Positions 1-64,000 of a DNA stretch of 64,000 bases are shown piece by piece. Under the pieces are notes generated by a model. It ran no database searches. It had not been told where the DNA came from and worked only from the letters and a program-made list of their open reading frames with translations. The stretch is from Candidatus Saccharimonadales bacterium. Its GTDB lineage: Bacteria; Patescibacteriota; Saccharimonadia; Saccharimonadales; JANWIN01. The translations under genes were made by a program, and so were the position numbers. Where the stretch lies: positions 4,642-68,641 of the forward strand of contig JANWIN010000008.1 in assembly GCA_025449905.1 (NCBI GenBank), in the 5' to 3' direction. Position 1 is the first letter of the stretch; each line of letters begins with the position of its first letter.

Positions 1-34
1 ACCGAGCCTTCGCCCATTTCGCGAGGTTTTAATT

Positions 35-271
35 ATGGGTATACGTGAAGGAATAAGTGATTTTGCGAAAGATGCGAAAGTGAAGCTCGAGGGTCGTTCA
101 GCTCTGTCCACAAATCGAATTGCAAATAATCGCGAGGCTTTAGGTACGGGCAGTTTCACAGAAGCTTGCATCGGGCGCATTTGCAACATAGGTGCGGAAG
201 CAGCAGCCCACTTTATCATTCCAGAAGCAAAACCAGAAGTGATTGATCCGGGAGCTATTTACTATGACTAG
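35..271 (+). CDS. hypothetical protein (78 aa)
   Basis: ORF track only; no recognisable motif; its stop overlaps the next ORF's ATG by 8 nt. Confidence 0.3.
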   Translation: MGIREGISDFAKDAKVKLEGRSALSTNRIANNREALGTGSFTEACIGRICNIGAEAAAHFIIPEAKPEVIDPGAIYYD

Positions 272-521
272 TTTAGGTCCAGAAACAGACCCATTTATCA
301 ATCTAGGACTTCCTCCAAATTTCTCTGATTTTGTGGTTACGGCGCTAAAGAGAGGACGAAACGCAGAAGGTTGTCCTATTAATGTAAGTAGATCTGATGG
401 TGAAGTAGTTCCAATTGAGCAGCAAGAACTAAGAATTATTAACGATGCTGCTAATTTTGTTTGTGGCCCCGATGGCCCTAGACAAGTTGTTTCACTAATT
501 GCAGATATTATTCTGGAATAA
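264..521 (+). CDS. hypothetical protein (85 aa from ATG 264)
   Basis: ORF 243..521; ATG 264 (MTSLGPE...) overlaps the upstream stop; ends 4 nt before fusA GTG 526. Confidence 0.35.
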
Positions 522-525
522 AATT

Positions 526-2613
526 GTGGCAGAGAAAAAATACGAACTAGAAAAGGTTAGAAATATCGGCATTATTGCCCATATTGACGCCGGCAAAACT
601 ACCACAACCGAAGGTATTTTGTATCGCACTGGCCTGAAACACAAGATCGGTGCTGTACATGAAGGTGAAACCACTACCGATTGGATGGCGCAGGAAAAAG
701 AGCGTGGAATTACCATTACCGCCGCCGCCGTCACCTGTTACTGGAAAGATCACAAAATCAACATTATTGACACACCGGGGCACATTGACTTCACAGTCGA
801 AGTCGAGCGATCACTTCGTGTTCTAGACGGTGCAGTTGTAGTATTTGACGGCAAAATGGGCGTGGAAAGCCAGTCCGAAACGGTTTGGCGCCAGGCTGAT
901 AAGTACAACGTGCCGCGGATCTGCTTTATTAACAAAATCAATCAAACTGGTGGTGACTTTTATAAATCGCTAGAAAGTATTCATAACCGCCTAAGTAAGC
1001 ACGCTCACCCGATTCACTTGCCGATTGGTTTCGAACAAGGTGTAAACGGAATAGTCGACCTTATTTCCATGAAGGCTTACACCTACAAGGAATTTACCGA
1101 TAAAGAGCTGACTGAAGGTGAAGTACCGGAAGATATGAAGGAAAAGGCTCAGCGCTACCGGTCACTATTGGTTGAAGCTACCGTCGAGTATGACGATGCC
1201 TTGCTTGAAAAGTACCTTGAAGAAGGTGAAGACTCCTTGAGCGAAGACGAAGTTAGAAAAGCCGTCCGTGCTGCTGTTTTGTCCGGACAATTTTACGCCG
1301 TTAGCGGCGGTGATGGTCGCGGCGTAATTGTCGAGAAGTTACTAGATGCCGTTGTTGATTTTTTGCCCTCGCCGCTGGACAAAAGTTCGGTTTGGGGCAC
1401 TCACCCCAAAACTGGTGATGAAATTGAGCGTAAACCTGACGAATCCGAGCCACTGGCCGGATTAGCATTTAAGATTGCTACCGACCCGTTTGTCGGCAAA
1501 CTCTGTTTTTACAGGATTTACTCCGGAAAACTCCAAGCTGGTTCGTACATTTTAAATGCCAGTACCGGTGAAAAAGAGCGTGTCGGTCGAATTGTGCGCA
1601 TGCACGCTAACGACCGTGAAGAAGTAACCGAAGTTGGAGCTGGTGATATTGCCGCCATTGTTGGCCTGAAAGGCACAACTACCGGTAACACTTTAAGTGA
1701 TCTTAATAATCCGATTGTGCTGGAAAGTATAACTTTCCCAGACCCGCCGGTTAGTATTGCGATTGAGCCAAAGACCAAGGCTGATCAGGAAAAAATGGGC
1801 ATCGCCCTGCAGCGCTTGGCTGAAGAAGATCCTACCTTTCAGGTTAAAGGTGATGAAGAAACCGGCCAAACAATTATTTCCGGCATGGGTGAACTGCATC
1901 TGGAGATTATTGTTGACCGCATGAAGCGTGAGTTTACAGTTGAAGCTAATGTTGGCGCACCGCAGGTGGCTTACCGTGAAACTATCCGCAAAGATGCTGT
2001 CGAGTCCGAAGGCAAGTACATAAAACAATCCGGCGGCCGCGGCCAGTATGGACATGTCTGGATTAGGTTAAGCCAAAACGAGCAAGGTAAAGGCTTTGAG
2101 TTTATCAATTCCATTAAAGGTGGCAACGTGCCCAGTGAATACATACAGCCGGTAAAGGCCGGTATTGAAGAGGCTATGAGCAACGGTGTGATCGCCGGCT
2201 ATCCGGTAGTAGATGTTAAAGCTGAGCTATATGACGGCAGTTATCACGATGTAGACTCTAGCGAGATGGCCTTTAAAATTGCCGGCTCTATGGCCCTGCA
2301 GTCAGGTGTAAAAAACGCTAGCCCAGTGTTACTAGAACCCATTATGAAAGTTGTGGTGGTAACGCCCGAAGCTTCAATGGGTGATGTTATTGGCGACCTT
2401 AACTCCAAGCGCGGACGGATTGAATCTATGGAAGACCTGCAAGCTGGGATAAAAGAAATTACAGCTTTTGTGCCGCTGGGCGAAATGTTTGGCTACACAA
2501 CCAACCTGCGCAGTATGACTCAAGGTCGTGCCAGCTCAAGTATGGAACTTGACCACTATGCCGACGTACCAAATAACGTCGCCGAAACAATCATTGCCAA
2601 AAGCGGTAAGTAG
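526..2613 (+). CDS. fusA: translation elongation factor G
   Basis: G1 motif AHIDAGKTT and DTPGHIDF; full-length EF-G-like sequence. The ORF opens at TTG 499, but GTG 526 ([16 protein letters not shown]) follows the upstream stop and fits the canonical N-terminus. Confidence 0.95.
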
Positions 2614-2621
2614 AGTGCAAA

Positions 2622-3311
2622 ATGGGAAATAAACTAAGGCCACCCCATAAATCAATTACCACTCGTCTGCTAGCAACTGTTGCTGGCTTGGTTACTGTGG
2701 CGGCTTGCTCAGGAGCCAACAATTCATTTTTGACGATTGAAGAGCGACCCAAATTACGAACCACCACGACAACAACTCCAGAATTTGATGATCATGGCTG
2801 GGGTCACCCCGAAGCACAAAGAAATTTAGATGCGGTTACCACAAATGCACTAGGTAATCGAGCTTTAGTAAGGGTACGGGCAGGTGTATGCATAGAGTAC
2901 AAGACAGAAAATGCTACTGTGGTTGTCCAACATCCAATAGATGTAATTGGACGCCCGGCGTCTAATGTCGAAGCCCAAGTATTGGGTGGTGTTGTGCCTT
3001 CAATGAATCGAGATGTGGACGGCATGCGTAAGCACAGCGATATTGCAATAAGAGAAGTTGATGGCCGACTAGAGTACGGAAAGTTGGGGCATATACCCGG
3101 CGAAGTTCCAAGAGAAGTAATCACCACCCTTGAGCGCAGCGATCTTCAAATGTCTAGAAGCGATGAAGAATACCTAGGTGCTAGTGAATACCCGCTTGGT
3201 GGGGTGGTAAGCCTGGCGCCAACGGTGCCTAATTCTGATATACCACCAGGAAATGTAGTTTACATTAGAGCTCAACCTGAACGCATTAACGATTATTGCT
3301 TAATAGAATAA
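2622..3311 (+). CDS. putative secreted lipoprotein, function unknown
   Basis: N-terminal signal with lipobox LVTVAA|C; no other motif; sits between fusA and tuf. Confidence 0.55.
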   Translation: MGNKLRPPHKSITTRLLATVAGLVTVAACSGANNSFLTIEERPKLRTTTTTTPEFDDHGWGHPEAQRNLDAVTTNALGNRALVRVRAGVCIEYKTENATVVVQHPIDVIGRPASNVEAQVLGGVVPSMNRDVDGMRKHSDIAIREVDGRLEYGKLGHIPGEVPREVITTLERSDLQMSRSDEEYLGASEYPLGGVVSLAPTVPNSDIPPGNVVYIRAQPERINDYCLIE

Positions 3312-3318
3312 CCCTTTA

Positions 3319-3381
3319 CCCCGCCTATTAAATTGACGTTGCTGACGCAAAACTTGTTTTGTGTCAATTTAAATGGCGGGG
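3319..3381. repeat. long imperfect inverted repeat (19-nt arms, 25-nt loop), possible terminator or operator
   Basis: ccccgcctattaaattgac (3319-3337) versus gtcaatttaaatggcgggg (3363-3381), differing only by a central at/ta swap; weak T-tract after it. Confidence 0.4.
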
Positions 3382-3382
3382 C

Positions 3383-3411
3383 TTTACAAACCTCTTAACT
3401 TTAGTTAAAAT
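3383..3411 (+). promoter_or_regulatory. sigma70-like promoter for tuf
   Basis: TTTACA (3383-88), 17-nt spacer, TAAAAT (3406-11), about 75 nt upstream of the tuf ATG. Confidence 0.45.
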
Positions 3412-3487
3412 ACTTCGGTAATCCGTGTGGGTATTGCTATACGTACGCGAAAAACTTATTAATATCAGAATGATAGGAGAAAATTAA

Positions 3488-4669
3488 ATGGCAGATTTTG
3501 ACCGCTCAAAGCCGCACATCAACGTTGGAACTATGGGTCACGTTGATCACGGCAAAACTACATTAACCGCTGCAATTACCGCAGTGCTAGCTAAGAAATT
3601 ACCTAGTGATGTGAACAAACCAGTTAGTTATGACCAAATTGACAATGCACCAGAGGAAAAAGCTCGGGGTATTACTATTGCGACCTCTCACCAGGAATAC
3701 GAGAGTGAAAAGCGTCACTACGCCCACGTTGACATGCCCGGACACGCCGACTATGTCAAGAACATGATTACCGGTGCCGCCCAGATTGATGGCGCTGTAT
3801 TGGTTGTTTCAGCTGCTGATGGCCCTATGCCGCAAACACGCGAACATGTTCTTCTTGCCAAGCAAGTTGGCGTACCTTCTATCTTAGTTTTCATGAACAA
3901 GATGGACCTGGCTGACCCTGAACTAGTTGAACTAGTAGAAGTTGATATCCGCGACCTGCTTAAAAAGTACGAATTTGACGAAAAAGCACCTATCATCAAG
4001 GGATCTGCGACTAAGGCTCTTGAAGGCTCGGCTTCTGACGAAGATGCCATTATGGAACTTGTAAAGGCTATGGATGACTACATTCCAGAGCCTAAGCGTG
4101 AGCTAGACAAGCCGTTCTTAATGCCAATTGAGGACGTCTTTTCAATTAAAGGTCGCGGTACTGTTGCTACCGGCCGTGTTGAGCAAGGCGTTGTTAAAGT
4201 TAACGAAGAAGTTGAAATTGTTGGCCTACGCGACACTAAAAAGACGGTTGTTACTGGTGTAGAAATGTTCAAGAAGAATCTCGACCAAGGCCAAGCTGGC
4301 GACAACGTTGGAGTTCTATTACGCGGTGTTGAGCGCGAAGACATCGAGCGGGGCCAAGTTTTGGCTAAGCCCGGAACCATTACGCCGCACACCGAATTTG
4401 ACAGTGAAGTCTACATTCTGACCAAAGAAGAAGGTGGACGACACACACCATTCTTCAAGGGCTACAAGCCACAGTTTTACTTCCGAACTACTGATGTAAC
4501 GGGTGAAGTTGAACTTCCAGAAGATAAAGAAATGGTTATGCCGGGGGACACAATTACCTTTAAAGTGAAATTACTTCAACCGATTGCTATGGAACAAGGA
4601 TTGCGCTTCGCCATCCGCGAAGGTGGCCGAACCGTCGGCGCTGGTGTCGTTACCAAGATTAACAAATAA
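3488..4669 (+). CDS. tuf: translation elongation factor Tu
   Basis: [22 protein letters not shown] motifs; 393 aa; strong SD (taggagaaa). Confidence 0.97.
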
Positions 4670-4673
4670 TAAG

Positions 4674-4862
4674 ATGGCTTTTACGGAAATTTTTACCGCT
4701 TTACAAGAACCAAACACTGCGGACATTGTGATAGTCCTAAGAGGTGATCAGGCAGAGATTGATGCTTCTCGCATGGAAACGGCTAAGCATATTGCATACG
4801 TAACATCTGGAGCTTTAACACTAGAGGAACTAGAAGCTCCTCTGATAGAATATGCTGAATAA
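4674..4862 (+). CDS. orphan small acidic protein (62 aa) between tuf and rpsJ
   Basis: ATG 4674 lies 4 nt after the tuf stop, in frame with ORF 4584..4862; its stop overlaps the rpsJ start (TAATG). Confidence 0.45.
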
Positions 4863-5197
4863 TGGTTGAGACAAAAAAAACCGAAGTAGCACCAAAGCAG
4901 CGGATAAGAATCCGTCTTAAGGCTTATGACCATAAGGTTATAGATCAATCAGCAAAACAGATTGTCGACACCGCGCTAAGAAATGGTGCCACAATTGCCG
5001 GCCCAATTCCTTTGCCAACAAGGCGCAGTACTTTTACGGTTGTTAAAAGCCCGCATGTTTATAAAAAGGGCCGCGAACAATTTGAAATGAGAGTCCACAA
5101 ACGTTTAATAGACGTATTAGACCCTTCGCCAAAAACCGTTGACGCACTTATGAACCTATCCCTGCCAGCCGGCTGTGACGCCGAAATCAAAATGTAA
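4862..5197 (+). CDS. rpsJ: 30S ribosomal protein S10 (uS10)
   Basis: [18 protein letters not shown]...[23 protein letters not shown] is a typical S10 sequence. Confidence 0.95.
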
Positions 5198-5238
5198 ATT
5201 GTACAAGATATTGACGATCGTCATTTCCTTGTACAATT
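5197..5238 (+). promoter_or_regulatory. nested-palindrome promoter/operator motif, copy 1
   Basis: ATTGTACAA (5198-5206), TGACGATCGTCA 12-bp perfect palindrome (5212-5223), TTGTACAAT (5229-5237). Contains TTGACG and TACAAT hexamers. Near-identical copy at 25504-25546. Confidence 0.6.
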
Positions 5239-5274
5239 TCCTAGAGATATAAAAGTCTGTTATAGAATAAGATA

Positions 5275-5751
5275 ATGAACAAGATTGTTCCAGCCATTGA
5301 TAAGGTAGATTTAAGGCGGGGGATTGATCATATTGGTGTTTCGGCTGTTTCAGTGGTGCATGATGGCAAAGGCAAAATCTTGCTTCACAAGCGCGGTAAG
5401 GGCGCACGTGACGAGCGTGGTCACTGGGATGTAATTGGTGGTGCCATTGAGTTTGGGGAGACTATTGAAGAAGCCATTACGCGCGAAATTAAAGAAGAAC
5501 TTTGCACTAAGCCATTAGATATGGTGTTTTTAATAGTATTTGATGCGCATCGCGTCAATCAAGACAAAGATAAAACTCACTGGATAGCCATCTTGTACGC
5601 CGTGAAAGTTGAACCAAAAACAGTTAAAATAGGTGAGCCGCATAAAATGGATGCCATTGGTTGGTTTGGTCTGAAAGATTTGCCAAAACCACCGCATTCA
5701 CAACTCCACAAAGCATTAAAAGTTGCTATGCAGACTAAGATTATAATCTAG
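5275..5751 (+). CDS. NUDIX hydrolase
   Basis: NUDIX box GGAIEFGETIEEAITREIKEELC; 158 aa; inserted between rpsJ and rplC. Confidence 0.85.
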   Translation: MNKIVPAIDKVDLRRGIDHIGVSAVSVVHDGKGKILLHKRGKGARDERGHWDVIGGAIEFGETIEEAITREIKEELCTKPLDMVFLIVFDAHRVNQDKDKTHWIAILYAVKVEPKTVKIGEPHKMDAIGWFGLKDLPKPPHSQLHKALKVAMQTKIII

Positions 5752-5768
5752 GTAGTTTTTACAACGCA

Positions 5769-5932
5769 TTGACAGAGGTAGCGGTCTTTTGTTACTCTAT
5801 TACGGTATCTAAATAATTTGAGGCAACTTTGCTTGGTGAATCGGAAGGTCCGGGTCACGCTCGGAAACCAGCGGACACCAAGTATTTTAGTGCCAAAGGA
5901 TGCATTAATGCATAGAAGCATAGGAAGGGTTT
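5769..5932 (+). promoter_or_regulatory. candidate promoter plus structured leader of the rplC-led operon
   Basis: TTGACA (5769-74), 18-nt spacer, TACTCT. A 7-bp closing helix CTTGGTG...CACCAAG and the 14-bp palindrome ATGCATTAATGCAT lie just before the rplC RBS. Confidence 0.3.
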
Positions 5933-6547
5933 GTGAAAGCACTAATTGCTCAAAAGTTGGGCATGACCAGTCTTATAAACGAAAACGGAACAGCGCAAGC
6001 TGTAACTCTTCTAGCTATTGGCGACAATACAGTCGTCCAAGTTAAAACAATTGAAAAAGATGGCTACACGGCCATACAGGTTGGTGCAAACAAGGTAAAA
6101 AAGAATAGCAAGCCTTTGAGTGGGCATCTGAAGCCAGCCAAAGTGAATGTCGGTATTATGCGCGAATTTCGCGCAGACGAGATTCCAGAAGACCTCAGTG
6201 TTGGAACCAAGCTAACACCCGAGGTCTTTTCAGTTGGTGATGTCGTGTCAGTAACGGCCAACAATAAAGGCAAAGGTTTTGCCGGCACTATTAAGCGCCA
6301 TAATTTTAACACTGGGCCTAAAACTCATGGTGGCCAAAGTTATCGCCGCCCGGGCTCTATTGGCTCAATGTATCCGCAGAAGATTTTTAAAGGTAAAAAA
6401 ATGGCTGGCCGCATGGGCAATGTCCGTACCACAACCAAAAACCTCAAGATTGCCCTAGTTGACAATGAAAATCAGGTTATTGGCGTAACCGGCGCCGTTC
6501 CCGGACCAAGAAAAGGTACAGTTTTAGTGAAAGGGGCTCAAAAGTGA
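5933..6547 (+). CDS. rplC: 50S ribosomal protein L3 (uL3)
   Basis: VKALIAQKLGMTS..., GKGFAGTIKRHNF; GTG start. Confidence 0.95.
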   Translation: MKALIAQKLGMTSLINENGTAQAVTLLAIGDNTVVQVKTIEKDGYTAIQVGANKVKKNSKPLSGHLKPAKVNVGIMREFRADEIPEDLSVGTKLTPEVFSVGDVVSVTANNKGKGFAGTIKRHNFNTGPKTHGGQSYRRPGSIGSMYPQKIFKGKKMAGRMGNVRTTTKNLKIALVDNENQVIGVTGAVPGPRKGTVLVKGAQK

Positions 6548-7206
6548 GTGTAGCAACTTTCACTAAAACGGGAACCAAGGCAACCGCTGAAGCCAAATTG
6601 CACAAGGCTATTTTTGGCGTAGAGGTTGGTAGCCATGAACTGCTAAAACAAGCTTACGTTGGGTATTTGGCTAATGGCCGCAGTGCAGGTGCTAAAACCA
6701 AGACTCGCGGCCTAGTACGTGGTGGTGGACGAAAACCACACCCCCAAAAGGGTACCGGCCGAGCCCGTTCGGGCTCAAAACGAAATCCCTTGTGGACAGG
6801 TGGAGGTATAATTTTTGGCCCAACTGGCAATCAGAATTATTCTAAAAAGCTTAGCACTCAAGCTAAGCGACAAGCTTTAAGGCAAGCTTTGAGCCTAGCT
6901 GCCAAAGAAGGGCAGCTTAAGATTATTGAAACTTTTGAATGCAAAGAAGGCCAAGTTAAGCCGACATTGAGTTTACTTAAAAAAATTGGTGCTGAGGGCA
7001 ATGTCCTATTAGTTGTTAGTGTGCTTGATGAGCTGGTAGGCCGAGCCACGCGCAATATCTCAAACATAGCTGCTGTTCAGGCTAAATATCTTAACGTTTA
7101 TGACATTTTGAATGCTGAAACGATCATAATTAGCCAAAAATCTTTGGCAGTTATTAATGACTGGCTGGGTGAAGCTAAGACCAAAAAGGTGACAAGCAAT
7201 GAGTAA
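6544..7206 (+). CDS. rplD: 50S ribosomal protein L4 (uL4)
   Basis: RGGGRKPHPQKGTGRARSGS motif; 4-nt overlap with rplC. Confidence 0.95.
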   Translation: MSVATFTKTGTKATAEAKLHKAIFGVEVGSHELLKQAYVGYLANGRSAGAKTKTRGLVRGGGRKPHPQKGTGRARSGSKRNPLWTGGGIIFGPTGNQNYSKKLSTQAKRQALRQALSLAAKEGQLKIIETFECKEGQVKPTLSLLKKIGAEGNVLLVVSVLDELVGRATRNISNIAAVQAKYLNVYDILNAETIIISQKSLAVINDWLGEAKTKKVTSNE

Positions 7207-7666
7207 ATCAATGACTCTAAACCCAGTAATGAGCGAGAAGGCTTACGCTAGTAGTAAGGACCTAAGAACCTACGTATTTAGCGTTCCAGACTCGGCCAAT
7301 AAATTATCGGTTGCCGAAGCCGTTAAAGCACAATTTAAAGTCGGGGTGGATAAGGTAAAAGTTGCAAATATAAAAGGTAAGTCTAAGCGCACTGTTCGTC
7401 AAGGTCGTCCGGTTTATGGCCAACGCGTCACCGTCAAAAAGGCTTATGTAACGCTGAAAGAAGGCGATAGTTTACCATTTTTTGCTGAAGTAGAAAAAGA
7501 TCAGGAAAAGGCCGAGAAAACTGAAGAAAAAGCCAAAGCTGAGCCTGAAAATACAGAGAAGAGTACCGCTAAAGTCATTGAAGCTCCAGCAAAAAAGAAG
7601 CGTGGTCTAAGTGGTGTGTTTAACAGAAGTTCCCGCCAAACTCAAAACCGCGGAGGAGAAAAATAG
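7199..7666 (+). CDS. rplW: 50S ribosomal protein L23 (uL23) with K/E-rich C-terminal tail
   Basis: uL23 core in the first ~95 aa, then ~55 aa of EKDQEKAEKTEEKAKAE...; S10-operon position. Confidence 0.9.
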   Translation: MSKSMTLNPVMSEKAYASSKDLRTYVFSVPDSANKLSVAEAVKAQFKVGVDKVKVANIKGKSKRTVRQGRPVYGQRVTVKKAYVTLKEGDSLPFFAEVEKDQEKAEKTEEKAKAEPENTEKSTAKVIEAPAKKKRGLSGVFNRSSRQTQNRGGEK

Positions 7667-8503
7667 ATGGCTATAAAAGCTTATAAACCCACTACTCCAG
7701 CCAGACGCGGCATGACAACTCAGGACATGTCAACGATAACCGCTAAAAAGCCGGTTAAATCCCTACGCGTTGTTAAAAACAGAATTAACGGCCGAAACAA
7801 CCAGGGCCGCATTACCGTTCGTCATCGCGGTGGCGGAGCGCGTAAGTTCTATCGAATTGTTGATTTTAAACTGGAATCAGGGACCACGGCGGTGGTTGAG
7901 CAGATCGAATATGATCCGAACCGCAGTGCCCGAATTGCTCGCATTAAGGATGACAATAATAGCTATCACTATATTTTGGCTGGTAAGGGAATGAAAGTGG
8001 GCAAGAAAATTTCTAGTGGCGATGAATCAGCCATTGCTAGCGGCAATCGCTTACCTCTAAAGAATATTCCAGCCGGTAGCTCGATTTATGCTATTGAAAT
8101 GCAACCTGGCAAAGGCGCCCAAATTGCCAGAAGTGCCGGCGCAAGTGCTACACTTATGGGTAAAGAGGGTAAGTTTGCGCAGCTTAGGATGCCGAGCGGT
8201 GAAATTCGCTTAGTAAATTTGGACTGTACAGCTAGCTTGGGTGTGGTTGGTAACGAGCAGCACCAAAACATTAAGGTTGGCAAGGCTGGACGAACCCGTA
8301 GAAAAGGTATTCGCCCGACCGTCCGAGGTGTGGTTATGAACGCCGCAGACCACCCGCACGGTGGTGGTGACGGTGGTCGTCACGGTTCCGGTAAAGACCC
8401 ACGCACCCCTTGGGGCCAGAAGACGCTGGGCTACAAAACTCGCCGACGCAAGAATACCAATCAGTTTATTGTTAAAAGCCGACAGGCAGCAAAGAGGAGA
8501 TAG
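7667..8503 (+). CDS. rplB: 50S ribosomal protein L2 (uL2)
   Basis: RHRGGGARKFYR and NAADHPHGGGDG motifs. Confidence 0.97.
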   Translation: MAIKAYKPTTPARRGMTTQDMSTITAKKPVKSLRVVKNRINGRNNQGRITVRHRGGGARKFYRIVDFKLESGTTAVVEQIEYDPNRSARIARIKDDNNSYHYILAGKGMKVGKKISSGDESAIASGNRLPLKNIPAGSSIYAIEMQPGKGAQIARSAGASATLMGKEGKFAQLRMPSGEIRLVNLDCTASLGVVGNEQHQNIKVGKAGRTRRKGIRPTVRGVVMNAADHPHGGGDGGRHGSGKDPRTPWGQKTLGYKTRRRKNTNQFIVKSRQAAKRR

Positions 8504-8505
8504 CG

Positions 8506-8754
8506 ATGAATACAGTTGATCAAGTAGCAATCCGGGAAGCCTGCGAAACTGGACGCAAGGAAGGAAGATACATAAAAGCTGAAATGCAATTTTTAACTCT
8601 TGAGCAGCAACATATGGTTCAGCTGGAAGTGGCTAGTGATTTGATAGCTAGTGATGGACTGAGCCACAGCAAAAATCAAGGGATTTTCTATGAAGCCGTA
8701 GGCACACCCTTGTGCTTTTTGAGAAAAGAGCTAGGGAAAGAATTGACAAAATGA
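8506..8754 (+). CDS. orphan protein (82 aa) between rplB and rpsS
   Basis: ATG 2 nt after the rplB stop; its stop overlaps the rpsS ATG (ATGA at 8751-8754); no recognisable motif. Confidence 0.5.
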
Positions 8755-9053
8755 GTAGATCACTTAAAAAAGGACCATTTGTAGAACCAAAGTTAGCTAA
8801 GAAAGTTGCTGCATTGGGCGCTGAAGACCGCACCATTATCAAGACTTGGGCGCGCTACAGTGTTATTTCGCCTGATTTTGTAGGCCGCACCATTGCCGTC
8901 CATAACGGCAAAGTTCATATTCCGGTATTTATTACTGAAAACATGGTTGGGCATAAGTTAGGTGAATTCTCACCAACCCGTAAATTCCGCGGGCATGGTG
9001 GTAGATTAGCTAAAGAACAAGGCACGACCGCGCCTAAGGAAGCAGGAGCTTAA
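8751..9053 (+). CDS. rpsS: 30S ribosomal protein S19 (uS19)
   Basis: [15 protein letters not shown] is the canonical N-terminus. The ORF track opens at 8712, but ATG 8751 is preferred. Confidence 0.95.
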
Positions 9054-9055
9054 GT

Positions 9056-9442
9056 ATGCCAGTTCGAGCCGTTAGCAAAGGAGTTAGCATTAGCCCCCGA
9101 AAAGTCGGCGTAGTGGCTGATTTGGTGCGCGGCTTCTCCGTTAAAGACGCTCTGACAATCTTAGAGCATACTCCGCGCCGCGCTGCTACAGCGGTTTCTA
9201 AGACTATTGCCAGCGCTAAAGCTAATGCCGATTATAACCACAATTACAAACCTGACACCTTAAGGATTACTGAGATAACTATCAATCACGGCCCACGCTC
9301 AAGGCGCTATCGCCCCGCTGCCCACGGCCGAGCCTTACCTTATCAAAAACGAACTTCGCACATTACAGTTATAGTTGACGGCGAAAAGCGTCAACCCAAA
9401 AAGCCCGTTGATAAAACTACTGCCAAAAAGGAGACCAAGTAA
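9056..9442 (+). CDS. rplV: 50S ribosomal protein L22 (uL22)
   Basis: uL22-like sequence (ISPRKVGVVADLVRG...); operon order. Confidence 0.95.
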   Translation: MPVRAVSKGVSISPRKVGVVADLVRGFSVKDALTILEHTPRRAATAVSKTIASAKANADYNHNYKPDTLRITEITINHGPRSRRYRPAAHGRALPYQKRTSHITVIVDGEKRQPKKPVDKTTAKKETK

Positions 9443-10068
9443 TGGGACAGAAGGTTAATCCAATTAGCATGCGGCTCCAAGTCAACAAAGACTGGCGCAG
9501 TAAGTGGTTTGCTAACAAGCGCGAATATGCTAAATATTTAGCTCAAGATTTGGCTACTAGAAAACTGATTCAAGACCGCGTCGGCAGCCGTGGAGCTATT
9601 AATAAAGTTGATATTGAACGCTCGCCTAACCTAGTAACTGTGACGATTAATACCGGTAAGGCCGGTGTAGTAATTGGCCGCGGTGGCACCGGTGCCCAAG
9701 AGCTTAAGGATGATATTGAGAAAATCTATGGCGTTGCCGCCCGCGTTAACATTGAGGAAATTAAAAAGCCCGAACTGCACGCTAAATTAGTTGCTGAAAA
9801 TATTGCCCACCAATTATCACGCCGCATGAGCTTCCGCCGAGCGATTAAATCCGCTTCGGCCGCTACTATGCGTGCCGGTGCCAAAGGTATCCGAATTGAA
9901 GTTGCCGGACGTTTAAACGGTGCGGAAATGAGCCGACGCGAAAAAGAAGTCGCCGGTAGTGTACCACTGCATACCATTAGAGCCGATATTGATTTTGCCC
10001 AGATTCATGCACAGACCGTAGCTGGCATTATTGGCGTTAAAGTCTGGATTTATAAGGGAGAAAACTAA
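9442..10068 (+). CDS. rpsC: 30S ribosomal protein S3 (uS3)
   Basis: [12 protein letters not shown]..., KH domain; TAATG overlap with rplV. Confidence 0.96.
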
Positions 10069-10481
10069 TGTTAATGCCGAGTCGGAGTAAGCACAGAAAA
10101 GTTCGAAAAGGCATTATTAAGGGTGTGGCTACTCGCGGCCAAACTATTGCTTTTGGCCAGTACGCACTACAGGCTCAGCAAAACGGCCGGATTAGCGCCC
10201 GAGAGATTGAAGCCGCTCGTCAGGCCATGACCCGATACGTCAAACGCGGTGGCAAAATTTGGATTCGTATTTTTCCGCACACGCCTATCACCCGTAAGCC
10301 CCAAGATGTCAAAATGGGTAGCGGCAAAGGCAACCCCGAATTTTTTGCAGCCAAAGTCTCACCCGGCACAATCTTGTTTGAAATGCAGGGCGTAACAGAA
10401 GAGATGGCCCGTGAGGCTATGCGCCTAGCTGGCCATAAGATGTCTGTTAAGACGGTGTTTTTAGTCAAGGAAGAGGTGTGA
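10068..10481 (+). CDS. rplP: 50S ribosomal protein L16 (uL16)
   Basis: [15 protein letters not shown]... is a typical L16 sequence. Confidence 0.96.
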
Positions 10482-10684
10482 TTATGAAGATTGTAGAAAT
10501 TCGTAAATTATCTACTGCCCAATTGACTACTGAGAGTACTAATTTACGTGAGGAAATTGCCGAAATGCGTCGCCGCTTACACCTGGGCGAACTGCAAAAT
10601 AACCGCGCCATTCGGGCTAAGCGCAAAGATTTAGCCCGAATGCTTACCGTTTTGAGTGAACAACTGACCAAGGAGACGGCGTAA
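10478..10684 (+). CDS. rpmC: 50S ribosomal protein L29 (uL29)
   Basis: 68-aa helical protein at the canonical position; [12 protein letters not shown] pattern. Confidence 0.9.
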
Positions 10685-11088
10685 TGGCAAAAGTACTTGT
10701 AGGTGTCGTAGCGGCCGATAAAGCTGATAAGACTATTACTGTCAGCGTCAGAACTCGTCGAACACACCCGATTTACCGCAAACAGTACACTGTTTCTAAT
10801 AAGATTTTGGCTCATGACGAAAAGAACGAAGCTAAGCTTGGCGATAAAGTGTCACTTAAAGAAACTCGGCCAATTAGCAAGCGAAAGAGCTTTACTCTGG
10901 AAAAGATTATTGATCGCCCGGCAATTCGCGAGGATCAAAGTGTTAGTGAAGTTACTAAAGCCGATGATGAAGTGGTGGAAAAGCCCAAGGTAGAGAAAGT
11001 TGTAAAAGCCGCGGAGTCAAAAGCCGAAAAAGAGGCCAAGAGGCCTGCTAAAAAAGAGCCAGCCAAAAAGAGCGAGGAAGAAGAATGA
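10684..11088 (+). CDS. rpsQ: 30S ribosomal protein S17 (uS17) with K/E-rich C-terminal tail
   Basis: uS17 core ([16 protein letters not shown]...HPIYRK) plus ~50 aa of K/E/A-rich tail. Confidence 0.92.
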
Positions 11089-11453
11089 TACAACAAGAAT
11101 CACGACTAACCGTCTGCGATAACAGCGGTGCCAAAGAAATTTTGTGCATACGCGTGCTTGGCGGCACAAGGCGCCGTTATGCTGGCATTGGTGATGAAAT
11201 AGTAGCCAGTGTTAAAGATGCTAGCCCTTCTGGCATGGTCAAAAAGAAAGCTGTGGTTAAGGCTGTGGTAGTACGAACTAAGAATTCTATTAAGCGTCCG
11301 GATGGTTCAACCCTGAAGTTTGACGATAACGCGGCTGTGATTTTGGATGAAAATAAACTCCCTAAAGCCACCCGCATCTTTGGTCCAGTGCCAAGAGAAT
11401 TGCGTGAACGTGGTTATAAAAAGATTATTTCCCTAGCACCGGAGGTTCTGTAG
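11085..11453 (+). CDS. rplN: 50S ribosomal protein L14 (uL14)
   Basis: [18 protein letters not shown]... is canonical. Confidence 0.97.
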
Positions 11454-11782
11454 TGAGTACTCAAGTTTATAAAATACGCCTGAAAAAAGGTGACGAAGTG
11501 ATTGTGCGTCTGGGTAAAGACAAAGGCAAAACTGGTAAAGTCACGGCAACCCACCCACGTCTTAATAAAGTGACTGTGGAAGGTGTCAACATTGCTAAGA
11601 AGCACGTTAAGCCCAATAAAGCCTACCCACAAGGTGATATTGTTGAGATTACGCGCCCAATTTGGGTATCTAAAGTGTCTATTGTTGACCTTAGCAGTAA
11701 AAAAGCTACCAAGATTGGCTACAAACAAGTTAATGATAAAAAAGTTAGAGTTTATAAATCTTCAGGTAAGGAGATAAAGTAA
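11453..11782 (+). CDS. rplX: 50S ribosomal protein L24 (uL24)
   Basis: KOW motif (KKGDEVIVRLGKDKGKTGKV). Confidence 0.94.
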   Translation: MSTQVYKIRLKKGDEVIVRLGKDKGKTGKVTATHPRLNKVTVEGVNIAKKHVKPNKAYPQGDIVEITRPIWVSKVSIVDLSSKKATKIGYKQVNDKKVRVYKSSGKEIK

Positions 11783-12369
11783 TGGCTACCTTACAGAATC
11801 GATCAGCTCAATCACGCCTGAAGAGAAGCTTTAACGAAAGCTATAGAGCAGAGCTTTTGAAGGATTTAAGCCTGAAAAATATTAATGAAGTTCCGAGCCT
11901 AGAAAAAATTGTGGTTAACGTTGGCCTGGGACGGGGCAAGGATGACAAGAAACTTTTCGAGGCTGCTTCCACCACACTTAGTAAGATAACAGGCCAAAAA
12001 CCAATTGATACCATTGCTAAGAAATCAATTGCGGCTTTCAAATTACGTGAGGGCAATAAAGTTGGGCTTAAAGTCACGCTGCGCGGTGAGCGAATGTACG
12101 AGTTTCTAGACCGAGTTATAAATGTGGTTTTACCTCGCCTGCGTGACTTTCACGGTGTATCTATCAAAGCTTTTGATAAGCAGGGTAACTACAGTCTGGG
12201 CTTTACCGATCAATCGGTCTTTCCGGAACTTACTTTTGAAGAAACCACCACACCACATGGCTTACAAGTAATCTTAGTGATTAATGCTAAAGATCCACAG
12301 CACAGCCGGGCATTACTAACTAAACTTGGTCTACCTTTCGAGAAAACTCATAAAAAGGAGGAGTCTTAA
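11782..12369 (+). CDS. rplE: 50S ribosomal protein L5 (uL5)
   Basis: uL5-like sequence; operon order. Confidence 0.95.
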   Translation: MATLQNRSAQSRLKRSFNESYRAELLKDLSLKNINEVPSLEKIVVNVGLGRGKDDKKLFEAASTTLSKITGQKPIDTIAKKSIAAFKLREGNKVGLKVTLRGERMYEFLDRVINVVLPRLRDFHGVSIKAFDKQGNYSLGFTDQSVFPELTFEETTTPHGLQVILVINAKDPQHSRALLTKLGLPFEKTHKKEES

Positions 12370-12639
12370 ATGGCTAAAAAATCAAACTTAGCACGCGACC
12401 TAAAGCGTCAGAAGATGATTGTAAAATATGCTGCTAAGCGAGCTGAGCTTAAAGCTATGGGTGATCAAGAAGGTCTGCGTAAATTACCGCGCAATTCTTC
12501 ACCAACCCGCTGGAAGAATCGCTGCCAGGAAACTGGGCGACCTCACGCCTATATGCGCACTTTTGGACTTTCCAGAATTTCATTTCGCGAACACGCCAGT
12601 AAAGGAGAAATACCAGGCATAACTAAATCAAGCTGGTAG
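12370..12639 (+). CDS. rpsN: 30S ribosomal protein S14 (uS14), Cys-free long form
   Basis: 89 aa ending ...IPGITKSSW; no CxxC pairs. Confidence 0.92.
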
Positions 12640-12649
12640 AAAGGAAACT

Positions 12650-13051
12650 ATGACTACAACATCAACTGACCCCATCGCCGACATGCTATCGCGAATTCGT
12701 AATGCCATTGCAGTTAATCAGACCGAGATTAGCTTCCCGCACTCTAAAATCAAGGAGTCGGTAGCAAAGTTGCTACGCGACAATAATTTTGTTAGCAAGG
12801 TTGATGTAACTGACGAAGGAATAGGCAAGGCTCTGAAGCTAGTTATTAATGAGCAATCAACCAATGCTAACATCACTGAAATTAAGCGTTTGAGTAAGCC
12901 GGGTAGCCGCTTCTATGTTGGTGCCAGCGGCATACCAACAGTCAAACAGGGCCGCGGTATAGTCATTATTTCAACATCACAAGGTCTAATGACCGGCGGC
13001 GAGGCTAAACTTAAGGGTGTCGGCGGCGAGTTAATTTGCGAGGTTTATTAA
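12650..13051 (+). CDS. rpsH: 30S ribosomal protein S8 (uS8)
   Basis: DPIADMLSRIRNA is the canonical N-terminus. Confidence 0.96.
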   Translation: MTTTSTDPIADMLSRIRNAIAVNQTEISFPHSKIKESVAKLLRDNNFVSKVDVTDEGIGKALKLVINEQSTNANITEIKRLSKPGSRFYVGASGIPTVKQGRGIVIISTSQGLMTGGEAKLKGVGGELICEVY

Positions 13052-13052
13052 G

Positions 13053-13595
13053 ATGAGTCGAGTTGGCAAACAACCAATCAAAGTTCCCAGCGGCGTAAAT
13101 GCCGCAATTGATGGCTCTAATGTAACTGTTAGCGGCCCTCAAGGTAATTTGTCACTCAAAACCTTGCCAGGTATGGTTATCAAGCAAGACGGTGATGAGA
13201 TAATTGTAAGCCGTAGCAATGAAGAAACAATGTCCAGAGCCCGTCATGGCCTAACCCGAACGCTTATAGACAATATGGTAGTTGGCGTCAGCCAGGGTTT
13301 TAATAAAAAGTTAGAAGTTAACGGTGTTGGCTTTCGTGTAAATCTAGCTGGACAGGATCTTAAGCTTAGCTTGGGCTATTCCCATGAAATAACTTATAAG
13401 ATACCAGAGACTGTAAAATTAGCTGTTGACCAGAACATCATCACGATTAGCGGCATTGATAAACAGCAGGTTGGCCAAGTGGCAGCTGAAATTCGAGCAC
13501 TTAAAAAACCCGAGCCATATAAGGGCAAAGGTATTAAATATGTTAATGAGCGAATTATTAGAAAAGCCGGCAAAAGCGCTAAGGATAAAGCATAA
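13053..13595 (+). CDS. rplF: 50S ribosomal protein L6 (uL6)
   Basis: MSRVGKQPIKVPSGV... is canonical. Confidence 0.96.
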   Translation: MSRVGKQPIKVPSGVNAAIDGSNVTVSGPQGNLSLKTLPGMVIKQDGDEIIVSRSNEETMSRARHGLTRTLIDNMVVGVSQGFNKKLEVNGVGFRVNLAGQDLKLSLGYSHEITYKIPETVKLAVDQNIITISGIDKQQVGQVAAEIRALKKPEPYKGKGIKYVNERIIRKAGKSAKDKA

Positions 13596-13708
13596 TGAGA
13601 ATTGAAGCTATAAGGGAAAAGAGAGCCCGAGAAAATGTATTTCATTGTTCCCGGCGTGATGAGAAAAACCGTAGGTTTGTCTCATGGAACTCTAAGGATA
13701 AGGCGTAA
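13595..13708 (+). CDS. candidate 37-aa basic micro-protein filling the rplF-rplR gap
   Basis: Hand-translated as MRIEAIREKRARENVFHCSRRDEKNRRFVSWNSKDKA. TAATG overlaps at both ends (rplF stop/ATG 13593-97; stop/rplR ATG 13706-10). Below the ORF-track size cutoff. Confidence 0.3.
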   Translation: MRIEAIREKRARENVFHCSRRDEKNRRFVSWNSKDKA

Positions 13709-14064
13709 TGAATAGACTAGCCGCCACGACCGGTCGAAGACAGGCCCGTAGCCGCCGTACTAGAGCTGTAGTTCGAGGTACTTCCGAACGGCCCCGACTC
13801 AATGTATTTATTAGCCAGCGGCATATCACTGCCCAGATAATTGATGACAGCAAGCATCAAACATTGGCTTATGTCACAACCGTTAGCCAAAAGTCCTTAC
13901 CGACTAACCTTACTGAGCGAGCCAACTGGGCTGGAGATGAAATAGCCAAGCTGGCAAAAACCGCTAAGGTAAAAAAAGTGGTTTTAGATCGCAGCAACCG
14001 CCTGTATCATGGGCGAGTAAAGGCTTTGGCAGAGGCAGCCCGCAAGTCAGGATTGGAGTTTTAA
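13708..14064 (+). CDS. rplR: 50S ribosomal protein L18 (uL18)
   Basis: Arg-rich N-terminus, RPRLNVFISQRHITAQIIDD. Confidence 0.95.
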   Translation: MNRLAATTGRRQARSRRTRAVVRGTSERPRLNVFISQRHITAQIIDDSKHQTLAYVTTVSQKSLPTNLTERANWAGDEIAKLAKTAKVKKVVLDRSNRLYHGRVKALAEAARKSGLEF

Positions 14065-14624
14065 TGGCCAACAATTTTAAAAACCGAGTTGATCGAGCCG
14101 TCAATATAACTGAAGAAAAGCAATTTGATGAGCGCGTTCTTAATATTGACCGTGTAGCTCGCGTGGTTAAAGGCGGCCGCCGTTTCCGTTTTCGTGCTCT
14201 AGTAGTAATGGGCGATAATAAAAGCAGAGTCGGCATTGGTTCGGCCAAAGGCGCAGATGTCACAGGTGCCATTAATAAGGCTACCGAAGTAGCTAAAAAG
14301 AATATGGTCACACTGCAGCTTTATAGAGAAACCCTGCCTCACGAGACCGAGGCGAAGGTTGCCGGCGCTCATATTTTGATAAAGCCAGCTAGCCCAGGTA
14401 CCGGTTTAATTGCCGGTGGCGCGGTCCGTACTATCTTAGAAGTAGCCGGTGTGCGCAATGCATTATCTAAATCGTTAGGCTCTAGCAATAAAACCAATAT
14501 TGCCTACGCTACGGTTAAGGCCCTAACACAACTGGTACCAGCTAATAAGTGGGTAATTCAGCCAAAGTCGAAGAAGACTTCTACGCCTGTCAAAAAAACT
14601 GCAAAAGAGGCGGTTGCCAAATGA
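14064..14624 (+). CDS. rpsE: 30S ribosomal protein S5 (uS5)
   Basis: VARVVKGGRRFRFRALVVMGD motif. Confidence 0.96.
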   Translation: MANNFKNRVDRAVNITEEKQFDERVLNIDRVARVVKGGRRFRFRALVVMGDNKSRVGIGSAKGADVTGAINKATEVAKKNMVTLQLYRETLPHETEAKVAGAHILIKPASPGTGLIAGGAVRTILEVAGVRNALSKSLGSSNKTNIAYATVKALTQLVPANKWVIQPKSKKTSTPVKKTAKEAVAK

Positions 14625-15097
14625 AATACAATACTTTGAAGGTAACTAAAAAAGGTTCGCTCAAAAGAGTTGGGCGCGGTATTGCTGCCGGACAGGGTAA
14701 AACAGCCGGTCGTGGCACCAAAGGCCAAAAATCTCGAGCTGGTGCTACTCGCAAGCTTGGTTTTGAAGGCGGCCAAAATCCGCTAATTCAGCGCTTACCG
14801 AAGCTTAGAGGCTTCAACAGACCCGATAGAAATCAAAGTAATGTTTATACCGACCAACTAGAAAAGATTAAATCTGCAATTGTTGATAATGCCGCTCTTG
14901 TTGAAGCCGGACTGATAGATAACGCCCACACGACAGTAAAACTCATTCAGCGGGGAGAACTTAAAAAGAAGCAAACCGTTAACCTCCAAGCCGCCAGCAA
15001 GGGCGCAATTGCTCAAATTGAAAAGGCCGGCGGTAAATTTACTGCAACGCCGCGAGTTGGACGAACAGCTAAGAAAAGCGCCAAAAAGGACAAATAG
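14621..15097 (+). CDS. rplO: 50S ribosomal protein L15 (uL15)
   Basis: MKYNTLKV...GRGIAAGQGKTAGRGTKGQKSR. ATG 14621 overlaps the rpsE stop (ATGA); the ORF-track start 14549 is rejected. Confidence 0.94.
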   Translation: MKYNTLKVTKKGSLKRVGRGIAAGQGKTAGRGTKGQKSRAGATRKLGFEGGQNPLIQRLPKLRGFNRPDRNQSNVYTDQLEKIKSAIVDNAALVEAGLIDNAHTTVKLIQRGELKKKQTVNLQAASKGAIAQIEKAGGKFTATPRVGRTAKKSAKKDK

Positions 15098-15099
15098 CG

Positions 15100-16551
15100 A
15101 TGACCTGGAGGGTAATCTGGCAATCACTAAAAACTAAGGACATGCAAAAGCGTATTTTTGCGGTTTTGGGCATGATTTTAGCTTTTAGAATCCTAGCACA
15201 CATACCTGTTCCACTAACCGATAATCCGCAAACTTTGCAGCAAGTCCTAAGCAACATATTTCATTCGCAAAATACCCCGGGACTCTTGAGTTTTATTAAC
15301 GTCCTGTCCGGCGGCGCACTGGCTAAATTTTCTATTGTTCTAGCGGGGCTGGGCCCATATATTAACGCCTCGATTATTATGCAGCTTTTGACGCGTGCTA
15401 TACCTAAGCTTGAAGCCCTGAATAAAGAGGGCGAATACGGCCGCAAGAAGATTAATCAATATACCCGCCTGCTGACCTTTCCGCTAGCCATCATTCAATC
15501 AGTTGGCTCGCTTTACCTAATACGCCAAACAGCCGCCAGCATTGGCGGTCTTAGTGATATTACCGCCCATACCTCGCTATCCCAGTGGATACTAATGGTC
15601 GCTGCTATGACCGGCGGCTCGATGATTTTGATGTGGCTTGGAGAACTGATTACCGAAAAGGGCATAGGTAATGGTATATCGCTAATTATTACTATTGGCA
15701 TTGTAAGTAGTCTGCCTAGCACCATCGCTAACCTGGTTGACGGGCCGGTGGGTGGAAACACGATTTTATTCGCGGCGCTGGTAATTTTATCAATCACAAT
15801 TATAACTATGCTGGTGGTAAAGCTAAATGAAGCCTCCCGAAAGATAACGGTCAATTACGCGAAACGGGTGCAAGGCAACAGAAGTTATGGTGGCGTGACC
15901 ACCGTATTACCAATCAAACTTATAACGGCAGGAGTGATTCCCATAATCTTTGCCGTAGCCTTTTTAAGTGTACCTAGCTTTGCCGGTCAGCTAATGGTCG
16001 GCTCGTCCAGTGAGCGTTTGCAACATATTGGCGCTAAATTAGTTGATATCTTTCAAAATCCGACGCAAGGCTCACTACAGGCCGGTGGTTTTAAGCCATT
16101 TATCTACCCGCTGGTTTATTTCATTATGGTCTTTGTCTTTACCTTCTTCTATACCAGTATCGCATTTAATGCCAAAGAAATAGCCGAAAACCTGCAAAAA
16201 CAAGGTGGATTTATTGCTGATGTTAGGAGCGGCAAGCAGACCGAAAAGTACCTTAGTAAGATAGTTAACCGTTTGACCTTATTTGGGGCTTTCAGCTTGG
16301 GCATGCTGGCACTGTTGCCGTTAATTGCCCAAATGTTCTTAAAAGCCAATGTGACCATTGGTGGAACCAGTATTCTTATCTTGGTATCGGTAGCGCTGGA
16401 AACACTTCGCCAGATTGAATCCAGGGCTTTAATGGTAACTTATGACCGATACAGCCAACCCGATTTCTTTTATGAGGGTGACGCTGTGGCTGCTCAACAC
16501 CTAAGACTTGGCAAAAGATTCAACAAACTACGCAGCAAAAAGCAGAAATAA
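15100..16551 (+). CDS. secY: preprotein translocase subunit SecY
   Basis: 483 aa, about 10 TM segments, SecY-like sequence; follows rplO. Confidence 0.95.
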   Translation: MTWRVIWQSLKTKDMQKRIFAVLGMILAFRILAHIPVPLTDNPQTLQQVLSNIFHSQNTPGLLSFINVLSGGALAKFSIVLAGLGPYINASIIMQLLTRAIPKLEALNKEGEYGRKKINQYTRLLTFPLAIIQSVGSLYLIRQTAASIGGLSDITAHTSLSQWILMVAAMTGGSMILMWLGELITEKGIGNGISLIITIGIVSSLPSTIANLVDGPVGGNTILFAALVILSITIITMLVVKLNEASRKITVNYAKRVQGNRSYGGVTTVLPIKLITAGVIPIIFAVAFLSVPSFAGQLMVGSSSERLQHIGAKLVDIFQNPTQGSLQAGGFKPFIYPLVYFIMVFVFTFFYTSIAFNAKEIAENLQKQGGFIADVRSGKQTEKYLSKIVNRLTLFGAFSLGMLALLPLIAQMFLKANVTIGGTSILILVSVALETLRQIESRALMVTYDRYSQPDFFYEGDAVAAQHLRLGKRFNKLRSKKQK

Positions 16552-16554
16552 CAC

Positions 16555-16583
16555 TTTACAACAGATAGAGCGTTTGTTATACT
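16555..16583 (+). promoter_or_regulatory. internal sigma70-like promoter ahead of infA
   Basis: TTTACA (16555-60), 17-nt spacer, TATACT (16578-83). Confidence 0.4.
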
Positions 16584-16602
16584 TACGTGTCGTTATCTAT
16601 TT

Positions 16603-16824
16603 ATGGCTAGTAGTAAGGAAGTAATCGAGCTAACAGGGACAATCACCGAGACTCTTCCGGGAACTCAGTTTCGTGTTGAGCTCGAAAATGGCCATCAAAT
16701 AATAGCTCATGTTGCCGGTAAGATGAGGAAACACTTCATCCGCATAGTACCGGGCGACAGCGTGACGGTTGAGTTGACCCCTTATGATCTTTCTAAGGGA
16801 AGAATCACCTATCGCAAAACCTGA
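16603..16824 (+). CDS. infA: translation initiation factor IF-1
   Basis: S1-like 73 aa, [25 protein letters not shown]... Confidence 0.96.
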
Positions 16825-16899
16825 ATAATCAGGAATATTAACTAAAGCAGTGTGCCCAGCCCTTCAAGAAGAGCTGGGTCCGTACAAAGGATTTCTTTA

Positions 16900-17016
16900 G
16901 TGAAAGTACGTGCTAGTGTCAAAAAAATTAGTCCCGATGACAAAATTGTCCGCCGTAAGGGCCGTCTTTATGTTGTTAACAAGCAAAAACCTAAGCACAA
17001 GCAAAGGCAAGGTTAA
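16900..17016 (+). CDS. rpmJ: 50S ribosomal protein L36 (bL36), Cys-free form
   Basis: Hand-translated from GTG 16900 as [38 protein letters not shown]. Not in the ORF track (38 aa). Confidence 0.9.
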
Positions 17017-17019
17017 TTC

Positions 17020-17406
17020 ATGGCCCGAATTTCTGGCGTAACCATTCCGGCCGAAAAGCAAGTCCATGTGGCCTTAACCTATATTTATGGCATTGGCCCC
17101 AAAACCAGTCAGGATGTTTTAGCTAAAGCTAAGATTGCCCCTGAAGTAAGGGTTAAAAACCTGACAGATGACGAAATTTCGCGAATTCAGGATGTTATAA
17201 GCGCCGATATCGAGGTTGAAGGCGACTTGCAGCGCCGCGTAACCGGCAATATCAAGCGACTCAAAGATATTAATGCTTACCGTGGCCTTAGACACAAGGC
17301 TAACTTACCGGCTCGTGGCCAACGCACCAGAACTAATGCTCGCACCAAGCGTGGTAAGAAAATAACCGTTGGCGGAACAGCTAAGAAAGTAGCGGCTAAG
17401 ACCTAA
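17020..17406 (+). CDS. rpsM: 30S ribosomal protein S13 (uS13)
   Basis: MARISGVTIP...YIYGIG is canonical. Confidence 0.96.
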   Translation: MARISGVTIPAEKQVHVALTYIYGIGPKTSQDVLAKAKIAPEVRVKNLTDDEISRIQDVISADIEVEGDLQRRVTGNIKRLKDINAYRGLRHKANLPARGQRTRTNARTKRGKKITVGGTAKKVAAKT

Positions 17407-17414
17407 GGCTTATT

Positions 17415-17876
17415 ATGGCAGACGATAAATCTACCGCAGTTGAAGATGTAGAAAAGACCGATGCCCCAGCGGATGCTGAGGCTCCGGAAAAAGAAGCTGC
17501 GCCTCGCAAGAAAAAATCCAAGCGCAGTGTGCCGATTGGTCAAGTCCACATTTTAGCTACTTTTAATAATACAATTGTGACTTTTACCGACCAAAAAGGT
17601 GGAGTTTTAACTACCGCTAGCGCTGGTAGCTGCGGCTTTCGCGGTTCTAAAAAAGGCACAGCTTACGCTGCTCAGACAGCCGCTGAAAAGGCCGGCCAAC
17701 TGGCTAAGCAACAACACAGCTTTAGCAAAGCCGATGTTTATGTCAAAGGCATTGGCCTTGGCCGAGAGTCTGCTATTCGCACCTTATCAACTCTAGGGAT
17801 CAATGTAGACACTATTCGCGATGTAACCGGCATTCCGAACGGCGGCGTTAGACCGCGGAAGGCAAGGAGAGTCTAA
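17415..17876 (+). CDS. rpsK: 30S ribosomal protein S11 (uS11) with acidic N-terminal extension
   Basis: Core GQVHILATFNNTIVTFTD..., preceded by ~35 aa rich in A/E/D/K. Confidence 0.94.
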   Translation: MADDKSTAVEDVEKTDAPADAEAPEKEAAPRKKKSKRSVPIGQVHILATFNNTIVTFTDQKGGVLTTASAGSCGFRGSKKGTAYAAQTAAEKAGQLAKQQHSFSKADVYVKGIGLGRESAIRTLSTLGINVDTIRDVTGIPNGGVRPRKARRV

Positions 17877-18502
17877 TGGCCCGCGACACAGCATCAATTG
17901 TTAAACGTTCTAGGCGAGAGGGCTATGCCCTTCACCCCAAAGCCCACAAAGCCCTAATTAAGCGCACCGGCCCACCAGGCCAACAGGCTGGCGGTCGCCG
18001 CGGCGGACGGATTAAGTCCAGCCAGTATTCACTGCAATTACGTGAAAAGCAGAAGGTTAAGCGCCTTTACGGTCTGCTAGAACGTCAATTTAGCAAATTA
18101 ATGGTTGAAGCCAGCCGTAGCAAAGGCCGCAGTGGCGAAGTCTTGCTGCAAATGCTGGAACGACGCTTAGATAACGTGGTTTACCGCAGTGGATTTGCTG
18201 TCAGCCGCCAAGCCGCCCGACAATTAGTGACTCACGGTCACTTTACACTTAACGGCCGCCGTGTTGACATCCCATCCATCCGAGTTGACATAAAAGATGA
18301 GATTGCAGTTCGCGCTCGAAGCTTAAAAACTGAATATTTCAAGAAAATTGATGAAGTTAGCCCCGCCAGCCCTAATGATCTGGCCGATTGGTTAAAAGTG
18401 GAACGTAAGAAATTTAATGTCACGGTTATCGGACTGCCCTCACGCGAAGCGGCCGAACCAGATATTAATGAACAATTAATAGTAGAATACTACTCGCGTT
18501 AA
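17876..18502 (+). CDS. rpsD: 30S ribosomal protein S4 (uS4)
   Basis: S4 domain, LERRLDNVVYRSGFA. Confidence 0.95.
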   Translation: MARDTASIVKRSRREGYALHPKAHKALIKRTGPPGQQAGGRRGGRIKSSQYSLQLREKQKVKRLYGLLERQFSKLMVEASRSKGRSGEVLLQMLERRLDNVVYRSGFAVSRQAARQLVTHGHFTLNGRRVDIPSIRVDIKDEIAVRARSLKTEYFKKIDEVSPASPNDLADWLKVERKKFNVTVIGLPSREAAEPDINEQLIVEYYSR

Positions 18503-18519
18503 AGGAGGCAAGAGTAAAT

Positions 18520-19452
18520 ATGAGCAAAGTAATTCACACCCCGGGACTGGTCAACATCAAGGACCACTCACCGATTAGCGCGACCTTTACGGTTGAGCCA
18601 CTGCACACTGGCTATGGCATGACACTCGGTAACTCCTTGCGACGTGTTTTGCTGTCCAGCATTGCCGGCGCGGCTATCACTGCGTTTAAGATTGAGGGTA
18701 TTACCCACGAGTTCACTTCGCTACCGGGAGTTAAAGAAGATGTTGTTGACGTTATGCTAAATCTTAAGAGTGTACGTTTTCGCTTGTTTAGTGCCGAGCC
18801 GCAAACTCTGCGCTTAACCAAAAGTGGCAAGGGGGTGGTTACCGCCGGAGATATTACGCTTAACGCCGATGTGGAAGTAGTAAATCCTAAACAGGTTATT
18901 GCTACTTTGGATGATTCTAAAGCCAAGTTGGTGGTTGATGTAGTTGTCGAGACCGGTCGTGGTTACCGCACAATTGACGATAGCTCCAGCAGCAAAGCCA
19001 GCGACATGGTGGCCATTGATGCCGTCTTTAGTCCAGTTAATCGAGTGCGTTACAAGGTAGAAAACACTCGTGTTGGCCAAATGACAGACCTCGACAAGCT
19101 GTTAATTACCATAGATACAGATGGCACGTTAACACCGCGGGAAGCTTTTGAAGAAGCTTCAGCTATTTTAGTTAACCAATACACGGCTCTCGCAGGCCAA
19201 ACCCGCGTTGAAACTACTGAACCTTTAACTAATGAGGGCGCGGCTGGCGATAATGACGAACCGCCGGAGTTAATGACACCAATTGAAGACCTTAACCTGT
19301 CAGCTCGTACCACAAACGCCTTAGTGAATAATGAAATTCACACTTTGAAAGACTTGTTTAGCCTAAGCGACGCTGAACTAAAAGACCTCAAAGGTTTTGG
19401 CAGTAAAGCTCTGGATGAAGTTAAAGAAAAGCTAGCGGAGTTGGAGCTATAA
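18520..19452 (+). CDS. rpoA: DNA-directed RNA polymerase alpha subunit
   Basis: 310 aa with N-terminal and C-terminal domains (LNLSARTTNALVNNEIHTLKDL). Confidence 0.95.
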   Translation: MSKVIHTPGLVNIKDHSPISATFTVEPLHTGYGMTLGNSLRRVLLSSIAGAAITAFKIEGITHEFTSLPGVKEDVVDVMLNLKSVRFRLFSAEPQTLRLTKSGKGVVTAGDITLNADVEVVNPKQVIATLDDSKAKLVVDVVVETGRGYRTIDDSSSSKASDMVAIDAVFSPVNRVRYKVENTRVGQMTDLDKLLITIDTDGTLTPREAFEEASAILVNQYTALAGQTRVETTEPLTNEGAAGDNDEPPELMTPIEDLNLSARTTNALVNNEIHTLKDLFSLSDAELKDLKGFGSKALDEVKEKLAELEL

Positions 19453-19453
19453 G

Positions 19454-19933
19454 ATGCATCGGCACGGATACAGCGGTCGAAAATTTGGACGAGAGACGGA
19501 TCAACGCCGAGCTTTGATTAAAAGCTTAGCCGAGGCGTTGATTATCAACGAGTCCATTGAGACCACCTTGCCAAAGGCCAAAGAGTTAGTGCCTTACATG
19601 GAAAAACTGATAACTAAAGCTAAGAAAGGCCAGCTCGCACAGCGCCGTCAGGTGGTTGTGGGCCTGCAAACTGTTTCCAGTGCTCACAAGCTGGTTGATG
19701 AGATTGCGCCCAAACTCAAAGGCCGGACTAGCGGACACTTAACTATTGAAAAAACGACGTTACGCCGAGGTGACTTGGCACAACTAGCCAGAGTTAGCTT
19801 TGTTGATGATTTAAAGGCTCAGTCGGCTAAAGTATCACCAGAAAATAAGACTCAAGTTGAAAAGCCTAAAGCTAACGTCAAGGCTCCGGTCAAAAAGACA
19901 TCAGCAAAGCCTAAAGTGGAGGCCAAGAAATGA
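19454..19933 (+). CDS. rplQ: 50S ribosomal protein L17 (bL17) with K-rich C-terminal tail
   Basis: MHRHGYSGRKFGRETDQRRAL... core plus ~40-aa tail. Confidence 0.94.
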   Translation: MHRHGYSGRKFGRETDQRRALIKSLAEALIINESIETTLPKAKELVPYMEKLITKAKKGQLAQRRQVVVGLQTVSSAHKLVDEIAPKLKGRTSGHLTIEKTTLRRGDLAQLARVSFVDDLKAQSAKVSPENKTQVEKPKANVKAPVKKTSAKPKVEAKK

Positions 19934-20370
19934 AGACTTTTAGCCTAAAACCAGCCGATGTGAAGCGCAGGTGGTATGAACTTGATGCCGCGGAAACAAC
20001 CCTTGGTCGCTTGTCGGTCGGCGCAGCCAAATTGCTAATTGGCAAATCAAAACCGGAGTATTCACCGCACGTAGATAACGGCGACTACGTAGTTATAACG
20101 AACGCCGCTAAGCTTAAAGTTACTAGCGATAAGCTGCTCAAAAAAACTTATTACCGACACAGCGGCTACCCTGGTAACTTGCGAAGCAAAACCTTAGCTG
20201 AAAAAATGGATGAATCACCTAGTGAAGTTGTTAGACTAGCTATTCGCGGCATGCTGCCAGTAAATAAGCTTCGCGATGGAAGGCTTGCCCGGCTTAAGAT
20301 CTACGACGGTCCAGAGCATGAAAACACTGCTCAAAAGCCTGAAAAGATTACTATCAAGGAGCTCAAATGA
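19930..20370 (+). CDS. rplM: 50S ribosomal protein L13 (uL13)
   Basis: uL13-like sequence (RWYELDA..., YYRHSGYPG). Confidence 0.95.
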   Translation: MKTFSLKPADVKRRWYELDAAETTLGRLSVGAAKLLIGKSKPEYSPHVDNGDYVVITNAAKLKVTSDKLLKKTYYRHSGYPGNLRSKTLAEKMDESPSEVVRLAIRGMLPVNKLRDGRLARLKIYDGPEHENTAQKPEKITIKELK

Positions 20371-20543
20371 CTCAGACACTTTTTCGCTTAGATGAGTACA
20401 AGGAAATACTGAAGCACGCAGCGAAGCGTGCGAAGTGGTACGCAGAACGAGTACTGGAAGTAATTGACGCAGTAATCACTAAGAGCATTCAAGTTGCTGC
20501 CCGCTTTGCTGGTGGACAGTTGAATGCGGCGAGGAGAGTCTGA
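20367..20543 (+). CDS. orphan helical protein (58 aa) between rplM and rpsI
   Basis: Hand-translated as MTQTLFRLDEYKEILKHAAKRAKWYAERVLEVIDAVITKSIQVAARFAGGQLNAARRV. Its ATG overlaps the rplM stop (ATGA); its stop lies 1 nt before the rpsI ATG. Confidence 0.4.
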   Translation: MTQTLFRLDEYKEILKHAAKRAKWYAERVLEVIDAVITKSIQVAARFAGGQLNAARRV

Positions 20544-20544
20544 A

Positions 20545-20940
20545 ATGGCTGCTAATTATACCTATGCTTTAGGCCGACGTAAAAGTGCTACTGCCAGGGT
20601 CCGTCTGACTCGCGGTAAGGGTCAGGTTACGATTAATGGTAAACCCGCAGAAGAATATGTAAAGAACAGCAAATACCTCTTAAAAGTGCTACAAGAGCCG
20701 TTCACTGCAATTGAGCAGAACAATAATTATGATGTTAGTGCTAAGGTAACCGGTGGCGGAACCAGCGGTCAGATTGATGCTATTCGTCTAGGAATTGCCA
20801 AAGCTCTTGCGACTTCTAATGACGATCTGCGCAGTACTTTACGCCGTGCTGAACTACTTGGCCGCGATCCGCGCGAGAAGGAACGAAAGAAATTCGGCCT
20901 CAAAGGCGCTCGTAAGAAACGACAATTCACCAAGAGGTAG
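20545..20940 (+). CDS. rpsI: 30S ribosomal protein S9 (uS9)
   Basis: MAANYTYALGRRKSATARVRL...KKRQFTKR. The ORF-track start 20524 is trimmed to ATG 20545. Confidence 0.95.
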   Translation: MAANYTYALGRRKSATARVRLTRGKGQVTINGKPAEEYVKNSKYLLKVLQEPFTAIEQNNNYDVSAKVTGGGTSGQIDAIRLGIAKALATSNDDLRSTLRRAELLGRDPREKERKKFGLKGARKKRQFTKR

Positions 20941-20944
20941 ATCC

Positions 20945-22078
20945 ATGGTCTTAGACACCCAAACAGCACTGGAATATTACTGGGCGCTAGATTCAATGTC
21001 AGCCGAAGTGTTTGCTTCAAGAATGGATGCTGCCGGCCAATCTCGGCGTTTAGAAGCTATCTATTCTCCTCTTGGCGAAATCGCAATTGATGATACCGTA
21101 GGCATGAGTCGGGATCGAATTGGCGCCATCTTTAGAGGCGAATCCAAAGAAAAGCTAATTGCCTTTGGACCTTGTTCGGATGGAAATGAACAGGATTTAC
21201 CGGTGCAATTAGATGAACTGTTTGATTTCATCGAAAAACTTCAAGAAACTTATCCAGGTGCACTTTTTGCAGTCAGGCTAAACGGCGCCAAACCTCGTAC
21301 CGGCCCCGACTGGACAGGCTCGTACTATAGCCTTAACCCTAACTCCAGAATGCACCTCATTGAACACTATATATCTGCAGCCAACCGAGGCATTCCTGCT
21401 CTTAGTGAAATAACACAAGAATCACAACTTGGCTTATTGGCACCATACCTAAGTGCTGCGTGGCTTGGAGCAAGAGATATGCAATCAACCACTCTGCGAA
21501 CTGCCCTTTCGGCTTATCATTTGCCAGCAGGTGTCAAAAATAGCATAAGCGGCCAGCCAAAGACCGTAGAAGATGCCGTCAGAACTATTAGAAGCAATTC
21601 TAAGGATAGAGGTAATACGGGTGTAGAACTTACTATTGCTGGACATATGGCGGATGTACCGCTGCCAGTTGGGCAAGGCAATAAAGACGTTGCAATTTTT
21701 GCTAGAGGACATGAGCTACGTAAAGGTACTTTAGCCGAGGAGGGACGAGCACTTGCCTTAGAGCATCTAGGTATAATGTGCACATTAGGTGTAGAGTTGG
21801 GTGCGACAGTCATTATTGATGGCTCACATGACGTACCAAAAATGTTTAACTTAGCTACGAGCGAGGGAAAAAAAGACCCTGACCGATTAGTCCCTGTTTT
21901 GCGTGAAATCCATAGAGGAATTGAAGAAGAAAGAGTAGAGAATGCTAGTCAGATTGGGGGTCTGATAGGCGAGGTTGGGCCTGACGTAGGCGACACAGAC
22001 CCAAACTTTATCTTGGACGAGGCGCATAAAGAACAGCTAATGAAAGTCGTTGACGAGTTCCTTAACCTAGAAATATAG
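20945..22078 (+). CDS. divergent class-I DAHP synthase family protein
   Basis: By-eye alignment to AroG-type landmarks: FGPCS, GAKPRTGPDWTG, AAWLGARDMQS, LPAGVKNSISG, VIIDGSHD. ATG 20945 lies 4 nt after the rpsI stop; the ORF-track start 20795 would overlap rpsI. Confidence 0.55.
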   Translation: MVLDTQTALEYYWALDSMSAEVFASRMDAAGQSRRLEAIYSPLGEIAIDDTVGMSRDRIGAIFRGESKEKLIAFGPCSDGNEQDLPVQLDELFDFIEKLQETYPGALFAVRLNGAKPRTGPDWTGSYYSLNPNSRMHLIEHYISAANRGIPALSEITQESQLGLLAPYLSAAWLGARDMQSTTLRTALSAYHLPAGVKNSISGQPKTVEDAVRTIRSNSKDRGNTGVELTIAGHMADVPLPVGQGNKDVAIFARGHELRKGTLAEEGRALALEHLGIMCTLGVELGATVIIDGSHDVPKMFNLATSEGKKDPDRLVPVLREIHRGIEEERVENASQIGGLIGEVGPDVGDTDPNFILDEAHKEQLMKVVDEFLNLEI

Positions 22079-22081
22079 ACG

Positions 22082-22237
22082 TTGACAAAGTTATTATTTG
22101 TAGTATATTAGTTTTTATGTCTAAAATGACAATCAACAATTCATTTTGGTTTACCGACACAACTCGTGGCGGTTTATTCCGTATGTTCTAAGATTGTCTA
22201 AAACCTATCGAAGAAGCCGCCACCAAGGCGGTTTTTT
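22082..22237 (+). promoter_or_regulatory. candidate leader-peptide attenuator upstream of the 72-aa ORF and trpS
   Basis: TTGACA (22082-87), 16-nt spacer, TATATT (22104-09), 7 nt, then a 24-codon ORF 22117-22191 (MSKMTINNSFWFTDTTRGGLFRMF). GTGGCGGTTT (22166-75) can pair with AAGCCGCCAC (22214-23), which overlaps the terminator. Confidence 0.5.
22216..22237 (+). terminator. intrinsic terminator
   Basis: GCCGCC / accaa / GGCGG(T) stem-loop followed by T6. Confidence 0.6.
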
Positions 22238-22274
22238 AATAATTTAAGTAATAATTTAAGAAAGGAATATAACA

Positions 22275-22493
22275 ATGGATAAAGATAAAAGGCCTAGGGG
22301 CATGATGATCATACCCCCTGGAGGAACAGAAGGTCTGATAGAAGACAAAGCAGAAATTGAGCGTTTAGATGCAGGACAATCTCAAAACCAAGATTTAGAA
22401 GTTGGAACGGAGCAAAATATTGGTACTGTCGCAACCAAAGCAGAGGCAGACAGATCTAATTCCCCATATTTCGTAAAACGTGCAGGAATTTAA
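22275..22493 (+). CDS. hypothetical protein (72 aa)
   Basis: ORF with upstream aaggaa RBS-like sequence; polar low-complexity protein; no motif. Confidence 0.3.
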   Translation: MDKDKRPRGMMIIPPGGTEGLIEDKAEIERLDAGQSQNQDLEVGTEQNIGTVATKAEADRSNSPYFVKRAGI

Positions 22494-22508
22494 GATATAA
22501 TTACAACA

Positions 22509-23768
22509 ATGAGTAAACCGGTAATACTTACAGGTCTTAGAGCTAATAACGACCTCCACCTAGGTAATTATTTGGGGGCCTTGCTACCTATGGTTGACAT
22601 GGCTAACAAACAAGCTGGCGAGCATCAAATTAATCTGTTCGTACCTGATTTACACAGCTTTACGACACCAATCGACCATTCTAAGCTTTACCAGCAAAGC
22701 ATTGATAATGTGAAAGTCTTTGTAGCTACCGGACTTCATATCGGACACGAAAATGTACACATATACCGTCAAAGTTTTATTCCAGCCCATTCGGAGCTGG
22801 CTATCATCCTTAATAGCTTTGTGGGCGTTGGTGAAATGGAGAGAATGACACAATACAAAGAAAAGATAGCAAGTTCAGTTGAAAAAGAAAGAGAGTTCGC
22901 TAAACACCTAGAGGAGCTATTCAGAAAAAATATAAATGAAAATAACGAGGTAAATGATGCAGTGGAAAGGATGACACAGTATAAGAAAAGAATTAAAATA
23001 AATGAAAAAAAATACTTAAGCCAACAAAAATATATGCAAAGTCTATCTGACATTGTTTTAGAAACAGAAAAAGGTGACATTTTCAACATTGAAGTCAAAT
23101 CAAAAAAAGATATTGGACCATCGGTAGGCCTTTTTGATTATCCTGTGTTGATGGCGGCTGATATTCTGCTTTATGGCGCCTCATATGTGCCCGTTGGCGA
23201 TGATCAGACTCAGCATCTAGAATTTACCCGCAATATAGCTGAGCGAATGAATAAAAAGTTTGGCGAGCTGTTTGTTGTGCCAAACCCTGTTGCTGAGCAG
23301 CACAAATTCTTTGGAAAAGACCAAGGTTTGCGCATTCGCGACCTTCTAGATCCAAATAAAAAGATGAGCAAATCCGACGACACCGGCAAAGGTGTGATTT
23401 TCTTAAGTGACAAGCCCGAAGAAGCAGCAAAAAAAGTAATGTCAGCTACTACGGATAGCCTTAATAAAATTGCACTGGATTTTGAGAAGCAACCTGGAGT
23501 TAGTAATTTATTGCAAATACATGCCTTGCTTTCTGGCGAAACTCTAGACGCCGTCACTAAACATCACGGTGGGGAAACAAACTACAGCGACCTTAAAAAA
23601 GAGGTGGCAGAACAAGTTAAAGAGTTCTTAAATGACTTCCAGGCAAAACTTTCAGCTGTAAACGAGCACGAAGTTATCAAAAAGCTGGAAGCCAGCGAAG
23701 CTGAAATGAATAGACAAGCCAACGAGACCCTAGCCAAGGTTCAAAAAGCCGTAGGCCTGCGCAAATAA
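22509..23768 (+). CDS. trpS: tryptophan--tRNA ligase with a large internal insertion
   Basis: Class I HIGH-type motif (NDLHLGNYLG), KMSKS (NKKMSKSD), YPVLMAADIL. 419 aa, with a ~80-aa K/E/N-rich insert. Confidence 0.9.
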   Translation: MSKPVILTGLRANNDLHLGNYLGALLPMVDMANKQAGEHQINLFVPDLHSFTTPIDHSKLYQQSIDNVKVFVATGLHIGHENVHIYRQSFIPAHSELAIILNSFVGVGEMERMTQYKEKIASSVEKEREFAKHLEELFRKNINENNEVNDAVERMTQYKKRIKINEKKYLSQQKYMQSLSDIVLETEKGDIFNIEVKSKKDIGPSVGLFDYPVLMAADILLYGASYVPVGDDQTQHLEFTRNIAERMNKKFGELFVVPNPVAEQHKFFGKDQGLRIRDLLDPNKKMSKSDDTGKGVIFLSDKPEEAAKKVMSATTDSLNKIALDFEKQPGVSNLLQIHALLSGETLDAVTKHHGGETNYSDLKKEVAEQVKEFLNDFQAKLSAVNEHEVIKKLEASEAEMNRQANETLAKVQKAVGLRK

Positions 23769-23771
23769 CCT

Positions 23772-24632
23772 ATGTTGAGATTTATCGTTGACGACGAACA
23801 TGACGGTCAGCGCGTGGACGTTTTTGTTGCGGAAAAACTTAAAGACTTGAGCCGATCATTTATTAACCAGTTAGCCGATGATGGTAGGATAAGTATTAAT
23901 AATAAAGTCGTTAAACCAAGCCACAAGTTAAAGATTGGCGACATCATCCAAGTTGATTTTGATCTGGAAACCCTAGAAAATGTACCGAAGGTTGATTTGC
24001 CAATACTTTATGAAGACAATGACGTCTTAGTTCTTGATAAACCAGCAGGGGTCTTGACGCACAGCAAGGGCTCATATAACCCAGAAGCTACTGTTGCTAC
24101 CTTTATTAAGGACAAAATTGCAAATATGGAAGGCAACCGCGGTGGCATTGCTCATCGCCTGGACAGATTTACTTCTGGAGTAATTATTACAGCTAAAAAC
24201 CCTGAAAGTTTAAAGTGGCTTCAAAAACAATTTTCTACCCGGAAAGTCCAAAAAACCTATATTGCCGTAGTTGAAGGAAAAGTTGAGCCGCCAGAGGCCA
24301 TAATTGATATGCCAATTGAACGCAACCCAAAAAAACCGCAGACTTTTAGAACCGGGCCCAACGGCAAACCAGCAATTACTAAATATAAAACCCTAGAATC
24401 AAATGAAAAATATAGTTTATTGCAACTTAGGCCTAAGACAGGTAGAACACATCAACTGCGAGTGCACTTAAAACAGTTAAATCATCCGATTGTTGGCGAC
24501 TTACTTTATGGCGGTAAGCCAAGCGACAGGCTCTATTTGCATGCATTGAACTTGAAGTTGACTATGCCGAGCGGTGAACAACGGAAATTTGAAGCCCAAT
24601 TGCCCGATGAATTCAATAAAATGGTTAAATAG
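23772..24632 (+). CDS. rluD: RluA-family 23S rRNA pseudouridine synthase (RluD-like)
   Basis: N-terminal S4 domain, HRLDRFTSGVII catalytic motif, TGRTHQLRVH. Confidence 0.85.
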   Translation: MLRFIVDDEHDGQRVDVFVAEKLKDLSRSFINQLADDGRISINNKVVKPSHKLKIGDIIQVDFDLETLENVPKVDLPILYEDNDVLVLDKPAGVLTHSKGSYNPEATVATFIKDKIANMEGNRGGIAHRLDRFTSGVIITAKNPESLKWLQKQFSTRKVQKTYIAVVEGKVEPPEAIIDMPIERNPKKPQTFRTGPNGKPAITKYKTLESNEKYSLLQLRPKTGRTHQLRVHLKQLNHPIVGDLLYGGKPSDRLYLHALNLKLTMPSGEQRKFEAQLPDEFNKMVK

Positions 24633-24636
24633 ACTC

Positions 24637-25503
24637 ATGGATTTAGTCTTAAACCCAAAGGTTAAGGGTGAAATAGAGCAGTTTTTGAATAAACCATCGC
24701 ATGCTTTGCTGCTAGTTGGGCCCGTAGGTAGCGGGAAAAACACATTAGCAACTTATATTTCCGCCAATATCTTAGATTTAAGCGAAGAAAAGCTAAAACA
24801 TTACCCCCATTTTCTTACGCTGGAACCGGACGGACCCAGCATTTCGATAGACGACATTAGAAAGCTGCACAGCTTTGTAAGCTTGAAAACACCGGGTACA
24901 AAATCGATACGCAGAATAGTGGTAGTTCAAAACGCTCAAACTCTGACAATTGAAGCCCAAAACTCTTTTCTAAAACTCCTAGAGGAACCACCGGCTGATA
25001 CGCTATTTATTATGACCGCTTCAGATACTAATTCACTGCTACCAACGGTCTTATCAAGAGTTAGAAGATTAAACGTTTTGCCACCAGACAGAGTTAAATT
25101 TAACGATTATCTTCAAAATAAAGGTTACAAAGTCAGTGACATAGAACGAGCTTTAAATGTTTCCGGCGGACTGCCTGGGCTAGCGACAGCAATTTTAGAG
25201 GCCGATGAAGAGCACCTGCTGGTTAGTCAGATTGAACGAGCCAAGCAACTAATATCTTCAACTATGTTTGAGAGACTAAACGAAGTTAATAACCTGGCAA
25301 AGAACAAGGATGAACTTCCAACCTTATTAATGGCCATCCGGCGCGTCAGTCGAGCAATGTTAACTCAAGCTGCCGAAAAACACAGCCAAGCCGAAGTCAG
25401 AAAGTGGCACTCAATTTTATCGAATGTTGTGCGATCTGAAGACTTGCTGGGTAAAAACCCCCAGCCAAAGTTGCTACTGACTAACCTCCTCATCCAGTTT
25501 TAA
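24637..25503 (+). CDS. holB: DNA polymerase III delta' subunit
   Basis: LLLVGPVGSGKNTLA, FLKLLEEPP, LLPTVLSRVRRL. ATG 24637 lies just after the rluD stop; the ORF-track start 24574 is rejected. Confidence 0.7.
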   Translation: MDLVLNPKVKGEIEQFLNKPSHALLLVGPVGSGKNTLATYISANILDLSEEKLKHYPHFLTLEPDGPSISIDDIRKLHSFVSLKTPGTKSIRRIVVVQNAQTLTIEAQNSFLKLLEEPPADTLFIMTASDTNSLLPTVLSRVRRLNVLPPDRVKFNDYLQNKGYKVSDIERALNVSGGLPGLATAILEADEEHLLVSQIERAKQLISSTMFERLNEVNNLAKNKDELPTLLMAIRRVSRAMLTQAAEKHSQAEVRKWHSILSNVVRSEDLLGKNPQPKLLLTNLLIQF

Positions 25504-25546
25504 AATTGTACTAGATATTGACGATCGTCACGAAGTTGTACAATTT
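25504..25546 (+). promoter_or_regulatory. nested-palindrome promoter/operator motif, copy 2
   Basis: AATTGTACTAGATATTGACGATCGTCAcgaagTTGTACAATTTC. Matches copy 1 except for one arm base and the 5-nt spacer segment; 38 nt upstream of the TPR gene. Confidence 0.6.
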
Positions 25547-25582
25547 CAGGGGTGATTTGTGGGTTTGCTATAATGAAGTTGC

Positions 25583-26236
25583 ATGTTAGAACTTGCATTA
25601 GTCTTAGGCTTTGGAGCGCTGGCAGTCAGAAGCGCCAAAGTACGAGAAGATGAACTATCCCCATTGCCACGCCGTCTGAGTGACCGTATGGGCAAGCTTT
25701 GGGATATCGCCCATCAGGGCATGCGCGATAATCGGTTTTTGCGAGCTGAAAAAGCCCTTCTAACTATCCTAAAGATTGATCAAAAAAACGCAGCTGCTTA
25801 TAACCGTCTAGGCATTCTATATGCCAAACAAAAAGAATATCGAGACGCGATTGACTGTTTTGAGATAGCTTCCAGCATAGAGGCTACGCCATCGAGCCTC
25901 CATAACCTTGGCTTAATTTATTATGAAACCGAGAATTACGATAAGGCGGCTGTGGCCTTCGAGCAGGCCTTGAAGCTAGAGGATGACCTAGCCGCCAGGC
26001 ACGTGGCTTACGCCAAAGTTCAGGAAAAATTGGGTAACCATAAAATTATGCTGCAAGAGCTAGAGAAGGCGGTTGAACTAGAACCCAACCATGAAACTTT
26101 TAATTTACTTAAAAAGGCTTACGAGAACTTGGGACTTACTGAAGAGGCCAAAGCCGTTGAAAAACGGGTTGATAAAATGATTGTAACTTCAGGTAAGCGT
26201 AAGCGTATGCTTAGGCCGCGTCGAGTTGTAATCTGA
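25583..26236 (+). CDS. TPR repeat protein
   Basis: Repeated AxxYxxLGxxYxxxxxYxxAxxxFxxAL pattern; N-terminal hydrophobic segment. Confidence 0.8.
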   Translation: MLELALVLGFGALAVRSAKVREDELSPLPRRLSDRMGKLWDIAHQGMRDNRFLRAEKALLTILKIDQKNAAAYNRLGILYAKQKEYRDAIDCFEIASSIEATPSSLHNLGLIYYETENYDKAAVAFEQALKLEDDLAARHVAYAKVQEKLGNHKIMLQELEKAVELEPNHETFNLLKKAYENLGLTEEAKAVEKRVDKMIVTSGKRKRMLRPRRVVI

Positions 26237-26268
26237 CCCCTGTTTTGGTAAACTTCAGCAGTATCAGC

Positions 26269-26344
26269 GCCGACGTAGCTCAGTGGCTAGAGCGGCTGTT
26301 TTGTAAACAGCGGGTCGTGGGTTCGAATCCCTCCGTCGGCTCCA
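26269..26344 (+). tRNA. tRNA-Thr (anticodon UGU)
   Basis: Cloverleaf folded by eye; acceptor gccgacg/cgtcggc; anticodon loop TTTGTAA; CCA encoded; one T-stem mismatch. Confidence 0.85.
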
Positions 26345-26348
26345 TATT

Positions 26349-26434
26349 GCAGGGTTAGTGAAGCGGTCAAACACGGCAGACTGTAAATCTGTTGGCATTC
26401 GCCTTCGTAGGTTCGAATCCTACACCCTGCACCA
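26349..26434 (+). tRNA. tRNA-Tyr (anticodon GUA)
   Basis: Acceptor gcagggt/accctgc; anticodon loop CTGTAAA; long variable arm; CCA encoded. Confidence 0.85.
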
Positions 26435-26500
26435 ATTTAGTGGTAAATCGAGCACTTGCAGACTAAGCACTCCGGACTATTGTAATTCCGTAAATTTTTA

Positions 26501-26968
26501 TTATTCCGACTTATTCCTTCGATACCAAGGTTTTTGCGTCAGTGCATAATTTTGAACGCAAGTATCCTCACTACTAGCTATCCACCCGATATGAGAATTC
26601 TCATATAGGAAAAAATATCGCTCCTCTTCGCCCAGTTCATCTACAACTTCTTGTCCGAGGTCTTCGGCAACTCCAAAGAAATCCAGAGTTGTTAAACATA
26701 GCCGTCCACATGTTTTAACAGGACATTGATTTACTTGAACAGGAATTTCACCGTTCCCATTAGAGGACTCTTGGGCTAAATCAGTTTCATTGGAATGTGA
26801 TGCGATGTAATCATCTATCGCAATAGGGAATAAAAAGGAATTGAAAGCATTTCCATCTACATAATTTAGTAATTCAAGTAAACAAGTAGGAGGTCTATCT
26901 GCCTCTAATTGACTTCCTGCTGCATCAGCGAATTTATCATGTAAATCGACAAATTCTTTAAATTCCAT
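26501..26968 (-). CDS. hypothetical protein (155 aa), possibly SMI1/KNR4 (SUKH)-like
   Basis: AT-rich ORF. Weak resemblance only (LLELLNYVDGNAF..., ...FFLYENSHIGWIASS); not verified. Confidence 0.35.
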   Translation of the reverse strand: MEFKEFVDLHDKFADAAGSQLEADRPPTCLLELLNYVDGNAFNSFLFPIAIDDYIASHSNETDLAQESSNGNGEIPVQVNQCPVKTCGRLCLTTLDFFGVAEDLGQEVVDELGEEERYFFLYENSHIGWIASSEDTCVQNYALTQKPWYRRNKSE

Positions 26969-27099
26969 ACCACATTAATAACATTAAGGTGACGATTAGT
27001 CAATAATATCACCTGCACTTCAGATGTATCGAAAAGTGTTTTCAGTTTAACGGACGTAGCTAAAAGATTCCTACGACACCAATCACGCTAAACCAAAAA

Positions 27100-27128
27100 T
27101 TGACACAGTAGTAATCCAGTATTATAAT
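27100..27128 (+). promoter_or_regulatory. consensus sigma70 promoter
   Basis: TTGACA (27100-05), 17-nt spacer, TATAAT (27123-28). The ATG of the next gene is 9 nt after the -10 box, with no SD. Confidence 0.6.
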
Positions 27129-27137
27129 AGGTTTATT

Positions 27138-27548
27138 ATGGCAAACGAAACTTTATCGCCAATGACTGACGAAGTAGCGCATTTGCGTCAGCAGCTTGCT
27201 GATACTCTAACTCATTTAGAAGAGCATCCAGAAGATGATAGTTCACTTTCTTTGTCACTATATGACTTAAGGAAAGAGGTTAGACACTATGATGCGGTTG
27301 TAAGCGGAGAAATAAGCTCCTTTCAAGTAGACTCACTTGCTGATATCCCTAAAGTACTAGTAGACGTGCGCCGGGCACGACACATGAGCCGAGTAGAGTT
27401 ATCGCAAGCGTGGGGTCTCTCAGAAGAGAATCGTCAGAGGCTTCTTGCTGATGAAGAGAACTTTTATGCCGGAATGTCTTTAGCGGGAGTTGTTTCTGCC
27501 GCAATAATTCTAGGCGCTGAGCTTAAAGGCGATATAAAGGTAGAGTAG
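27138..27548 (+). CDS. XRE-type helix-turn-helix protein (136 aa)
   Basis: C-terminal half RRARHMSRVELSQAWGLSEENRQRLLADEEN fits an HTH_XRE pattern. Confidence 0.5.
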   Translation: MANETLSPMTDEVAHLRQQLADTLTHLEEHPEDDSSLSLSLYDLRKEVRHYDAVVSGEISSFQVDSLADIPKVLVDVRRARHMSRVELSQAWGLSEENRQRLLADEENFYAGMSLAGVVSAAIILGAELKGDIKVE

Positions 27549-27630
27549 CTAAGTAGAAAAGTTTCAACTTGTTAGATAACGCTGCACCAAAATTTACCGA
27601 CTTGATCTAAAGTGCTATAGTTAAAAATAG

Positions 27631-27960
27631 ATGGGGGAAACAAAAACTGGCTCAACTGCTTACTTAGCGTACGAAAGAGGTCCATTTACGGTTCGTGTTA
27701 ATGCAGACTCCTGGCGAGCTGAAGAGGATGCCTATCTTTATCTACGTGGACATAATTTTTTTGGTGAAACTTTTCGTAGGCAATATGAAGCTACACTCCC
27801 ATTAGTTATAATTAGACCCCTCACTACTGAGGAGGTGCATATTAGTGGTAATGGCCAAGAGACAAAACTCATTTCTCACCTATTAAACCGAACGCCTGAA
27901 AGGCTAACAGATGCTACGCCAACTCAAGCTGTTCATCTTGGGCAGCTTAGCCTTATTTAA
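27631..27960 (+). CDS. hypothetical protein (109 aa)
   Basis: ORF track only; follows the HTH gene. Confidence 0.4.
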   Translation: MGETKTGSTAYLAYERGPFTVRVNADSWRAEEDAYLYLRGHNFFGETFRRQYEATLPLVIIRPLTTEEVHISGNGQETKLISHLLNRTPERLTDATPTQAVHLGQLSLI

Positions 27961-27977
27961 AGTTAAAAATTATCTCT

Positions 27978-27986
27978 TGATATAAT
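27978..27986 (+). promoter_or_regulatory. extended -10 promoter for tRNA-Thr(GGU)
   Basis: TGaTATAAT, 9 nt upstream of the tRNA 5' end. Confidence 0.45.
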
Positions 27987-27995
27987 TTCATAGGT

Positions 27996-28070
27996 GCCGT
28001 CGTAGCTCAGTGGTAGAGCACCTCCATGGTAAGGAGGGGGTCACGAGTTCAACTCTCGTCGACGGCTCCA
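27996..28070 (+). tRNA. tRNA-Thr (anticodon GGU)
   Basis: Acceptor gccgtcg/cgacggc; anticodon loop ATGGTAA; CCA encoded. Confidence 0.88.
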
Positions 28071-28118
28071 CACTTACTTATTGCATAAACAGCTCACCTC
28101 TGTTAAACTTACAATCTA

Positions 28119-28322
28119 ATGAAATACCTGCAAAAGTCTAATAAGAATAAGAAATGGGCTGGTGTTTGCGGCGGCTTTGCTGAGTATTTTGAAATAGATC
28201 CTACACTAGTCAGAGCCATTTATATCTTTATAACCATAGTTACCGGTATAATTCCCGGTTTGCTGGCATACTTTGTGCTTGCTTGGATAATGCCATCTCA
28301 GGGACAAGCTAAAAATGGCTAA
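28119..28322 (+). CDS. PspC-domain small membrane protein
   Basis: KWAGVCGGFAEYFEIDPTLVRAIYIF... is a typical PspC domain; overlaps the rpmG start by 8 nt. Confidence 0.8.
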   Translation: MKYLQKSNKNKKWAGVCGGFAEYFEIDPTLVRAIYIFITIVTGIIPGLLAYFVLAWIMPSQGQAKNG

Positions 28323-28515
28323 GACAAGCAAGCGTAAAATTGTGGGATTGGTAAGTGAAGCTAGCGGCCACCGCAGTTATTACACGACTAAAAACCCGCA
28401 AAATGTCACTGAGAAACTCAAGCTGCGGAAGTATGACCCAATTGTTAGGAAACATGTGTTCTATGTTGAGACCAAGAAAAACTTAGGCCGCAACGAAGTA
28501 AAACCAAAGAAATAA
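28315..28515 (+). CDS. rpmG: 50S ribosomal protein L33 (bL33), Cys-free form
   Basis: ...SYYTTKNPQNVTEKLKLRKYDPIVRKHVFYVETK; the CxxC pairs are replaced. Confidence 0.88.
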   Translation: MAKTSKRKIVGLVSEASGHRSYYTTKNPQNVTEKLKLRKYDPIVRKHVFYVETKKNLGRNEVKPKK

Positions 28516-28545
28516 GCTTAAACATACTGTAATATAGGTTGTGTT

Positions 28546-28622
28546 AGGGGTGTAGCTCAGTTGGCTAGAGCGACGGTCTCCAAAACCGTAGGTCGGGGGT
28601 TCAAGTCCCTCCACCCCTGCCA
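28546..28622 (+). tRNA. tRNA-Trp (anticodon CCA)
   Basis: Acceptor aggggtg/cacccct; anticodon loop CTCCAAA; CCA encoded. Confidence 0.88.
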
Positions 28623-28683
28623 AATTATTAATTGAGGGAATTGAATCCCCTGGCGGGTTAGCGCTGCACGAAGACAGAGCGCT

Positions 28684-28701
28684 GTCCCTCCACCCCTGCC
28701 A
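28684..28701 (+). repeat. 18-bp direct duplicate of the tRNA-Trp 3' end
   Basis: gtccctccacccctgcca at 28605-28622 and again at 28684-28701. Confidence 0.85.
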
Positions 28702-28740
28702 TTTATAAAACTCCTATAATCTGTTATAAATACTATTGAT

Positions 28741-29406
28741 ATGGCTAAGATAAACCTCACAAAACCAATTATTATATTACCGTATGGTTATCCAGGGGCT
28801 GGCAAAACTTATTTTTCGAGCCAGTTAGGCGACTATATCAATATTGCCCATTTAAGTAGTGACCGCTTGCGCCATGAAATAAACGAAAAACCAACTTATA
28901 GCCGGCAGGAAGATGAACTGGTTGAGAGGTTAATGCAGTATTTGGCGGAAGAGTTCCTGCGGGCAGGCACCAGTGTGGCTTATGATGCCAATCTTTCGCG
29001 GCTGGGTACGCGGCGACAATTGCAAGCTATTGCCCGACAGTATCACGCCGTTCCGTTGACTATTTGGTTTCAGATTGATATTGAGGCTGCCTTTTATAGG
29101 ATCGCCAAGCGGGACAGACGTAAAATTGAGGATAAGTACGCTACGCCTTATGACCGCTCAACCTTTGATGATTACTCTAAAACTATGCAAACTCCCCGGA
29201 ACGAGGATTACATAGTACTGAGCGGCAAACACACCTTTAATACTCAAAAGAGTGCATTAGTTAATAAGCTCTATGCCATGGGTCTAATTAGTGGTGATAG
29301 TGCCTCATCACAAGTTATTAAGCCCGGAATGGTAAATCTAGTAGCTTCGCAGCAGCTAAGGGCGGGCCGAGTGGATACATCGCGCCGCAATATAGTTATA
29401 CGCTGA
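28741..29406 (+). CDS. P-loop kinase (AAA_33 / polynucleotide-kinase-like)
   Basis: Walker A YGYPGAGKTY; about 220 aa; family assignment by eye. Confidence 0.6.
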   Translation: MAKINLTKPIIILPYGYPGAGKTYFSSQLGDYINIAHLSSDRLRHEINEKPTYSRQEDELVERLMQYLAEEFLRAGTSVAYDANLSRLGTRRQLQAIARQYHAVPLTIWFQIDIEAAFYRIAKRDRRKIEDKYATPYDRSTFDDYSKTMQTPRNEDYIVLSGKHTFNTQKSALVNKLYAMGLISGDSASSQVIKPGMVNLVASQQLRAGRVDTSRRNIVIR

Positions 29407-30098
29407 TGGCCTTTAAAGAATTTGATTTACAAGGCGTGGGTAAAGTTAAGATTTATAAACGGCGCGGTACCAGGGGGCTGCGTTTAAGTTTGCACCCAGA
29501 GAATTACGTAAGAGTTACAATGCCAACTTGGCTACCATATAAGACTGGCCTGGATTTTGCGCGTTCCAGGAGGACCTGGATTAACCAACACCGCCAGCCC
29601 CTACGCCTACTGCGGCAAAATATGAAAATTGGCAAGCAGTATCAGCTGAAGTTTATCGCTAGCAATATAAAGCAGCCTCGAACAGCTATAGCAGCGTCCA
29701 GAATTATGGTTCAGTATCCGTCAATTAGTTCCATCTACAGCGCTGATGTTCAAAATATGGCCAGAAAAGCCTCGCTAAGAGCCTTAAAGAAAGAAGCGCC
29801 GCAACTACTAAGTCTGCGGCTAGAACAGCTAGCAAAACAACATAGATTTAAATATAAAATTGTTAAATTTCGTTATCTTAAATCGCGCTGGGGCAGCTGT
29901 ACGTCTAAAAAAGAGATAACCCTAAACATCATGCTGCTGAATTTGCCCTGGCAACTTATTGATCATGTAATACTCCACGAGCTTTTGCACACTAAAGTCT
30001 TAAAACATGGGCCAAAGTTTTGGAAAGAATTTGAAAAAATTGAACCCGAAGCAAAGTCTCTTCAAAAAAAACTCCGCCATCATCAACCAGCATTCTAG
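29406..30098 (+). CDS. YgjP-like (DUF45/M48-type) zinc metallohydrolase
   Basis: HELLHTKVLKHGPKFW zincin motif near the C-terminus; TGATG overlap with the kinase gene. Confidence 0.75.
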   Translation: MAFKEFDLQGVGKVKIYKRRGTRGLRLSLHPENYVRVTMPTWLPYKTGLDFARSRRTWINQHRQPLRLLRQNMKIGKQYQLKFIASNIKQPRTAIAASRIMVQYPSISSIYSADVQNMARKASLRALKKEAPQLLSLRLEQLAKQHRFKYKIVKFRYLKSRWGSCTSKKEITLNIMLLNLPWQLIDHVILHELLHTKVLKHGPKFWKEFEKIEPEAKSLQKKLRHHQPAF

Positions 30099-30121
30099 AT
30101 TAAGCAAGTTTATGTAATAAT

Positions 30122-30212
30122 GCGGCTTTGCCTTATAAGACAAAACTACGTTTTTTCTCACCAAAGCCGGAAAAATGAAATACATTTTAGTCGGGCTGCT
30201 CTTTTTCCTTAA
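30122..30212 (-). repeat. ~91-bp hairpin-bearing repeat element, copy A
   Basis: About 80 of 91 positions match the reverse complement of 45064-45154 by eye. Internal helix GGCTTTG...CAAAGCC. Flanked by the 12-bp direct repeat TTATGTAATAAT (30110-21, 30224-35). Confidence 0.75.
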
Positions 30213-30242
30213 GCTGCTTCAAATTATGTAATAATAAGGCAT

Positions 30243-31349
30243 ATGCTTAGACAGACTCTTAGTGGAAGCCGCCCGGCAATCGTGGAGCGCGAGCGACTCA
30301 CTAGTCTTATTAACAGCATGGCTGACGGAGTGATTGCGACTGACGACAAGGTTAACATCTTACTTTATAACGGCGCTGCGCTAAATATTCTAGACTCAAA
30401 TAGCATGATAGGCGGCAAATCATTGTCAAGTATATTGCAGCTAAAAGACAAGAATGACCGACCGGTAGATGTTCAAAAGTTAGTTCTGGGCGCCAAAACA
30501 CCAATTGTATCGCGCGAAATGCGTATACATTACGGTGATAGCAGTACTATAAATCTGTATATTAGCATCGCGCCGGTAAAGTTTGGCTTTGGCCATATGG
30601 GCAATGCTGGGTATGTAATTGTGCTGCGTGATATTACTCGTGAAAAATCTCTGGAAGAAGAACGTGATGAATTCATAAGCGTAGTTAGCCATGAGCTTCG
30701 CACTCCAATTACTATAGCTGAAGGTAATATAAGTAACGCTAAACTTATGGCTCAGCAAGGAACGGACCTGACTAAAATTGAGGAGGCGCTGGAGCATGCC
30801 CATAACCAAGTAGAGTTTTTGGCCGGTTTAATAAATGATTTGGCCACTTTGTCTCGTGCTGAACGCGGCAAACTAACAGTCGATATAGAGACTATAAACG
30901 TCCATGACCTAGTTAACGAACTGGCCGAAAATTACTTACCAGAAGTTCGCGGTAAAGGTCTAGAGCTTAAAATTTTCCTGGACCCAACACTGCAGGCTAT
31001 TAATTCGAGCAAGCTCTACGTACGCGAAATTTTGCAAAACTTTATAACTAACTCCATCAAGTATACTGATCACGGCTCGATAACCATTAGTGCCCAGCGC
31101 CGGGAAGGCGGAGTTCTATTTGAAGTTAGTGATACGGGTATTGGCATTAGCAAGCAGGATCAAGGCAAGATTTTTGAAAAATTCTTTAGGTCTGAAGATT
31201 ACCGTACTAAGAAAACTAGTGGCACTGGGCTTGGACTTTATGTAACTAAAAAATTACTTTCTTTACTGCACGCTCAAATGAGTTTTGAGAGTGAGCTTAA
31301 TAAGGGCACGACCTTTAAGGTTTTTATACCAAGCTTAAAATTAATGTAA
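30243..31349 (+). CDS. cytoplasmic PAS-domain sensor histidine kinase (orphan)
   Basis: H-box SHELRTPIT; N, G1 (DTGIGI) and G2 (GTGLGL) boxes; no TM segment; no adjacent response regulator. Confidence 0.88.
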   Translation: MLRQTLSGSRPAIVERERLTSLINSMADGVIATDDKVNILLYNGAALNILDSNSMIGGKSLSSILQLKDKNDRPVDVQKLVLGAKTPIVSREMRIHYGDSSTINLYISIAPVKFGFGHMGNAGYVIVLRDITREKSLEEERDEFISVVSHELRTPITIAEGNISNAKLMAQQGTDLTKIEEALEHAHNQVEFLAGLINDLATLSRAERGKLTVDIETINVHDLVNELAENYLPEVRGKGLELKIFLDPTLQAINSSKLYVREILQNFITNSIKYTDHGSITISAQRREGGVLFEVSDTGIGISKQDQGKIFEKFFRSEDYRTKKTSGTGLGLYVTKKLLSLLHAQMSFESELNKGTTFKVFIPSLKLM

Positions 31350-31392
31350 GTCTTGACTGTAATTTTCTATCTGTTATATACTTGATTCAGCG

Positions 31393-31419
31393 AAACCTGT
31401 CTGTATGATAGGTTTTTTT
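31393..31419 (+). terminator. intrinsic terminator after the histidine kinase
   Basis: AAACCT / 11-nt loop / AGGTTT followed by a T-run. Promoter-like TTGACT-N16-TATATA (31353-80) sits just upstream, so its role is ambiguous. Confidence 0.45.
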
Positions 31420-31469
31420 AATTCACCTGCCTAAAATTTCGAAGAAACTTTAGTAGGTTAAGGAGTTAG

Positions 31470-31805
31470 ATGGCGGAAGAAGTTAAGAAAAGGCGCCTGC
31501 AAGCGGCCAACGAGCCAACAAAGGCTGAAAAAAAAGCTGACAAGCCTAAAGCCAGCCATTCTGCTGTTGGTAAAGTTTTCCATGTCATATTTTATCCTTT
31601 CAGGATTTTTAAGTTCTTGAAATTCTTAGTTCCATCTTACTTTAAGAATGCCTTTAAAGAACTCCGTCTAGTAACTTGGCCGTCGCGTAAGGAAACTATG
31701 AAGCTGACCTTTGCAGTTTTCATGTTTGCTATCATATTCGGAGCTTTTATAACCGCCCTAGACTACATACTTAACAATATATTTAAAAGGATATTACTAC
31801 GATGA
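31470..31805 (+). CDS. secE: preprotein translocase subunit SecE with K-rich N-terminal extension
   Basis: C-terminal VTWPSRKETMKLTFAVFMFAIIFGAFITALD is typical of SecE. Confidence 0.85.
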   Translation: MAEEVKKRRLQAANEPTKAEKKADKPKASHSAVGKVFHVIFYPFRIFKFLKFLVPSYFKNAFKELRLVTWPSRKETMKLTFAVFMFAIIFGAFITALDYILNNIFKRILLR

Positions 31806-32344
31806 CAAAACGTTATGACACAACCAAACACTGGTACGCTATCCACACTTATAGCGGTTACGAAGAAAAAGTAGCCGAGAGTATCCGCCAGCGAGCCGAC
31901 AGCCTAGATATGAAAGACAAGATCTTTCAAGTTTTAGTACCTAAAGAAAAAATGATTGAGATTAAAAACGGCAAGCGTAAAGTCGTAGAAAAGCGTATTT
32001 TTCAGGGTTATGTACTGGTTGAAATGAAATTATCCGAAGACGCCTGGTATATTGTCCGAAATACACCAAGTGTAACCGGCTTTGTCGGCAGTGGTACCGA
32101 ACCCACGCCAATTAGTGACGACGAGATGGAAAAGATTAACAAACGTATGGGTCTGGAACAGCCCAAGCACAAGATTGACTTCAAAGTTGGTGAAGTGGTG
32201 AACATTACTGATGGGCCGTTTAAGGGCTTTGATGGCAGTATAAACGATATTGACACTCAAAAAGGCAAGCTAAAGGTCTTAGTTAACATGTTCGGCCGCG
32301 AAACACCGGTTGAACTGGATAGCTTACAGGTTAAGAGAGTATAG
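31802..32344 (+). CDS. nusG: transcription termination/antitermination factor NusG
   Basis: HWYAIHTYSGYEEKV NGN domain and C-terminal KOW; ATGA overlap with secE. Confidence 0.95.
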   Translation: MTKRYDTTKHWYAIHTYSGYEEKVAESIRQRADSLDMKDKIFQVLVPKEKMIEIKNGKRKVVEKRIFQGYVLVEMKLSEDAWYIVRNTPSVTGFVGSGTEPTPISDDEMEKINKRMGLEQPKHKIDFKVGEVVNITDGPFKGFDGSINDIDTQKGKLKVLVNMFGRETPVELDSLQVKRV

Positions 32345-32353
32345 AGCTAAAAT

Positions 32354-32590
32354 ATGGCTTCTGAACAACAGCCTTCACCAGAGCAAGACATTGCGGACTA
32401 CAAAAGAAAGTTGAAAGTAGCGCGTGGCACGGCCGCGATCTGTCTTGGATTTGGAGTAGGCAATGGTCTCAAAGCAGTAGTTGAAGCAGTAAATGGTGAT
32501 TGGCATCAAGCTGGTGAGTCTGCAGGTTTAGGTGCTATCTTTTTTGGTAAGTTCAGTAATGCCGATAGGTATAGCAAGAGATTACGGTGA
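32354..32590 (+). CDS. orphan small protein (78 aa) between nusG and rplK
   Basis: ORF track; Gly/Ala-rich hydrophobic stretches; no motif. Confidence 0.35.
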   Translation: MASEQQPSPEQDIADYKRKLKVARGTAAICLGFGVGNGLKAVVEAVNGDWHQAGESAGLGAIFFGKFSNADRYSKRLR

Positions 32591-32648
32591 CTCAATTGCG
32601 GAAATTGCTAGACAACAGGGGTCGAATCCTGTAGAATAGGCTAAATTT

Positions 32649-33071
32649 ATGGCAAAACAAGTTACAGCAAATCTTAAGATGAAAATACCAGCCGGCAAAG
32701 CCAGTCCAGCACCGCCTGTGGGCAGTATTTTAGGCCAATATGGTGTTAATATGATGGATTTTATTAATCCGTTTAACGAGCAAACCAAAGAGTTAAAAGG
32801 TACCGTGACTGCCCATATCCGCATTTATGATGACAGAACTATGGATTTCAGGGTCATCAGCCAGCCCACAGATGACCTTATCAGGGCAAAATTAGGCATA
32901 GAGAAGGGCTCAGGTGTCCCCAACCGCGAGAAAATAGAGAAAAAGCTGTCAGATGCCCTATTGACCGAAATAGCTGAGGAAAAGGCTAAGGATATGAATA
33001 CTGAAGATATTGAGGCTGTAAAGAAGATTGTCGCTGGCACAGCCCGCAGCATGGGTGTGGAGATAGGATAA
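32649..33071 (+). CDS. rplK: 50S ribosomal protein L11 (uL11)
   Basis: IPAGKASPAPPVGSILGQYGVNMMDF is canonical. Confidence 0.96.
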   Translation: MAKQVTANLKMKIPAGKASPAPPVGSILGQYGVNMMDFINPFNEQTKELKGTVTAHIRIYDDRTMDFRVISQPTDDLIRAKLGIEKGSGVPNREKIEKKLSDALLTEIAEEKAKDMNTEDIEAVKKIVAGTARSMGVEIG

Positions 33072-33075
33072 GAAT

Positions 33076-33420
33076 ATGGGGGTTAATATCGAGACATTAG
33101 GTGCTTCAGGCTATAAATACGCTGTGTCTGAATTTACCGGGTTTAGATTTGGGGATATAGAGCTGCACGGAACCGTGAGAATCGGCACAGATATTAGACT
33201 TTCGGACTCATGGAAAGAAGATTTTGAAAAATTAAATGGTATACACCCGGATGAGCAGGTAAGGAGAGATTCTGGTAATTTAGTAGAAGGCTATGATGAT
33301 TGGGACAGGAAAGTTCGTGAGCTTGAAGCGAGCAGAATCCCACGGTTCATAGCAACTGCAGCTCACTTGAGAACGCAATTGGGTATGCAACCATTAGGTG
33401 AAATAACAGACGGAAAATAA
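33076..33420 (+). CDS. orphan protein (114 aa) between rplK and rplA
   Basis: ATG 4 nt after the rplK stop; no motif. Confidence 0.45.
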   Translation: MGVNIETLGASGYKYAVSEFTGFRFGDIELHGTVRIGTDIRLSDSWKEDFEKLNGIHPDEQVRRDSGNLVEGYDDWDRKVRELEASRIPRFIATAAHLRTQLGMQPLGEITDGK

Positions 33421-33472
33421 ATTAAATTTGTGGGAGAGTTAGAAACTCGTAAGTACCACGAAAGGAGTCATT

Positions 33473-34387
33473 ATGGCGGAAACCAAAAAAACAGCTGAGA
33501 AAACTGAAGAAAAACCAAAAACTGTCAAGAATAAAGTAGAAACTAAACCTGCTGCTGAAGAAAAGGTAGTGGCGAAGGCTGGCAAACGCAGCGCCAAAGC
33601 CATTAAAGAGTCTGAAGAGAAAGTAGCTAAAGAAGAGCGTAAAGCAGTAAAAGCTAGTGACAAAGAAGCTGATAAGCCTAAGAAACCTGTCAAGCCGGCC
33701 CGTAGCCGGTTGGAGCGTCGTAGTAAAAAGTACCGTGAAAGCGCAAAGCTTATAGATAAAACTAAGCAATACGCACTTAAAGATTCACTTGAGCTAGCTA
33801 TAAAAACATCTACAGTTAAGTTTGATGCATCAGTTGAGATGCATGTTCGTTTAGGCGTAGATCCAAAGACGGCTGATCAGAACATTCGTGACACCGTTAC
33901 CTTACCAGCCGGTACCGGTAAGGATGTCAAAATAGCAGTTTTTACAGATGAACCTGCCGATAAGATAAAGCAAGCTGGCGCTGACATCGTCGGCAATGAA
34001 GATTTTCTGGCTCAACTGGAGAAAGAAAACCTAAACTTTGACGTTTTAATAACCTCACCGCAAATGATGGCTAAATTAGCTAAATATGCGCGTATTTTAG
34101 GTCCGCGAGGTCTTATGCCCAATCCAAAAAGCGGCACAGTGGCAAAAGATTTAACAGCAGCAGTAAAAGGCGCCAAAGGCGGCCGCGTAGAATACCGAGT
34201 AGATAGTGAAGGCATAATCCACTTGGCTATTGGTAAGGTTAGCTTTGGGCCTGAAAAACTCCAGCAAAACGCCGAGGCTATAGTCAAAAGTATAAAAGCT
34301 GCTAAACCCAGCTCTATCAAAGGCATTTACATTCAGTCTACATATATTACAACCAGCATGGGACCAAGCATTAAAGTCGAGCTATAA
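33473..34387 (+). CDS. rplA: 50S ribosomal protein L1 (uL1) with ~80-aa K/E-rich N-terminal extension
   Basis: uL1 core from RSKKYRESAKLID...; SD aaggag; 304 aa. Confidence 0.93.
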   Translation: MAETKKTAEKTEEKPKTVKNKVETKPAAEEKVVAKAGKRSAKAIKESEEKVAKEERKAVKASDKEADKPKKPVKPARSRLERRSKKYRESAKLIDKTKQYALKDSLELAIKTSTVKFDASVEMHVRLGVDPKTADQNIRDTVTLPAGTGKDVKIAVFTDEPADKIKQAGADIVGNEDFLAQLEKENLNFDVLITSPQMMAKLAKYARILGPRGLMPNPKSGTVAKDLTAAVKGAKGGRVEYRVDSEGIIHLAIGKVSFGPEKLQQNAEAIVKSIKAAKPSSIKGIYIQSTYITTSMGPSIKVEL

Positions 34388-34394
34388 TAGCGAG

Positions 34395-35036
34395 GTGAGT
34401 CAAAAACAAGGTCGAGTTATTGCCTTTGACGGACCGGATGGTGTTGGTAAAAGCAGCCAATTAAAACTTTTGGCCAACTACTTATTAGGAAAGGGCTATA
34501 AGGTATTTAAAACCCGCTCGGCCGGCGGAACGCCAATAGGTGTAGCTTTAAGGGCTGCTTCGCTTTTAAACGTTCCGCGCCAACCAGAAACTGATCTTTA
34601 TATTTCCTTAGCCGGTCAAACTGATGTTGGCTACCAAATTAAGAACCGTAAAAGTACAGGCGAGATTATTCTAGTGGACCGTAGCCCTTTAACAATTATT
34701 GCCTATCAAGTTTTTGCCAGTAATCTACCAATACCAAAACAGGGCTACGACGCCTGTGAAAAAATGTTAAAGTTATGGAGTATTGACGACCTAATAGTTT
34801 TTGATGCTCCAGAGTCTATACTTAAGGGCCGCCGCGACAAGCGAAAGCAGGAAGATAAATCAGCTGCCAACAACTATTTTGAACGGCAAAACGACAATTA
34901 TCACAAGCAAACCCAAGCTGGTTACCGTGAAGCGACTAAATTTGCTCAAAAACTTGGTGTTAATACTGTCAAGATTGATGCTTCGCCTACGATTGATATA
35001 ATTCAGGATGACATCCGAAATAAGCTGGGACTTTAG
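34395..35036 (+). CDS. tmk: thymidylate kinase (paralog 1)
   Basis: VIAFDGPDGVGKSSQ P-loop, DRSPLTIIAYQ; GTG start. Confidence 0.8.
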   Translation: MSQKQGRVIAFDGPDGVGKSSQLKLLANYLLGKGYKVFKTRSAGGTPIGVALRAASLLNVPRQPETDLYISLAGQTDVGYQIKNRKSTGEIILVDRSPLTIIAYQVFASNLPIPKQGYDACEKMLKLWSIDDLIVFDAPESILKGRRDKRKQEDKSAANNYFERQNDNYHKQTQAGYREATKFAQKLGVNTVKIDASPTIDIIQDDIRNKLGL

Positions 35037-35096
35037 ACTCGTTGTAATATCTGCGGGAGGCCTTGAATAGTTTTCAAGTTATTACGTACAATATAT

Positions 35097-35822
35097 TTGA
35101 GCGAGGTATTTTTGGGAGTTTATAGCAATACACAAATTAGACAAGCAATTAAAGAAGGTCATATCGTCCTTCACCCTTACAATGACAAAAACATTGCCGG
35201 TAGTAGCGTTGACGTTACCCTAGGCTATTATTTCTATCGTTTGGAGCGGCCAAGTGAGGGCGGTTTTTATAATCCATTTGATGAAAAAGCTGTTAAATCA
35301 TACTTTCGCGGTGGACCATACCACGCCGAGCCGCATGAGAAATGGGTTAAGCAACATGGCCGGCAATTATTTAAGAATATCCCGCCAAAACATCCAATCA
35401 TTGTCTTAAGGCCAGGCGAGCGCATACTTAGTCATACTCATGAATTTATAGGCATTCGAGCCCCCGGCACTAGCACTATGCAAGCCCGCAGTACCTGGGG
35501 TCGCAACGGCGTCTCGGTTTGTTTAGACGCCGGGTGGGGTGATCCTGGTTATATAAACCGCTGGACGATGGAAGTTTATAATATGAACCAATATGAAAGC
35601 GTTGTACTGCCTGTTGGTGAACGAGTCGCGCAAATGGTCTTCTACGAAACAGGCCCCGTTAGCAGCGAGTACACCAAGCTAAGCGGCAAATATCAGAGCC
35701 GCCCCAGCCAGGATCTGCAAACCATTATTAAGACTTGGTCGCCGGAACAGATGCTCCCCCGAGCTTACAAAGATAGTCGCCAGATGCCTAAAATCATCAA
35801 AGGCTTGAAAGGCTACAAGTGA
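35097..35822 (+). CDS. dcd: dCTP deaminase / dUTPase-superfamily protein
   Basis: GSSVDVTLG and an ERVAQMVF-type C-terminal segment. Start uncertain: TTG 35097, or TTG 35112 which has GAGG 5 nt upstream. Confidence 0.7.
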   Translation: MSEVFLGVYSNTQIRQAIKEGHIVLHPYNDKNIAGSSVDVTLGYYFYRLERPSEGGFYNPFDEKAVKSYFRGGPYHAEPHEKWVKQHGRQLFKNIPPKHPIIVLRPGERILSHTHEFIGIRAPGTSTMQARSTWGRNGVSVCLDAGWGDPGYINRWTMEVYNMNQYESVVLPVGERVAQMVFYETGPVSSEYTKLSGKYQSRPSQDLQTIIKTWSPEQMLPRAYKDSRQMPKIIKGLKGYK

Positions 35823-38167
35823 AACCGGCAAGTAAGAGTAGGGGTGCATTTATTGTTATTGAAGGTACTGATGGCTCGGGCAAAGGTACGCAATTTGAAT
35901 TATTGACCGAAAGGTTACGCCAAGCCGGACACCAAGTAGAGACTTTTGATTTTCCTCGTTATGATGAGCCTTCCAGCTACTTTGTGAAGGAGTACTTAAA
36001 TGGTAAATACGGCAGTTCGGAAGAGGTTGGACCTTATACCGGTTCGCTATTTTACGCGATTGACCGCTACCAAGCCGCACCGCAAATCAGGCAGGCGCTA
36101 GAAGAAGGCAAGGTTGTGCTGGCTAATCGTTTTACCGGTTCAAATATGGCTCATCAGGGTACTAAGTTTGCTTATCCTGAAGAGCGGCGCGGTTATTTTA
36201 TCTGGCTGGATAATTTGGAGTTTGAAATGCTGGGAATCCCGCGGCCGGACAGGAGTTTTGTGCTGCGCGTGCCAGCCGAGATTGCCCAGCAATTAATTGA
36301 TAGAAAGGCCGCCCGCAGTTATACCGATAAGAAGCGTGACTTGCACGAGGCTGATTTTAAGCACTTAAAGCTTTCAGTTGAGGTTTATGACGACCTATGC
36401 CGATTATTCCCGCGTGATTTTCAGCGCCTTGACTGTGTGCGCAGCGGAAAAATGATGACTAAAAGCGTAGTTGCCGACATGATTTGGAAAAATGTCGAGC
36501 CGTTGTTACCCGAGCCGATGCCTATTACCAAAGGAACTAAACCCAAGCCGCAGGTTGAAAAGCCAAAAAATCCTTATATTCACAAGACGAACGCCGGCTA
36601 CGAAATAACTTCGGAGGGTAAGCGCTTTTTGGAAGAAGCCGTAACTAATGCCAGTGGTAATGTCTATGGTTTTAAGGACAAGTTGACGGCTACAACCATA
36701 GCAGCAGCTATGGCGCGATTGAGTCGCCGCGGTGATGATATGCGCGTAACTATTTTGGACGAGTTTGCCGCCACCGAAGGCAAAGATGAAAAGCTGCTCC
36801 AGCGGGTTATAACGGCTTATGGTGATGACTCTGTTCAACAGTTGGTTGGCCAGCATATAGTTGTTGAGAACGCCTCTAACCTGCTTATAAAGAAACTGGA
36901 GTGGGGCAGGCTGGCCGCCTATCTGGAACAATCGACGCGCTACATTTATTTCGATCAAAAAGATAACGAAGGACGATACAAATATCATATCCCGGAGCAT
37001 TTTGACGAAGATACACTCCAAGTCTATGTCAAAGTCATGGATGAAATCTTTGACACTTATTCAGTTATTGTCAGAAAGGCTACAGACTATGTGCGTACTA
37101 ACTCTAAAGTTCCAAAAGATGAGCAAGATGTTGCCTGGCAAGGGGCGACTCGGGCCCAAGCTTGTGACGCCGCTCGCCATGTTCTGCCCGTAGCCACCAC
37201 TGCCACCGTGGGTATTTATGCTTCAGGCCAAGCTCTAGAAAGTCTTATCATGCACCTAATGAGCGAAGAGTTCGTTGAAGCTCGTATAACCGGACAGAAA
37301 CTCTTAGACGAAGGTCGGCAAATGATTCCAATGTTCTTGGAGCGAGCCGATAAGCCGGATCGCGGCGGCGCAGCCATTGCTTATCGAGCCAACACCAAAC
37401 AAGGCGTAAAAAAATTAGCCGAGAAATATTTACCTAATAATTTTGGTCAGCATGAAGCGCCGGTTAGGCTAACAGGCGTCTGGCCTCGCAACGAAGTGGA
37501 CTTAGTGCCAGATATGCTCTATGAGCACAGTAATTTATCGTTAGACGAGATTAAGGATTCAGTTAGTAAATGGTCATATGATAAAAAAGCTTCGGTGCTG
37601 CTGGCCTATATCGGTGAACGCTTAAACCGGCGCCACAAGCCCGGGCGAGCACTAGAAAAAGCCCATTACAGCTGGGATTTGGTTTGTGATTACGGCATCT
37701 TTCGAGATTTACAACGTCACCGCATGGTTGATGATTTAGAGTGGCAGGAGTTAACCCCTCGCTATGGCTATGAAATACCAGAGCTTATTGAAGAAGCCGG
37801 GCTAGCTGAATTATATGAAAAGTGCTTTGACATGAGCTTGGCGCTTCATAGCAAGTTACAGGCAGCTGGCTACGGGGTTGAGGCGCAATACGCTACGCTT
37901 TTGGGGCATAAAATGCGGTGGAAAATGACTTTTAATGCCCGCGAGGCATATCATTTTGTTGAACTTAGGACTTCGCCGCAGGGACACCCTGGCTACCGCA
38001 AACTAACTCAACAAATGTATGAAAAGTTAGCAGAAGTACATCCGCTACTTGCTCAGGGTATGAAGTTTGTCAATCAAGGCGAAGACGAAGAATTAACGCG
38101 TTTGGCGGCTGAAAAGTATACACAGTTTAAGCTTCAACAGATTGATCAGGCTGAGAAGAAACGCTAG
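35819..38167 (+). CDS. fusion protein: thymidylate kinase (N-terminal) plus tandem ThyX-like flavin-dependent thymidylate synthase domains
   Basis: N-terminus FIVIEGTDGSGKGTQ (Tmk). C-terminal ~550 aa carries two ThyX-like halves: WGRLAAYLEQSTRY and QRHRMVDD...TPRY, and YHFVELRTSPQGHPGYR. GTGA overlap with dcd. Confidence 0.6.
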   Translation: MKPASKSRGAFIVIEGTDGSGKGTQFELLTERLRQAGHQVETFDFPRYDEPSSYFVKEYLNGKYGSSEEVGPYTGSLFYAIDRYQAAPQIRQALEEGKVVLANRFTGSNMAHQGTKFAYPEERRGYFIWLDNLEFEMLGIPRPDRSFVLRVPAEIAQQLIDRKAARSYTDKKRDLHEADFKHLKLSVEVYDDLCRLFPRDFQRLDCVRSGKMMTKSVVADMIWKNVEPLLPEPMPITKGTKPKPQVEKPKNPYIHKTNAGYEITSEGKRFLEEAVTNASGNVYGFKDKLTATTIAAAMARLSRRGDDMRVTILDEFAATEGKDEKLLQRVITAYGDDSVQQLVGQHIVVENASNLLIKKLEWGRLAAYLEQSTRYIYFDQKDNEGRYKYHIPEHFDEDTLQVYVKVMDEIFDTYSVIVRKATDYVRTNSKVPKDEQDVAWQGATRAQACDAARHVLPVATTATVGIYASGQALESLIMHLMSEEFVEARITGQKLLDEGRQMIPMFLERADKPDRGGAAIAYRANTKQGVKKLAEKYLPNNFGQHEAPVRLTGVWPRNEVDLVPDMLYEHSNLSLDEIKDSVSKWSYDKKASVLLAYIGERLNRRHKPGRALEKAHYSWDLVCDYGIFRDLQRHRMVDDLEWQELTPRYGYEIPELIEEAGLAELYEKCFDMSLALHSKLQAAGYGVEAQYATLLGHKMRWKMTFNAREAYHFVELRTSPQGHPGYRKLTQQMYEKLAEVHPLLAQGMKFVNQGEDEELTRLAAEKYTQFKLQQIDQAEKKR

Positions 38168-38351
38168 ATTGAGGTGAATTTACCTCTTGATCGAGGTCAA
38201 TTAATCGAGATTTTCCAGATGCAAACTCTCCTAATAATAAGTTCCTCGAGCTAGCTTCAGCGTGCACGCTCGCAAGTTCTTCAGCTATTCCTGTTTGCTT
38301 ATCATCTCTGTGTGTTAAGTCTATTTCTGTGACTGCCATAACTCTTACCAA
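38127..38351 (-). CDS. hypothetical protein (74 aa), doubtful
   Basis: Convergent ORF overlapping the 3' end of the tmk-thyX fusion by 41 nt; no motif. Confidence 0.2.
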   Translation of the reverse strand: MVRVMAVTEIDLTHRDDKQTGIAEELASVHAEASSRNLLLGEFASGKSRLIDLDQEVNSPQSSVSSQPDQSVEA

Positions 38352-38422
38352 AAACTAATACTACACCGAATTTTTAAGAACGCAAGCAATAGTTTTTGAA
38401 TATTGTATTTTTCAGTCAAGAG

Positions 38423-38574
38423 TGATAACCTCTAAATCACTATGGGTTTTAACCAGAAGCACTCTTCGAGTCTCCTACTTATCCTTCAAGGGCTGTGCTT
38501 CAAATTGGTTGAAGCCTGAGCGTACAGATACGTTTTGCACAGCCCCACAATCAGGCCTCAACGCCTGATTTTTT
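38423..38574 (+). promoter_or_regulatory. Leu-rich leader peptide attenuator candidate
   Basis: TGaTAACCT (38423-31). ORF 38442-38519 MGFNQKHSSSLLLILQGLCFKLVEA. Alternative pairings 38490-98/38537-45 and 38514-19/38551-56, then a terminator. Confidence 0.6.
38551..38574 (+). terminator. intrinsic terminator 17 nt upstream of the leuA-family start
   Basis: TCAGGC / ctcaac / GCCTGA followed by T6. Confidence 0.7.
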
Positions 38575-38591
38575 AATTTAAGGAGAACTAA

Positions 38592-39761
38592 ATGAGTGAA
38601 GTTAATCTAACAATTTTTGATACAACCTTGCGTGATGGAGCACAATCGTTGCCTGAGCAAAATCAGTTTCCGAAAGGAACAAAGGCTGATATTGCCGGTG
38701 AAATAGCTGCTTTGGGCATAGGTGTCATAGAAGCAGGATTCCCTAGAACAGTTGGCGATGCAGACGAAGTACGTATGGTGTCTAAGCTAGTGGGTAACAA
38801 TGAATATGCTATTTCTGAATGGCGCAATAACCACGCTGTTGGCAAGGTAGGCGCTACCCCAACTATTGCGGGGCTTTGCCGAACAACCCGCAGGGACATT
38901 GATGTGGCCTGGGAGGCTGTACAGGATGCTATATTCCCGCGAATTCACACATTCGTGTCGACAGATAGAGAGCACATGGCAGCAAAATTTCCGGGCAAAA
39001 CACCAGAAGAAGTACACCTAATGGGTCGAGATGCAGTTATGCACGCCAAATCATTGATGATTGACAGGCCCCAAGCAACAGTGGAATTTTCGGCAGAGGC
39101 GGCTAGTACCACAGAAGAAAAATACTTAGAAGGAGTAATGAAGTCAGCTGTTGATGAAGGAGCTGATGTAATTAATGTACCCGACACCGTTGGCCAGCGT
39201 AATCCATTCTGGATGCGTGATTTCTATAGTCGAGTAATTGATTGGGTAGTAAGGGCAAATCCTGATGTAACAATTTCAGCTCATAACCACAACGATCTAG
39301 CTATGGCAACTGCCAATAGTTTTAGCTTGGTTAGTGCAGCTGCCGAATACGCCAAAATACAAGCTAAGCCAATAAATATTCAAATAGAAACTACTATTTC
39401 TGGTCTGGGTGAACGAGCTGGGAATGCTGATGTCTTCTCAGTTGCAGCCAGTATTTTTAAATTTGCCGAAGATCTCCCAGTTGATATTTATTGGCGTTTT
39501 AACCCTGAAAGATCTGTAAAAACCGCCAATCGCGTACTAAGTATGGCTGGTATCGAGGTCCACAGGCAAGCTCCGGTTGTTGGCCGAGATACGCTAGTAC
39601 ACCGTTCTGGAATTCATAGTGATGGTGTCATAAAAGGGGGTCATCGTATATACACCCCCCATGACCCAACCTTCTGGGGCCAAGGCGCCGATGCTATACA
39701 CGAAGAAGGTAGGTATCAGGGTAAGAGTGGACGAGCAGCCATTGCCCGAACATCCCAATAG
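38592..39761 (+). CDS. short 2-isopropylmalate / citramalate / homocitrate synthase family protein (HMGL-like)
   Basis: DTTLRDGAQS, HNHNDLAMATANS, GLGERAGNADV, HRSGIHSDGVIK. 389 aa with no LeuA C-terminal regulatory domain; strong SD aaggag. Confidence 0.8.
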   Translation: MSEVNLTIFDTTLRDGAQSLPEQNQFPKGTKADIAGEIAALGIGVIEAGFPRTVGDADEVRMVSKLVGNNEYAISEWRNNHAVGKVGATPTIAGLCRTTRRDIDVAWEAVQDAIFPRIHTFVSTDREHMAAKFPGKTPEEVHLMGRDAVMHAKSLMIDRPQATVEFSAEAASTTEEKYLEGVMKSAVDEGADVINVPDTVGQRNPFWMRDFYSRVIDWVVRANPDVTISAHNHNDLAMATANSFSLVSAAAEYAKIQAKPINIQIETTISGLGERAGNADVFSVAASIFKFAEDLPVDIYWRFNPERSVKTANRVLSMAGIEVHRQAPVVGRDTLVHRSGIHSDGVIKGGHRIYTPHDPTFWGQGADAIHEEGRYQGKSGRAAIARTSQ

Positions 39762-39762
39762 C

Positions 39763-39897
39763 TTGACATACCCCTATAGATATTTAAAATACTATCTATG
39801 GCTCAAACAACAATTATTAAAATTATTCGAGATTCCGTCTAGCGCGGTAGAGCTTTTATTTGTCAACAAACAGCTCCGCGCAGGGGCTGTTTTAAAT
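39763..39897 (+). promoter_or_regulatory. Thr/Ile-rich leader peptide attenuator candidate
   Basis: TTGACA (39763-68), 16-nt spacer, TAAAAT (39785-90), 7 nt, then ORF 39798-39842 MAQTTIIKIIRDSV. Mutually exclusive hairpins 39842-81 and 39868-92. Confidence 0.5.
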
Positions 39898-39909
39898 ATG
39901 AGGAGGACG

Positions 39910-40137
39910 ATGGAAGGTCAAATAAGCGAACCTGTTTCTAGCCAAGAACCAATAGTAGACCCTGAAGTCTATAGGCTACTTGAAATTGGTGAAAAACTTA
40001 AAGCCTTTGGCCTATTAAGTCGAGAGATAAGACTTGAGCTTATACACGGTGCGCCTTGTGGCGAACAATGGAGTGTCAGGCTAATGCGCTGGTACCCGAA
40101 ACCAACGGTTGACGAAACATCTGAATCTAATCTATAA
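39910..40137 (+). CDS. hypothetical protein (75 aa)
   Basis: ATG 39910 preceded by AGGAGG at 4 nt. The longer ORF-track frame (39661) runs through the leuA-family 3' end and the leader region. Confidence 0.45.
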   Translation: MEGQISEPVSSQEPIVDPEVYRLLEIGEKLKAFGLLSREIRLELIHGAPCGEQWSVRLMRWYPKPTVDETSESNL

Positions 40138-40139
40138 TA

Positions 40140-40234
40140 TACTGGTTACCAGAGACAGTGGCGGCGAAAGCTTAATTATGCCACCGAGGTAGAAACAACT
40201 TTTCTATGTCTTTGGTATGCGCCAAAGATTTTTT
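40140..40234 (+). promoter_or_regulatory. rplJ (L10) leader-like structured 5' region with terminator-type hairpin
   Basis: GTGGC...GCCAC helix (40159-40185). TCTTTGG/tatgcg/CCAAAGA plus T6 (40209-40234), 16 nt before the rplJ ATG. L10-leader autoregulation is known in other bacteria. Confidence 0.45.
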
Positions 40235-40250
40235 AATTTTAAGAGGTAAG

Positions 40251-40781
40251 ATGGCTTTAACGAAAGAAAAAAAGCAAGAAATTATCGAGCAGGTTGCGAG
40301 CTATCTCGATAATACTAAGATGACTGTAATGGCTCACTATGATGGTGTATCGGTTCAGGCTATGCAGGATCTGCGTCGTCAAATTAAAGATTCAGGGACT
40401 AGCGTAAGGGTCATCAAGAATAACCTGTTTGTCAAAGCCCTGGATAAAAACGACAAATTTAAGGACATTGAACGCAAAGTCATTGAAGGACAGCTGTTGT
40501 TTGCCTTTAATCCTGATGACGAGGTTGCTCCGGCTCAAGCCCTGGCCGGTTTTGCTAAAAGTGGTCAAAAAGTTGACTTTGTCGGTGCTATTACAGAAGA
40601 GGGCCAATTTGTTGAGGCTGAAGACGTCAAGTCAATGGCCAACCTACCGTCCAAAGAGCAACTGCGCGGCCAATTGGTTGGCCTATTTAGTTCACCGCTC
40701 AGCGGTTTGGTAAGTGTCTTAAACGGTAATGCCCGAGGTGTTTTGCAGGTACTGCAAGCTCGCGCTGAATCGATAAGCTAA
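40251..40781 (+). CDS. rplJ: 50S ribosomal protein L10 (uL10)
   Basis: MALTKEKKQEIIEQV... is the canonical N-terminus; SD aagagg. The ORF-track start 40206 is rejected. Confidence 0.94.
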   Translation: MALTKEKKQEIIEQVASYLDNTKMTVMAHYDGVSVQAMQDLRRQIKDSGTSVRVIKNNLFVKALDKNDKFKDIERKVIEGQLLFAFNPDDEVAPAQALAGFAKSGQKVDFVGAITEEGQFVEAEDVKSMANLPSKEQLRGQLVGLFSSPLSGLVSVLNGNARGVLQVLQARAESIS

Positions 40782-40808
40782 TAATTTGTTAATAAGAAAG
40801 GAAATAAT

Positions 40809-41342
40809 ATGGCTGATGAAGACGTAAAGCAAGAAGAGAAAAAAGAAGAGAAGCCGGTTGAAGAGCAAGCACCTGCTGAAAACGCACCAAAAGAGGAAGT
40901 TAAAGTAGAGGAACCCAAAGAAGAGACTAAGAAAGAGAAGAAATCTGACGCGAAAGTCCCTAAAGAGTTTGAAAAACTGGTCAGTGAGCTTGATAAGATG
41001 TCAGCCTTAGACATCAGTAAGTTCGTGAAGTTACTAGAAGAGCACTGGGGCGTGAGCGCCGCTGCACCGGCTGCAGCCGTTGCTGCCGCACCGGCTGGTG
41101 GTGGTGAAGAAAGTGCCGCAGCTGAGGAAAAAGCCGAGTTTGACGTTAACCTGAAAGACGCTGGCGCTCAAAAAGTAGCCGTAATTAAGGCTGTTAAAGA
41201 AGTGACTGGTCTTGGTCTGGGTGAAGCTAAAGCTTTAGTAGACGGTGCGCCTAAGGTCGTTTTGGAAAAAGCTAAGAAAGAAGACGCTGACAATGCCAAG
41301 AAACTACTTGAAGAAGCCGGCGCAACTGTAGAGCTATCGTAA
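40809..41342 (+). CDS. rplL: 50S ribosomal protein L7/L12 (bL12) with ~50-aa K/E-rich N-terminal extension
   Basis: C-terminal domain [28 protein letters not shown]...; 177 aa. Confidence 0.93.
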
Positions 41343-41448
41343 ACTGCTTAAAAAGTAAACTTTTTATCCACAGGTCTTTTGACTTGACGGTGTAAAAATG
41401 GTAATTTTACTGTTGAGTGTCCGTAAACAAACACTTTAGAGGTACCTC

Positions 41449-41958
41449 ATGACCGACGTAGCAGATAAGCAGATTAAGAGACTGCGGAGCCTATTGCAAG
41501 AAGCCGAAACCAGTTTGGGAGCGGCTAAAGAGTTATTGGTGAGCCTGGTTGGCGATGACGCTGAAGCTACTGCTTTGGCTAAAGATGAATCCTTGGGCAA
41601 GGTTATTGAAGGTGTATTTGATGGTCAAAATATGGTTGGCTCTGATGGTAAAACTTATCCGGTACCGGCCAACTACGCATCTAAGTCAAAATTAGTCCAA
41701 GGTGATATCTTAAAGCTAACTATTGCCGACGACGGTGCTTTTATGTATAAGCAAATTGGTCCTATCGCCCGAAAACAGGTCGTCGGCGTACTGGAGTTAA
41801 AGGATGGCCATTACTTTGTAAACGTCGGCAAGAAGCAATATAGAATTTTGCTAGCCAGTGTGACTTACTTCAAGGCTAAGCCAGGGGATCAAGTTAGCGT
41901 AAACATCCCAGAAGATGACGAAAATGCCGAGTGGGCTGCGCTCGAAGCCGCATTATAA
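41449..41958 (+). CDS. hypothetical protein (169 aa)
   Basis: ORF track; sits where rpoB would be expected after rplL. Confidence 0.5.
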   Translation: MTDVADKQIKRLRSLLQEAETSLGAAKELLVSLVGDDAEATALAKDESLGKVIEGVFDGQNMVGSDGKTYPVPANYASKSKLVQGDILKLTIADDGAFMYKQIGPIARKQVVGVLELKDGHYFVNVGKKQYRILLASVTYFKAKPGDQVSVNIPEDDENAEWAALEAAL

Positions 41959-42211
41959 ATTACGAGTTTCAAAAAAGTTTTTAATTACTTTGAGTGCACT
42001 TATAGTCGTTTTCTTAGCTGGGCACTTTATTCCAATTGAAAGTATAGCGAGACCAGACTGGTGCGCTTATGATAATTTTAAAGGAAGATACTACAAAGTC
42101 TTGGGACAAGAGTCTGAATTCGACAACTGGCAAGGCGGGGTCACTCTCGCTATCGGTTGTGGCGTTGATCTTGATAATTCCACTAAGTCTGCCAAATTAT
42201 ATCTCTGGTAA
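41915..42211 (+). CDS. hypothetical membrane-anchored small protein
   Basis: ORF track; hydrophobic segment FLITLSALIVVFLAG; start uncertain; overlaps the upstream gene by 44 nt. Confidence 0.35.
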   Translation: MTKMPSGLRSKPHYKLRVSKKFLITLSALIVVFLAGHFIPIESIARPDWCAYDNFKGRYYKVLGQESEFDNWQGGVTLAIGCGVDLDNSTKSAKLYLW

Positions 42212-42258
42212 TTTCTACAATCTAATTTCAAATATCATTCGTCTATAATTGATAGGGC

Positions 42259-43665
42259 ATGAGTCAGGCTTTATACCGTAAATATCGATCTAAGAAGTTT
42301 AGCGAGGTTGTTGGACAGCAGCATATCACTCGGACACTAAGTAATGCTATTAAAAGTGGGCGAGTTAACCATGCCTATTTATTTACCGGTCCGCGTGGCG
42401 TTGGCAAGACTAGTGTGGCGCGTATTTTAGCTCACGAAGTTAACAATATTAAGTATGACGAAACCAAAACGTATCTCGACATCATTGAAATTGACGCCGC
42501 AAGTAATCGACGTATTGACGAGATACGTGACCTGCGCGAAAAAGTCCATATTGCCCCAACTTCTGCCAAATATAAGGTCTACATTATTGACGAAGTCCAC
42601 ATGCTTACTAAAGAAGCTTTTAACGCACTCCTTAAAACCCTGGAAGAACCACCGGGCCACGTTATTTTTATTCTGGCCACAACCGAAGCCCATAAACTGC
42701 CAGAGACCATTGTCAGCCGCACCCAGCGCTTTAGTTTTAAGCCAATTAGTAAAAGCGACGCAATAAAGCATCTCAAAGAGATTGCTAAAACAGAAGGTGT
42801 AAAGATCGATGATGAAGCTGTTGAACTACTAGCCAGCCACGGAGCAGGGAGTTTTCGTGACAGTATTAGCCTACTCGACCAAGTCAGTACCGGCGGTGAT
42901 GTAAAAGTTGACGATGTAAGAAAAATGCTAGGGATTGCACCAGCTGAGGCGATTGAGGCAATAGGCACAACTGTAGATTCTGGCACCCCAGAGCAGCTAC
43001 TTGGTAAATTAGAAGAGATTCGCCTCAAAGGCTATCATCCGCCAACAATCGCCAAGCAGTTAAGCGCTTATTATAGAAGCAGGCTTATTAATGACCAAGC
43101 CGATAGACAAGAAGTTATTAGTCTTCTAAAAAAACTCTTAGCCGTACCGGCTAGCCAAGACCCAGACCAGTTACTGGAGCTGATTTTACTGGATAAATTA
43201 CTGCAATCCGCACTAACAGCCACTCCAGTAGAAAAAACACCGGAAAACAATGTCAAAATCGAACCTGACAAGCCGACGGCCGAGGTAAAACCAGAACCAG
43301 TAAAAGCCAGCCGTAAGAGTGAAAGTGCTTGGGATAAAATTCTGGAGGCTCTAAAAGACCAACATAATACGCTATACAGCACATTGCGTATGGCTAAGGC
43401 TGAATTCAGCGGCAAGCAAGTGCTGAAGCTGACATTTAATTTTGCTTTTCATAAAAAACGTCTAGATGAAGCCAAAAACCTCGAAATATTAGCGGCTACC
43501 GCTAAACAAATTGTGGGTAAGCCGGTTAAAATTATTACTGTTGTAGAAACCGGTGGCATCCCTTTGAAGTCATCTGATAAACCGACTGTGGACGGTACTG
43601 TGGAGAACGGCGAACTACAAACCATTAGCAATATATTCGGCGATGCTGAAGTGCTAGACTCCTAA
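42259..43665 (+). CDS. dnaX: DNA polymerase III subunit gamma/tau
   Basis: FTGPRGVGKTS Walker A, IIDEVHML, LLKTLEEPP, SRTQRF. Confidence 0.93.
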   Translation: MSQALYRKYRSKKFSEVVGQQHITRTLSNAIKSGRVNHAYLFTGPRGVGKTSVARILAHEVNNIKYDETKTYLDIIEIDAASNRRIDEIRDLREKVHIAPTSAKYKVYIIDEVHMLTKEAFNALLKTLEEPPGHVIFILATTEAHKLPETIVSRTQRFSFKPISKSDAIKHLKEIAKTEGVKIDDEAVELLASHGAGSFRDSISLLDQVSTGGDVKVDDVRKMLGIAPAEAIEAIGTTVDSGTPEQLLGKLEEIRLKGYHPPTIAKQLSAYYRSRLINDQADRQEVISLLKKLLAVPASQDPDQLLELILLDKLLQSALTATPVEKTPENNVKIEPDKPTAEVKPEPVKASRKSESAWDKILEALKDQHNTLYSTLRMAKAEFSGKQVLKLTFNFAFHKKRLDEAKNLEILAATAKQIVGKPVKIITVVETGGIPLKSSDKPTVDGTVENGELQTISNIFGDAEVLDS

Positions 43666-43695
43666 GACAACTACCGCGTTTATTAAGAGGGGGAA

Positions 43696-45051
43696 ATGGA
43701 CAGCGACGACGCCAAGTTACCACCACAAAACACCGACGCCGAAGCCAGTTTATTGGGAGCTTTACTAATTGACAGTGACGCTATAGTTAAAATAGCCGAT
43801 GCTATTACCGTAAAAGATTTTTACGATGAAAAGCACCAGCGAATTTATGAGGCCGTAAACACTCTTTATGAAAAGCATAGTCCAGTTGATGTATTAACCC
43901 TATCTAACCATTTAAAAGACAGCGGCAATTTGGATTTTGTCGGTGGTTCGGCTTATTTAACAGAACTGACTAACTATGTACCGACAGCTGCTCATGTTGA
44001 GCGTTATGCTGACATTGTTGCTCAAAAAGCCTTAAGACGCCGATTAATCGCTGCTTCCCAGGATATAACTAATTTAAGTTACGACGAAGGCAGAAACTTA
44101 GATGAGCTAATCGAAAATGCCGAAAGCCGTTTATTTGAAATCAGCCAAAAGCATGTTGGCCAAGATGTCACTAGTCTAGAGACCGTCCTGAGCGAAAGTT
44201 TTGACCGACTTGACGAACTTCATAAAGACAAAGGTAAAATCCGAGGTATTCCAACAGGCTATAAAGATTTGGATAACGTTCTGGCCGGTTTGCAGCGTTC
44301 TGACTTGGTTGTTTTAGCAGCTCGACCATCAATGGGTAAAACCGCCTTAGCTCTTAATATTGCCCATAACGTCGCGCTGGGAGCAGACCAGCCGGTGCTA
44401 ATTTTTAGCCTGGAGATGAGCAAGGAACAGCTGGTTGACCGCATGCTAGCTATGGAGTCTGGAGTTGATGCTTGGGCGCTCCGCACCGGAAATCTAACCG
44501 ATGCTGACTTTGAAAAAATTAGCCAAGCCATGGGCGCCTTAGGTGAAGCAAAAATATACATTGATGATACGCCAAGTATTACTGTTAGTGAGCTACGGAC
44601 TAAAGCTCGCCGCGAGGCTCATATCCGCGAACTTGGTTTGATAGTGGTTGATTATCTGCAGCTCATGAGTGGTGGCCGTTATGGCGGCGACGGTAACCGC
44701 GTACAGGAAATATCTGAGATCTCGCGCGGCCTGAAAGGTATAGCCCGCGAGCTAAATGTGCCGGTGCTGGCACTAAGTCAACTTAGTCGTTCGGTTGAAA
44801 ACCGTCCAGATCGAATCCCACAATTAGCCGACCTACGTGAATCTGGCTCAATCGAGCAAGATGCCGACGTGGTAGCATTTATCTATAGAGACGACTACTA
44901 TAAGCCGGACACTGACCGTAAAAATGTCGCCGATATCCTAATAAAGAAACAGCGTAACGGTCCAACTGGTGCAGTCGAGCTTTACTTTGACAAAGAGAAG
45001 CAACGCTTTAGGAGCTTAGAAACCAAGCAAGCTTCGCCATTCCCAGAGTAG
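43696..45051 (+). CDS. dnaB: replicative DNA helicase DnaB
   Basis: AARPSMGKTALALN Walker A, VVDYLQLM, SQLSR, ESGSIEQDADVV. Confidence 0.95.
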   Translation: MDSDDAKLPPQNTDAEASLLGALLIDSDAIVKIADAITVKDFYDEKHQRIYEAVNTLYEKHSPVDVLTLSNHLKDSGNLDFVGGSAYLTELTNYVPTAAHVERYADIVAQKALRRRLIAASQDITNLSYDEGRNLDELIENAESRLFEISQKHVGQDVTSLETVLSESFDRLDELHKDKGKIRGIPTGYKDLDNVLAGLQRSDLVVLAARPSMGKTALALNIAHNVALGADQPVLIFSLEMSKEQLVDRMLAMESGVDAWALRTGNLTDADFEKISQAMGALGEAKIYIDDTPSITVSELRTKARREAHIRELGLIVVDYLQLMSGGRYGGDGNRVQEISEISRGLKGIARELNVPVLALSQLSRSVENRPDRIPQLADLRESGSIEQDADVVAFIYRDDYYKPDTDRKNVADILIKKQRNGPTGAVELYFDKEKQRFRSLETKQASPFPE

Positions 45052-45063
45052 ACATCTTACCCG

Positions 45064-45154
45064 TTAAGGAAAAAGAGCAGCCCAAGACAAATGTATTCCA
45101 TTTTGCAGGCTTTGGTGAGAAAAACGTAGTTTTGTCTTATAAGGCGAAGCCGGC
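45064..45154 (+). repeat. ~91-bp hairpin-bearing repeat element, copy B
   Basis: Reverse-complement match to 30122-30212; internal helix GGCTTTG...CGAAGCC (one G-U). Confidence 0.75.
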
Positions 45155-45179
45155 AAAATGCTATACTTAAATTCGTTAA

Positions 45180-46370
45180 ATGGTTAAAGAAATACGTTTG
45201 AAGCTTGGTGGTTCTTGGCAACCAATTATAGGTTATTTTGCTGGTATTGCTGCAGTTATGAGTTTGCTAATTTTCAAGCTTGGGTCAATTGTCCCTGGCC
45301 TAAGCCCTTACGAAGCATCTTCACTGGCTAACACCTCGGATGTTCACCATATTCTTAATAATCCGGTTAACGCCCCTTTTAATCTTATGCAGTGGCTTTT
45401 GCATTACTTTAGCTGGACCACCCCCGCACAGGTTCGTGGTGTGAGTGTATTCTTTGCTTTTATCGCCGCCGGGCTATTCTATTATGTATTAAAAAATTGG
45501 CACACTTGGCGAATCGCAGTACTAGGCACTGCCTTGTTCGCTAGTTCAGCCTGGTTTTTTCATATTGCCCGCCAGAGTACGCCAGATGTCTTGTTGATAT
45601 TCGCCATCATTGCAGTTCTAGCTTATGGCACTTGGCTAAAGCTGACTAAGCGTGTCAGCTGGGCTTTGTTTGTTGGCGCATTATTGCTTAGCATTCTTGT
45701 TTACGTCCCGGGAGTTATCTGGATCTTGGCTGCTGGTTTAGTTTGGCAACGAAAATTGTTGCTTGCCCTTTTTAAACGAGCTAATTGGTTGAGTAAAATC
45801 TTATCAATTTTTATATGTTTTTTAGCCTTATCAGCCCTAGGCTGGGCAATATTTAGGCAACCCTCGGTTGCCCGGTCAATAGCAGGCCTACCCCTAAACG
45901 GCATTTTTAGCCCCAGAGATAGCCTTGTGAATCTGGCTAAAATTCCAGTTCGGATTTTCTACCGTGGACCTAGCGATCCAACGTTTTGGCTCGGGACTTT
46001 GCCGCTGCTAGGAATTTTTGCTACGGTCACCAGCATCATTGGCGCCTATGCCTATTGGCTGGGGCGTAAACTCGACAGGACCAAAGTCTTAATTGGGCTT
46101 TTTATAATGACCACGGTTTTATCAGCACTTAGCGGCCTGATTAGCCTGGCTCTACTTTTACCGTTGATGTATTTACTAGTAATAAGAGGGGTTACGCTAC
46201 TACTGCAACAATGGCTAACTGTCTTTCCCAGGAACCCATTGGCCCGTGGGGTAGGCCGCGGCTTAATCACCGTGGTTATTATTCTGGCGACATTCTATAA
46301 CATTAATCATTATTTTGTGGCTTGGCCAAACGCACCAGAGACTAAAGCCGCCTTTACCATTCAACAATAA
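45180..46370 (+). CDS. polytopic integral membrane protein (possibly GT-C/ArnT-like)
   Basis: About 10 hydrophobic segments; family guess only. Confidence 0.5.
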   Translation: MVKEIRLKLGGSWQPIIGYFAGIAAVMSLLIFKLGSIVPGLSPYEASSLANTSDVHHILNNPVNAPFNLMQWLLHYFSWTTPAQVRGVSVFFAFIAAGLFYYVLKNWHTWRIAVLGTALFASSAWFFHIARQSTPDVLLIFAIIAVLAYGTWLKLTKRVSWALFVGALLLSILVYVPGVIWILAAGLVWQRKLLLALFKRANWLSKILSIFICFLALSALGWAIFRQPSVARSIAGLPLNGIFSPRDSLVNLAKIPVRIFYRGPSDPTFWLGTLPLLGIFATVTSIIGAYAYWLGRKLDRTKVLIGLFIMTTVLSALSGLISLALLLPLMYLLVIRGVTLLLQQWLTVFPRNPLARGVGRGLITVVIILATFYNINHYFVAWPNAPETKAAFTIQQ

Positions 46371-46568
46371 AGCTCATTTGCTACAATAAAGAGGTACACA
46401 CGCCTTCCGCACTTGGATGCAGTGCAAGTAAGAAACAAGCAACAGAGTGAGCTGTATATATTAATACTGTGAGCGAGTAGCGGAGTTTCTGAAATGGCAA
46501 TGCGCCAAGAACACTAGCGGGTTGACAGCTTTGCTGTCAAACAGGCTGTGTGGTGCGAAAGGAGTGAA

Positions 46569-46862
46569 ATGAGTAAGTTTGATCAGGCGAAGATGCTAAT
46601 GAAGGTTAAGAAGCTGCAAAAAGAACTGCAGAAAGAGACAATTACAGTTCAAGCCGGCGACGGTGCAGTAAAAGTAGAGATTACCGGCGAACAAAAAATA
46701 AAGAAAGTTAATATAGATCCGGAAAGTGTTGACTTAGACGATATCGGACAATTAGAGCGTTGGATAGAGGACGCTGTTAAAGAAGCCATCAACCAAAGCC
46801 AAAAGCTGGCGGCCGCAAAAATGCAGCCGGTGATGGGTTCATTAGGGGATTTAGGGCTTTAA
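46569..46862 (+). CDS. ybaB: nucleoid-associated protein YbaB/EbfC
   Basis: MSKFDQAKMLMKVKKLQKELQK...VKVEITGEQKI; SD aaaggag. The ORF-track start 46548 is trimmed. Confidence 0.88.
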   Translation: MSKFDQAKMLMKVKKLQKELQKETITVQAGDGAVKVEITGEQKIKKVNIDPESVDLDDIGQLERWIEDAVKEAINQSQKLAAAKMQPVMGSLGDLGL

Positions 46863-46863
46863 T

Positions 46864-47037
46864 ATGAAAAATTCACATTATAGGCTGTTGTGTACCATAT
46901 CTTTTGTGATTCTGTTTTTTGGGCTGCTAGGACTTAGCGATAATATGCGTGAGCGAACCACAGCTTACATTTTTGTCCTAGTGATCAGTGCGCTAGTTCT
47001 AGGCTACGCATCTGCTAAATATAATCGTAAAAAGTAA
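46864..47037 (+). CDS. orphan two-TM micro-protein (57 aa) between ybaB and recR
   Basis: Hand-translated as MKNSHYRLLCTISFVILFFGLLGLSDNMRERTTAYIFVLVISALVLGYASAKYNRKK. ATG 1 nt after the ybaB stop; its stop overlaps the recR ATG (TAATG). Confidence 0.45.
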   Translation: MKNSHYRLLCTISFVILFFGLLGLSDNMRERTTAYIFVLVISALVLGYASAKYNRKK

Positions 47038-47651
47038 TGCCCGATAAGGTTCTGCCACCCGCGTTACTTGAATTAATTGAGGCTTTATCGGCTTTGCCTG
47101 GTGTTGGTCCTAGGTCTGCTGAACGATATGCCTACTATTTGTTGCGCAGTGATCACTTAAATGCCGACCGGCTAGCTATAAGTCTAGAGAAACTGCATGC
47201 CGGCATTGACTACTGCCAGAAGACTTTTGCGTTGGTACCTAAGGGTCAAAAGCTTTCCAGTCTTTACACGGACAACGACCGTGACAAGCAACTAGTCGCG
47301 GTGGTAGCTGATCCGTTCGACATCGTTTCAATTGAAAAAACCAACGACTACAAAGGTACTTATCATGTGCTTGGTGGTTTAATATCACCAATTGATGATA
47401 TTAGCCCGGAGCAACTAAAAATACGAGAGCTTATTAAGCGAGTTAAAGATGACAAGGTAAAAGAAATAATACTGGCTACCAATGCCAGCGTAGAGGGTGA
47501 GTCAACCGCTCTTTATATTCAGCAGCAACTTGTCGGGCTGAAGGTTAAATTAAGCCGTTTGGCACGAGGACTGCCAATCGGTGTTGATCTCGAATATGCC
47601 GATCAAATTACTTTGTCGCGTGCTTTAGAGGGCAGACAGACAATCAATTAG
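47037..47651 (+). CDS. recR: recombination protein RecR (zinc-finger cysteines largely lost)
   Basis: HhH LPGVGPRSAERYAYYLL and a Toprim domain. Only one Cys remains where the C4 finger normally sits. Confidence 0.9.
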   Translation: MPDKVLPPALLELIEALSALPGVGPRSAERYAYYLLRSDHLNADRLAISLEKLHAGIDYCQKTFALVPKGQKLSSLYTDNDRDKQLVAVVADPFDIVSIEKTNDYKGTYHVLGGLISPIDDISPEQLKIRELIKRVKDDKVKEIILATNASVEGESTALYIQQQLVGLKVKLSRLARGLPIGVDLEYADQITLSRALEGRQTIN

Positions 47652-47669
47652 TCCGTTATAATAGAGAAA

Positions 47670-48677
47670 ATGAGCAAATACCCGGAAGCTGAGCAAATTC
47701 AGACTATTTTAGATGGTGCTAAGACTATTGTAGTTATGCAGGCCGATAATCCAGATGGCGACAGCTTGGCGAGTAGCTTGGCACTGGAGCAAATCCTGGG
47801 TGACGCGGGCAAAGAAATCGTACTTTACTGCGGCGTTGATATTCCTTCGTATCTAACTTATTTGAAGGGCTGGGATAGAGTCACCAAGGATCTGCCAACA
47901 AATTTCGATTTAAGTATTGTAGTGGATGTCAGTGCTATTAGTTTGTTTGAGAACCTGCAGAAATCCGGTCAGCTGGGTTGGGTAGCCTCCAAGCCTTCAA
48001 TTATCATCGACCATCACGCTGTTGACGTCAGCATTCTTTTTGCTACTGTCATCTGTAATAAGCCGGCCGTAGCTACCGGCGAGGTTATATATGAACTGGC
48101 ACAGCAGCTAAAATGGCCCTTGAATGAGCAGGCTAAAAATATGCTGTCAATTTCGATTTTATCGGATAGTCTGGGCTTAATTAGCGAGGGTACAACGGCC
48201 CGCAGTATTCACATTATTGCAGAGCTTGTAGAAAGCGGCGTTAAGCTGGCGGAACTGGAAAATGCTCGCCGGGAAATGATGCGCAAATCCATCGAGCTAA
48301 TTCGTTACAAAGGCAAGCTGCTAGAGCGAATTGAGTACTTTAACGATAACCGCATAGCCGTAGTAACCATCCCATGGGAAGAAATTGAAAAATACAGCCA
48401 TGCCTATAATCCTTCAATGCTGGTTATTGACGATATGCGCCTAACCGAAGGCACCGACGTAGCGATTGCTTTTAAGCTGTACCGTGACGGCAAGGTTACG
48501 GCTAAAATACGCACCAACTATGGCAAGAATATTGCCGGTGACCTGGCCGCTCATTTTGGCGGCGGCGGCCACCCTTACGCCAGCGGTTTTAAGATAACTA
48601 GCGGCAAGAAATTTGATGAAGTTAAAAACGAAACGATTGAAGTAGCTGCTAAATTACTTGCTAAACTAGACGGGTAA
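47670..48677 (+). CDS. nrnA: DHH/DHHA1 phosphoesterase (NrnA-like)
   Basis: DNPDGDSLAS, IIIDHHAVD, GGGGHPYASGF. Confidence 0.85.
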   Translation: MSKYPEAEQIQTILDGAKTIVVMQADNPDGDSLASSLALEQILGDAGKEIVLYCGVDIPSYLTYLKGWDRVTKDLPTNFDLSIVVDVSAISLFENLQKSGQLGWVASKPSIIIDHHAVDVSILFATVICNKPAVATGEVIYELAQQLKWPLNEQAKNMLSISILSDSLGLISEGTTARSIHIIAELVESGVKLAELENARREMMRKSIELIRYKGKLLERIEYFNDNRIAVVTIPWEEIEKYSHAYNPSMLVIDDMRLTEGTDVAIAFKLYRDGKVTAKIRTNYGKNIAGDLAAHFGGGGHPYASGFKITSGKKFDEVKNETIEVAAKLLAKLDG

Positions 48678-48679
48678 TT

Positions 48680-49567
48680 ATGATTAACATACCTACAAAG
48701 AAGTTAAAAAATGGCTTTGAGCTTCCAGTCTACGGATTGGGACTTTGGCAGGTAGGTGGTCGCTACGAGCCAGATACAAGCCACGATAAAGAAGAAATAG
48801 ACGCAATCCGTTTTGCGCTTGATAGTGGCATCACACATATTGATACTGCTGAAGGCTATGCTAGAGGCCATTCGGAAGAATTGCTGGGACAAGCCATTAC
48901 AGGCTATGACAGAAAAAAGCTAATAATTGCTACAAAGGTCTCTGGAACTAATCAGTCATACAAAGATCTAGGTCAATCCTGTGAAGCAAGCTTAAAACGA
49001 CTTGGAGTTGACTATATAGATTTGTATTTGCTGCACCGTTACCCGGAGGCTGGCATACCAATTGCAGATACCATGAGAGCTATGGATGAACTTGTCGAAC
49101 GCGGTTTAGTTAAGAATATTGGCGTATGTAATCTAACACCTCGACGATTTGCTGAGGCGCAAAAACACACTAAAAATAAATTAGTCTGTAATCAGGTTCA
49201 TTACAATGTTCAGTATCGTGAAATGGAAGAAACCGGCGTCCTGAAGTACTGCCAGGAAAATGATGTTATGTTAGTTGCCTGGCGTCCCTTACAAAAAGGA
49301 TCTTTGCCAAAGTCAATGTTATTAGAAGAGCTTGCAAGGAGGTATAAAAAAACGGTCCCTCAAGTAGTAATAAATTGGCTTATCTCGCAGCAAAAAGTAG
49401 TTACGCTTGCTAAAACCAGTAACATCGACCATCTAAAAGAAAACCTGGGAGCGGTAGATTGGAGCTTAGAACCAGATGACGTAGAGAAAATCCGTAAAGA
49501 TTTTCCCGATCAAAAGTTAGTTTCTGATGCATTTGCCTTAAACTATAAGGCAGATATCAAGCCATGA
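48680..49567 (+). CDS. aldo/keto reductase
   Basis: GITHIDTAEGYARGHSEELLG, IDLYLLHR, IGVCNL. Confidence 0.88.
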   Translation: MINIPTKKLKNGFELPVYGLGLWQVGGRYEPDTSHDKEEIDAIRFALDSGITHIDTAEGYARGHSEELLGQAITGYDRKKLIIATKVSGTNQSYKDLGQSCEASLKRLGVDYIDLYLLHRYPEAGIPIADTMRAMDELVERGLVKNIGVCNLTPRRFAEAQKHTKNKLVCNQVHYNVQYREMEETGVLKYCQENDVMLVAWRPLQKGSLPKSMLLEELARRYKKTVPQVVINWLISQQKVVTLAKTSNIDHLKENLGAVDWSLEPDDVEKIRKDFPDQKLVSDAFALNYKADIKP

Positions 49568-50949
49568 AGCTATACAACAGCCTAAGTAGAAAAGCTGAAG
49601 AAATTATGCCCATCCAAGATGGTCAAGTTGGTTTATATACCTGCGGGCCGACAGTTTATGACCATGTTCATATTGGCAATCTTAGAACATATATTAATGA
49701 AGATATACTAAGGCGAACTCTTAAAGCCAACGGGCTAAAAGTTAAGCATGTTATGAACATCACTGATATTGAAGACAAGATTTTTGCTCGCTCAAAAGAA
49801 ACAAATAAGCCGTATAAAGAATTAACCAGCCATTTTGAAAAAGTTTTCTTAGATGACGTTAAACGAGTCGGCATTGATCTTAGCGAATCCACCTTAGTTC
49901 GGGCCAGCGAAGCTATTGAGGACATGCAACAAGTCATTATTAAGATTCCTAATAAGTACGTAGCCGAGGACGGCATATATTTTGATATTGCTAAGTATCC
50001 AGAATATGGGGTTTTTGTAAAATTGGACCGCAGTCACAGTCACCACCGTATTAATAATGATGAGTACGATAAAGAACATGTCGCTGACTTTGCGCTTTGG
50101 AAAGCCAAGCAACCAGATGAGCCCAGCTGGGACTTTGAAGTTGATGGGCGAAATATCGAAGGCCGGCCGGGCTGGCACATTGAGTGCTCGGCAATGTCAG
50201 CAAAGCACTTAGGCCAGCCCTTTGACATACACACCGGCGGCGTCGACTTAAAGTTTCCGCACCACGAAAACGAAGTGGCCCAAAGCCACTCAGCTAGTGG
50301 CAAGAAACTAGCCAATTACTGGGTACATTCCGAGCATTTGCTGGTAGATGGTAAAAAAATGAGCAAAAGTCTGAAAAATTTCTACACCTTAGCTGATGTT
50401 ATTGATAAGGGTTTTGACCCGCTGGCGCTGCGTCTTTTGGTCCTCCAGGCACATTACCGAACGGAGGCCCATTTTACCTGGGACAACCTAGAGGCCGCTC
50501 AGAATCGCCTAAATGATTATCGGGCAATGGCCGCTTTGCGCTGGCAGCCCAGAAAGCACCTGAAGGATGCTAGTACCTACATTTTGAGGGACATTCCCAA
50601 GCAGTTCGCTGCCATTTTAGCCAACGACCTTGATACCCCCGGCGCCCTAAGCCTTCTCAGCAATATTGCTACTCAGCTTGGTGCTTTAGATCTTGATTCC
50701 GAAAATGCCAACCGCTATAACAACGTCCAGGATTTTACTAAACTATTAGAATTTTTGGATGATCTACTAGGACTTAAATTAATGAATGTTGATGACATTT
50801 CTGACGAGCAAAAAGACTTTATAAACCAGCGTGAAAAGGCTCGCGAGGACAAAGATTGGACTAAAGCTGACGAGCTGAGAAAACAACTAGAAGAAGCTAA
50901 AATTGGTCTAAATGATACAGATCATGGGGTTATTTGGTATCCGCTGTAG
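49564..50949 (+). CDS. cysS: cysteine--tRNA ligase
   Basis: CGPTVYDHVHIGN (HIGH), GWHIECS, KMSKSL. Confidence 0.94.
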   Translation: MKLYNSLSRKAEEIMPIQDGQVGLYTCGPTVYDHVHIGNLRTYINEDILRRTLKANGLKVKHVMNITDIEDKIFARSKETNKPYKELTSHFEKVFLDDVKRVGIDLSESTLVRASEAIEDMQQVIIKIPNKYVAEDGIYFDIAKYPEYGVFVKLDRSHSHHRINNDEYDKEHVADFALWKAKQPDEPSWDFEVDGRNIEGRPGWHIECSAMSAKHLGQPFDIHTGGVDLKFPHHENEVAQSHSASGKKLANYWVHSEHLLVDGKKMSKSLKNFYTLADVIDKGFDPLALRLLVLQAHYRTEAHFTWDNLEAAQNRLNDYRAMAALRWQPRKHLKDASTYILRDIPKQFAAILANDLDTPGALSLLSNIATQLGALDLDSENANRYNNVQDFTKLLEFLDDLLGLKLMNVDDISDEQKDFINQREKAREDKDWTKADELRKQLEEAKIGLNDTDHGVIWYPL

Positions 50950-52057
50950 GAGCGGTCGTTGAAACTTCGGCTGGATCCATCAATTTGCGGCGCTGGATAA
51001 AATCCAACACCAAAACCCTAAGACAGCCAGCCACTGGAATGGCTATCAGACCACCAATTAAGCCGTTCAAGCTGGCACCAATTAAGACAGCTGTGAAAAC
51101 CAACAGTGGGGACATATTTGTAGCATTAGCCTGAATCCGGGGTTGGACTAAGTAATTTTCTATTTGCTGGTAGGCCACATAATAGACAAAAATCACTGCG
51201 CCGGCAGTTACGGAGTGGAGCAGAGCAATAATACTTACCACAATGGCACCTATGGTATGGCCAACCAATGGAATCAAACCGAAGATAAAAACCAGCACCA
51301 TTAGCGCTACCGGGTAGCTAACGTGTAATATCTGCAGCGGCACAAAGATAAATATTGCCGCTAAGGTAGCTAATATCAACTGGCCGTTGACGTAGCCGCG
51401 CACGACGTTGTACATATCTTTAGCCAGCTTTGCGGTATGGTCGCGGTGAACACGGGGCACCAAGCGGCGGCTCACATCAATCCAACGCGGTCCTTCCAGT
51501 AGCATCATAAATGTTAATACAATAATGGCTAGCACCGCAAAAATACTGCTAGTAATTTTTGAAATCGTCCCTACAAGCGAGCCGCTTAAATGTCCAAGAC
51601 GATCGGAAATTTGATCCGACAGCTTATCGACTTCATCTTCAAGTTTATGCTCTCTAACAAAACGGCCTAGGCTGGAGTTTTGGTCGCGCAAATCTTCCAC
51701 TAATCCTGGTGCTGCATCAATAAAGTTATTGGTCTGCTTTACGAGCGGCGGAATAATAATCGCAAAAAACGCTGTAAAGGCGAAAACTACGGCAACAAAT
51801 GACAAAGTTATAGCTATGGTGCGGTTTCCACGTTTTTTTCCGGGTAAATGCTGGCTCAGGCGGTGAACCGGTTCGTTAAGGGCTAAGGCTAGAATAAAAG
51901 CCACCAGTATAAGAGTTAGGGCGTAGTGTGCCTGTTTAATGGCGGCTAGAACTAGCAACGAACCAAGTATCACGGCAACAACTCTAAAAATTGTCTTAGT
52001 CGAAACAGTTACTTCAACATGTCGTTGTTTTTTATTTTCGCTAAACCAACCCAGCAT
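50930..52057 (-). CDS. AI-2E family transporter (PerM/UPF0118)
   Basis: 375 aa, about 8 TM; typical family layout; converges on cysS with a 20-nt overlap. Confidence 0.8.
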   Translation of the reverse strand: MLGWFSENKKQRHVEVTVSTKTIFRVVAVILGSLLVLAAIKQAHYALTLILVAFILALALNEPVHRLSQHLPGKKRGNRTIAITLSFVAVVFAFTAFFAIIIPPLVKQTNNFIDAAPGLVEDLRDQNSSLGRFVREHKLEDEVDKLSDQISDRLGHLSGSLVGTISKITSSIFAVLAIIVLTFMMLLEGPRWIDVSRRLVPRVHRDHTAKLAKDMYNVVRGYVNGQLILATLAAIFIFVPLQILHVSYPVALMVLVFIFGLIPLVGHTIGAIVVSIIALLHSVTAGAVIFVYYVAYQQIENYLVQPRIQANATNMSPLLVFTAVLIGASLNGLIGGLIAIPVAGCLRVLVLDFIQRRKLMDPAEVSTTAPTADTK

Positions 52058-52143
52058 AGTTTTATTATCTCACGCTCCGTCAGTCTTGCAATGCCTAACT
52101 GTTATATTAATGTCAAAAATGGTATAGTAGGCGTTTAAGACTT

Positions 52144-53094
52144 ATGGAGCAGGTAAATTTTCTCAATAATTCGGGAATGCTAAAGGTTTCCGGTGGGCAC
52201 CATCTTTACTGGGAAGATTGGGGTAACAAACAATCCAAAGTACCTATCTTTTATTTACACGGTGGTCCAGGTGAGGGTTTTAAGGCTAAAGATGGGCTAA
52301 TGTTTGATCCGAAGAATCAACGCATTATATTTTATGATCAGCGCGGATCCGGCAAGAGTAGGCCCTACGCCAGTCTAAAAAATAACACAACCCAGGATTT
52401 AGTAGACGATATAGATCGTATACGGAAACATTTAAACATCGGGGTTATACACTTAGCTGGCGGTTCTTGGGGATCAACTTTAGCTTTAAATTATGCAACC
52501 GCTAATCCCGAGGTTGTTCAGAAAATGTTGCTTTGGGGTATTTTTCTTGGACGAGAGGAAGATATTAACTATCTCTACCAAGGTGAGGGTCACAAGTTCA
52601 ACTTTCCTGACGTTTGGCAGAGATACGTTGACATGGTTCCGCAAATGGAACGCTCAAATATTGCGGCTTATTACACAAAACAACTGGAGCATAGAGATCC
52701 GGCAGTCCGACAGCGTTATGTCAACGAGTGGTTGCTTTATGAAAATTCGCTACTCGAGATTGACAGCAAAATCGAAAGAAAAATCCTAGAATCAGACCTA
52801 AAGGATGACCCCTACGCGCTAGCCTTCGCCAAACTTGAAGCTCACTATGGTGCAAATAAGTATTTCATGTCTGAAAACCATCTTCTAAAGAATGCTAAAG
52901 TTTTACGCCATATTCCCATCATCTTAGTTCACGGGCGATTCGATTTTGTCTGCCCCCTAAGCGGTGCCTTTGAATTACAAAAGGAAATTGGCGATAATTC
53001 ATATCTTCATATAGTTCCAGCAGGGCATGCCAGAAGTGATGCAGTCTATCGTGAGGTTGTAAAAGCCTACGCTCGCAGTTTTTTATTGAGCTGA
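52144..53094 (+). CDS. pip: proline iminopeptidase (alpha/beta hydrolase)
   Basis: HGGPG, GGSWGSTLAL nucleophile elbow, C-terminal GHA. Confidence 0.85.
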   Translation: MEQVNFLNNSGMLKVSGGHHLYWEDWGNKQSKVPIFYLHGGPGEGFKAKDGLMFDPKNQRIIFYDQRGSGKSRPYASLKNNTTQDLVDDIDRIRKHLNIGVIHLAGGSWGSTLALNYATANPEVVQKMLLWGIFLGREEDINYLYQGEGHKFNFPDVWQRYVDMVPQMERSNIAAYYTKQLEHRDPAVRQRYVNEWLLYENSLLEIDSKIERKILESDLKDDPYALAFAKLEAHYGANKYFMSENHLLKNAKVLRHIPIILVHGRFDFVCPLSGAFELQKEIGDNSYLHIVPAGHARSDAVYREVVKAYARSFLLS

Positions 53095-54065
53095 GTTCGT
53101 AGTTTAACCGGTAGTAACTTAGTTAGCTCTTTTTGATTACTCATCAGAACGGTCGAGGGCTGACTGGATTTGACGCTTAGTCGAATAAAATCGTTATAAG
53201 TAACTCGCATATGTTGTTCGTGAGCGTGTCGATTGAACTTCTTGCCACCTGCACGGCTTATATGCCAAACCGGCAAGTCAATTTGGACTCTGCAGTTATC
53301 CAGCTTTAGCTGCTGCAAGACGCTGTAAAGGTAAGTTCTGGTGCTAGCCGCGCGCAGTTGTTTAGCCTCAACTTCGGCAAGGCTAGATTTTTCGACCACA
53401 TTTAGATTATTAAAGTCGTGACCTAGATTTTTTTGATAATATTTTTTTAATATCTTAGGTCTAAAAGCTAACTGCCTGATAAGCGGTGCGGTTACACGGG
53501 TGGAAAATATCTCAGTTAACATTGCAAGTAGGGCTTTATGCGATTTAGACATAACCAAGTCTTCATGGTGGGTAAAGCCCTCAACGCTAACAACCAAATC
53601 AACCCTTGATGCTATTTCTGGATGATTTTGTAGCATTCGAGTCAGCGCAACGAAGCCGAAGCCCCAGCCGACAACCGTTAATCGCCGTCTTTTATAGCGC
53701 AGCTTAACAATAGCTGCCAAATAATCGGCAAAGTTATTTATAGTAGGTTTTTGACCAATTTTATAAAAACTATCCATGCCGCCAACACCTGGTAGGTCTG
53801 GCACCGTAACGGATCCGTATTTATTGAGTAAAATTGCAACTTGGTGAATTTGCTCCAGGCTGCCAGGCATGTCGTAAACAAGCAAAATATCTCGACTCTT
53901 AGTGCCCTTAGCTGGCAATCGTAGCATTCGGCCGCTCATGCCGTTGACGTTCAAGGGTACTATAAATTTAACCGGTATATTAGAGATATACTCGTTCATT
54001 TCTTTAAACTCTAAAGATAGATTACGATATCTTTGCAAAATCAGCAACATTCGCGTAAATAGCAT
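53067..54065 (-). CDS. alpha/beta-hydrolase-fold-like protein lacking the nucleophile serine
   Basis: LLVYDMPGS...VPDLPGVGGMD resembles an a/b-hydrolase N-terminus. The elbow reads GWGFG instead of GxSxG. Confidence 0.45.
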   Translation of the reverse strand: MLFTRMLLILQRYRNLSLEFKEMNEYISNIPVKFIVPLNVNGMSGRMLRLPAKGTKSRDILLVYDMPGSLEQIHQVAILLNKYGSVTVPDLPGVGGMDSFYKIGQKPTINNFADYLAAIVKLRYKRRRLTVVGWGFGFVALTRMLQNHPEIASRVDLVVSVEGFTHHEDLVMSKSHKALLAMLTEIFSTRVTAPLIRQLAFRPKILKKYYQKNLGHDFNNLNVVEKSSLAEVEAKQLRAASTRTYLYSVLQQLKLDNCRVQIDLPVWHISRAGGKKFNRHAHEQHMRVTYNDFIRLSVKSSQPSTVLMSNQKELTKLLPVKLRTQLNKKLRA

Positions 54066-54091
54066 AAGTTTAATGTTAGAGTATAGGGTAG

Positions 54092-54808
54092 GTGAAAAAG
54101 CACATTTTACTTGTACTGGCCGTTATCTTGGTTATCCTCGTTAGGCAGGTTGATTTTTTTAAGTTCAAAGATCATACTAATGGACCCAAAGTTTTTGATA
54201 AAACGACTCACTCTCTAAGTGACCCGGCAAGTCTCTGGATTATTGTTAATAAAAAGCGGCCACTTAACCCTCCTAATTACGAGCCAAACGATTTAACTAT
54301 GCCAAAAGTGCCTCTGCGCCGAGAGCCTAGTTCGGTCGAAATGAAGGTTAGGGCATCTGCTGCCAAAGCCATGGAAGAGCTATTTGATAGCGCTAAACAT
54401 GACGGCTTAAGCTTAGCTTTAGCCAGCGGCTACCGCTCTTATGATATGCAAAAAACAACGTACGATACTGAAGTTATTGGTTATGGTAAAAAGTTCGCTG
54501 ACACCGAAAGTGCTCGGCCAGGCTATAGCGAACATCAAACCGGCTGGGCGGCTGATGTTGGGCCTGAAAATGGCGAATGTGTGGTGCTGGACTGCTTTGC
54601 TAATACACCGGAGGGTAAGTGGTTAGCAATACACGCCTGGCAGCACGGTTTTGTAATTCGCTATCGGCAAAGCACTAAAGCTATTGTCGGTTATAAGTAC
54701 GAGCCTTGGCACATCAGGTACGTCGGTAAAGAACTAGCCAATGAGATTCACAAAACCAATCTGACATTAGAGCAATTTTTTGATTTACCAGCTGCACCCA
54801 ACTACTAA
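54092..54808 (+). CDS. VanY-type D-alanyl-D-alanine carboxypeptidase (M15B)
   Basis: SGYRSY, SEHQTGWAADV, EPWHIRYVG; N-terminal membrane anchor; GTG start. Confidence 0.88.
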   Translation: MKKHILLVLAVILVILVRQVDFFKFKDHTNGPKVFDKTTHSLSDPASLWIIVNKKRPLNPPNYEPNDLTMPKVPLRREPSSVEMKVRASAAKAMEELFDSAKHDGLSLALASGYRSYDMQKTTYDTEVIGYGKKFADTESARPGYSEHQTGWAADVGPENGECVVLDCFANTPEGKWLAIHAWQHGFVIRYRQSTKAIVGYKYEPWHIRYVGKELANEIHKTNLTLEQFFDLPAAPNY

Positions 54809-54810
54809 CG

Positions 54811-54884
54811 TGGCTTCGGGACTAGGATTCGAACCTAGATTGCCGGGACCAAAACCCGGTGTCCTACCATTAGACGATCCCGAA
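54811..54884 (-). tRNA. tRNA-Gln (anticodon UUG)
   Basis: The reverse complement folds as a cloverleaf: acceptor ttcggga/tcccgaa (U1-A72), anticodon loop TTTTGGT, CCA encoded. Confidence 0.8.
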
Positions 54885-54996
54885 ATACTCTAACTATTCT
54901 GCCAGATAATCATCAGCTAATCTACAGTGTGAAAATAATTACTGCGCGATAAGTCATAAAACTGTATGATTTGGACTGTTAAAAAGGAGTGTTTTT

Positions 54997-55152
54997 ATGG
55001 CTAAATATGGCGCAAAAGCTCAGCAGAAGGTTAAAAAGAATTTGCATGAGCATAAACATGAGGGTAAATTTCAAAGCCGCAAGCAAGCTATAGCGGCCGG
55101 CTTAAACCAAGCTCGGAAAGCCGGCGGCAAAGTTCCGGCCAATAAAAGCTAG
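54997..55152 (+). CDS. small basic protein (51 aa)
   Basis: Hand-translated as MAKYGAKAQQKVKKNLHEHKHEGKFQSRKQAIAAGLNQARKAGGKVPANKS; SD aaaggag. Resembles a widespread small-protein family by memory only. Confidence 0.55.
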   Translation: MAKYGAKAQQKVKKNLHEHKHEGKFQSRKQAIAAGLNQARKAGGKVPANKS

Positions 55153-55224
55153 TATTAACTTTTAGATTGACAAAAGTAAACGCACAGCTAATAATCAACC
55201 TTATAAATTAACGGAGGTTTTATT

Positions 55225-55632
55225 ATGGCAACAACTAAAGAACCGACCGGCTGGATTGGCTGGGTTGGTTTTGCAAGTTTTATGCTACTGCTGGGCGGTA
55301 TGTTCGCACTACTCGCCGGCGTTGTAGCATTGTTCAAGGACACTACGGTCTATAACTCGGCAACCAACAATGCCTTTATTTTGAGTTATGACCAGTGGGG
55401 CTGGGCGCACATCCTAATCGGCTTATTGGCTGTTTGGGCTGGTTCGTCACTGATGCGAGGTGGTATGTACGGTAGAATTATTGCTGTTTTGGTAGCGTTG
55501 GTAAGTGCCGTGGTTAATGTGGCATTCATTCCTGTCTATCCAATCTGGGCAACAATCATCGTCGTAGTAGATGTACTTGTGATTTTTGCGGTGACGGTTC
55601 ATGGTAGGGAAATGAAGGGCTTAAGCGAATAA
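55225..55632 (+). CDS. integral membrane protein (135 aa, 4 TM)
   Basis: ORF track; SD acggagg; hydrophobic profile. Confidence 0.6.
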   Translation: MATTKEPTGWIGWVGFASFMLLLGGMFALLAGVVALFKDTTVYNSATNNAFILSYDQWGWAHILIGLLAVWAGSSLMRGGMYGRIIAVLVALVSAVVNVAFIPVYPIWATIIVVVDVLVIFAVTVHGREMKGLSE

Positions 55633-55697
55633 TAGCTTTTCAACTATAAACAAAATGGGTCCAGAGAAATCCGGACCTATTTTAATTTTAACGAGGT

Positions 55698-57470
55698 TTA
55701 ATTCCAGCGAACGTCGTCGATGTAAGCCAAAATACCAGCGTTAGCACTGTTTATTATCTGTAGACTAGCCGATTTAACGTTAGCTGAACTGGCTACGTAT
55801 TTAACCACCACGTTGCCTTTGCCAACAGCGTGAACAGTAGCCTTGTACTGGCCGGAAATCCACTGGCCATTGGCGTCATACTCATCAATGTAAAAACCTA
55901 CGCCGCTGCTAGTGGTAGTAACTTTTTTAGCATTAACGTAGGTAGAGATAGTGTATGTCTGGCCGTAATTTATGCCGATTTTAGAGGAAAACAGGTGCGT
56001 ACTTTTAGTTCCAGAGACAAACTTTACCGAGTTGACCGGGTTGGCCGGGCTGCCATTATTTAAACTATCAGCTGTAATATTGGCTGGACCATCGGTAGTC
56101 CAACCGCCGCTAATGCCAGCGTCAAAGCTGCCATTTGGTATAAAAGTCACTCCAGATGGAGGCGTTGGGGCGGTTGAATATAGCGGAAACCATTGGCTAT
56201 TGTCCAAGTAGGCGGTAATGCCCGAGTTGCCAGTCACGTAAACTTGTAAGCTAGCAGACTTAACATCATCGGAAGTCGGCTTATAGCTAAAGTTCATTTC
56301 CTCTACAAAGACGCTTTTTTCAGCGGCCTTGAATTGGCCGGATACCCAGTTGCCAAAACCGTCATATTCATCAATGTAAAAACCAACTTCGCCGCCAGAC
56401 AGCTGGGCAACATTTAAGAAGTTTTTAAGCATGTAGGTAGTATCAGGGTCTACTTCAACTTGTGGTGAGAACAAATGGCCGGTTTGCGAGTCAGCAGTCA
56501 GTTTAACCGCGTTGGCCGGGTCAGGATAACTGCCATTATTAGCACTGTCAGCAGTAATGCCGGTTGGGCTGTCGGTAGACCATCCATCCCCTAAGCCATT
56601 ATTAAAACTCGGGTTGGCTAACAGATTAACGTCACTGCGTACCAGTCCATCGTTGACTTTAACAACGTTAATATTCTTGGATTTAACATAAGCCGCCACT
56701 TGATCTAGATTGCCAGTGCTGTATTCATAATCGTCGGCTCTGGTACTGGCCTTGGTTTTAATGTCATGGAAAACTAAAACCAACCACTGATTGTTAGCGG
56801 CCGCGGCATCTACGTAGCCTTTGATAGTCGCCACGCTGGTTTGGCCGGAAACTGTCTGGACTTTCAGGAAGTAATCGCTATTGGGCCAGCTGTTATAGCC
56901 AACGTCGTTAAAACCGCGCTGGCTAGAGTAATACTTGGCAATTTCAGCTAGAATCTTTGGACTATAGTCGCCGTAAGGGGTAGAGAAGTTTGCGGCGTTG
57001 ATGCCGTGAGCGCTTAGCGCTGCTTTGCTTTGACTTAATTCATTGGTTACTTGATCAGGGGTTAAGACATTTGGCTGGCCTTCAGCCGGGTCACTTGTAG
57101 CTAACAACGGGTGACTGACGGTATGCGAGCCAATTTCCCAACCATAGCTATTTTGCAGTTGGGTTATTTGAGCCCAAGTCAGATAAGTCTTGTCTGAGTC
57201 AGCCTTACAGGCATTGCGGATTTTAGTCATGCCAACGCAGTTAGTGATAACGTAATCGGTGCCCACAAAGCCGTACTTAGCCAGGGTCGGTGCCGCCGTA
57301 GTTAAAGCGCTGGTGTAGCCATCATCAAAGGTAAAAGATACTTTAGCGGCTGGCACTGCATTGATAGTTAGGGCCGAAGCTCGCAAAGGAGTAGCAATCA
57401 ATAGAAGGCTCCAGACAGCGGCGACACTTAGGATAGACAGCTTGCGGGCTTTTTGGTTGTTTGGTTGCAT
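55698..57470 (-). CDS. secreted polysaccharide deacetylase (NodB domain) with two tandem CBM-like jelly-roll repeats
   Basis: Signal peptide from ATG 57470 (MQPNNQKARKLSILSVAAVWSLLLIA...); FTFDDGY and GSHTVSHP motifs. Two ~150-aa repeats share GFYIDEYD...W(V/I)SGQ(F/Y)KA...VKSASLQ. Confidence 0.82.
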   Translation of the reverse strand: MQPNNQKARKLSILSVAAVWSLLLIATPLRASALTINAVPAAKVSFTFDDGYTSALTTAAPTLAKYGFVGTDYVITNCVGMTKIRNACKADSDKTYLTWAQITQLQNSYGWEIGSHTVSHPLLATSDPAEGQPNVLTPDQVTNELSQSKAALSAHGINAANFSTPYGDYSPKILAEIAKYYSSQRGFNDVGYNSWPNSDYFLKVQTVSGQTSVATIKGYVDAAAANNQWLVLVFHDIKTKASTRADDYEYSTGNLDQVAAYVKSKNINVVKVNDGLVRSDVNLLANPSFNNGLGDGWSTDSPTGITADSANNGSYPDPANAVKLTADSQTGHLFSPQVEVDPDTTYMLKNFLNVAQLSGGEVGFYIDEYDGFGNWVSGQFKAAEKSVFVEEMNFSYKPTSDDVKSASLQVYVTGNSGITAYLDNSQWFPLYSTAPTPPSGVTFIPNGSFDAGISGGWTTDGPANITADSLNNGSPANPVNSVKFVSGTKSTHLFSSKIGINYGQTYTISTYVNAKKVTTTSSGVGFYIDEYDANGQWISGQYKATVHAVGKGNVVVKYVASSANVKSASLQIINSANAGILAYIDDVRWN

Positions 57471-57588
57471 AGTAGTAAGATTTTTCCTTAAAACCCCACG
57501 TTTATCGTTAGTATACAATACTTGTGCATTATTAGCAATACTATGACGCTTAGCTTTATTGGTCGCTGCGCAGGAGACGTTCATCAGC

Positions 57589-58860
57589 TTAAGCACCAAC
57601 CCTTATTGGCGATATCCACTTACCGCCGGCATCTGACTGCTGGGTTATATCTTTATAGTTAGATAAGCATTTAAAAACCGCTATTACCTGAATAACCGTC
57701 ATCACGTAAAACAGCGGGTAAAGTGCTGGCGTTAGCAAAGACAAGGCAATTTTTTCTTTAAAGCTGAAGTACTCATCACCCCAGATTGCGAACAGTAGGA
57801 CAATCATTACCACTGCGCAGGCACCGGTGTAAAAGGCTGGGTTTAGGTTAACAATAGCTAGGTAAAACAGAGCAATAATTAATAGCGGCTCGAGTATTAG
57901 TTGTATTTCGCCCCATAGCGCTAGCGGCAGTTTGAACCAGCTAAGCATTTTACTGTGCCGAGACTGAGTACTAAACACCAGCTTACGATTAAGATAGATG
58001 GCTTGCAGGGCGCCTAGTTTCCAGCGGTAACGTTGGCGAAGCAGATTCTTATAAGTCGGTGCCGGTTCGGTATAAACCACCACATCGCTGCCGTATAACA
58101 AGCGGTTTACTTTATTACCCAACCTGGTAATTGCTAGGCTAATGGCGATATCTTCGGTCTGCATACTGCGCAGGTAATGCTTAACCTGGTTAAATACTTC
58201 CTTTCGGTAAAATGCGCCGGCGCCGCCGATGATGTACTCACAGTTAGCGTCGGAATTTAGTTTTTTGCTTCTAAAGCCGATTAAAAAGTCGAACTTTTGC
58301 AATATACCAATCAGCGTATAGCTGGGTAAAATCCGGACATTAGAGGCTAGTGCGGCTGTTTTTTCGTCGCTGAAGTAACGCACGGCATTCTTTATGGCGT
58401 TTTTCTCAATCTTGCAGTCTGCATCAAGGGTCATAACCAACTCGCCAGCCGGGAAGCGCTGGATGCCGTAGTGCAGAGCCTCGCCCTTACCGCCGTTAGC
58501 GCGCCGGGTTATTAGTTTTATATCTTTACTGGGATGCGTTTTAATAAAACGTCTAACTATTTCGCTGGTTTTATCAGTTGAGCCATCATCAACCACCACT
58601 ATTTGATACTTTCGGTAGGAACTTTTAACAATGCTTGTCAAACACCTCTCAATAACCCGCTCTTCATTGTTAGCGGCAATTAAAATCTTTACCGTTGGGC
58701 GATAGGCAAAGTATTTACCGCTCGGGTGCTTTTTTTGCTTTTTAAGCCGGTGAGTAGCTCGAATATCATAGATGTTGGCAAATATTAAGATTAAAGCCAT
58801 GTAAGTCAGGCTAAGAAGGGCTAGGCTTATAAAAATGTAGGTCAAAATTTGATGAGTCAT
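57589..58860 (-). CDS. processive family-2 glycosyltransferase (PgaC/IcaA/NodC-like)
   Basis: VVVDDGSTD, TLDADC, QTEDIA, QRYRWKLG (QxxRW); TM segments at both ends. Confidence 0.85.
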   Translation of the reverse strand: MTHQILTYIFISLALLSLTYMALILIFANIYDIRATHRLKKQKKHPSGKYFAYRPTVKILIAANNEERVIERCLTSIVKSSYRKYQIVVVDDGSTDKTSEIVRRFIKTHPSKDIKLITRRANGGKGEALHYGIQRFPAGELVMTLDADCKIEKNAIKNAVRYFSDEKTAALASNVRILPSYTLIGILQKFDFLIGFRSKKLNSDANCEYIIGGAGAFYRKEVFNQVKHYLRSMQTEDIAISLAITRLGNKVNRLLYGSDVVVYTEPAPTYKNLLRQRYRWKLGALQAIYLNRKLVFSTQSRHSKMLSWFKLPLALWGEIQLILEPLLIIALFYLAIVNLNPAFYTGACAVVMIVLLFAIWGDEYFSFKEKIALSLLTPALYPLFYVMTVIQVIAVFKCLSNYKDITQQSDAGGKWISPIRVGA

Positions 58861-58863
58861 GGC

Positions 58864-59454
58864 TTAGCTCACCTTCAGCAATCTAAAGGTCATTATTCGA
58901 CGGTACTGGTAAAATGTGCCTTCACAAGTCATTAGCCGGATTTCCGGCTTTTCAGCCGCTAAACCAAGAATGTTAGTGTCGGTCGGGTTAGCGTAATTAT
59001 CGTGAACGTAGTAATACTCAAACAGCTTGCCATTTCGGCCTTTAATCAGTAGTTGATCACCTTCAACCAGCTTTTCAGTCTTCTTCAGTACATCAGCCCG
59101 GTTGTGACCATATATTAAAGTGTTACTTTTTTTACTACTCAGCGGCGTGGTTACGTCACTGGCGTAAAAGACGCTGTCATTAGACAACGTCCACAGCCGT
59201 GTGGTTGGATTATAATGGCCGTCCTGAACATCGAGGTTAATACCTAGACGCGGTAGGCTAATACTGGCTGGCAGAGCTGTCTGCGTAGGTTTGGCAGCCG
59301 GACTCTCTATTGTTTGGTTAATTCTAACGTCGTTGGTGGCAATAACTCTTTTTATTGATAGCGACTTATAAAAATAGGGAAAAGTAAAGGCCAGAAGTGT
59401 CAGGCCGTATAGCGGCATTATCTTTAAAACAAAGGTTTTACGTGAGGCTTCCAT
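58864..59454 (-). CDS. sortase
   Basis: N-terminal anchor, catalytic IYGHN, LMTCEG and a downstream Arg (YRRIMTF). Confidence 0.85.
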   Translation of the reverse strand: MEASRKTFVLKIMPLYGLTLLAFTFPYFYKSLSIKRVIATNDVRINQTIESPAAKPTQTALPASISLPRLGINLDVQDGHYNPTTRLWTLSNDSVFYASDVTTPLSSKKSNTLIYGHNRADVLKKTEKLVEGDQLLIKGRNGKLFEYYYVHDNYANPTDTNILGLAAEKPEIRLMTCEGTFYQYRRIMTFRLLKVS

Positions 59455-59524
59455 TTGCGTATCTAGTGTAAATAACAGCCCCTGAAGACTGTTATTTTAC
59501 GGTTAACTTTTAGCTAACTTCCAA

Positions 59525-59707
59525 TTATTTAGAAGTCATTTTGTAGACACGGCTAGCTGCGTGGGTAAGCAAGATTGCACCTATCGCAAACAAGCTGACA
59601 ATAGCGATTATTCCTAGGCTTCCATGTGTATCTGGAAGTAAGGCAACGCCACCGGCTACTGCTGCAGCTCCACCGCCGAATCCACCTACGGGTAAAGTAC
59701 CTGACAT
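59525..59707 (-). CDS. 60-aa mini-protein consisting essentially of a Gly/Ala-rich segment plus an LPxTG-type sorting signal
   Basis: MSGTLPVGGFGGGAAAVAGGVALLPDTHG-SLGIIAIVSLFAIGAILL-THAASRVYKMTSK: LPDTHG, then a hydrophobic helix, then a basic tail. Perfect SD aaggag 5 nt upstream; first gene of the sortase operon. Confidence 0.6.
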   Translation of the reverse strand: MSGTLPVGGFGGGAAAVAGGVALLPDTHGSLGIIAIVSLFAIGAILLTHAASRVYKMTSK

Positions 59708-59810
59708 TTTAACTCCTTAAGATTTAGTTCAAAAAATACTTTATAGGATTTTTGACGTTTAGTCAATTAGATTTTTGCAATTCAGCGATTATACCTCTAA
59801 TAATATAAAC

Positions 59811-59839
59811 TTGACATTTATAGTATTATTGTGTATAGT
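59811..59839 (+). promoter_or_regulatory. sigma70-like promoter of the collagen-like gene
   Basis: TTGACA (59811-16), 17-nt spacer, TATAGT (59834-39). Followed by a ~100-nt 5' UTR with hairpins GCCGAG...CTCGGC (59856-83) and GGCGG/ttg/CCGCC (59899-911). Confidence 0.5.
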
Positions 59840-59945
59840 GCTAATTCAAGGGTAAGCCGAGTTGTCTTATATAACCGCTCGGCATCAACATTAAATGCGG
59901 CGGTTGCCGCCTCTCGCAGAGAGTAAAGAAGGAGTTTTATTACTC

Positions 59946-61061
59946 ATGAAAGCAAAGCTTTTTAATCAAGATTTACTAACCAAGAGTTTATTGGTTGTTC
60001 TAGCCTTACTATTAGTATGGTTTGTAATGTTTTTATTCGACATGCCCAAGAAAACCAACGGTGTTGTTCTGGGCGAATCAGCCAGCGTAGTCAGTGGCAC
60101 ACAAGGTCCACAGGGGATCCCCGGTTTAGACGGTCTTCAAGGAGTACAGGGAATACAAGGTATTCAGGGCGTCGCTGGCGTTAACGGCCAAGACGGTAAA
60201 GATGGAAACGATGGCGCAACTGGCGCTCAAGGTGTTCAGGGAGTTCAAGGTGAAACTGGTGCTCAGGGCGCACAAGGTCCACAGGGTGACACTGGTCAAA
60301 CTGGTGCTCAGGGACCACAGGGTGTTCAAGGTGTAAAAGGTGACACCGGAGCAACCGGTGCGCAAGGTCCGCAGGGCGACACTGGTGCTACCGGCGCTCA
60401 AGGTCCTCAAGGTGATAAAGGTGATATTGGTTTAACCGGTCCTCAAGGTGTTCAGGGTGAAACCGGTCCACAGGGAATTCAAGGTCCTATCGGTTTAACC
60501 GGTGCACAAGGACCACAGGGAATTCAAGGTCCTCAGGGTGACACCGGTCTTCAAGGTCCAACTGGTCAAACCGGTGCTATTGGTCTTACTGGTCCTCAAG
60601 GTCCAGCCGGAATCCAAGGTCCTATTGGCTTAACTGGCCCAACTGGTGCTACTGGTGCGCAAGGTCCTATCGGCTTAACAGGTCCAACCGGTCCTGCCGG
60701 TGCTACTGGTGCGCAAGGTCCTATTGGTCTAACCGGTCCCCAGGGTCCAGCTGGTCCAGCTGGTGCTGCCGGAGCCAACGCTTCAGCTTCACTAGAAACT
60801 GTTACTGCCACCTCAGGTACCGCAACTGGTTCGCCAGAAACTGCTTCTGCAACAGTTAGCTGTACGGGTTCTAAAAAGATCCTAGGCGGTGGCTACTTAG
60901 TTAACGCTGGTGTCGCTTCAGCCTCTAACAACCCAGGTGAAGTTAGCGTTGTGGAAAACCGTGCCGCTAGCGCTACTAGCTGGATAGTTCGAGCCTTCAC
61001 TGATAACAGCGGTGACGTAGGTAGCTGGACAATTACGGCTTACGCAATTTGTAGCCTGTAA
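59946..61061 (+). CDS. membrane-anchored collagen-like (G-X-Y repeat) protein with 94-aa C-terminal globular domain
   Basis: About 75 uninterrupted G-X-Y triplets (nt 60096-60776). N-terminal anchor [17 protein letters not shown]. The alternative in-frame ATG 59895 lacks an SD. Confidence 0.85.
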
Positions 61062-61117
61062 TCGAGCAGTTGCCCACAGGTTTACACACAGCTTTTACAC
61101 AAATTTTAAAAAAACAG

Positions 61118-61256
61118 TTGACACCAAAATAGAGCAGATGGTACATTAGTACATGCCATCGTGAGGTGGCAATGGGGATATCAGCAATGATATTTCCAGG
61201 AAAGGACCCCGTAAAAAGGGTTCTTTTCAATTTTAGGGCCCATTTTGGGCCTTTTT
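61118..61256 (+). ncRNA. candidate small RNA or cis-leader (orphan promoter-to-terminator unit)
   Basis: TTGACA (61118-23), 18-nt spacer, TACATT (61142-47). Hairpins GGATATCA/gcaa/TGATAT and GACCC...GGGTT, then terminator GGCCCA/ttt/TGGGCC plus T5 (61237-56). No ORF. Confidence 0.4.
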
Positions 61257-61305
61257 GCGTGCTATACTAAGCAAGCTTATTTATAAATATTAGGAGGAAT
61301 AACAG

Positions 61306-61779
61306 ATGTCCAGTACTGCAAAATCTCTAATTATCGCAGCAGTGGTGGCCGTCCTAGGTGTGGGAGCATTTTTAGCTTTTGGCGGCGGCAATGATAACAA
61401 AAATGAAACGACCGAGCCAACCACACAGACTCAAACACAACCCTCACAATCTTCAAATGATTCAACCTCAAATCAGAGTAATTCTGGCGAGTGTCTTGAT
61501 AACAAGACAGCTAGCGCTACCGTAACCTACACAAACAATGGTTTTGAGCCAGCAACCAGTACTATCAAGGTAAATGGCTTCATAAAATTTGTAAATAACT
61601 CTGATAATCCTTTCCAGCTGGATTCTGATCCGCACCCGGTACACACTGATGAGCCGGAGCTTAATGTCGGTGAGATTCCTAAAGGTTCAAGTTGTACAAT
61701 CACTATCACCGAGAAGGGTGACTGGGGCTTTCATAACCACCTCAACTCTGTTGATCGAGCCAGAGTAACCGTAAATTAG
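61306..61779 (+). CDS. secreted cupredoxin-fold-like protein
   Basis: Signal/anchor, S/T/Q-rich linker, and a ~95-aa beta domain with ...DSDPHPVHTDEPELNVG...HNHLN. Fold guess only. Confidence 0.5.
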   Translation: MSSTAKSLIIAAVVAVLGVGAFLAFGGGNDNKNETTEPTTQTQTQPSQSSNDSTSNQSNSGECLDNKTASATVTYTNNGFEPATSTIKVNGFIKFVNNSDNPFQLDSDPHPVHTDEPELNVGEIPKGSSCTITITEKGDWGFHNHLNSVDRARVTVN

Positions 61780-61809
61780 CCCTGGTATTAAGAGTTCTCG
61801 CGGTACAAT

Positions 61810-64000
61810 ATGCCTGTGAGCAAGTTTGAGAGCGAATACAAAAAGCTTAATCCAGCCCAAAAGCAGGCTGTTGACTATATTGAGGGCCCTTTGCTGGTTA
61901 TCGCCGGGCCGGGCACCGGTAAAACCCAACTTCTGACAACTCGGGTAGCCAATATTCTCTATAAAACTGATGTCCAGCCACAAAATATTCTATGCCTGAC
62001 CTTTACTGAGTCAGCTGCCTATGAAATGCGTCAACGCTTGGTCAACATGATTGGCCAACGAGCTTACAACATAACTATCAATACTTACCATGCTTTTGGC
62101 AGTGAGCTAATCGGTCGTTTTCCGGAATATTTTACAGATACCACGGACCTCCGGCCAGTTGATGAACTTGGACAGCATAGCATCGTCAAAAACATAATTG
62201 ATAATTTAAATTATGATAATCCTTTGAAAAATGCTAACAACTACGTCAAGGATGTCGTTGGTACGATTAGCGAGCTAAAAGTCGCTCTGCTAGAGCCTGA
62301 AGATATCAAAAAAATAGCTCAAGCTAACCTTAAGGACCTAGCTTTATTAAGCAAGCATACTAAGGTTGAGTTAAGCGGCCTGGTTCGGATAAGTTCTAAA
62401 TCAATTGACCTTTTTAAAAAGCTAGCCACCGCCACCAAGAAACTTAACAGCTCAAAGTATATAAGCCCGGGAATTTTAAGCTTGCCAAGCCTTTGGCAAC
62501 AGCAGTTGGAAGAGGCCCTTGAGCAGTGCGCCGTAAGTGGTAAAACTAAACCGCTAACCGAGTGGAAAAATAATTGGCTAATACGGGATGCTTCTAATAA
62601 TTTTGTGGCTGAAGGCGTTAATACTAATAAAAAGCTAGCGGCCCTAGCCGATATCTACGCCAGTTATCTCGAAAACCTAACAAGCCAAAAGCTGTTCGAT
62701 TACGACGATATGATACTGCATGCCGTAAGCGGGCTGGAAAAGTCACTGGAGCTACGCTACCGCTTACAAGAACAATATATGTACATCCTGCTGGACGAAT
62801 TTCAAGACACCAACGCCGCCCAACTAAAAATGGTTAAGCTGTTAAGCGACAACCCGTTGTTTGAAGGCAAGCCCAATGTCTTGGCAGTTGGCGACGACGA
62901 TCAGGCCATTTACGCTTTTCAGGGGGCCAACTACTCACATATGCTGACGTTTATGGCTATGTATAAGGGTGTTGAGCCAATCTCATTAACTGAAAACTAC
63001 CGCTCACATAAAGATGTTCTGCATCTTACCCATGGTATAGCCGAGCAGATTGAGGAGCGGCTGCACCATCACCTGAAAGATATAAATAAGCTGCTAAGCG
63101 CCGAAAACCGCCAGCTACCAGCCAAAGCTAGGGTTGAGCGACATGAGTTTAAGAGTGATGTTAGCGAATATGCTTGGATAGCTAAGCAAATAAGCACGTT
63201 AATAAAAAAGGGTGTTAAGCCCAGCGAAATCGCCGTATTAGCCCCAAAGCACCGCTATTTGGAGCCACTGGTGCCTTATTTAACCCGGGCCAACATTCCG
63301 CTGCGTTATGAAAAACGCGAAAATATCCTAGAAGACCCGCACATTAGCCAGTTAATTAGAATGAGCCAGCTGGTAATCTGCCTTCAGCAGAAAAATTACG
63401 GCGAGGCGGCCAGCTTGTGGCCAGAGGTTTTAAGCTACGATTTTTGGCAGCTGCCGACCGATCTTATCTGGCAATTATCGTGGCAAGCCAACGACACGCG
63501 ATCTGACTGGACTAACTTATTAGCCAACAATAGCCAAACTAAGCCGATAGCTATGTTTTTTAGTCGTCTTAGTAATCTTTTAAAAACTGAGACCCTGGAG
63601 ACCATACTTGATAGCTTAATTGGCATTACCCCACTGGACGCTACTGACTCCAAAAAGGCCTTCAGCTCACCGTTTTATGAGTATAATTTTGGCAAACCTG
63701 CCCGGGCTAAAAATTTACGTGGTTTTTGGAGCTTATTGTCCAATTTGACCGTCCTAAGACAACACTTACGCGAATATCGCCAAGCCGAAGATCAGGCCTT
63801 AATTCTGCCAGACCTTGTAAAATTCGCCGACGAGCACCGCGAGGCCAATATCAAAATACTTAACACCAGTCCTTATCACGAATCAGCTGAAGCCGTCCAA
63901 ATTATGACCGCCTACCGGGCTAAAGGTCAGGAGTTTGAGCACGTTTTTATTACGGCTTGCGTCGATGAAGTGTGGGGCTCCAAGGCTTCGTCGCAGTCTA
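61810..64000 (+). CDS. UvrD/PcrA-family helicase (3' end truncated by the window edge)
   Basis: Hand-translated from ATG 61810 as MPVSKFESEYKKLNPAQKQAVDYIEGPLLVIAGPGTGKTQLL...LTFTESAA...ILLDEFQDTN...GDDDQAIY. Open to the window end, so absent from the ORF track. Confidence 0.85.
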   Translation, partial: MPVSKFESEYKKLNPAQKQAVDYIEGPLLVIAGPGTGKTQLLTTRVANILYKTDVQPQNILCLTFTESAAYEMRQRLVNMIGQRAYNITINTYHAFGSELIGRFPEYFTDTTDLRPVDELGQHSIVKNIIDNLNYDNPLKNANNYVKDVVGTISELKVALLEPEDIKKIAQANLKDLALLSKHTKVELSGLVRISSKSIDLFKKLATATKKLNSSKYISPGILSLPSLWQQQLEEALEQCAVSGKTKPLTEWKNNWLIRDASNNFVAEGVNTNKKLAALADIYASYLENLTSQKLFDYDDMILHAVSGLEKSLELRYRLQEQYMYILLDEFQDTNAAQLKMVKLLSDNPLFEGKPNVLAVGDDDQAIYAFQGANYSHMLTFMAMYKGVEPISLTENYRSHKDVLHLTHGIAEQIEERLHHHLKDINKLLSAENRQLPAKARVERHEFKSDVSEYAWIAKQISTLIKKGVKPSEIAVLAPKHRYLEPLVPYLTRANIPLRYEKRENILEDPHISQLIRMSQLVICLQQKNYGEAASLWPEVLSYDFWQLPTDLIWQLSWQANDTRSDWTNLLANNSQTKPIAMFFSRLSNLLKTETLETILDSLIGITPLDATDSKKAFSSPFYEYNFGKPARAKNLRGFWSLLSNLTVLRQHLREYRQAEDQALILPDLVKFADEHREANIKILNTSPYHESAEAVQIMTAYRAKGQEFEHVFITACVDEVWGSKASSQS

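Follow-up and report, generated by a model that had tools for sequence, protein, structure and literature searches.

The closest described counterparts of the leaders reported here are those of the Corynebacterium ilvB/ilvBNC, leuA, and trpE genes, which share one design: an amino-acid-rich short open reading frame (ORF) at the transcription start, followed by an antiterminator/terminator and then by the genes. In Corynebacterium diphtheriae, the start site of the ilvB leader (MNIIRLVVITTRRLP) lies on the start codon (PMC5784534), and for the ilvBNC attenuator of Corynebacterium glutamicum a leaderless mRNA and a model with three hairpins have been discussed (PMC11857589). Mycobacteria carry leaderless Cys-responsive short ORFs (LL-sORFs, the "ribulon") in which ribosome stalling controls the downstream operon (bioRxiv 10.1101/834739; PMC4633059); there, leaderless initiation requires a 5′-terminal ATG or GTG, which is also sufficient, and does not work with TTG (PMC4633059). 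Genome-wide, the GeneMarkS-2 main text describes group C genomes with a Pribnow box 6–8 nt from first-gene starts and Shine-Dalgarno (SD) sites for internal genes, and names Actinobacteria and Deinococcus-Thermus as the taxa rich in them, with no mention of Saccharibacteria (PMC6028130). Enterobacterial trp, leu, and ilv attenuators follow the same logic as the leaders described below, with regulatory codons, 1:2, 2:3, and 3:4 pairings, and an intrinsic terminator. Their leader peptides are SD-led, with a 5′ UTR of about 25 nt. The cI mRNA made from PRM of phage lambda, which encodes a Cro/CI-type repressor, has its AUG at the transcript 5′ end. Our literature search found nothing on leaderless mRNA, attenuation, or leader peptides in Saccharibacteria, Patescibacteria, or the Candidate Phyla Radiation (CPR), and to our knowledge gene regulation in the CPR is almost unstudied.

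We analysed a stretch of 64,000 nt (the window) from a Candidatus Saccharimonadales bacterium (contig JANWIN010000008.1), where a first-pass annotation had flagged four units with a promoter, a short gap, and an ATG. Three of them open leaders of the Corynebacterium design, here in Patescibacteria/CPR; start sites are mapped in Corynebacterium, whereas here they are predicted from sequence geometry, and the cargo includes trpS, a truncated isopropylmalate-synthase-like gene, and variable small ORFs. The start-codon rule (ATG or GTG, not TTG) is common to these leaders and the mycobacterial LL-sORFs, although the amino acids are Trp, Leu, and Ile instead of Cys. The canonical intrinsic terminator at the end of each leader points to transcriptional attenuation. 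Compared to the enterobacterial attenuators, the Leu leader has the full four-region design, while the Trp leader has one Trp codon instead of two, and the Trp and Ile leaders have no 1:2 anti-antiterminator. Leaderless attenuators with a leader peptide have been described from Actinobacteria but apparently not from Saccharibacteria; the Trp, Leu, and Ile leaders are new attenuator families in a new phylum, and their mechanism is already known.

Start codons lie close behind promoter elements

All four flagged layouts were found at their coordinates on re-reading (Table 1), and the hexamers in front of the ATG at 38442, which had gone unnamed, form a weak promoter. The start codon is ATG at 4 of 4 sites, and the distances from the end of the −10 box (7, 7, 9, and 10 nt for 22117, 39798, 27138, and 38442, respectively) fit the proposed placement of each ATG at the expected transcription start. 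The reported lack of an SD also holds, with no GGAG, GAGG, or AGGA between −10 box and ATG at any of the four sites; at the near-consensus promoters (22082, 27100, and 39763), where the ATG follows 7–9 nt past the −10 box, an SD has no room. The SD sites cited for contrast exist as well, with aaggag 5′ of both 38592 and 33473. At the longer gaps of 9–10 nt (27138 and 38442), the start site may lie 1–3 nt 5′ of the ATG, the preferred start being probably the A 3 nt upstream (27135 and 38439); transcripts beginning there would therefore be 3-nt-leader mRNAs and not strictly leaderless.

The layout is enriched over composition-matched background, both in shuffles of the window and against control offsets in pooled loci. 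Counting promoters followed at a gap of 6–10 nt by an ATG that opens at least 10 codons, we found 3 in the window at a promoter match of at least 11/12 (shuffle mean 0.05; 3 reached in 0 of 300 dinucleotide shuffles) and 4 at a match of at least 10/12 (0.55 expected; 0 of 300 shuffles). Promoter matches of at least 11/12 occur at six sites in the window, on the + strand only, and half of these (3/6) have an ATG at a gap of 7–9 nt. The pooled sample, a part-genome sample of 1.3 Mb, consists of the window and 80 related loci anchored on NusG (88–94% identical) from species-level genomes, mostly Saccharibacteria/Saccharimonadales. In it, 35 of 95 strict promoters (TTGACA-N16-18-TAnnnT) are followed at a gap of 6–10 nt by an ATG or GTG that starts a frame of at least 10 codons, compared to a mean of 8.4 in control windows (range 5–14), and these counts are of non-independent events, the pooled loci being orthologous neighbourhoods. 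A scan for mini-ORFs that used the −10 box only gave no peak above the many mini-ORFs that arise by chance, and a −35 box or a terminator was needed as a further criterion.

Table 1. Positions of candidate promoters, start regions, leader ORFs, attenuator RNAs, and genes in the window
Feature	Position	Strand	Details
Trp leader promoter, TTGACA-N16-TATATT (11/12)	22082..22109	+	−10 ends 22109, 7 nt, ATG 22117
Trp leader ORF, MSKMTINNSFWFTDTTRGGLFRMF	22117..22191	+	ATG 7 nt past −10 box
Trp attenuator RNA	22166..22238	+	terminator 22211-22238
trpS start	22496..22511	+	TATAAT (22496-22501), 7 nt, ATG 22509; no SD
TPR-protein gene start	25566..25585	+	TGcTATAAT, 8 nt, ATG 25583; no SD
Perfect consensus promoter, TTGACA-N17-TATAAT (12/12)	27100..27128	+	−10 ends 27128, 9 nt, ATG 27138
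ORF 27138, putative divergent XRE/Cro-CI-type helix-turn-helix regulator	27138..27548	+	136 aa; remote HMMER relatives
orf109 start	27593..27633	+	TTTACC-N17-TGcTATAGT, 9 nt, ATG 27631; no SD
tmk start	34383..34397	+	TATAAT, 6 nt, GTG 34395; no SD
Leu leader weak promoter, TTGTAT-N17-(TGa)TAACCT	38403..38431	+	6/12 plus TGn; then 10 nt
Leu leader ORF, MGFNQKHSSSLLLILQGLCFKLVEA	38442..38519	+	ATG 10 nt past −10 box
Leu attenuator RNA	38497..38576	+	terminator 38549-38576
Leu leader cargo, like 2-isopropylmalate synthase catalytic domain	38592..39761	+	SD-led; 389 aa; Pfam HMGL-like
Ile leader promoter, TTGACA-N16-TAAAAT (11/12)	39763..39790	+	−10 ends 39790, 7 nt, ATG 39798
Ile leader ORF, MAQTTIIKIIRDSV	39798..39842	+	ATG 7 nt past −10 box
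Ile attenuator RNA	39842..39897	+	terminator 39868-39897
dnaX start	42244..42261	+	TATAAT, 9 nt, ATG 42259; no SD
335-aa gene start	47657..47672	+	TATAAT, 7 nt, ATG 47670; no SD

Ordinary genes share the layout

The first-pass annotation had also proposed that leaderless starts are used specifically for regulatory and accessory ORFs. This part was not borne out, since trpS, tmk, and dnaX share the layout and it is about 9-fold enriched before long ORFs. In the 1.3 Mb, gaps of 6–9 nt from an exact TATAAT to the first start of an ORF of at least 80 codons are that much commoner than control gaps, with 10, 12, 13, and 11 cases at gaps 6, 7, 8, and 9, respectively, against 1.26 ± 1.07 per control gap. 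The extended TGn is present on 26.7% of these −10 boxes compared to 5.5% of control −10-like sites, and there is a weak TTG at −35; these marks indicate RNA polymerase sites, not ribosome sites. No GGAG, GAGG, or AGGA was found between −10 box and start in 202 pooled long-ORF cases. The pooled Saccharibacteria loci thus carry the same −10 signature as GeneMarkS-2 group C. In about 30 trpS orthologues, TATAAT or a one-mismatch variant stands 7–13 nt before the ATG, and some of them have GGAG in between, so that a TATAAT near the start does not always exclude SD-led translation. SD sites are found nearly throughout the genes of the ribosomal-protein operon (5933-20370). The SD contrast is better described as one between the first gene of a transcription unit, which is often leaderless, and the internal operon gene, which is SD-led.

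Three conserved families of probable leader peptides and attenuators

The proposal that the mini-ORFs are leader peptides of attenuators stands, with conserved peptides and a terminator and antiterminator for each of the three. In about 60 homologous leaders from other species, the start lies 6–10 nt past the −10 box, gaps of 6–8 nt being dominant, and frame, start codon, and stop position relative to the antiterminator are kept. Across the Trp, Leu, and Ile leaders the start codon is only ATG or GTG, with no TTG. A pyrimidine precedes the start codon (position −1) in 43 of 49 leaders, compared to 47.5% before ATG/GTG in general, and a purine stands at +1, in line with the Y(−1)R(+1) preference known for start sites in bacteria. 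The intergenic DNA around the leaders is only 57–68% identical; both hexamers and the spacer length of 16–18 nt are kept across species, and the spacer sequence is scrambled.

The Trp leader has a single Trp codon (22147-22149) with Phe codons on either side (FWF). The motif [FY]-W-[FYK] is kept in 14 Trp leaders 5′ of trpS, mostly with a small ORF between leader and gene; all 14 start with ATG, mostly at a gap of 7 nt. A homologous TTGACA-N17 promoter stands in front of the orthologous leaders L046:1300 and L047:262 and of 11 metagenomic ones. In the window, the first ORF 3′ of the leader encodes a small protein. The antiterminator forms between GTGGCGGTTT (22166-22175) and AAGCCGCCAC (22214-22223), and when folding was masked for a ribosome stalled at the Trp codon, it was the minimum-energy fold (−20.7 vs −15.6 kcal/mol for the terminator). 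Its 5′ arm is covered by a ribosome that reads on to the stop codon. No T-box was found upstream of trpS with Rfam at gathering or permissive thresholds, and the leader is too short for one. The gene 5′ of the leader ends at 22078, a distance of 4 nt from the −35 box, and the interval holds no terminator; read-through transcripts with an internal mini-ORF are therefore possible.

The Leu promoter hexamers (TTGTAT at 38403-38408 and TAACCT at 38426-38431) match those of seven orthologous leaders (TTGTCA/TTGACA-N16-17-TAnnnT) column for column in an alignment where T24, A25, and T29 are invariant. The automatic best-promoter pick for this leader was a non-homologous hexamer pair, and the alignment was used in its place. 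Four Leu codons and one Ile codon (LLLIL, 38472-38486) form a branched-chain run that, mostly as Leu, is kept in 21 orthologous leaders (family motif LLLxL), and the Leu codons vary synonymously among them (CTC/CTT/CTA/TTG). Leaders collected from the RNA core alone (n = 18) have an in-frame ATG/GTG 6–10 nt past the best promoter in 16–17 cases; among those from the promoter scan (n = 15), the gap is 6–8 nt in 14, and the starts are 12 ATG and 3 GTG. The attenuator comprises region 1 (GCTTCAA, 38497-38503), region 2 (GTTGAAGCCTGA, 38508-38519, stop codon included), and region 3 (TCAGGCCTCAAC, 38551-38562). Without a ribosome the RNA folds at −33.1 kcal/mol, 1:2 hairpin included; stalling at the Leu codons gives the 2:3 fold at −17.1 kcal/mol, and the terminator has −11.1 kcal/mol. 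Over 21 species, pairing holds in 90.9% of the cells of the 2:3 helix, which is the antiterminator, and 5 of its pairs are changed on both sides, a count reached in 2 of 500 shuffles. The cargo protein matches Pfam HMGL-like (E 1.5e-43) and scores up to 240 bits with the NCBIfam 2-isopropylmalate synthase models, below their cut-offs. After many Leu leaders, the first ORF encodes a small protein.

In the Ile leader, TTGACA of the promoter is invariant across 8 aligned orthologous leaders, and the Ile codons lie at 39813-39827 (IIKII; family motif IIxII). The Ile-rich leaders of relatives (n = 18) have a gap of 7 nt in 13 cases and start with 17 ATG and 1 GTG; their Ile codons vary (ATT/ATC/ATA) and the runs persist. 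The antiterminator pairs GCGCGGTAGAGCT (39842-39854) with AGCTCCGCGC (39872-39881), the folds reaching −14.5 kcal/mol for the antiterminator and −15.2 kcal/mol for the terminator. The stop codon (39840-39842) abuts the antiterminator, so that a terminating ribosome covers it. Cargo of the leaders at loci L007, L024, L071, and L074 is ridA-ilvA-like; in the window the cargo is a 75-aa ORF instead of an Ile-pathway gene.

Ribosome-masked folding gave alternative structures that fit the attenuation model in three of three leaders, the terminators were also picked up in a scan of the window, and leader amino acid and cargo correspond in part (Trp with trpS, Leu with the isopropylmalate-synthase-like gene, and Ile, in relatives only, with ridA-ilvA). 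At gathering thresholds, Rfam recognised nothing in the window besides tRNAs and the L10 leader, and thus none of the Trp, Leu, and Ile leaders. Permissive scans of the leaders remained at chance level (Phe_leader 16.4 vs a gathering score of 55 bits; freshwater-2 19.2 vs 49.9 bits), and no riboswitch, T-box, or other Rfam family matched any of the three. Pseudo-ORFs beginning MPKT, all with TTG starts, are the L10 leader RNA and were set aside as false positives; MELTVLVSSF upstream of secE, probably RNA too, was also set aside.

The consensus promoter at 27100

ORF 27138 has its best coding score in its own frame and lies in an orphan island between tRNA genes. It had no match in Pfam (E ≤ 0.01), NCBIfam, or PADLOC, and a word-based homologue search retrieved only the ORF itself. 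HMMER gave 131 remote matches (E 4e-8 to 1e-3) aligned to about residues 35–134, and all ten top matches that were scanned have Pfam HTH_3 in that stretch. A single-sequence AlphaFold model (pLDDT 42.6) was unreliable and too poor for a fold search. An AGG at 27129-27131 lies 5′ of any start from this promoter. ORF 27138, orf109, orf155, and a DAHP-synthase-like gene are absent from 80 of 80 relatives at the NusG-anchored loci. Transcripts from the consensus promoter would have no leader or one of 3 nt and would encode a putative, divergent repressor-like protein of the XRE type. This recalls lambda cI, ORF 27138 being a putative XRE/HTH_3 relative with its ATG 9 nt past a consensus −10 box; unlike the phage case, no operator-like repeats were found around 27100 and a phage context was not seen.

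Discussion

We consider it likely that sigma-70-type promoters in this genome are often positioned to start transcription on the AUG or GUG, or no more than about 3 nt away from it, and yield leaderless mRNAs, and that three of the four sites are ribosome-mediated attenuators and the fourth serves a putative XRE-type regulator. That transcripts start at these positions, that ribosomes translate the mini-ORFs, and that amino acids elicit a response are predictions from the DNA itself. Ribosomes would engage such mRNAs without an SD, and in the leaders a ribosome would load on the 5′-terminal AUG as it emerges. When the cognate charged tRNA is scarce, the ribosome would stall at the Trp, Leu, or Ile codons, and otherwise it would run to the stop codon. 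Stalling would leave the antiterminator free to form and let RNA polymerase read through into the SD-led cargo; a ribosome at the stop codon would cover the antiterminator, and the terminator would form. The ribosome would cover region 2 in the Leu leader and the 5′ antiterminator arm directly in the Trp and Ile leaders.

Other explanations account for parts of these data. A dedicated channel, in which leaderless initiation serves regulatory and accessory ORFs and housekeeping genes use SD sites, would agree with the regulatory or accessory nature of four of the four flagged sites and with the SD-led genes that make up nearly all of the ribosomal-protein operon. It is nevertheless unlikely, given the TATAAT 6–9 nt before the SD-less starts of trpS, tmk, dnaX, the TPR gene, and the gene at 47670, the roughly 9-fold pooled enrichment before long ORFs with its extended −10 boxes, and the fact that SD use tracks operon position, not gene category. 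We regard as extremely improbable that AT-rich intergenic DNA yielded the promoter-like hexamers and ATGs by chance, because no shuffle of the 300 reached the observed count at either threshold, the pooled enrichment is 4-fold over control offsets, and the layout is conserved in orthologues; a chance origin does agree with the loose promoter matches in the window, which are only mildly enriched (46 vs 35.9 ± 5.6 in shuffles).

The promoters could also be real and the mini-ORFs untranslated, as protein-independent RNA leaders or small RNAs with an incidental ATG. In parts of the Leu leader (GGGCTGTGCTTC...GTTGAAGCC) the nucleotide sequence itself is conserved, as would be expected of RNA structure, conserved RNA can mimic a conserved peptide, as in the L10 leader pseudo-ORFs, and attenuator RNAs act in trans in other bacteria too (rnTrpL, PMC6614838). 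What makes this very improbable is that the Ile, Leu, and Trp runs survive synonymous changes amid diverging flanks, that about 60 leaders retain the frame, the ATG/GTG start, and the stop position relative to the antiterminator, that the enriched amino acid matches the cargo, and that riboswitch, T-box, and other Rfam matches are absent. Very improbable, in our judgement, is that the hexamers are not operative promoters and that the mini-ORFs and ORF 27138 are translated mainly from longer, upstream-started transcripts by SD-independent internal initiation. The hexamers and their 16–18-nt spacing are conserved despite a scrambled spacer, they are the best promoter matches in the whole window, they are followed by a pyrimidine at −1 and a purine at +1, and attenuation needs early ribosome loading, which a 5′-terminal AUG provides; these points weigh against the missing terminator between the upstream gene and the Trp leader and the TATAAT combined with GGAG in some trpS orthologues, both of which would suit longer transcripts.

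On the preferred reading, with leaderless mRNAs and translated leader peptides, a wider idea may be put forward tentatively, as possible but somewhat short of probable: that Saccharibacteria run a sizeable network of leaderless leader-peptide attenuators, with stalling at 5′-terminal mini-ORFs as the main sensor of host amino-acid supply. Saccharibacteria are regarded as broadly auxotrophic and are thought to depend on their hosts for amino acids. Besides the Trp, Leu, and Ile leaders, this network would take in at least one further family, with ..YG[LIV]V[LF][IV].. at its end, and an SKELG family, none of them in Rfam. Its cargo would often be trpS, the truncated isopropylmalate-synthase-like enzyme, ridA-ilvA, or fast-evolving small ORFs, not a biosynthetic operon.

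If the start sites lie where predicted, leaderless mRNAs would be frequent in Saccharibacteria, as they are in Actinobacteria and Deinococcus-Thermus. This would affect gene-start annotation in metagenome-assembled genomes by the thousand, because callers that rely on SD sites would put starts in the wrong place and overlook mini-ORFs. The new attenuator families, at least three in number (Trp, Leu, and Ile), could serve as sequence markers, and the leaders would be candidate amino-acid-responsive switches for the emerging genetic systems of the phylum, giving an experimental handle on how an epibiont senses host-derived amino acids.

Promoter–ATG layouts and their enrichment

The first-pass annotation had described four strong promoters followed closely by an ATG lacking a Shine-Dalgarno (SD) site. 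All four are present where it placed them (22082, 27100, 38442, and 39763), no SD-like tetramer lies between the −10 box and the ATG at any of them, and the SD sites ahead of 38592 and 33473, which it had set against them, were confirmed; its observation is confirmed. It gave no hexamers for 38442; the candidate promoter chosen here lines up, column by column in the alignment, with the TTGTCA-N17-TAnAAT of seven orthologous leaders.

Across the 64 kb the promoter consensus is matched at ≥11/12 by just six sites, all on the + strand, and three of these have an ATG at a gap (nt between the end of the −10 box and the start codon) of 7 to 9. We counted promoters with an ATG at gap 6–10 opening ≥10 codons in the window and in 300 dinucleotide-preserving shuffles. 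At ≥11/12 we observed 3 (shuffle mean 0.05) and at ≥10/12 we observed 4 (shuffle mean 0.55), numbers reached in 0/300 shuffles at both thresholds, so that the enrichment over shuffled sequence that the annotation had proposed as a check holds.

The window NusG shares 88–94% identity with its counterparts in 80 species-level genomes, whose titles mostly read Candidatus Saccharibacteria or Saccharimonadales; these 80 loci plus the window make up 1.3 Mb of diverged orthologous neighbourhoods, and a second scan, with TrpRS as query, added 80 metagenomic trpS loci. Among the 95 strict TTGACA-N16-18-TAnnnT promoters in the pooled 1.3 Mb, 35 had an ATG or GTG opening ≥10 codons at gap 6–10, compared to a mean of 8.4 (range 5–14) in sixteen control windows, the pooled events being non-independent since they come from orthologous regions.

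Coordinates and sequence elements of the window
Feature	Promoter or −10 box	Gap (nt)	Start	Extent	Sequence or context
Trp leader	22082, TTGACA-N16-TATATT	7	ATG 22117	22117–22191	MSKMTINNSFWFTDTTRGGLFRMF; 5′ of small SD-led ORF and trpS
ORF 27138	27100, TTGACA-N17-TATAAT (perfect)	9	ATG 27138	27138–27548	
Leu leader	best candidate: TTGTAT (38403–38408), N17, TGa-TAACCT (38426–38431)	10	ATG 38442	38442–38519	MGFNQKHSSSLLLILQGLCFKLVEA; 5′ of SD-led 2-isopropylmalate-synthase-like gene
Leu region 1					GCTTCAA
Leu region 2					GTTGAAGCCTGA, stop codon included
Leu region 3					TCAGGCCTCAAC
Leu region 4					terminator 3′ arm
Ile leader	39763, TTGACA-N16-TAAAAT	7	ATG 39798	39798–39842	MAQTTIIKIIRDSV
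trpS	TATAAT	7	ATG 22509		no SD
TPR gene	TGcTATAAT	8	ATG 25583		no SD
orf109	TGcTATAGT	9	ATG 27631		no SD
Gene at 29406	TATAGT	9	ATG 29406		no SD
tmk	TATAAT	6	GTG 34395		no SD
dnaX	TATAAT	9	ATG 42259		no SD
335-aa gene	TATAAT	7	ATG 47670		no SD
DAHP-synthase-like gene				20939–22078	between rpsI and Trp leader
secE element	TTGACT-N18-TATACT			31353–31425	hairpin and T-run (31392–31423) ~10 nt after promoter, ~50 nt 5′ of secE (31470) and nusG
L10 leader	TTGACG-N18-TATAAT			40109–40244	Rfam RF00557, 66.2 bits; 5′ of rplJ-rplL

Putative leaderless starts

A leaderless reading of the flagged starts, with the start sites putative, is well supported by the leader alignments, in which the −35 box, the −10 box and their 16–18 nt spacing are kept while the spacer sequence varies. 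The start codon falls at gap 6–8 in most of the ~60 leaders, and 6–8 nt past the −10 box is the usual distance to the transcription start. A pyrimidine at −1, a known preference of bacterial start sites, was found in 43/49 leaders versus 47.5% ahead of ATG/GTG in general. The leaders start with ATG or GTG only, and the pseudo-ORFs from the conserved L10 leader RNA all start with TTG; in mycobacteria a 5′-end ATG or GTG is necessary and sufficient for leaderless initiation and TTG fails (PMC4633059). Leaders of 0–3 nt rather than strictly none are probable at two of the four window sites, and at 27138 the favoured start would be A 27135 (3-nt leader) or A 27138.

The first-pass annotation had taken leaderless starts to be specific to regulatory and accessory ORFs. 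We reject this specificity, as ordinary window genes share the SD-less layout (table). For ORFs of ≥80 codons in the pooled loci, the first start lies at gaps 6, 7, 8, and 9 from an exact TATAAT in 10, 12, 13, and 11 cases, over a background of 1.26 ± 1.07 per gap. An extended −10 TGn occurs in 26.7% of these 202 −10 boxes (≥5/6) versus 5.5% of other −10-like sites, and this excess, together with a weak TTG at the expected −35 position, indicates that the boxes are RNA polymerase sites. The GeneMarkS-2 paper (PMC6028130) describes this signature as group C, frequent in Actinobacteria and Deinococcus-Thermus. SD sites serve the genes within the long ribosomal-protein operon, and the real contrast is therefore between the first gene of a unit and an internal gene.

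Conserved Trp, Leu, and Ile leader peptides

The proposal that the mini-ORFs at three flagged sites are attenuator leaders is borne out by conserved Trp, Leu, and Ile peptides; judged by this conservation, the three are attenuator leader peptides. Rfam searches gave no match for any of these families. The attenuator steps below are predicted from structure prediction and geometry.

The motif [FY]-W-[FYK] is retained in the orthologous Trp leaders of related loci L046 and L047 and of 11 metagenomic loci, with WW replacing the single W in one, and all these leaders have a strong promoter, a terminator, and an ATG at gap 6–10 (gap 7 in 9/14). The antiterminator 5′ arm GTGGCGGTTT (22166–22175) lies inside the ORF, 17 nt 3′ of the Trp codon. 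Stalling at Trp would leave this arm free (predicted antiterminator −20.7 versus terminator −15.6 kcal/mol), and a ribosome continuing to the stop codon would melt it.

Comparison of the 30–45 nt upstream of trpS (L081–L115, L012, L015, L046, and L047) revealed TATAAT or a one-mismatch variant 7–13 nt 5′ of the ATG in nearly all orthologues, with GGAG or GAGG wedged between the two in several. The co-occurrence of TATAAT and GGAG in some orthologues means that both initiation modes may coexist at one gene, and suggests dual expression of trpS, as a leaderless mRNA from the proximal promoter and by SD-led translation of attenuator read-through transcripts. The DAHP-synthase-like gene (Pfam DAHP_synth_1, E 1e-11; NCBIfam scores far under cut-off) is missing from related loci, where the leader or trpS lies directly 3′ of rpsI.

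Eighteen Leu leaders were found from the RNA core alone, ignoring promoters, and 16–17 of them have an in-frame ATG/GTG at gap 6–10 from the best upstream promoter. Their Leu codons differ synonymously (CTC, CTT, CTA, TTG) while the run itself is kept. In the window, the cargo gene encodes a protein similar to the 2-isopropylmalate synthase catalytic domain. The attenuator has the classical four regions. With no ribosome, 1:2 would pair and the terminator could form (predicted fold −33.1 kcal/mol with 1:2 included, leaving the terminator, −11.1, free); a stall on the Leu codons would hide region 1, and 2:3 would form (−17.1 kcal/mol). Over 21 species, 90.9% of cells in the 2:3 helix are paired, compared to only 13–45% for slid controls, and five pairs are altered on both sides, a number reached by 2/500 shuffles.

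In several related loci (locus:position L015:17158/17164, L047:18539/18545, L076:12962/12968, L006:18730/18736, and others), divergent leader pairs with overlapping −35 boxes (TTGTCAA) carry a Leu leader on one strand and a further family on the other, with GTG at gap 7–8, 22–26 codons ending ..YG[LIV]V[LF][IV].., and an antiterminator in which GGTTGGAG pairs with CTCCAACC; this family has no clear counterpart in the window.

The Ile leader has 18 counterparts (e.g., IIDIII, IIMKII, IIIINSII), with gap 7 in 13/18 and an ATG start in 17/18. As cargo it has ridA and then a threonine-dehydratase-like gene in L007, L024, L071, and L074, and a small unknown ORF 5′ of the L10 leader and rplJ in the window and L042. 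The predicted antiterminator (39842–39854 paired with 39872–39881) abuts the stop codon; a ribosome there would cover it, and one stalled on the Ile codons would leave it uncovered. The L10 leader RNA reads in relatives as a spurious 'MPKT...' TTG ORF, which makes it helpful as a negative control when mini-ORFs are called.

Across L002–L078 the leaders are stable and the cargo highly variable; the first ORF 3′ of many Leu, Ile, and Trp leaders is SD-led, 60–150 aa long and, judged by eye, unrelated between species. A small further family (L010:16156, L055:20274, L017:11080), with ATG at gap 8–10, peptides ending ..SKELG and a terminator, lies 5′ of proteins of ~400 aa or longer without assigned function. 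The secE element is a possible RNA attenuator for the secE-nusG operon; similar elements in L011, L018, L019, L025, and L062 appear as the TTG pseudo-ORF 'MELTVLVSSF'.

The ORF at 27138

ORF 27138 has its best coding score in its own frame. It has no match in Pfam, NCBIfam, or PADLOC, and a homologue search found no close homologue. A full HMMER search detected 131 distant relatives (E 4e-8 to 1e-3) aligned over about residues 35–134, where each of the ten top matches scanned has Pfam HTH_3; most probably, the ORF encodes a divergent XRE/Cro-CI-type regulator. The phage lambda cI repressor mRNA is leaderless, and ORF 27138, a presumably leaderless regulator gene, may be likened to it; a repeat search around 27100 found no operator repeats. 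The ORF sits with orf155 (− strand) and orf109 in an orphan three-gene island between tRNA genes (26269–28619). The island is absent from 80/80 related loci, and the geometry at 27138 could therefore not be compared across species. orf155 may start near a promoter TTGACT-N17-TATTAA, whose −10 lacks the final T, 6 nt before ATG 26968.

Relation to known leaderless leader peptides

Actinobacteria have documented leaderless leader peptides. Transcription of the C. diphtheriae ilvB leader starts on its start codon (PMC5784534), the ilvBNC attenuator of C. glutamicum is regarded as a leaderless mRNA (PMC11857589), and mycobacterial polycysteine leaderless sORFs act in operon attenuation (bioRxiv 10.1101/834739; PMC4633059). 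Full-text searches found no literature on leaderless mRNAs, attenuation, or leader peptides in Saccharibacteria, Patescibacteria, or CPR. Given the actinobacterial precedents, the proposed mechanism is a known one; what is new here is the phylum, the three leader families, and their cargo.

Follow-up and report, generated by a model that had tools for sequence, protein, structure and literature searches.

The repeats of the REP/REPIN-RAYT system, known from Enterobacteria and Pseudomonas, are short, high-copy, structured extragenic sequences that lie within operons and at their ends in both orientations. Their hairpins are kept by compensatory change, they are non-autonomous, and a dual life has been proposed for them, partly selfish and partly in the service of host mRNA or DNA structure. 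Bacterial MITEs such as Correia/NEMIS, ERIC and RUP are intergenic elements of about 100 nt that are present in many copies, flanked by direct repeats and co-transcribed with their neighbours. A third kind, the mycobacterial interspersed repetitive units (MIRUs), consists of tandem direct repeats with no conserved hairpin or triplex architecture. MIRUs reportedly occupy the intercistronic spacers of operons, where they carry small ORFs whose start and stop codons overlap the stop and start codons of the flanking genes.

Here we compare these systems with a repeat found in a 64-kb stretch of DNA from a Candidatus Saccharimonadales bacterium, which is referred to at its full length as the window. 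Three copies, named A, B and C, are present in it. Judged from their sequences, these elements appear to constitute an undescribed family of 76-90-nt folded repeats that sit at gene boundaries in Saccharibacteria (TM7). Our preferred explanation, which we hold to be probable, is that A, B and C are members of an undescribed family of small interspersed structured elements that were inserted at gene boundaries and whose fold has been maintained.

Copies in the window and in other genomes

The initial annotation of this DNA had described two inverted copies that matched at about 80 of 91 positions. Alignment of copy A (30122-30212, plus strand) with the reverse complement of copy B (45064-45154) gives 82 identities in 91 positions and one 1-nt indel in a T run. 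The neighbouring genes are also as annotated: Pfam assigns a YgjP-like metallopeptidase and a HisKA/HATPase kinase to the two sides of copy A and DnaB to one side of copy B, and the 396-aa ORF beyond copy B has no Pfam match. Copy B occupies the interval between the dnaB stop (45051) and the following ATG (45180), where a flanking repeat was looked for and none was detected. Around copy A the reported 12-bp direct repeats are exact, and the 12-mer TTATGTAATAAT has exactly two perfect occurrences in the window, both of them these flanks, rather than recurring in other spacers. With one mismatch allowed, three matches are found where 0.77 would be expected, and exact direct repeats of at least 12 nt spaced within 150 nt occur at only five places in the window. 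Taking out the copy A insert would leave an ancestral spacer of 30 nt between the YgjP-like gene and the kinase gene.

The count of two copies did not hold. A repeat scan uncovered copy C, which is more diverged, between rplF (end 13595) and rplR (start 13708), and it is the best match to the family model in the window (80.3 bits, compared with 69 for A and 56 for B). The minimum-free-energy fold of copy C has a z score of -3.0 on the minus strand. A and B are sisters, both of the A-U/UUUU type and both with a 13-nt module, and copy C is a canonical, well-folded representative with a 20-nt duplication and a coupled mini-ORF. The parts of all three are collected in Table 1. A weak fourth match at 53055-53140 (14.8 bits) looks like chance.

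Table 1. Positions of the three copies, their parts and their flanking duplications in the window.
Feature	Position	Strand	Remark
Copy A, whole unit	30122..30212	+	
Copy A, left flanking direct repeat TTATGTAATAAT, resembling a target-site duplication	30110..30121	+	Exact 12-mer; directly precedes the 13-nt module
Copy A, optional 13-nt 5' module GCGGCTTTGCCTT, small GC hairpin 'HP0'	30122..30134	+	Module common to at least 12 copies
Copy A, hairpin 1 ATAAGACAAAAC-TAC-GTTTTTTCTCAC, A-U 'type 2' variant	30135..30161	+	From covariance-model alignment; helix covaries family-wide
Copy A, hairpin 2 GCCGGAAAAATG-AAATA-CATTTTAGTCGGGC	30166..30196	+	Every pair of hairpin 2 covaries across the family
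Copy A, pyrimidine tail TGCTCTTTTTCCT	30197..30209	+	Four U after CUCU, equal to the four A in hairpin 1
Copy A, junction filler GCTGCTTCAAA, unit to right repeat	30213..30223	+	Absent from copy B; similar to copy C filler
Copy A, right 12-nt direct repeat	30224..30235	+	7 nt upstream of the kinase ATG (30243)
Copy B, whole unit	45064..45153	-	Model match, 56 bits
Copy B, tail	45068..45079	-	
Copy B, hairpin 2	45080..45110	-	
Copy B, hairpin 1	45115..45140	-	
Copy B, 13-nt module	45141..45153	-	
Copy C, whole unit	13610..13689	-	
Copy C, left target duplication CTAAGGATAAAGCATAATGA, about 20 nt	13579..13598	+	rplF end, stop and overlapping ATG; 18/20 identical to 13692-13711
Copy C, core, canonical C-G type	13614..13685	-	
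Copy C, tail	13614..13625	-	
Copy C, hairpin 2	13626..13656	-	
Copy C, hairpin 1	13659..13685	-	
Copy C, junction fillers	13599..13613 and 13686..13691		
Copy C, right target duplication CTAAGGATAAGGCGTAATGA	13692..13711	+	Includes the rplR start (13708)
Bridging mini-ORF over copy C, 37 aa, MRIEAIREK...RDEKNRRFVSWNSKDKA	13595..13708	+	ATG overlaps rplF stop; stop overlaps rplR ATG

The core pattern GACAAANCTACN{1,2}TTTTTCTCA is present in at least 118 stretches of the genome collection, and nearly all of these are Candidatus Saccharibacteria MAGs among the matches listed. A covariance model (R1) was built from an alignment of 82 copies and run on the window with filters off. It recovers three real copies in the window and 136 in the 118 listed loci, a total of 139 in about 1 Mb of Saccharibacteria contigs. 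Oral TM7 strains also carry the family, an example being contig L049 of TM7 HOT-348. The model and copy count in related genomes that the initial annotation had proposed have thus yielded many copies and strong covariation. Two or three copies often fall within 8 kb of one another in the listed loci, and in locus L076 there are three within 400 nt. The estimated copy number is tens per genome.

The same model found zero copies in 80 metagenome L18 loci (209 kb) that hold relatives at 46-60% identity, and in viral contigs it gave one weak partial match and no real copy. In the sequences searched, Candidatus Saccharibacteria alone carry the family. The window organism is itself a Saccharibacterium: its EF-G protein is 83% identical to that of locus L006, and its ribosomal proteins share about 83% identity with their counterparts in several loci. 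Searches of Rfam 15 with degenerate and canonical copies returned nothing at the gathering threshold, and no relevant match up to E = 10 for copy A or up to E = 1 for six loci with canonical copies. A literature search that included the core sequence found no description of a matching repeat, and an exact-protein look-up of the YgjP-like and L18 proteins of the window returned nothing on record.

Fold of the unit and a candidate triple helix

Read in the orientation of copy A, the unit consists of hairpin 1 (ATGAGACAAACC-TAC-GGTTTTTCTCAT), a hypervariable hairpin 2 and the tail TGCTCTTTTCCC. The core is sharply bounded at 75-76 nt, and the 5' module of 13 nt is optional, with the consensus (A/G)CGGCTTCGCCT(A/T) in at least 12 copies and a similarity that ends abruptly at position -13. 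Hairpin 1 (AUGAGA-C-AAACC / UAC / GGUUU-U-UCUCAU) is a near-invariant helix of 12 bp with an invariant C.U mismatch, and is joined to hairpin 2 by a CG dinucleotide. The base of hairpin 2, GC-G-CC...GGGC, contains a bulged G and one conserved position that is not Watson-Crick; these basal pairs are gone in copies A and B. The upper part is free in sequence and length, keeps its pairing, and may form a mini-hairpin or two hairpins. The tail, with the consensus UGCUCUUUUCCC, makes up the 3' end of the unit. Sister copies of a single genome (L023a/b and L016a/b) show complete identity over the stretch from ATGAGAC through CTCTTTTCC and no relation outside it, and the copied unit therefore has sharp ends; these alignments define the termini as ATGAGAC... 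at the 5' side and ...CTCTTTTCC(C) at the 3' side. The lengths of the 5' and 3' fillers sum to anything from 5 to 30 nt, which rules out a constant 'circular permutation' of the two. HDV-like, hammerhead and group II domain V folds, judged by eye, were unsupported, and Rfam gave no match to them either.

On the model alignment 94.2% of cells are paired, compared with 77.9% in shuffles, and none of 500 shuffles reaches the observed value. All but one of the 24 pairs vary on both sides, and when the 3' partners are slid as a control, pairing falls to 42-57%. Two pairs of orthologous copies offer evidence that is independent of the fitted alignment. Between L057 and L093, the copies in the 23S-5S spacer show three double compensatory substitutions, all of which are in hairpin 2, and have the same hairpin 1 and tail. 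The ssb-rpsR copies of L018 and L042 are conserved to the same degree as their coding flank (about 88%), whereas the other flank is conserved at about 50%. Given this compensatory change and conservation between orthologues, the structure of retained copies is under selection in place. Counts of G.U versus A.C pairs did not decide which strand folds.

The 7-bp helix noted in the initial annotation (GGCTTTG at 30124-30130 with CAAAGCC at 30162-30168) is indeed present in A and B, but it is not the conserved structure of the family: its 5' half lies inside the optional module, its 3' half reads CGCGCC in canonical copies, and the helix is private to A and B.

The tail is a mirror of the purine strand of hairpin 1 and not an inverted repeat of it. 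When the two are read in parallel and the mismatched C is skipped, the correspondences are A:U, U:G, G:C, A:U, G:C, A:U, A:U, A:U, A:U, C:C and C:C. This series fits the pyrimidine-motif triplex code, of which the G.U-A inversion triple is a part, if C.C-G is included as well. C.C-G and U.G-C both rank with the non-canonical triples that are tolerated best (PMC7583470). The code is satisfied at 11 of 12 positions (tail-permutation p about 0.007). An antiparallel Watson-Crick duplex between the tail and hairpin 1 was rejected, since it accounts for at most 7 of the 12.

Variation in the two parts points in the same direction. The length of the A run in hairpin 1 equals that of the U run in the tail in 119 of 124 parsed copies (classes 1, 2, 3 and 4), where about 81 would agree by chance and none of 20000 permutations reaches 119. 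Variant classes of the tail and of the upper 5' strand of hairpin 1 covary: AAACC goes with UUUCC, AAAAC (copies A and B of the window) with UUUUC, AAAACC with UUUUCC, AAC with UUCC, ACCC(A) with UCCC and, in L029, AUGAGGGGAG with UACUCCCCUC. Both types of hairpin 1 occur together in single genomes, the window included, and between the orthologues of L018 and L042 a change from A-U to C-G in hairpin 1 is coordinated with a change from U to C in the tail. Exceptions to the code are L066b and L076a, which hold a tail U opposite a G-C pair, and L072, which has three A and only two U. A cross-class test gave no discrimination under a permissive code, the copies are not mutually independent, and the counts of copies are inflated by descent within subfamilies.

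The tail may therefore occupy the hairpin 1 major groove, running in parallel with the purine strand, and form about 11 triples (U.A-U, C+.G-C, G.U-A and C.C-G), a prediction for which we consider the chances evenly balanced. If it does, the conserved core would be an intramolecular triplex and hairpin 2 a mere hinge. The symmetry of the tail also permits a purine-motif triplex on the opposite strand, or H-DNA in duplex DNA.

Insertion footprints at gene boundaries

An occupied and an empty site can be compared at the junction of the genes for L6 and L18. The distance from the L6 stop to the L18 ATG is 1-2 nt in the closest L18 relatives and 112 nt in the window, where copy C is bracketed by CTAAGGATAAAGCATAATGA and CTAAGGATAAGGCGTAATGA. 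Conversely, 11 copies from other Saccharibacteria are located at ribosomal-operon junctions where the window has none. Exact flanking repeats of at least 10 nt are found for 10 of 95 copies, compared with 0.6% when flanks are paired with shuffled partners, an enrichment of about 16-fold. This enrichment, together with the empty orthologous sites, bears out the earlier suggestion that the 12-nt flanks of copy A resemble a target-site duplication. By local alignment the flanking repeats measure 11, 12, 15, 20, 22, 30, 34, 39, 44, 53 and 54 nt, and the inserted units are 78-105 nt long with variable filler at both junctions; recognizable flanking repeats are present in only about 15% of copies.

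The duplicated segment typically spans the distance from the insertion point to the gene boundary. At operon junctions it is the region from the Shine-Dalgarno sequence to the ATG (about 20 nt), in tpiA and msrA the first 10-15 codons, in the AlaRS gene and L030 the last 5-17 codons with the stop, and in L098 the first 14 nt of a tRNA. In this way the duplications restore whichever signal was interrupted: a stop codon, a Shine-Dalgarno sequence, a start codon or the 5' end of a tRNA. Locus L030 shows two successive insertions, by members of different subfamilies that each have a duplicate of one target to themselves, and at several sites different genomes have been hit by copies whose hairpin 2 sequences differ. 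The sister copies that share only the core within a genome are further evidence of insertion. Copies have thus arisen by insertion at gene boundaries, often with target duplications of 11-54 nt, and it is from such footprints only that we infer mobility.

Neither a transposase or reverse transcriptase linked to the copies nor an autonomous IS with matching ends was found among 233 neighbouring ORFs or by motif search of 0.95 Mb of loci, and a reverse transcriptase encoded in cis was dismissed on the same search. The junctions were searched for a common target motif and none was found. A large serine recombinase adjoins a few copies.

As for how insertion might proceed, we propose, with lower confidence than the triplex, that the element is non-autonomous and that an activity supplied in trans would recognize its folded single-stranded form, whether RNA or ssDNA. 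Integration at staggered breaks followed by fill-in could yield the variable duplications. The copies that survive would be those in which the duplication, and inside operons also a read-through mini-ORF, preserves expression of the neighbours, and in highly expressed operons one orientation would be counter-selected. A point against the preferred reading is that, both in ribosomal operons and ahead of tRNA and 5S genes, the known transcript is antisense to the strand that carries the pyrimidine tail.

Gene context, rival explanations and known systems

In about 82 of 129 cases the 5' end of the element, drawn as in copy A, is turned towards the start of a gene. Neither the GC skew of the window, which is uniform although A is opposite to B and C, nor the skew over all 139 copies, which tracks the orientation of genes and not of elements, supports orientation by replication strand. 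The most serious rival to insertion of a mobile element is that the repeat is a cis-acting RNA module of the host that spread through duplication, was later domesticated and has a role in processing, stability or insulation. Its reverse strand would act in the 5' leaders of translation genes with high expression and in the intercistronic spacers between them, in the manner of T7 RNase III sites or REP hairpins in mRNA, and such a role is compatible with a mobile origin. Because orthologous copies evolve by compensatory change, which implies a function at the level of the host or the locus and not pure selfishness, a domesticated RNA role is a serious and non-exclusive alternative.

Orientation also favours a cis-acting RNA. 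The reverse strand is the sense strand in all 12 ribosomal-operon copies that could be mapped (the 11 copies above and copy C) and in both copies within 23S-5S spacers, and tRNA genes lie on the 5' side and point away from the element in 32 cases compared with 5 in the opposite arrangement, with 3-9 nt between the element and position +1 of the tRNA. Certain neighbours recur, namely S7, S17, SSB/S18, AlaRS, ThrRS and YchF. However, orientation is mixed overall (about 36% of copies lie the other way, and 16 sit between convergent genes), and none of the five tRNA genes of the window has a copy beside it. Moreover, ribosomes translate through the reverse strand of copies within operons and would thereby melt the fold, and a plain dsRNA processing site does not explain the covariation of the tail with hairpin 1. 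On balance we judge a cis-acting RNA to be somewhat unlikely as the explanation of the family.

A more speculative account sees in the element a retroposon-like repeat of bacteria, a 'SINE of the CPR', derived from a processed fragment of precursor RNA. A fragment of a highly expressed precursor would be freed by processing at the 5' end of 5S rRNA or of a tRNA; the fragment or its cDNA would fold into a triple helix of hairpin, hinge and tail that protects or marks its ends, and would then be copied into DNA and captured at staggered breaks to give the 11-54-nt duplications. The end of the long form agrees with such an origin: in the rRNA operons of L057 and L093 the 13-mer module abuts the 5' end of 5S rRNA, so that the unit finishes at the exact nucleotide next to the mature RNA, and the copied unit is exactly the folded domain. 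Against it stands the failure of the motif search of the loci to find a reverse transcriptase, and we regard this origin as improbable.

Two further explanations seem to us very improbable. One is the classical MITE, which had been suggested in the initial annotation: an IS deletion derivative moved by a DDE transposase acting through terminal inverted repeats would be small, multicopy, intergenic and flanked by direct repeats, as these elements are, but their termini are not inverted repeats (ATGAGAC... and ...CTCTTTTCCC), the length of the duplication is not fixed, and no related IS or transposase adjoins any of the 139 copies. The other is a promoter or intrinsic terminator cassette. The GC-rich hairpin 2 is followed by a U/C-rich tract and copies occur at both gene ends and gene starts, but scans with sigma-70 promoter and intrinsic terminator consensus sequences found no site inside the three window copies, which also leaves the earlier idea of a duplicated promoter fragment around copy A unsupported. 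In addition, copies next to tRNA genes have a -10 box of their own farther upstream (judged by eye), the forward copy in L098 sits between the tRNA and an upstream TATAAT-like box, and canonical terminators are present elsewhere in the same genomes.

Most ribosomal-operon copies carry a mini-ORF in the sense of the operon (...REKSS.S...RDEKNRRFVS...), whose ATG overlaps the upstream stop and which runs in a single frame through the element to end at or over the downstream ATG. By eye, bridging apparently extends to the forward copy in tpiA (L036). That this mini-ORF, or a forward ORF of 25-30 aa, is a small protein gene is hardly credible: ORFs are present in all three window copies and most ribosomal-operon copies keep the reverse frame (with phase 0 enriched, in 15 of 28 co-directional antisense contexts compared with 5 of 18), but hairpin 2 lengths modulo 3 are distributed 41/40/23 so that the frame is not kept, A and B differ by non-synonymous changes and the forward frame is broken between them, copies beside tRNA and 5S genes cannot code, the middle of the peptide is unconserved where base pairing is conserved, and a requirement for translational coupling, as in MIRUs, explains the mini-ORF better. 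The initial annotation, which had favoured a nucleic-acid element over a peptide, was right in this respect.

For the preferred reading, a family of inserted structured elements, several consequences follow. Tens of structured copies per genome would be unexpected in Saccharibacteria, which are ultra-small episymbionts with compact genomes, and so are the sites that they occupy: ribosomal-protein operons, rRNA spacers and tRNA leaders. Long and variable target duplications hint at an insertion mechanism unlike that of known bacterial transposases, and duplications and read-through mini-ORFs that rebuild gene signals suggest how a compact genome tolerates insertions into operons. The triplex, if true, would give bacteria a long natural triple helix of the intramolecular kind that falls outside the reviewed riboswitch and intron classes, and it would be attached to a mobile element. 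The family is directly usable as a marker for strain typing and assembly.

Known RNA triple helices (ENE/MALAT1, SAM-II, preQ1-II and telomerase RNA) and H-DNA mirror repeats likewise place a pyrimidine third strand parallel to a purine strand, with U.A-U triples dominant, few C+.G-C triples and a 'reset' at an irregular pair, and the number of triples predicted here, about 11, is comparable to that of MALAT1. Unlike those structures, the arrangement proposed here is a hairpin, a hinge hairpin and a 3' tail, with no U-rich internal loop clamping an A-tract and no H-type pseudoknot. It also belongs to a dispersed repeat that is associated with no riboswitch-type gene class, and as it is read from sequence, ssDNA or H-DNA would be equally possible forms.

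Eukaryotic SINEs and processed retrocopies share with this family a sharp-ended unit, target duplications of variable length, variable filler and a lack of coding capacity, and possibly also an origin from abundant processed RNA, given that the long form stops where 5S rRNA begins. SINEs move by target-primed reverse transcription, whereas here no reverse transcriptase was found in the loci and there is neither an A-tail nor an internal promoter. We know of no such retroposon in bacteria. The PATE elements derived from IS200/IS605, which insert 3' of a fixed tetra- or pentanucleotide without duplication, were rejected as a model on account of the duplications and the lack of a common junction motif.

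A REP/REPIN is an imperfect palindrome of 20-40 nt, often in inverted doublets, whereas the unit described here is a 76-nt asymmetric arrangement of two hairpins and a tail. REPs have GTAG at the foot of the hairpin; here the only GTAG is on the reverse strand, in the hairpin 1 loop. No RAYT (Y1 HUH) gene is a recurrent neighbour in the 8-kb flanks. REPs are not known to leave long, variable flanking duplications, and the present family differs from them in leaving such duplications and in having a tail that mirrors hairpin 1. From bacterial MITEs it is set apart by the lack of terminal inverted repeats, of a fixed duplication length and of an identified parent IS. The likeness to MIRUs lies in the mini-ORF with overlapping start and stop codons in copy C (13595-13708) and in most ribosomal-operon copies; unlike MIRUs, the copies are mostly single (the two in L030 being of different subfamilies) and also lie beside tRNA and 5S genes. 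The family resembles elements of the REP, MITE and MIRU kinds, and is a new member of this group.

Element copies beside tRNA genes

Among the other genomes that hold copies of the element, locus L076 carries a tRNA array with three interleaved copies of alternating orientation, where forward is the orientation of copy A of the window: a reverse copy comes first, then a tRNA, a forward and a second reverse copy, and finally a tRNA. The copies lie 2-5 nt from the tRNA ends. Inspection by eye of the tail-side flanks of tRNA-adjacent copies revealed a recurrent TGnTA(t/c)AAT box with CCCCTGTTC after it (for example, at loci L009, L015, L050, L087, L100 and L109). The box is positioned 20-40 nt past the tail end of the element, is oriented towards the tRNA, and is probably the Saccharibacteria tRNA promoter. 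If so, the reverse strand of the element would belong to the pre-tRNA leader.

No element copy is present at any of the five tRNA genes of the window. The 3′ end of one of these genes, GTCCCTCCACCCCTGCCA, is duplicated 79 nt downstream, with a 61-nt insert between the two copies. This arrangement resembles an att-type remnant or else a further small target-duplicating insertion.

Recombinase genes and an rRNA gene near copies

At locus L035, 37 nt separate the end of a large serine recombinase gene from an element copy, and clustering of neighbouring ORFs placed three large serine recombinase ORFs that adjoin copies in one group. A near-identical flank, recognized by eye, is common to L013, L052 and L083; two of these contigs have the taxon labels Verrucomicrobiia and Acidobacteriota, and the contigs may be mis-binned. 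The repeat may be the target, or part of the cargo, of an integrative element.

At L093, the 3′ region of the 23S rRNA gene upstream of the spacer copy contains a displaced LSU fragment as well as group I intron matches that score below threshold, which suggests that this gene is intron-interrupted.

Locations of features in the window and at other loci
Feature	Location	Strand	Remarks
tRNA array with copies	L076 5164-5641
Large serine recombinase gene	L035 5364-6950		Resolvase and Recombinase domains
Element copies	L035 6987-7066; 7691-7783
Intron matches, LSU fragment	L093 158-914; 1632-1875
tRNA genes	window 26269, 26349, 27996, 28546	+
tRNA gene	window 54814	-
tRNA with duplicated 3′ end	window 28546-28619	+
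3′-end copies	window 28605-28622; 28684-28701
Weak model match	window 53055-53140		14.8 bits, E = 0.04
Palindromic 45-nt repeat	window 5196-5240; 25503-25547		87% identity
Periodic direct repeats	window 60174-60746		period 9/36/45 nt
L10 leader (RF00557)	window 40131-40244		66 bits (Rfam)

Other matches and repeats in the window

The covariance model of the element (R1, built from 82 aligned copies) also gives a weak match in the window that includes a tail-like stretch, GCTCTTTTT. On inspection hairpin 1 is missing, and the match resembles a chance hit or a copy in advanced decay.

A repeat scan identified two copies of a palindromic repeat (AAATTGTACAAGATATTGACGATCGTCA...TTGTACAATTT) that may be operator-like or represent some other repeat family. 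Densely packed direct repeats elsewhere probably correspond to a repetitive coding region. The L10 leader resides upstream of rplJ, as expected.

Follow-up and report, generated by a model that had tools for sequence, protein, structure and literature searches.

Among described systems, the enterobacterial leuL leader (RF00512, Leu_leader) comes closest to the locus reported here: a short ORF of 28 codons, with a run of genome-rare leucine codons, precedes an intrinsic terminator just 5' of leuA, and alternative helices of the leader RNA include the 5' arm of this terminator. In Actinobacteria, the LEU element and the leuA leader peptide of C. glutamicum likewise place an ORF with a leucine run directly before leuA (PMC1262725, PMC3890552). 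A pseudoknot-type fold has been proposed for this element, which has no obvious terminator and whose base stem pairs the leucine run with the Shine–Dalgarno (SD) sequence (PMC1262725). Mycobacteria carry leaderless poly-cysteine short ORFs at the 5' end of the transcript, where a run of cognate codons controls biosynthetic genes (bioRxiv 10.1101/834739), and comparative analysis revealed no conserved terminator hairpins in the mycobacterial cys leaders (PMC1262725). Our literature search for attenuators, leader peptides or leuA in Saccharibacteria, Patescibacteria or the CPR found nothing relevant. Saccharibacteria and other CPR bacteria are reported to have lost the capacity to make amino acids de novo (PMC7427843).

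The window, i.e., the whole 64,000-nt stretch of Saccharibacterial DNA analyzed, contains a gene for a 389-amino acid (aa) protein of the LeuA family behind a leader that is likely to be a leader-peptide transcription attenuator, coupling the expression of this gene to the supply of charged tRNA-Leu. The parts proposed for such an attenuator are present, and they are conserved: a mini-ORF, a leucine codon run, the helices P1, P2, and P3, an antiterminator, and a terminator are common to the homologous leaders, and the same arrangement was found in all 21 further leaders examined. This is more than a chance constellation. The leuL-type logic put forward in the original prediction is thereby supported, by the conserved leucine run, by a covarying competing helix, and by the occurrence of a canonical LeuA behind the same leader. 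The resemblance to leuL does not extend to detectable sequence or structure homology (cmscan, E = 10), however. In addition, the Saccharibacterial mini-ORF has no SD sequence and is apparently leaderless, its run of 3+1 codons is followed by a conserved three-way junction containing the antiterminator strand, and a single gene is regulated instead of leuABCD. With the LEU element the leader shares the ORF with a leucine run directly upstream of a leuA-type gene and, by inference, a pseudoknot, but its terminator is universal, whereas pairing of the leucine run with the SD sequence is not conserved and is restricted to few lineages. Actinobacterial LeuA moreover belongs to the long, yeast-type family, which the 389-aa protein matches weakly (TIGR00970, 40 bits); the known hosts of cultivated Saccharibacteria are Actinobacteria (PMC7427843). 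The mycobacterial leaders, apparently similar in having the mini-ORF at the transcript 5' end, sense another amino acid; the Saccharibacterial leader has an explicit intrinsic terminator/antiterminator pair. The mechanism class as such is known; what is notable is the phylum, the apparently leaderless mini-ORF, and a leader that was kept while the enzyme behind it differs.

In searches against Rfam at gathering thresholds, no leader, T-box, or riboswitch family was found in the whole window, and with cmscan at E ≤ 10 the region 38150–38650 gave four weak matches to unrelated families, Leu_leader not among them; the best one, freshwater-2, reached 19 bits vs. a gathering score of 49.9. The region contains no tRNA or tmRNA.

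The leader mini-ORF and its leucine codons

Direct reading of the sequence and the ORF list bear out the predicted 25-codon ORF at positions 38442–38519 (on the + strand, as are all features below; MGFNQKHSSSLLLILQGLCFKLVEA, then the stop codon), six of whose 25 codons specify leucine, and the five-codon stretch CTC CTA CTT ATC CTT at 38472–38486, which reads Leu-Leu-Leu-Ile-Leu and is regarded as the regulatory run on the basis of leucine conservation and codon statistics. Orthologous loci were gathered from genome contigs and from contigs encoding the protein, yielding 22 independent homologous leaders, 20 of them in front of orthologs of the 389-aa gene (short-form leaders) and two, L042 and L173, in front of canonical full-length LeuA. 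A metagenome scan with the protein alignment returned distant LeuA of other phyla, and no orthologs, among the matches listed. Both the mini-ORF and the leucine run, whose conservation in relatives had been proposed as a check, are kept in 22/22 independent leaders. An ATG-initiated ORF in the same frame occurs in 20/20 short-form leaders as well as in L042 and L173, and leucine occupies the four run positions in 18/20, 18/20, 20/20, and 19/20 of the leaders compared. The N-terminal residues of the leader peptide are variable, with a nearly constant 9–11 codons ahead of the run, and the spacing from the run to P1 is invariant, without any indel in alignment A2. Mean column identity of the leader DNA is ~62% among the short-form leaders. 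A regular expression for the leucine run plus P1 matched at these loci only (173 sequences, 1.07 Mb) and at none of ~148 leuA loci from other phyla, and the leader has a LeuA-family gene beside it in every case, across at least seven distinct neighborhoods. In locus L168, the run reads L-R-L-G-L.

The codon statistics argue against synonymous-frame noise, which had been named beforehand as a possible source of the leucine codons: codons 1 and 2 of the run vary at the third position (entropies of 1.85 and 1.73 bits, respectively) and hardly at the first and second, so the run codons appear to be under selection for the amino acid. Codons within P1, in contrast, are invariant at all three positions, which indicates an RNA-level constraint there. 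Furthermore, the run is biased to CTC, the rarest leucine codon (41% of run codons vs. 4.7% in downstream genes; chi-square p = 3.5e-21), and avoids TTR codons. The in-frame ORF in 22/22 leaders and the coding signature of its leucine codons, both obtained by sequence comparison, are compatible with translation of the mini-ORF.

A putative promoter consisting of TTGTAT, a 17-nt spacer, and TAACCT (38403–38431) was recognized by its match to the -35/-10 consensus. It is weak, with 6/12 consensus positions matched, and its -10 box ends 10 nt upstream of the leader ATG. Among 19 other leaders, the top-scoring -35/-10 pair matches 6–11 of the 12 positions, and the distance from the end of the -10 box to the ATG is usually 6–10 nt (range 3–15). 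No SD-like motif was found in the 16 nt upstream of the leader ATG in any of 20 leaders. The main gene is preceded by such a motif in most relatives, and in the window by AAGGAG (38580–38585). The proximity of the -10 box to the ATG and the missing SD sequence suggest that the mini-ORF is leaderless or nearly so, a feature that the original prediction had missed.

Competing helices in the leader RNA

The intrinsic terminator spans positions 38549–38574 and is composed of AATCAGGC, the loop CTCAAC, and GCCTGATT, followed by T6. It was predicted as TCAGGC (38551–38556), GCCTGA (38563–38568), and T6 (38569–38574), with its end 17 nt short of the ATG (38592); all of this is read in the sequence, as is a second predicted copy of GCCTGA (38514–38519) lying across the leader stop codon. 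A terminator scan gave a longer stem (38549–38570) of 8 bp, four of them G-C, with the T-run. A hairpin and a T-run are present in all leaders, with a mean terminator energy of -11.5 kcal/mol, and the helix is kept with unrelated sequences. Its 3' arm pairs with differing registers of the conserved motif CAGGCTTCA across lineages, which implies that forming the terminator is not the only reason for the conservation of this motif.

The helix postulated to compete with the terminator 5' arm turned out to be longer than the hexamer. The antiterminator 5' strand GTTGAAGCCTGA (38508–38519), which includes the leader stop codon TGA (38517–38519), is paired at 11/12 positions with 38551–38562, a 3' strand made up of the terminator 5' arm and loop. 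In the window this duplex has an energy of -15.9 kcal/mol vs. -7.6 kcal/mol for shuffled controls, and the mean over 20 leaders is -16.7 vs. -6.2 kcal/mol. An alignment of orthologous leaders, the check suggested with the prediction, revealed compensatory changes at five antiterminator pairs (86.8% paired; 10 cells changed on both sides) and at three pairs of P1. None of 500 shuffles equaled the antiterminator's percentage of paired positions, its two-sided changed cells, or its covariation score, and slid controls reached 49% pairing at most. The leader stop codon closes the antiterminator strand in 13/22 leaders and follows 9–12 nt beyond it in 8/22; it is hence in or just after this strand in 21/22.

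P1 is the perfect 9-bp match, also correctly predicted, between GGGCTGTGC (38490–38498) and GCACAGCCC (38537–38545). It starts 18 nt past the first base of the first leucine codon and is 95.6% paired in 20 sequences. P1 encloses two hairpins: the weak P2 (38499–38513; TTCAA, loop ATTGG, TTGAA), which is 92.9% paired with a mean energy of -3.6 kcal/mol and whose 3' arm doubles as part of the antiterminator, and P3 (38518–38535), whose sequence is different in each relative. P3 is nevertheless predicted in 20/20 leaders, with a mean z of -3.3 vs. shuffles and 3–5 pair types per stem position. P3 and the terminator helices were counted sequence by sequence and not from the alignment; RNAalifold on the MAFFT alignment recovered P1 alone, because P3 and the terminator are misaligned in it. 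The whole region 38400–38600 folds at z = -3.8 vs. dinucleotide shuffles. In the two canonical leaders, the sequences of P1, P2, and the antiterminator are the same as in the short-form leaders. The ORF of L005 ends ahead of P1.

A second point missed by the original prediction is a strong helix between the beginning of the mini-ORF and the P1/P2 segment. Region 1 (38443–38474), the 5' strand of this “protector” helix, comprises N-terminal codons complementary to 38490–38518; the duplex in the window has -28.3 kcal/mol vs. -13.9 kcal/mol for shuffled sequences (z = -4.6). The helix is significant (z < -2) in 10/20 leaders, and the complementary bases are sequence-specific in each of L007, L008, and L010.

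A candidate switch and its rivals

In the mechanism that we propose, transcription would start at or just upstream of the leader ATG, so that ribosomes would translate the mini-ORF from a leaderless transcript. With leucine plentiful, the ribosome would reach the stop codon within the antiterminator strand and cover this strand; the terminator would then form and transcription would end ahead of the gene. Without a ribosome, the N-terminal codons (38443–38474) would pair with 38490–38518 and sequester the antiterminator strand, again allowing the terminator to form. When Leu-tRNA is scarce, a ribosome stalled on the run (38472–38486) would cover region 1 and leave the RNA from 38490 onward free, so that P1 could form between 38490–38498 and 38537–38545. 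The strong antiterminator (38508–38519 with 38551–38562) would displace the weak P2, no terminator would be made, and the gene would be transcribed.

Emulation of these states gave a median terminator probability of 0.95 both for the free RNA and for a ribosome placed at the stop codon. With the run occupied by a ribosome and P1 in place, the median was 0.16, a read-through value that requires P1 and the antiterminator to coexist; the corresponding probabilities for the window are 0.96 (free RNA), 0.96 (stop codon), and 0.36 (run). Nested folding with a ribosome on the first three leucine codons favored the P1-P2-P3 junction together with the terminator (terminator probability 0.97), and the antiterminator probability dipped to 0.29–0.42 at mask ends -6 to 0. 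The prediction of read-through therefore depends on a pseudoknot of P1 and the antiterminator, for which the linker in the window leader is only 5 nt long. In the free RNA, the minimum-energy fold contains the terminator in 20/21 leaders, the exception being L169 with a terminator probability of 0.04. Full-length equilibrium folds with ribosome masks lost the terminator in 8/21 leaders and kept it under every mask in 13/21. As a test of the switch this approach was rejected, since the validated leuL leader of E. coli K-12 likewise keeps its terminator under every mask, which means that masked equilibrium folding has no power here.

A role of P1 as an anti-antiterminator that is melted by the ribosome was also considered and set aside. 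A ribosome on leucine codons 1–3 would reach only the first base of P1, in L010 the homolog of the P1 3' strand shares 4 nt with the terminator 5' arm, and the emulated switch works with P1 formed. It is more likely that P1 belongs to the read-through fold than that the ribosome must melt it, a third point absent from the original prediction.

The same parts could, in principle, work with the opposite sign. A stalled ribosome would remove the upstream competitors of P1 (the N-terminal codons and a CAGCC inside the run), P1-P2-P3 would lock the antiterminator strand, and transcription would terminate; read-through would occur when leucine is plentiful or the RNA free of ribosomes, making the gene leucine-induced. 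This reading, which we hold to be improbable, draws on the nested folds, where the antiterminator minimum (0.29–0.42) lies at the point at which a ribosome on leucine codons 1–3 would end and the stalled state shows the terminator probability of 0.97. It also accommodates the codon between leucines 3 and 4, which is AGY or GGY and never TCN, as fits a CAGCC:GGCUG helix competing with P1, and the HMGL-like superfamily includes catabolic lyases as well. On the other hand, a ribosome at the stop codon would cover the antiterminator strand, so that the leucine-replete state would terminate too and no regulated difference would be left. The antiterminator is ~13 kcal/mol stronger than P2, P1 of L010 must oppose the terminator that it overlaps, and the same leader also stands in front of a canonical biosynthetic LeuA, whereas the known leucine-codon attenuators of such genes are all starvation-induced (PMC1262725).

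Could the three-way junction itself be the sensor? As a riboswitch or protein-binding element, P1-P2-P3 would use the terminator as expression platform, and the ORF would be incidental or secondary. The junction is compact and closed by a nearly invariant 9-bp stem just 5' of the terminator, as in many riboswitches, and the actinobacterial LEU element has been proposed to be protein-bound, mutations of its leucine codons having had little effect (PMC1262725). Such a sensor is very improbable here, given that the leucine codons are conserved at the amino-acid level, their third positions being free, and that the ATG is at a fixed distance from the promoter in relatives. Within the junction we saw no conserved single-stranded segment, other than the antiterminator strand, from which a ligand pocket could be built; the sequences of P3 and of the linkers are free to vary, and Rfam offers no match.

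We assign an even smaller probability to the mini-ORF being a plain small gene that encodes a hydrophobic peptide (LLLSLxGLCF..EA) and has its own terminator, with a separately promoted LeuA-family gene downstream. The C-terminal half of the peptide is indeed well conserved and the terminator lies directly 3' of the ORF, but even the synonymous positions of the conserved C-terminal codons do not vary, and residues change where RNA pairing permits (e.g., G/R), which places the constraint on the RNA. Moreover, the L005 ORF lacks the C-terminal half, the 17 nt between the T-run and the gene start leave no room for a promoter, the antiterminator covaries, and a small gene would not explain why the element always adjoins a LeuA-family gene in at least seven neighborhoods. 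Translational control of the LEU-element type, with the leucine run pairing to the SD sequence of the gene until translation of the mini-ORF opens this pairing, is just as hard to credit: it has a precedent in Actinobacteria (PMC1262725), the minimum-energy fold of the window leader has AGUCUCCU paired to AAGGAGAACU, and L001, L170, and L163 show strong pairing, but over 20 leaders the duplex is barely better than shuffled sequences (-10.7 vs. -8.9 kcal/mol), L002 and L003 keep the leucines and lose the complementarity, and the conserved terminator and antiterminator would be left unaccounted for.

The presumed target enzyme and its setting

The gene that leucine-responsive attenuation would control (38592–39761) was characterized with Pfam, NCBIfam, a structure search, and an alignment, and its product consists of a catalytic domain only. 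Consistent with the predicted absence of the LeuA regulatory domain from the 389-aa enzyme, Pfam detected HMGL-like alone (residues 6–288, E = 1.5e-43) and no LeuA_dimer. The best NCBIfam matches and the closest solved structures are those of 2-isopropylmalate synthase (IPMS). The protein scored below every NCBIfam cut-off, however, with 239.8 bits vs. 532 on NF002086, and is thus not assigned to the LeuA equivalog. In an alignment of 32 sequences, no variation occurs at R14, D15, H231, H233, H337, S339, and H342 and hardly any at G340 and I341, such that the columns of the RD, HxH, and H-x-S-G-I-H motifs are all invariant or nearly invariant. Going by IPMS structures, we take these residues to be the catalytic positions. 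The last ~40 residues, beyond the HMGL-like match, are conserved within the short family, which is widespread with at least 120 clusters at 90% identity.

The short-form proteins encoded downstream of the other leaders are 54–70% identical to that of the window, and the two canonical LeuA ~34%. The protein of L042 reaches 603 bits on NF002086 (cut-off 532) and contains LeuA_dimer, as does the protein of L173. The occurrence of the same leader ahead of a bona fide 2-isopropylmalate synthase in these two other Saccharibacteria ties it to leuA control. In relation to LeuA, the 389-aa protein is therefore similar in its catalytic barrel, its best family and structure matches, the retained motif columns, and the shared leader, but differs by its 34% identity to canonical Saccharibacterial LeuA, the missing allosteric domain, and scores well under the equivalog cut-offs.

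As anticipated, no leuBCD-like neighbor of the gene was detected within the 64-kb window by an indirect tblastn comparison of all window ORFs with the neighborhoods of 149 other leuA loci. Besides the LeuA-family gene, the only matches were CysS, S4, a histidine kinase, and the ribosomal proteins L1, L10, L11, and L7/L12. Nor were the other steps of the leucine pathway seen in the surroundings of any copy of the leader and gene. In the operon of L165, the LeuA-family gene occurs with IlvA and RidA.

Tiny, host-dependent Saccharibacteria probably still adjust a LeuA-family gene to the supply of leucine. The conserved leucine-codon attenuator suggests that classical attenuation, and with it coupled transcription and translation, operates in this phylum. 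It also links the short LeuA-family enzyme to leucine status, so that the biochemistry of this enzyme and the exchange of branched-chain compounds between epibiont and host become concrete questions. In evolutionary terms, the leader DNA is visibly conserved, while the enzymes behind its two forms are only 34% identical. One tentative scenario, which we consider possible but rather doubtful, is that the leader represents an ancestral Saccharibacterial leucine sensor that was long kept while a truncated LeuA paralog without feedback domain replaced the enzyme. If so, epibionts described as devoid of amino-acid biosynthesis would still monitor the charging of Leu-tRNA, with a pseudoknot of P1 and antiterminator, set by the ribosome on the leaderless mini-ORF, as the antiterminated state. 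Such epibionts would respond by synthesizing a 2-alkylmalate, which could be 2-isopropylmalate or a similar compound. As leuBCD was not detected in the vicinity, this compound may enter a pathway that the host shares or completes, or it may have a different function, perhaps in conjunction with IlvA and RidA, which accompany the gene in the operon of L165.

Immediately downstream of the LeuA-family gene, there is a second, seemingly leaderless mini-ORF (39798–39842) with a terminator, this one rich in isoleucine codons and followed by a further gene; it lends independent support to attenuation at the leucine leader. Both are kept in all four syntenic loci in which this spacer is present, which suggests that the element is a second attenuator and that such control may be used repeatedly in these small genomes.

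Conservation and coding signature of the leader

The leader of the 389-aa LeuA-family gene comprises, on the forward strand, a 25-codon mini-ORF (38442–38519; MGFNQKHSSSLLLILQGLCFKLVEA*) with the Leu run L-L-L-I-L (38472–86), a perfect 9-bp pairing of 38490–98 with 38537–45 (P1), a terminator formed by an 8-bp G+C-rich hairpin and T6 (38549–38574), and the Shine–Dalgarno (SD) sequence AAGGAG (38580–85), which serves the 389-aa protein (ATG 38592). Direct reading, the ORF list, and a terminator scan agreed with the coordinates of mini-ORF, run, and terminator in the original prediction, and the pairing and the GCCTGA across the leader stop codon were likewise present as described there. The segment is more stable than shuffled folds (z = −3.8). 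It had no Rfam match even at E = 10, and no tRNA or tmRNA was found in the leader region.

Relatives of the 389-aa protein are annotated as Candidatus Saccharibacteria or Saccharimonadales and form at least 120 clusters (90% identity level) at 54–70% identity to it. Orthologous loci were obtained from genome contigs (L001–L010) and by exact-protein look-up (L161–L171). All 20 distinct orthologous upstream regions contain the same element, including the mini-ORF and Leu run on which the original prediction had been built, in the conserved order mini-ORF, Leu run, P1 5′ strand, helices P2 and P3 (38499–38513 and 38518–38535 in the window), P1 3′ strand, hairpin with T-run, SD, and gene. Since the short LeuA-family gene is housed in at least seven distinct neighbourhoods, the element follows the gene itself rather than its genomic context. 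The mini-ORFs start with ATG and have 15–29 codons; their run follows the layout CTN CTN CTN NNN CTN NNN, directly continued by [G/C/A]GG CTG TGC, and the run-to-P1 spacing is free of indels in the leader alignment. The P1 3′ strand lies 35–50 nt beyond the 5′ strand and encloses P2 and P3 with it. Exceptions are an ORF that stops just before P1 (L005) and a run reading L-R-L-G-L (L168). A regular expression for run and P1 matched all 20 loci and a further Saccharibacterial locus, L042, with no match in ~148 leuA loci of other phyla.

Leu occupies the four run positions in 18, 18, 20, and 19 of the 20 sequences, and nucleotide entropy at codon positions 1/2/3 is 0.75/0.00/1.85 bits for the first Leu and 0.29/0.29/1.73 bits for the second; among the sequences compared, this pattern is the signature of amino-acid selection. 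The GGG CTG TGC codons within P1 are invariant at all three positions, and G/R residue changes there preserve base pairing, so that the constraint is on RNA. Residues before the run are variable, their number steady (9–11 codons). Codon choice is equally distinctive: CTC makes up 41% of Leu codons in the leader runs versus 4.7% in 20 downstream genes (4.6% in the window's own large ORFs), TTA plus TTG 1% versus 44% (chi-square p = 3.5e-21). The E. coli leuL run likewise uses CTA codons, which are rare in that organism. Between its third and fourth Leu, the run has AGY or GGY in 15/20 leaders and TCN in none, which indicates a further RNA constraint, its source probably being a small CAGCC:GGCUG helix that would rival P1 when the run is ribosome-free; the window, with ATC at this codon, lacks this feature.

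Most leaders accommodate a sigma-70-like promoter whose −10 box ends 6–10 nt before the leader ATG (the window match, TTGTAT-17-TAACCT, is weak). No SD-like motif occurs within the 16 nt before this ATG in any of 20 leaders, whereas the main genes mostly have one. We infer that the mini-ORF is translated in a leaderless or near-leaderless manner, as documented for mycobacterial regulatory short ORFs (bioRxiv 10.1101/834739).

Helices and the proposed switch

P1 is paired in 95.6% of alignment cells with compensatory changes at 3 pairs, and P2 in 92.9% (mean −3.6 kcal/mol). P3 forms from unrelated sequences in 20/20 leaders (mean −5.7 kcal/mol, mean z = −3.3, 3–5 pair types per position), and the terminator from diverse sequences in all (mean −11.5 kcal/mol). 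The competing helix proposed originally holds across leaders: the P2 3′ arm together with the stop-codon region (consensus GTTGAAGCCTGA) forms base pairs with the 5′ arm and loop of the terminator (TCAGGCTTCAAC; 38508–19 with 38551–62 in the window). This antiterminator is 86.8% paired, with 10 cells in 5 pairs changed on both sides, and averages −16.7 kcal/mol compared with −6.2 for shuffles. None of 500 shuffles matched its percentage paired, both-side-changed cells, or covariation score, and slid controls reached at most 49% paired. Moreover, the terminator 3′ arm uses different registers of the conserved CAGGCTTCA by lineage (CAGGC in some, GGCTTC in others); the motif is thus conserved beyond the need of terminator formation, which supports the antiterminator. 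The N-terminal codons (region 1, 38443–38474) are complementary to the P1 5′/P2/antiterminator segment (window duplex −28.3 kcal/mol, z = −4.6), significantly so in 10/20 leaders. In 21/22 leaders the mini-ORF ends with a stop codon that falls within the antiterminator strand or shortly after it, and the minimum-energy fold of free RNA retains the terminator in 20/21.

With ample leucine, the ribosome would reach the stop codon and hide the antiterminator strand, and in untranslated RNA region 1 would hold this strand; either way the terminator could form. With scarce Leu-tRNA, the ribosome would stall on the run and, on Leu codons 1–3, cover region 1 and end exactly at the P1 start, assuming ~12 nt protected past the first base of the A-site codon. 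For this stalled state nested folding favours a P1–P2–P3 junction with the terminator, an outcome that would leave the switch pointless or reversed. However, coexistence of P1 with the antiterminator cannot be represented in nested folding, the antiterminator is ~13 kcal/mol stronger than P2, and in L010, a short-form locus, the P1 3′ strand has 4 nt in common with the 5′ arm of the terminator, which obliges P1 to oppose termination there. With the P1 strands taken out of the fold as though paired, terminator probability dropped to a median of 0.16, against 0.95 both in free RNA and for a ribosome placed on the stop codon (window: 0.36, 0.96, and 0.96); these are full-length equilibrium values from an emulation that takes no account of pseudoknot penalties or steric limits. 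Between P1 and the antiterminator 3′ strand, the linker measures only 5 nt in the window and 5–14 nt in other leaders. The energy difference, the L010 overlap, and the emulation argue that P1 coexists with the antiterminator and belongs to the read-through fold, the antiterminator then likely being pseudoknotted. Leu-tRNA-sensing leader-peptide attenuation is in our judgement probable as the overall mechanism; the modelled direction of the switch is held with somewhat less confidence, because the emulation omits penalties and sterics and the window linker is so short. Equilibrium folding under masks emulating ribosome positions failed to give the expected terminator loss in 13/21 leaders, but the terminator of the validated E. 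coli leuL leader likewise survived all masks, which renders these failures uninformative.

Two LeuA-family enzymes behind one leader

The 389-aa protein has an HMGL-like domain as its sole domain and scores under all LeuA equivalog cut-offs; the allosteric domain is absent, as the original prediction had noted. Its closest solved structures are 2-isopropylmalate synthases (IPMS), and the catalytic motif columns are invariant in the family alignment. The same leader also precedes canonical LeuA. At L042 (leader 631–795, MVEITRKQLQLLLSLTGLCFSMVEA*), the gene (796–2373) encodes a 525-aa 2-isopropylmalate synthase with LeuA_dimer (NF002086, 603 bits; cut-off 532) that shares only 34% identity with the window protein. 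In the Saccharimonadales MAG locus L173, a leader with the same helices (7837–8000, MVSNLKQLLDLLLLSLKGLCFSMIEA*) precedes a 522-aa canonical LeuA with LeuA_dimer. The element is thus a leuA leader serving two very different LeuA-family genes, and given its occurrence before canonical LeuA, the 389-aa sequence is most simply read as having an IPMS-like role related to leucine. Within the 64-kb window, no other genes of the pathway were seen, in line with the original prediction; leuB, leuC, and leuD were absent within 3–4 kb of any copy, and none was seen within 8 kb of the L173 LeuA or of the LeuA on the P0123 contig, which has 71% identity to the L042 protein; the L042 contig itself spans only 2.8 kb.

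At L165, a short-form locus, the LeuA-family gene is followed after 10 nt by RidA and then by an overlapping biosynthetic-type threonine dehydratase with regulatory C-terminal domain (4001–7082). The trio appears to form an operon, all three genes then being under the Leu leader, and suggests a possible connection with 2-oxobutyrate and branched-chain metabolism.

A search with the L042 LeuA returned a small group of close relatives at 59–74% identity, not all taxonomically assignable; beyond these, canonical Saccharibacterial LeuA has ~55–57% identity with its Thermoleophilaceae and Solirubrobacteraceae counterparts. Both families belong to the Actinomycetota, as do the known hosts of Saccharibacteria, and gene transfer between the two groups is possible judging from these identities.

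Leader conservation, the Leu coding signature, antiterminator covariation, and the canonical LeuA targets support the leuL-type attenuation proposed originally. The Saccharibacterial element shares this logic, but no curated family includes it. Unlike the actinobacterial LEU element (PMC1262725), it has a terminator throughout and shows no conservation of the Leu-run:SD stem (−10.7 versus −8.9 kcal/mol for shuffles). Leader peptides have been reported upstream of leuA in C. glutamicum (PMC3890552), and Saccharibacteria have been described as devoid of de novo synthesis of any amino acid (PMC7427843). Our literature search on Saccharibacteria and CPR found nothing on attenuators or LeuA. What sets the element apart is the phylum in which it occurs, a mini-ORF that appears to be leaderless, an antiterminator that is likely pseudoknotted, and the persistence of one leader in front of differing enzymes.

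Neighbouring features of the window

Directly 3′ of the LeuA-family gene, a second leader-peptide attenuator is predicted from the sequence (39763–40137). It comprises a promoter (39763–90, TTGACA-16-TAAAAT), an Ile-rich mini-ORF without SD (39798–39842, MAQTTIIKIIRDSV*), GCGCGGTAGAGC and its complement GCTCCGCGC, the latter overlapping the terminator, the terminator itself (39871–93, CAGCTCC-GCGCA-GGGGCTG+TTTT), and a 75-aa ORF (ATG 39910) preceded by GAGGAGG. Syntenic peptides (L161 MAQIIVTGIIISVAVRV, L162 MAQIIINRIIISSTNVRA, L167 MTRSMIVKIIDNPLTRD, L170 MTHKNIISKVIFLPATAR) are each followed by a hairpin with T-run and a poorly conserved protein; the proteins behind these leaders had no significant Pfam match.

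Upstream lies a nucleotide-metabolism gene cluster (34395–38167) of thymidylate kinase (34395–35036), a dCTP deaminase-like gene (35097–35822), and a gene whose 782-aa product joins a thymidylate kinase domain to ThyX (35819–38167), a fusion conserved in L161, L162, L165, L167, and L170. A 74-aa minus-strand ORF without family matches (38127–38351) runs divergently from the leader and shares 41 nt with the end of the fusion gene; syntenic loci have an unannotated minus-strand gene of 81–174 aa at that position. Further downstream, Rfam identified a ribosomal protein L10 leader (40131–40251; 66 bits, gathering score 44) containing a terminator-like hairpin (40208–40234), so that rplJ probably starts at 40251 and not at 40206.
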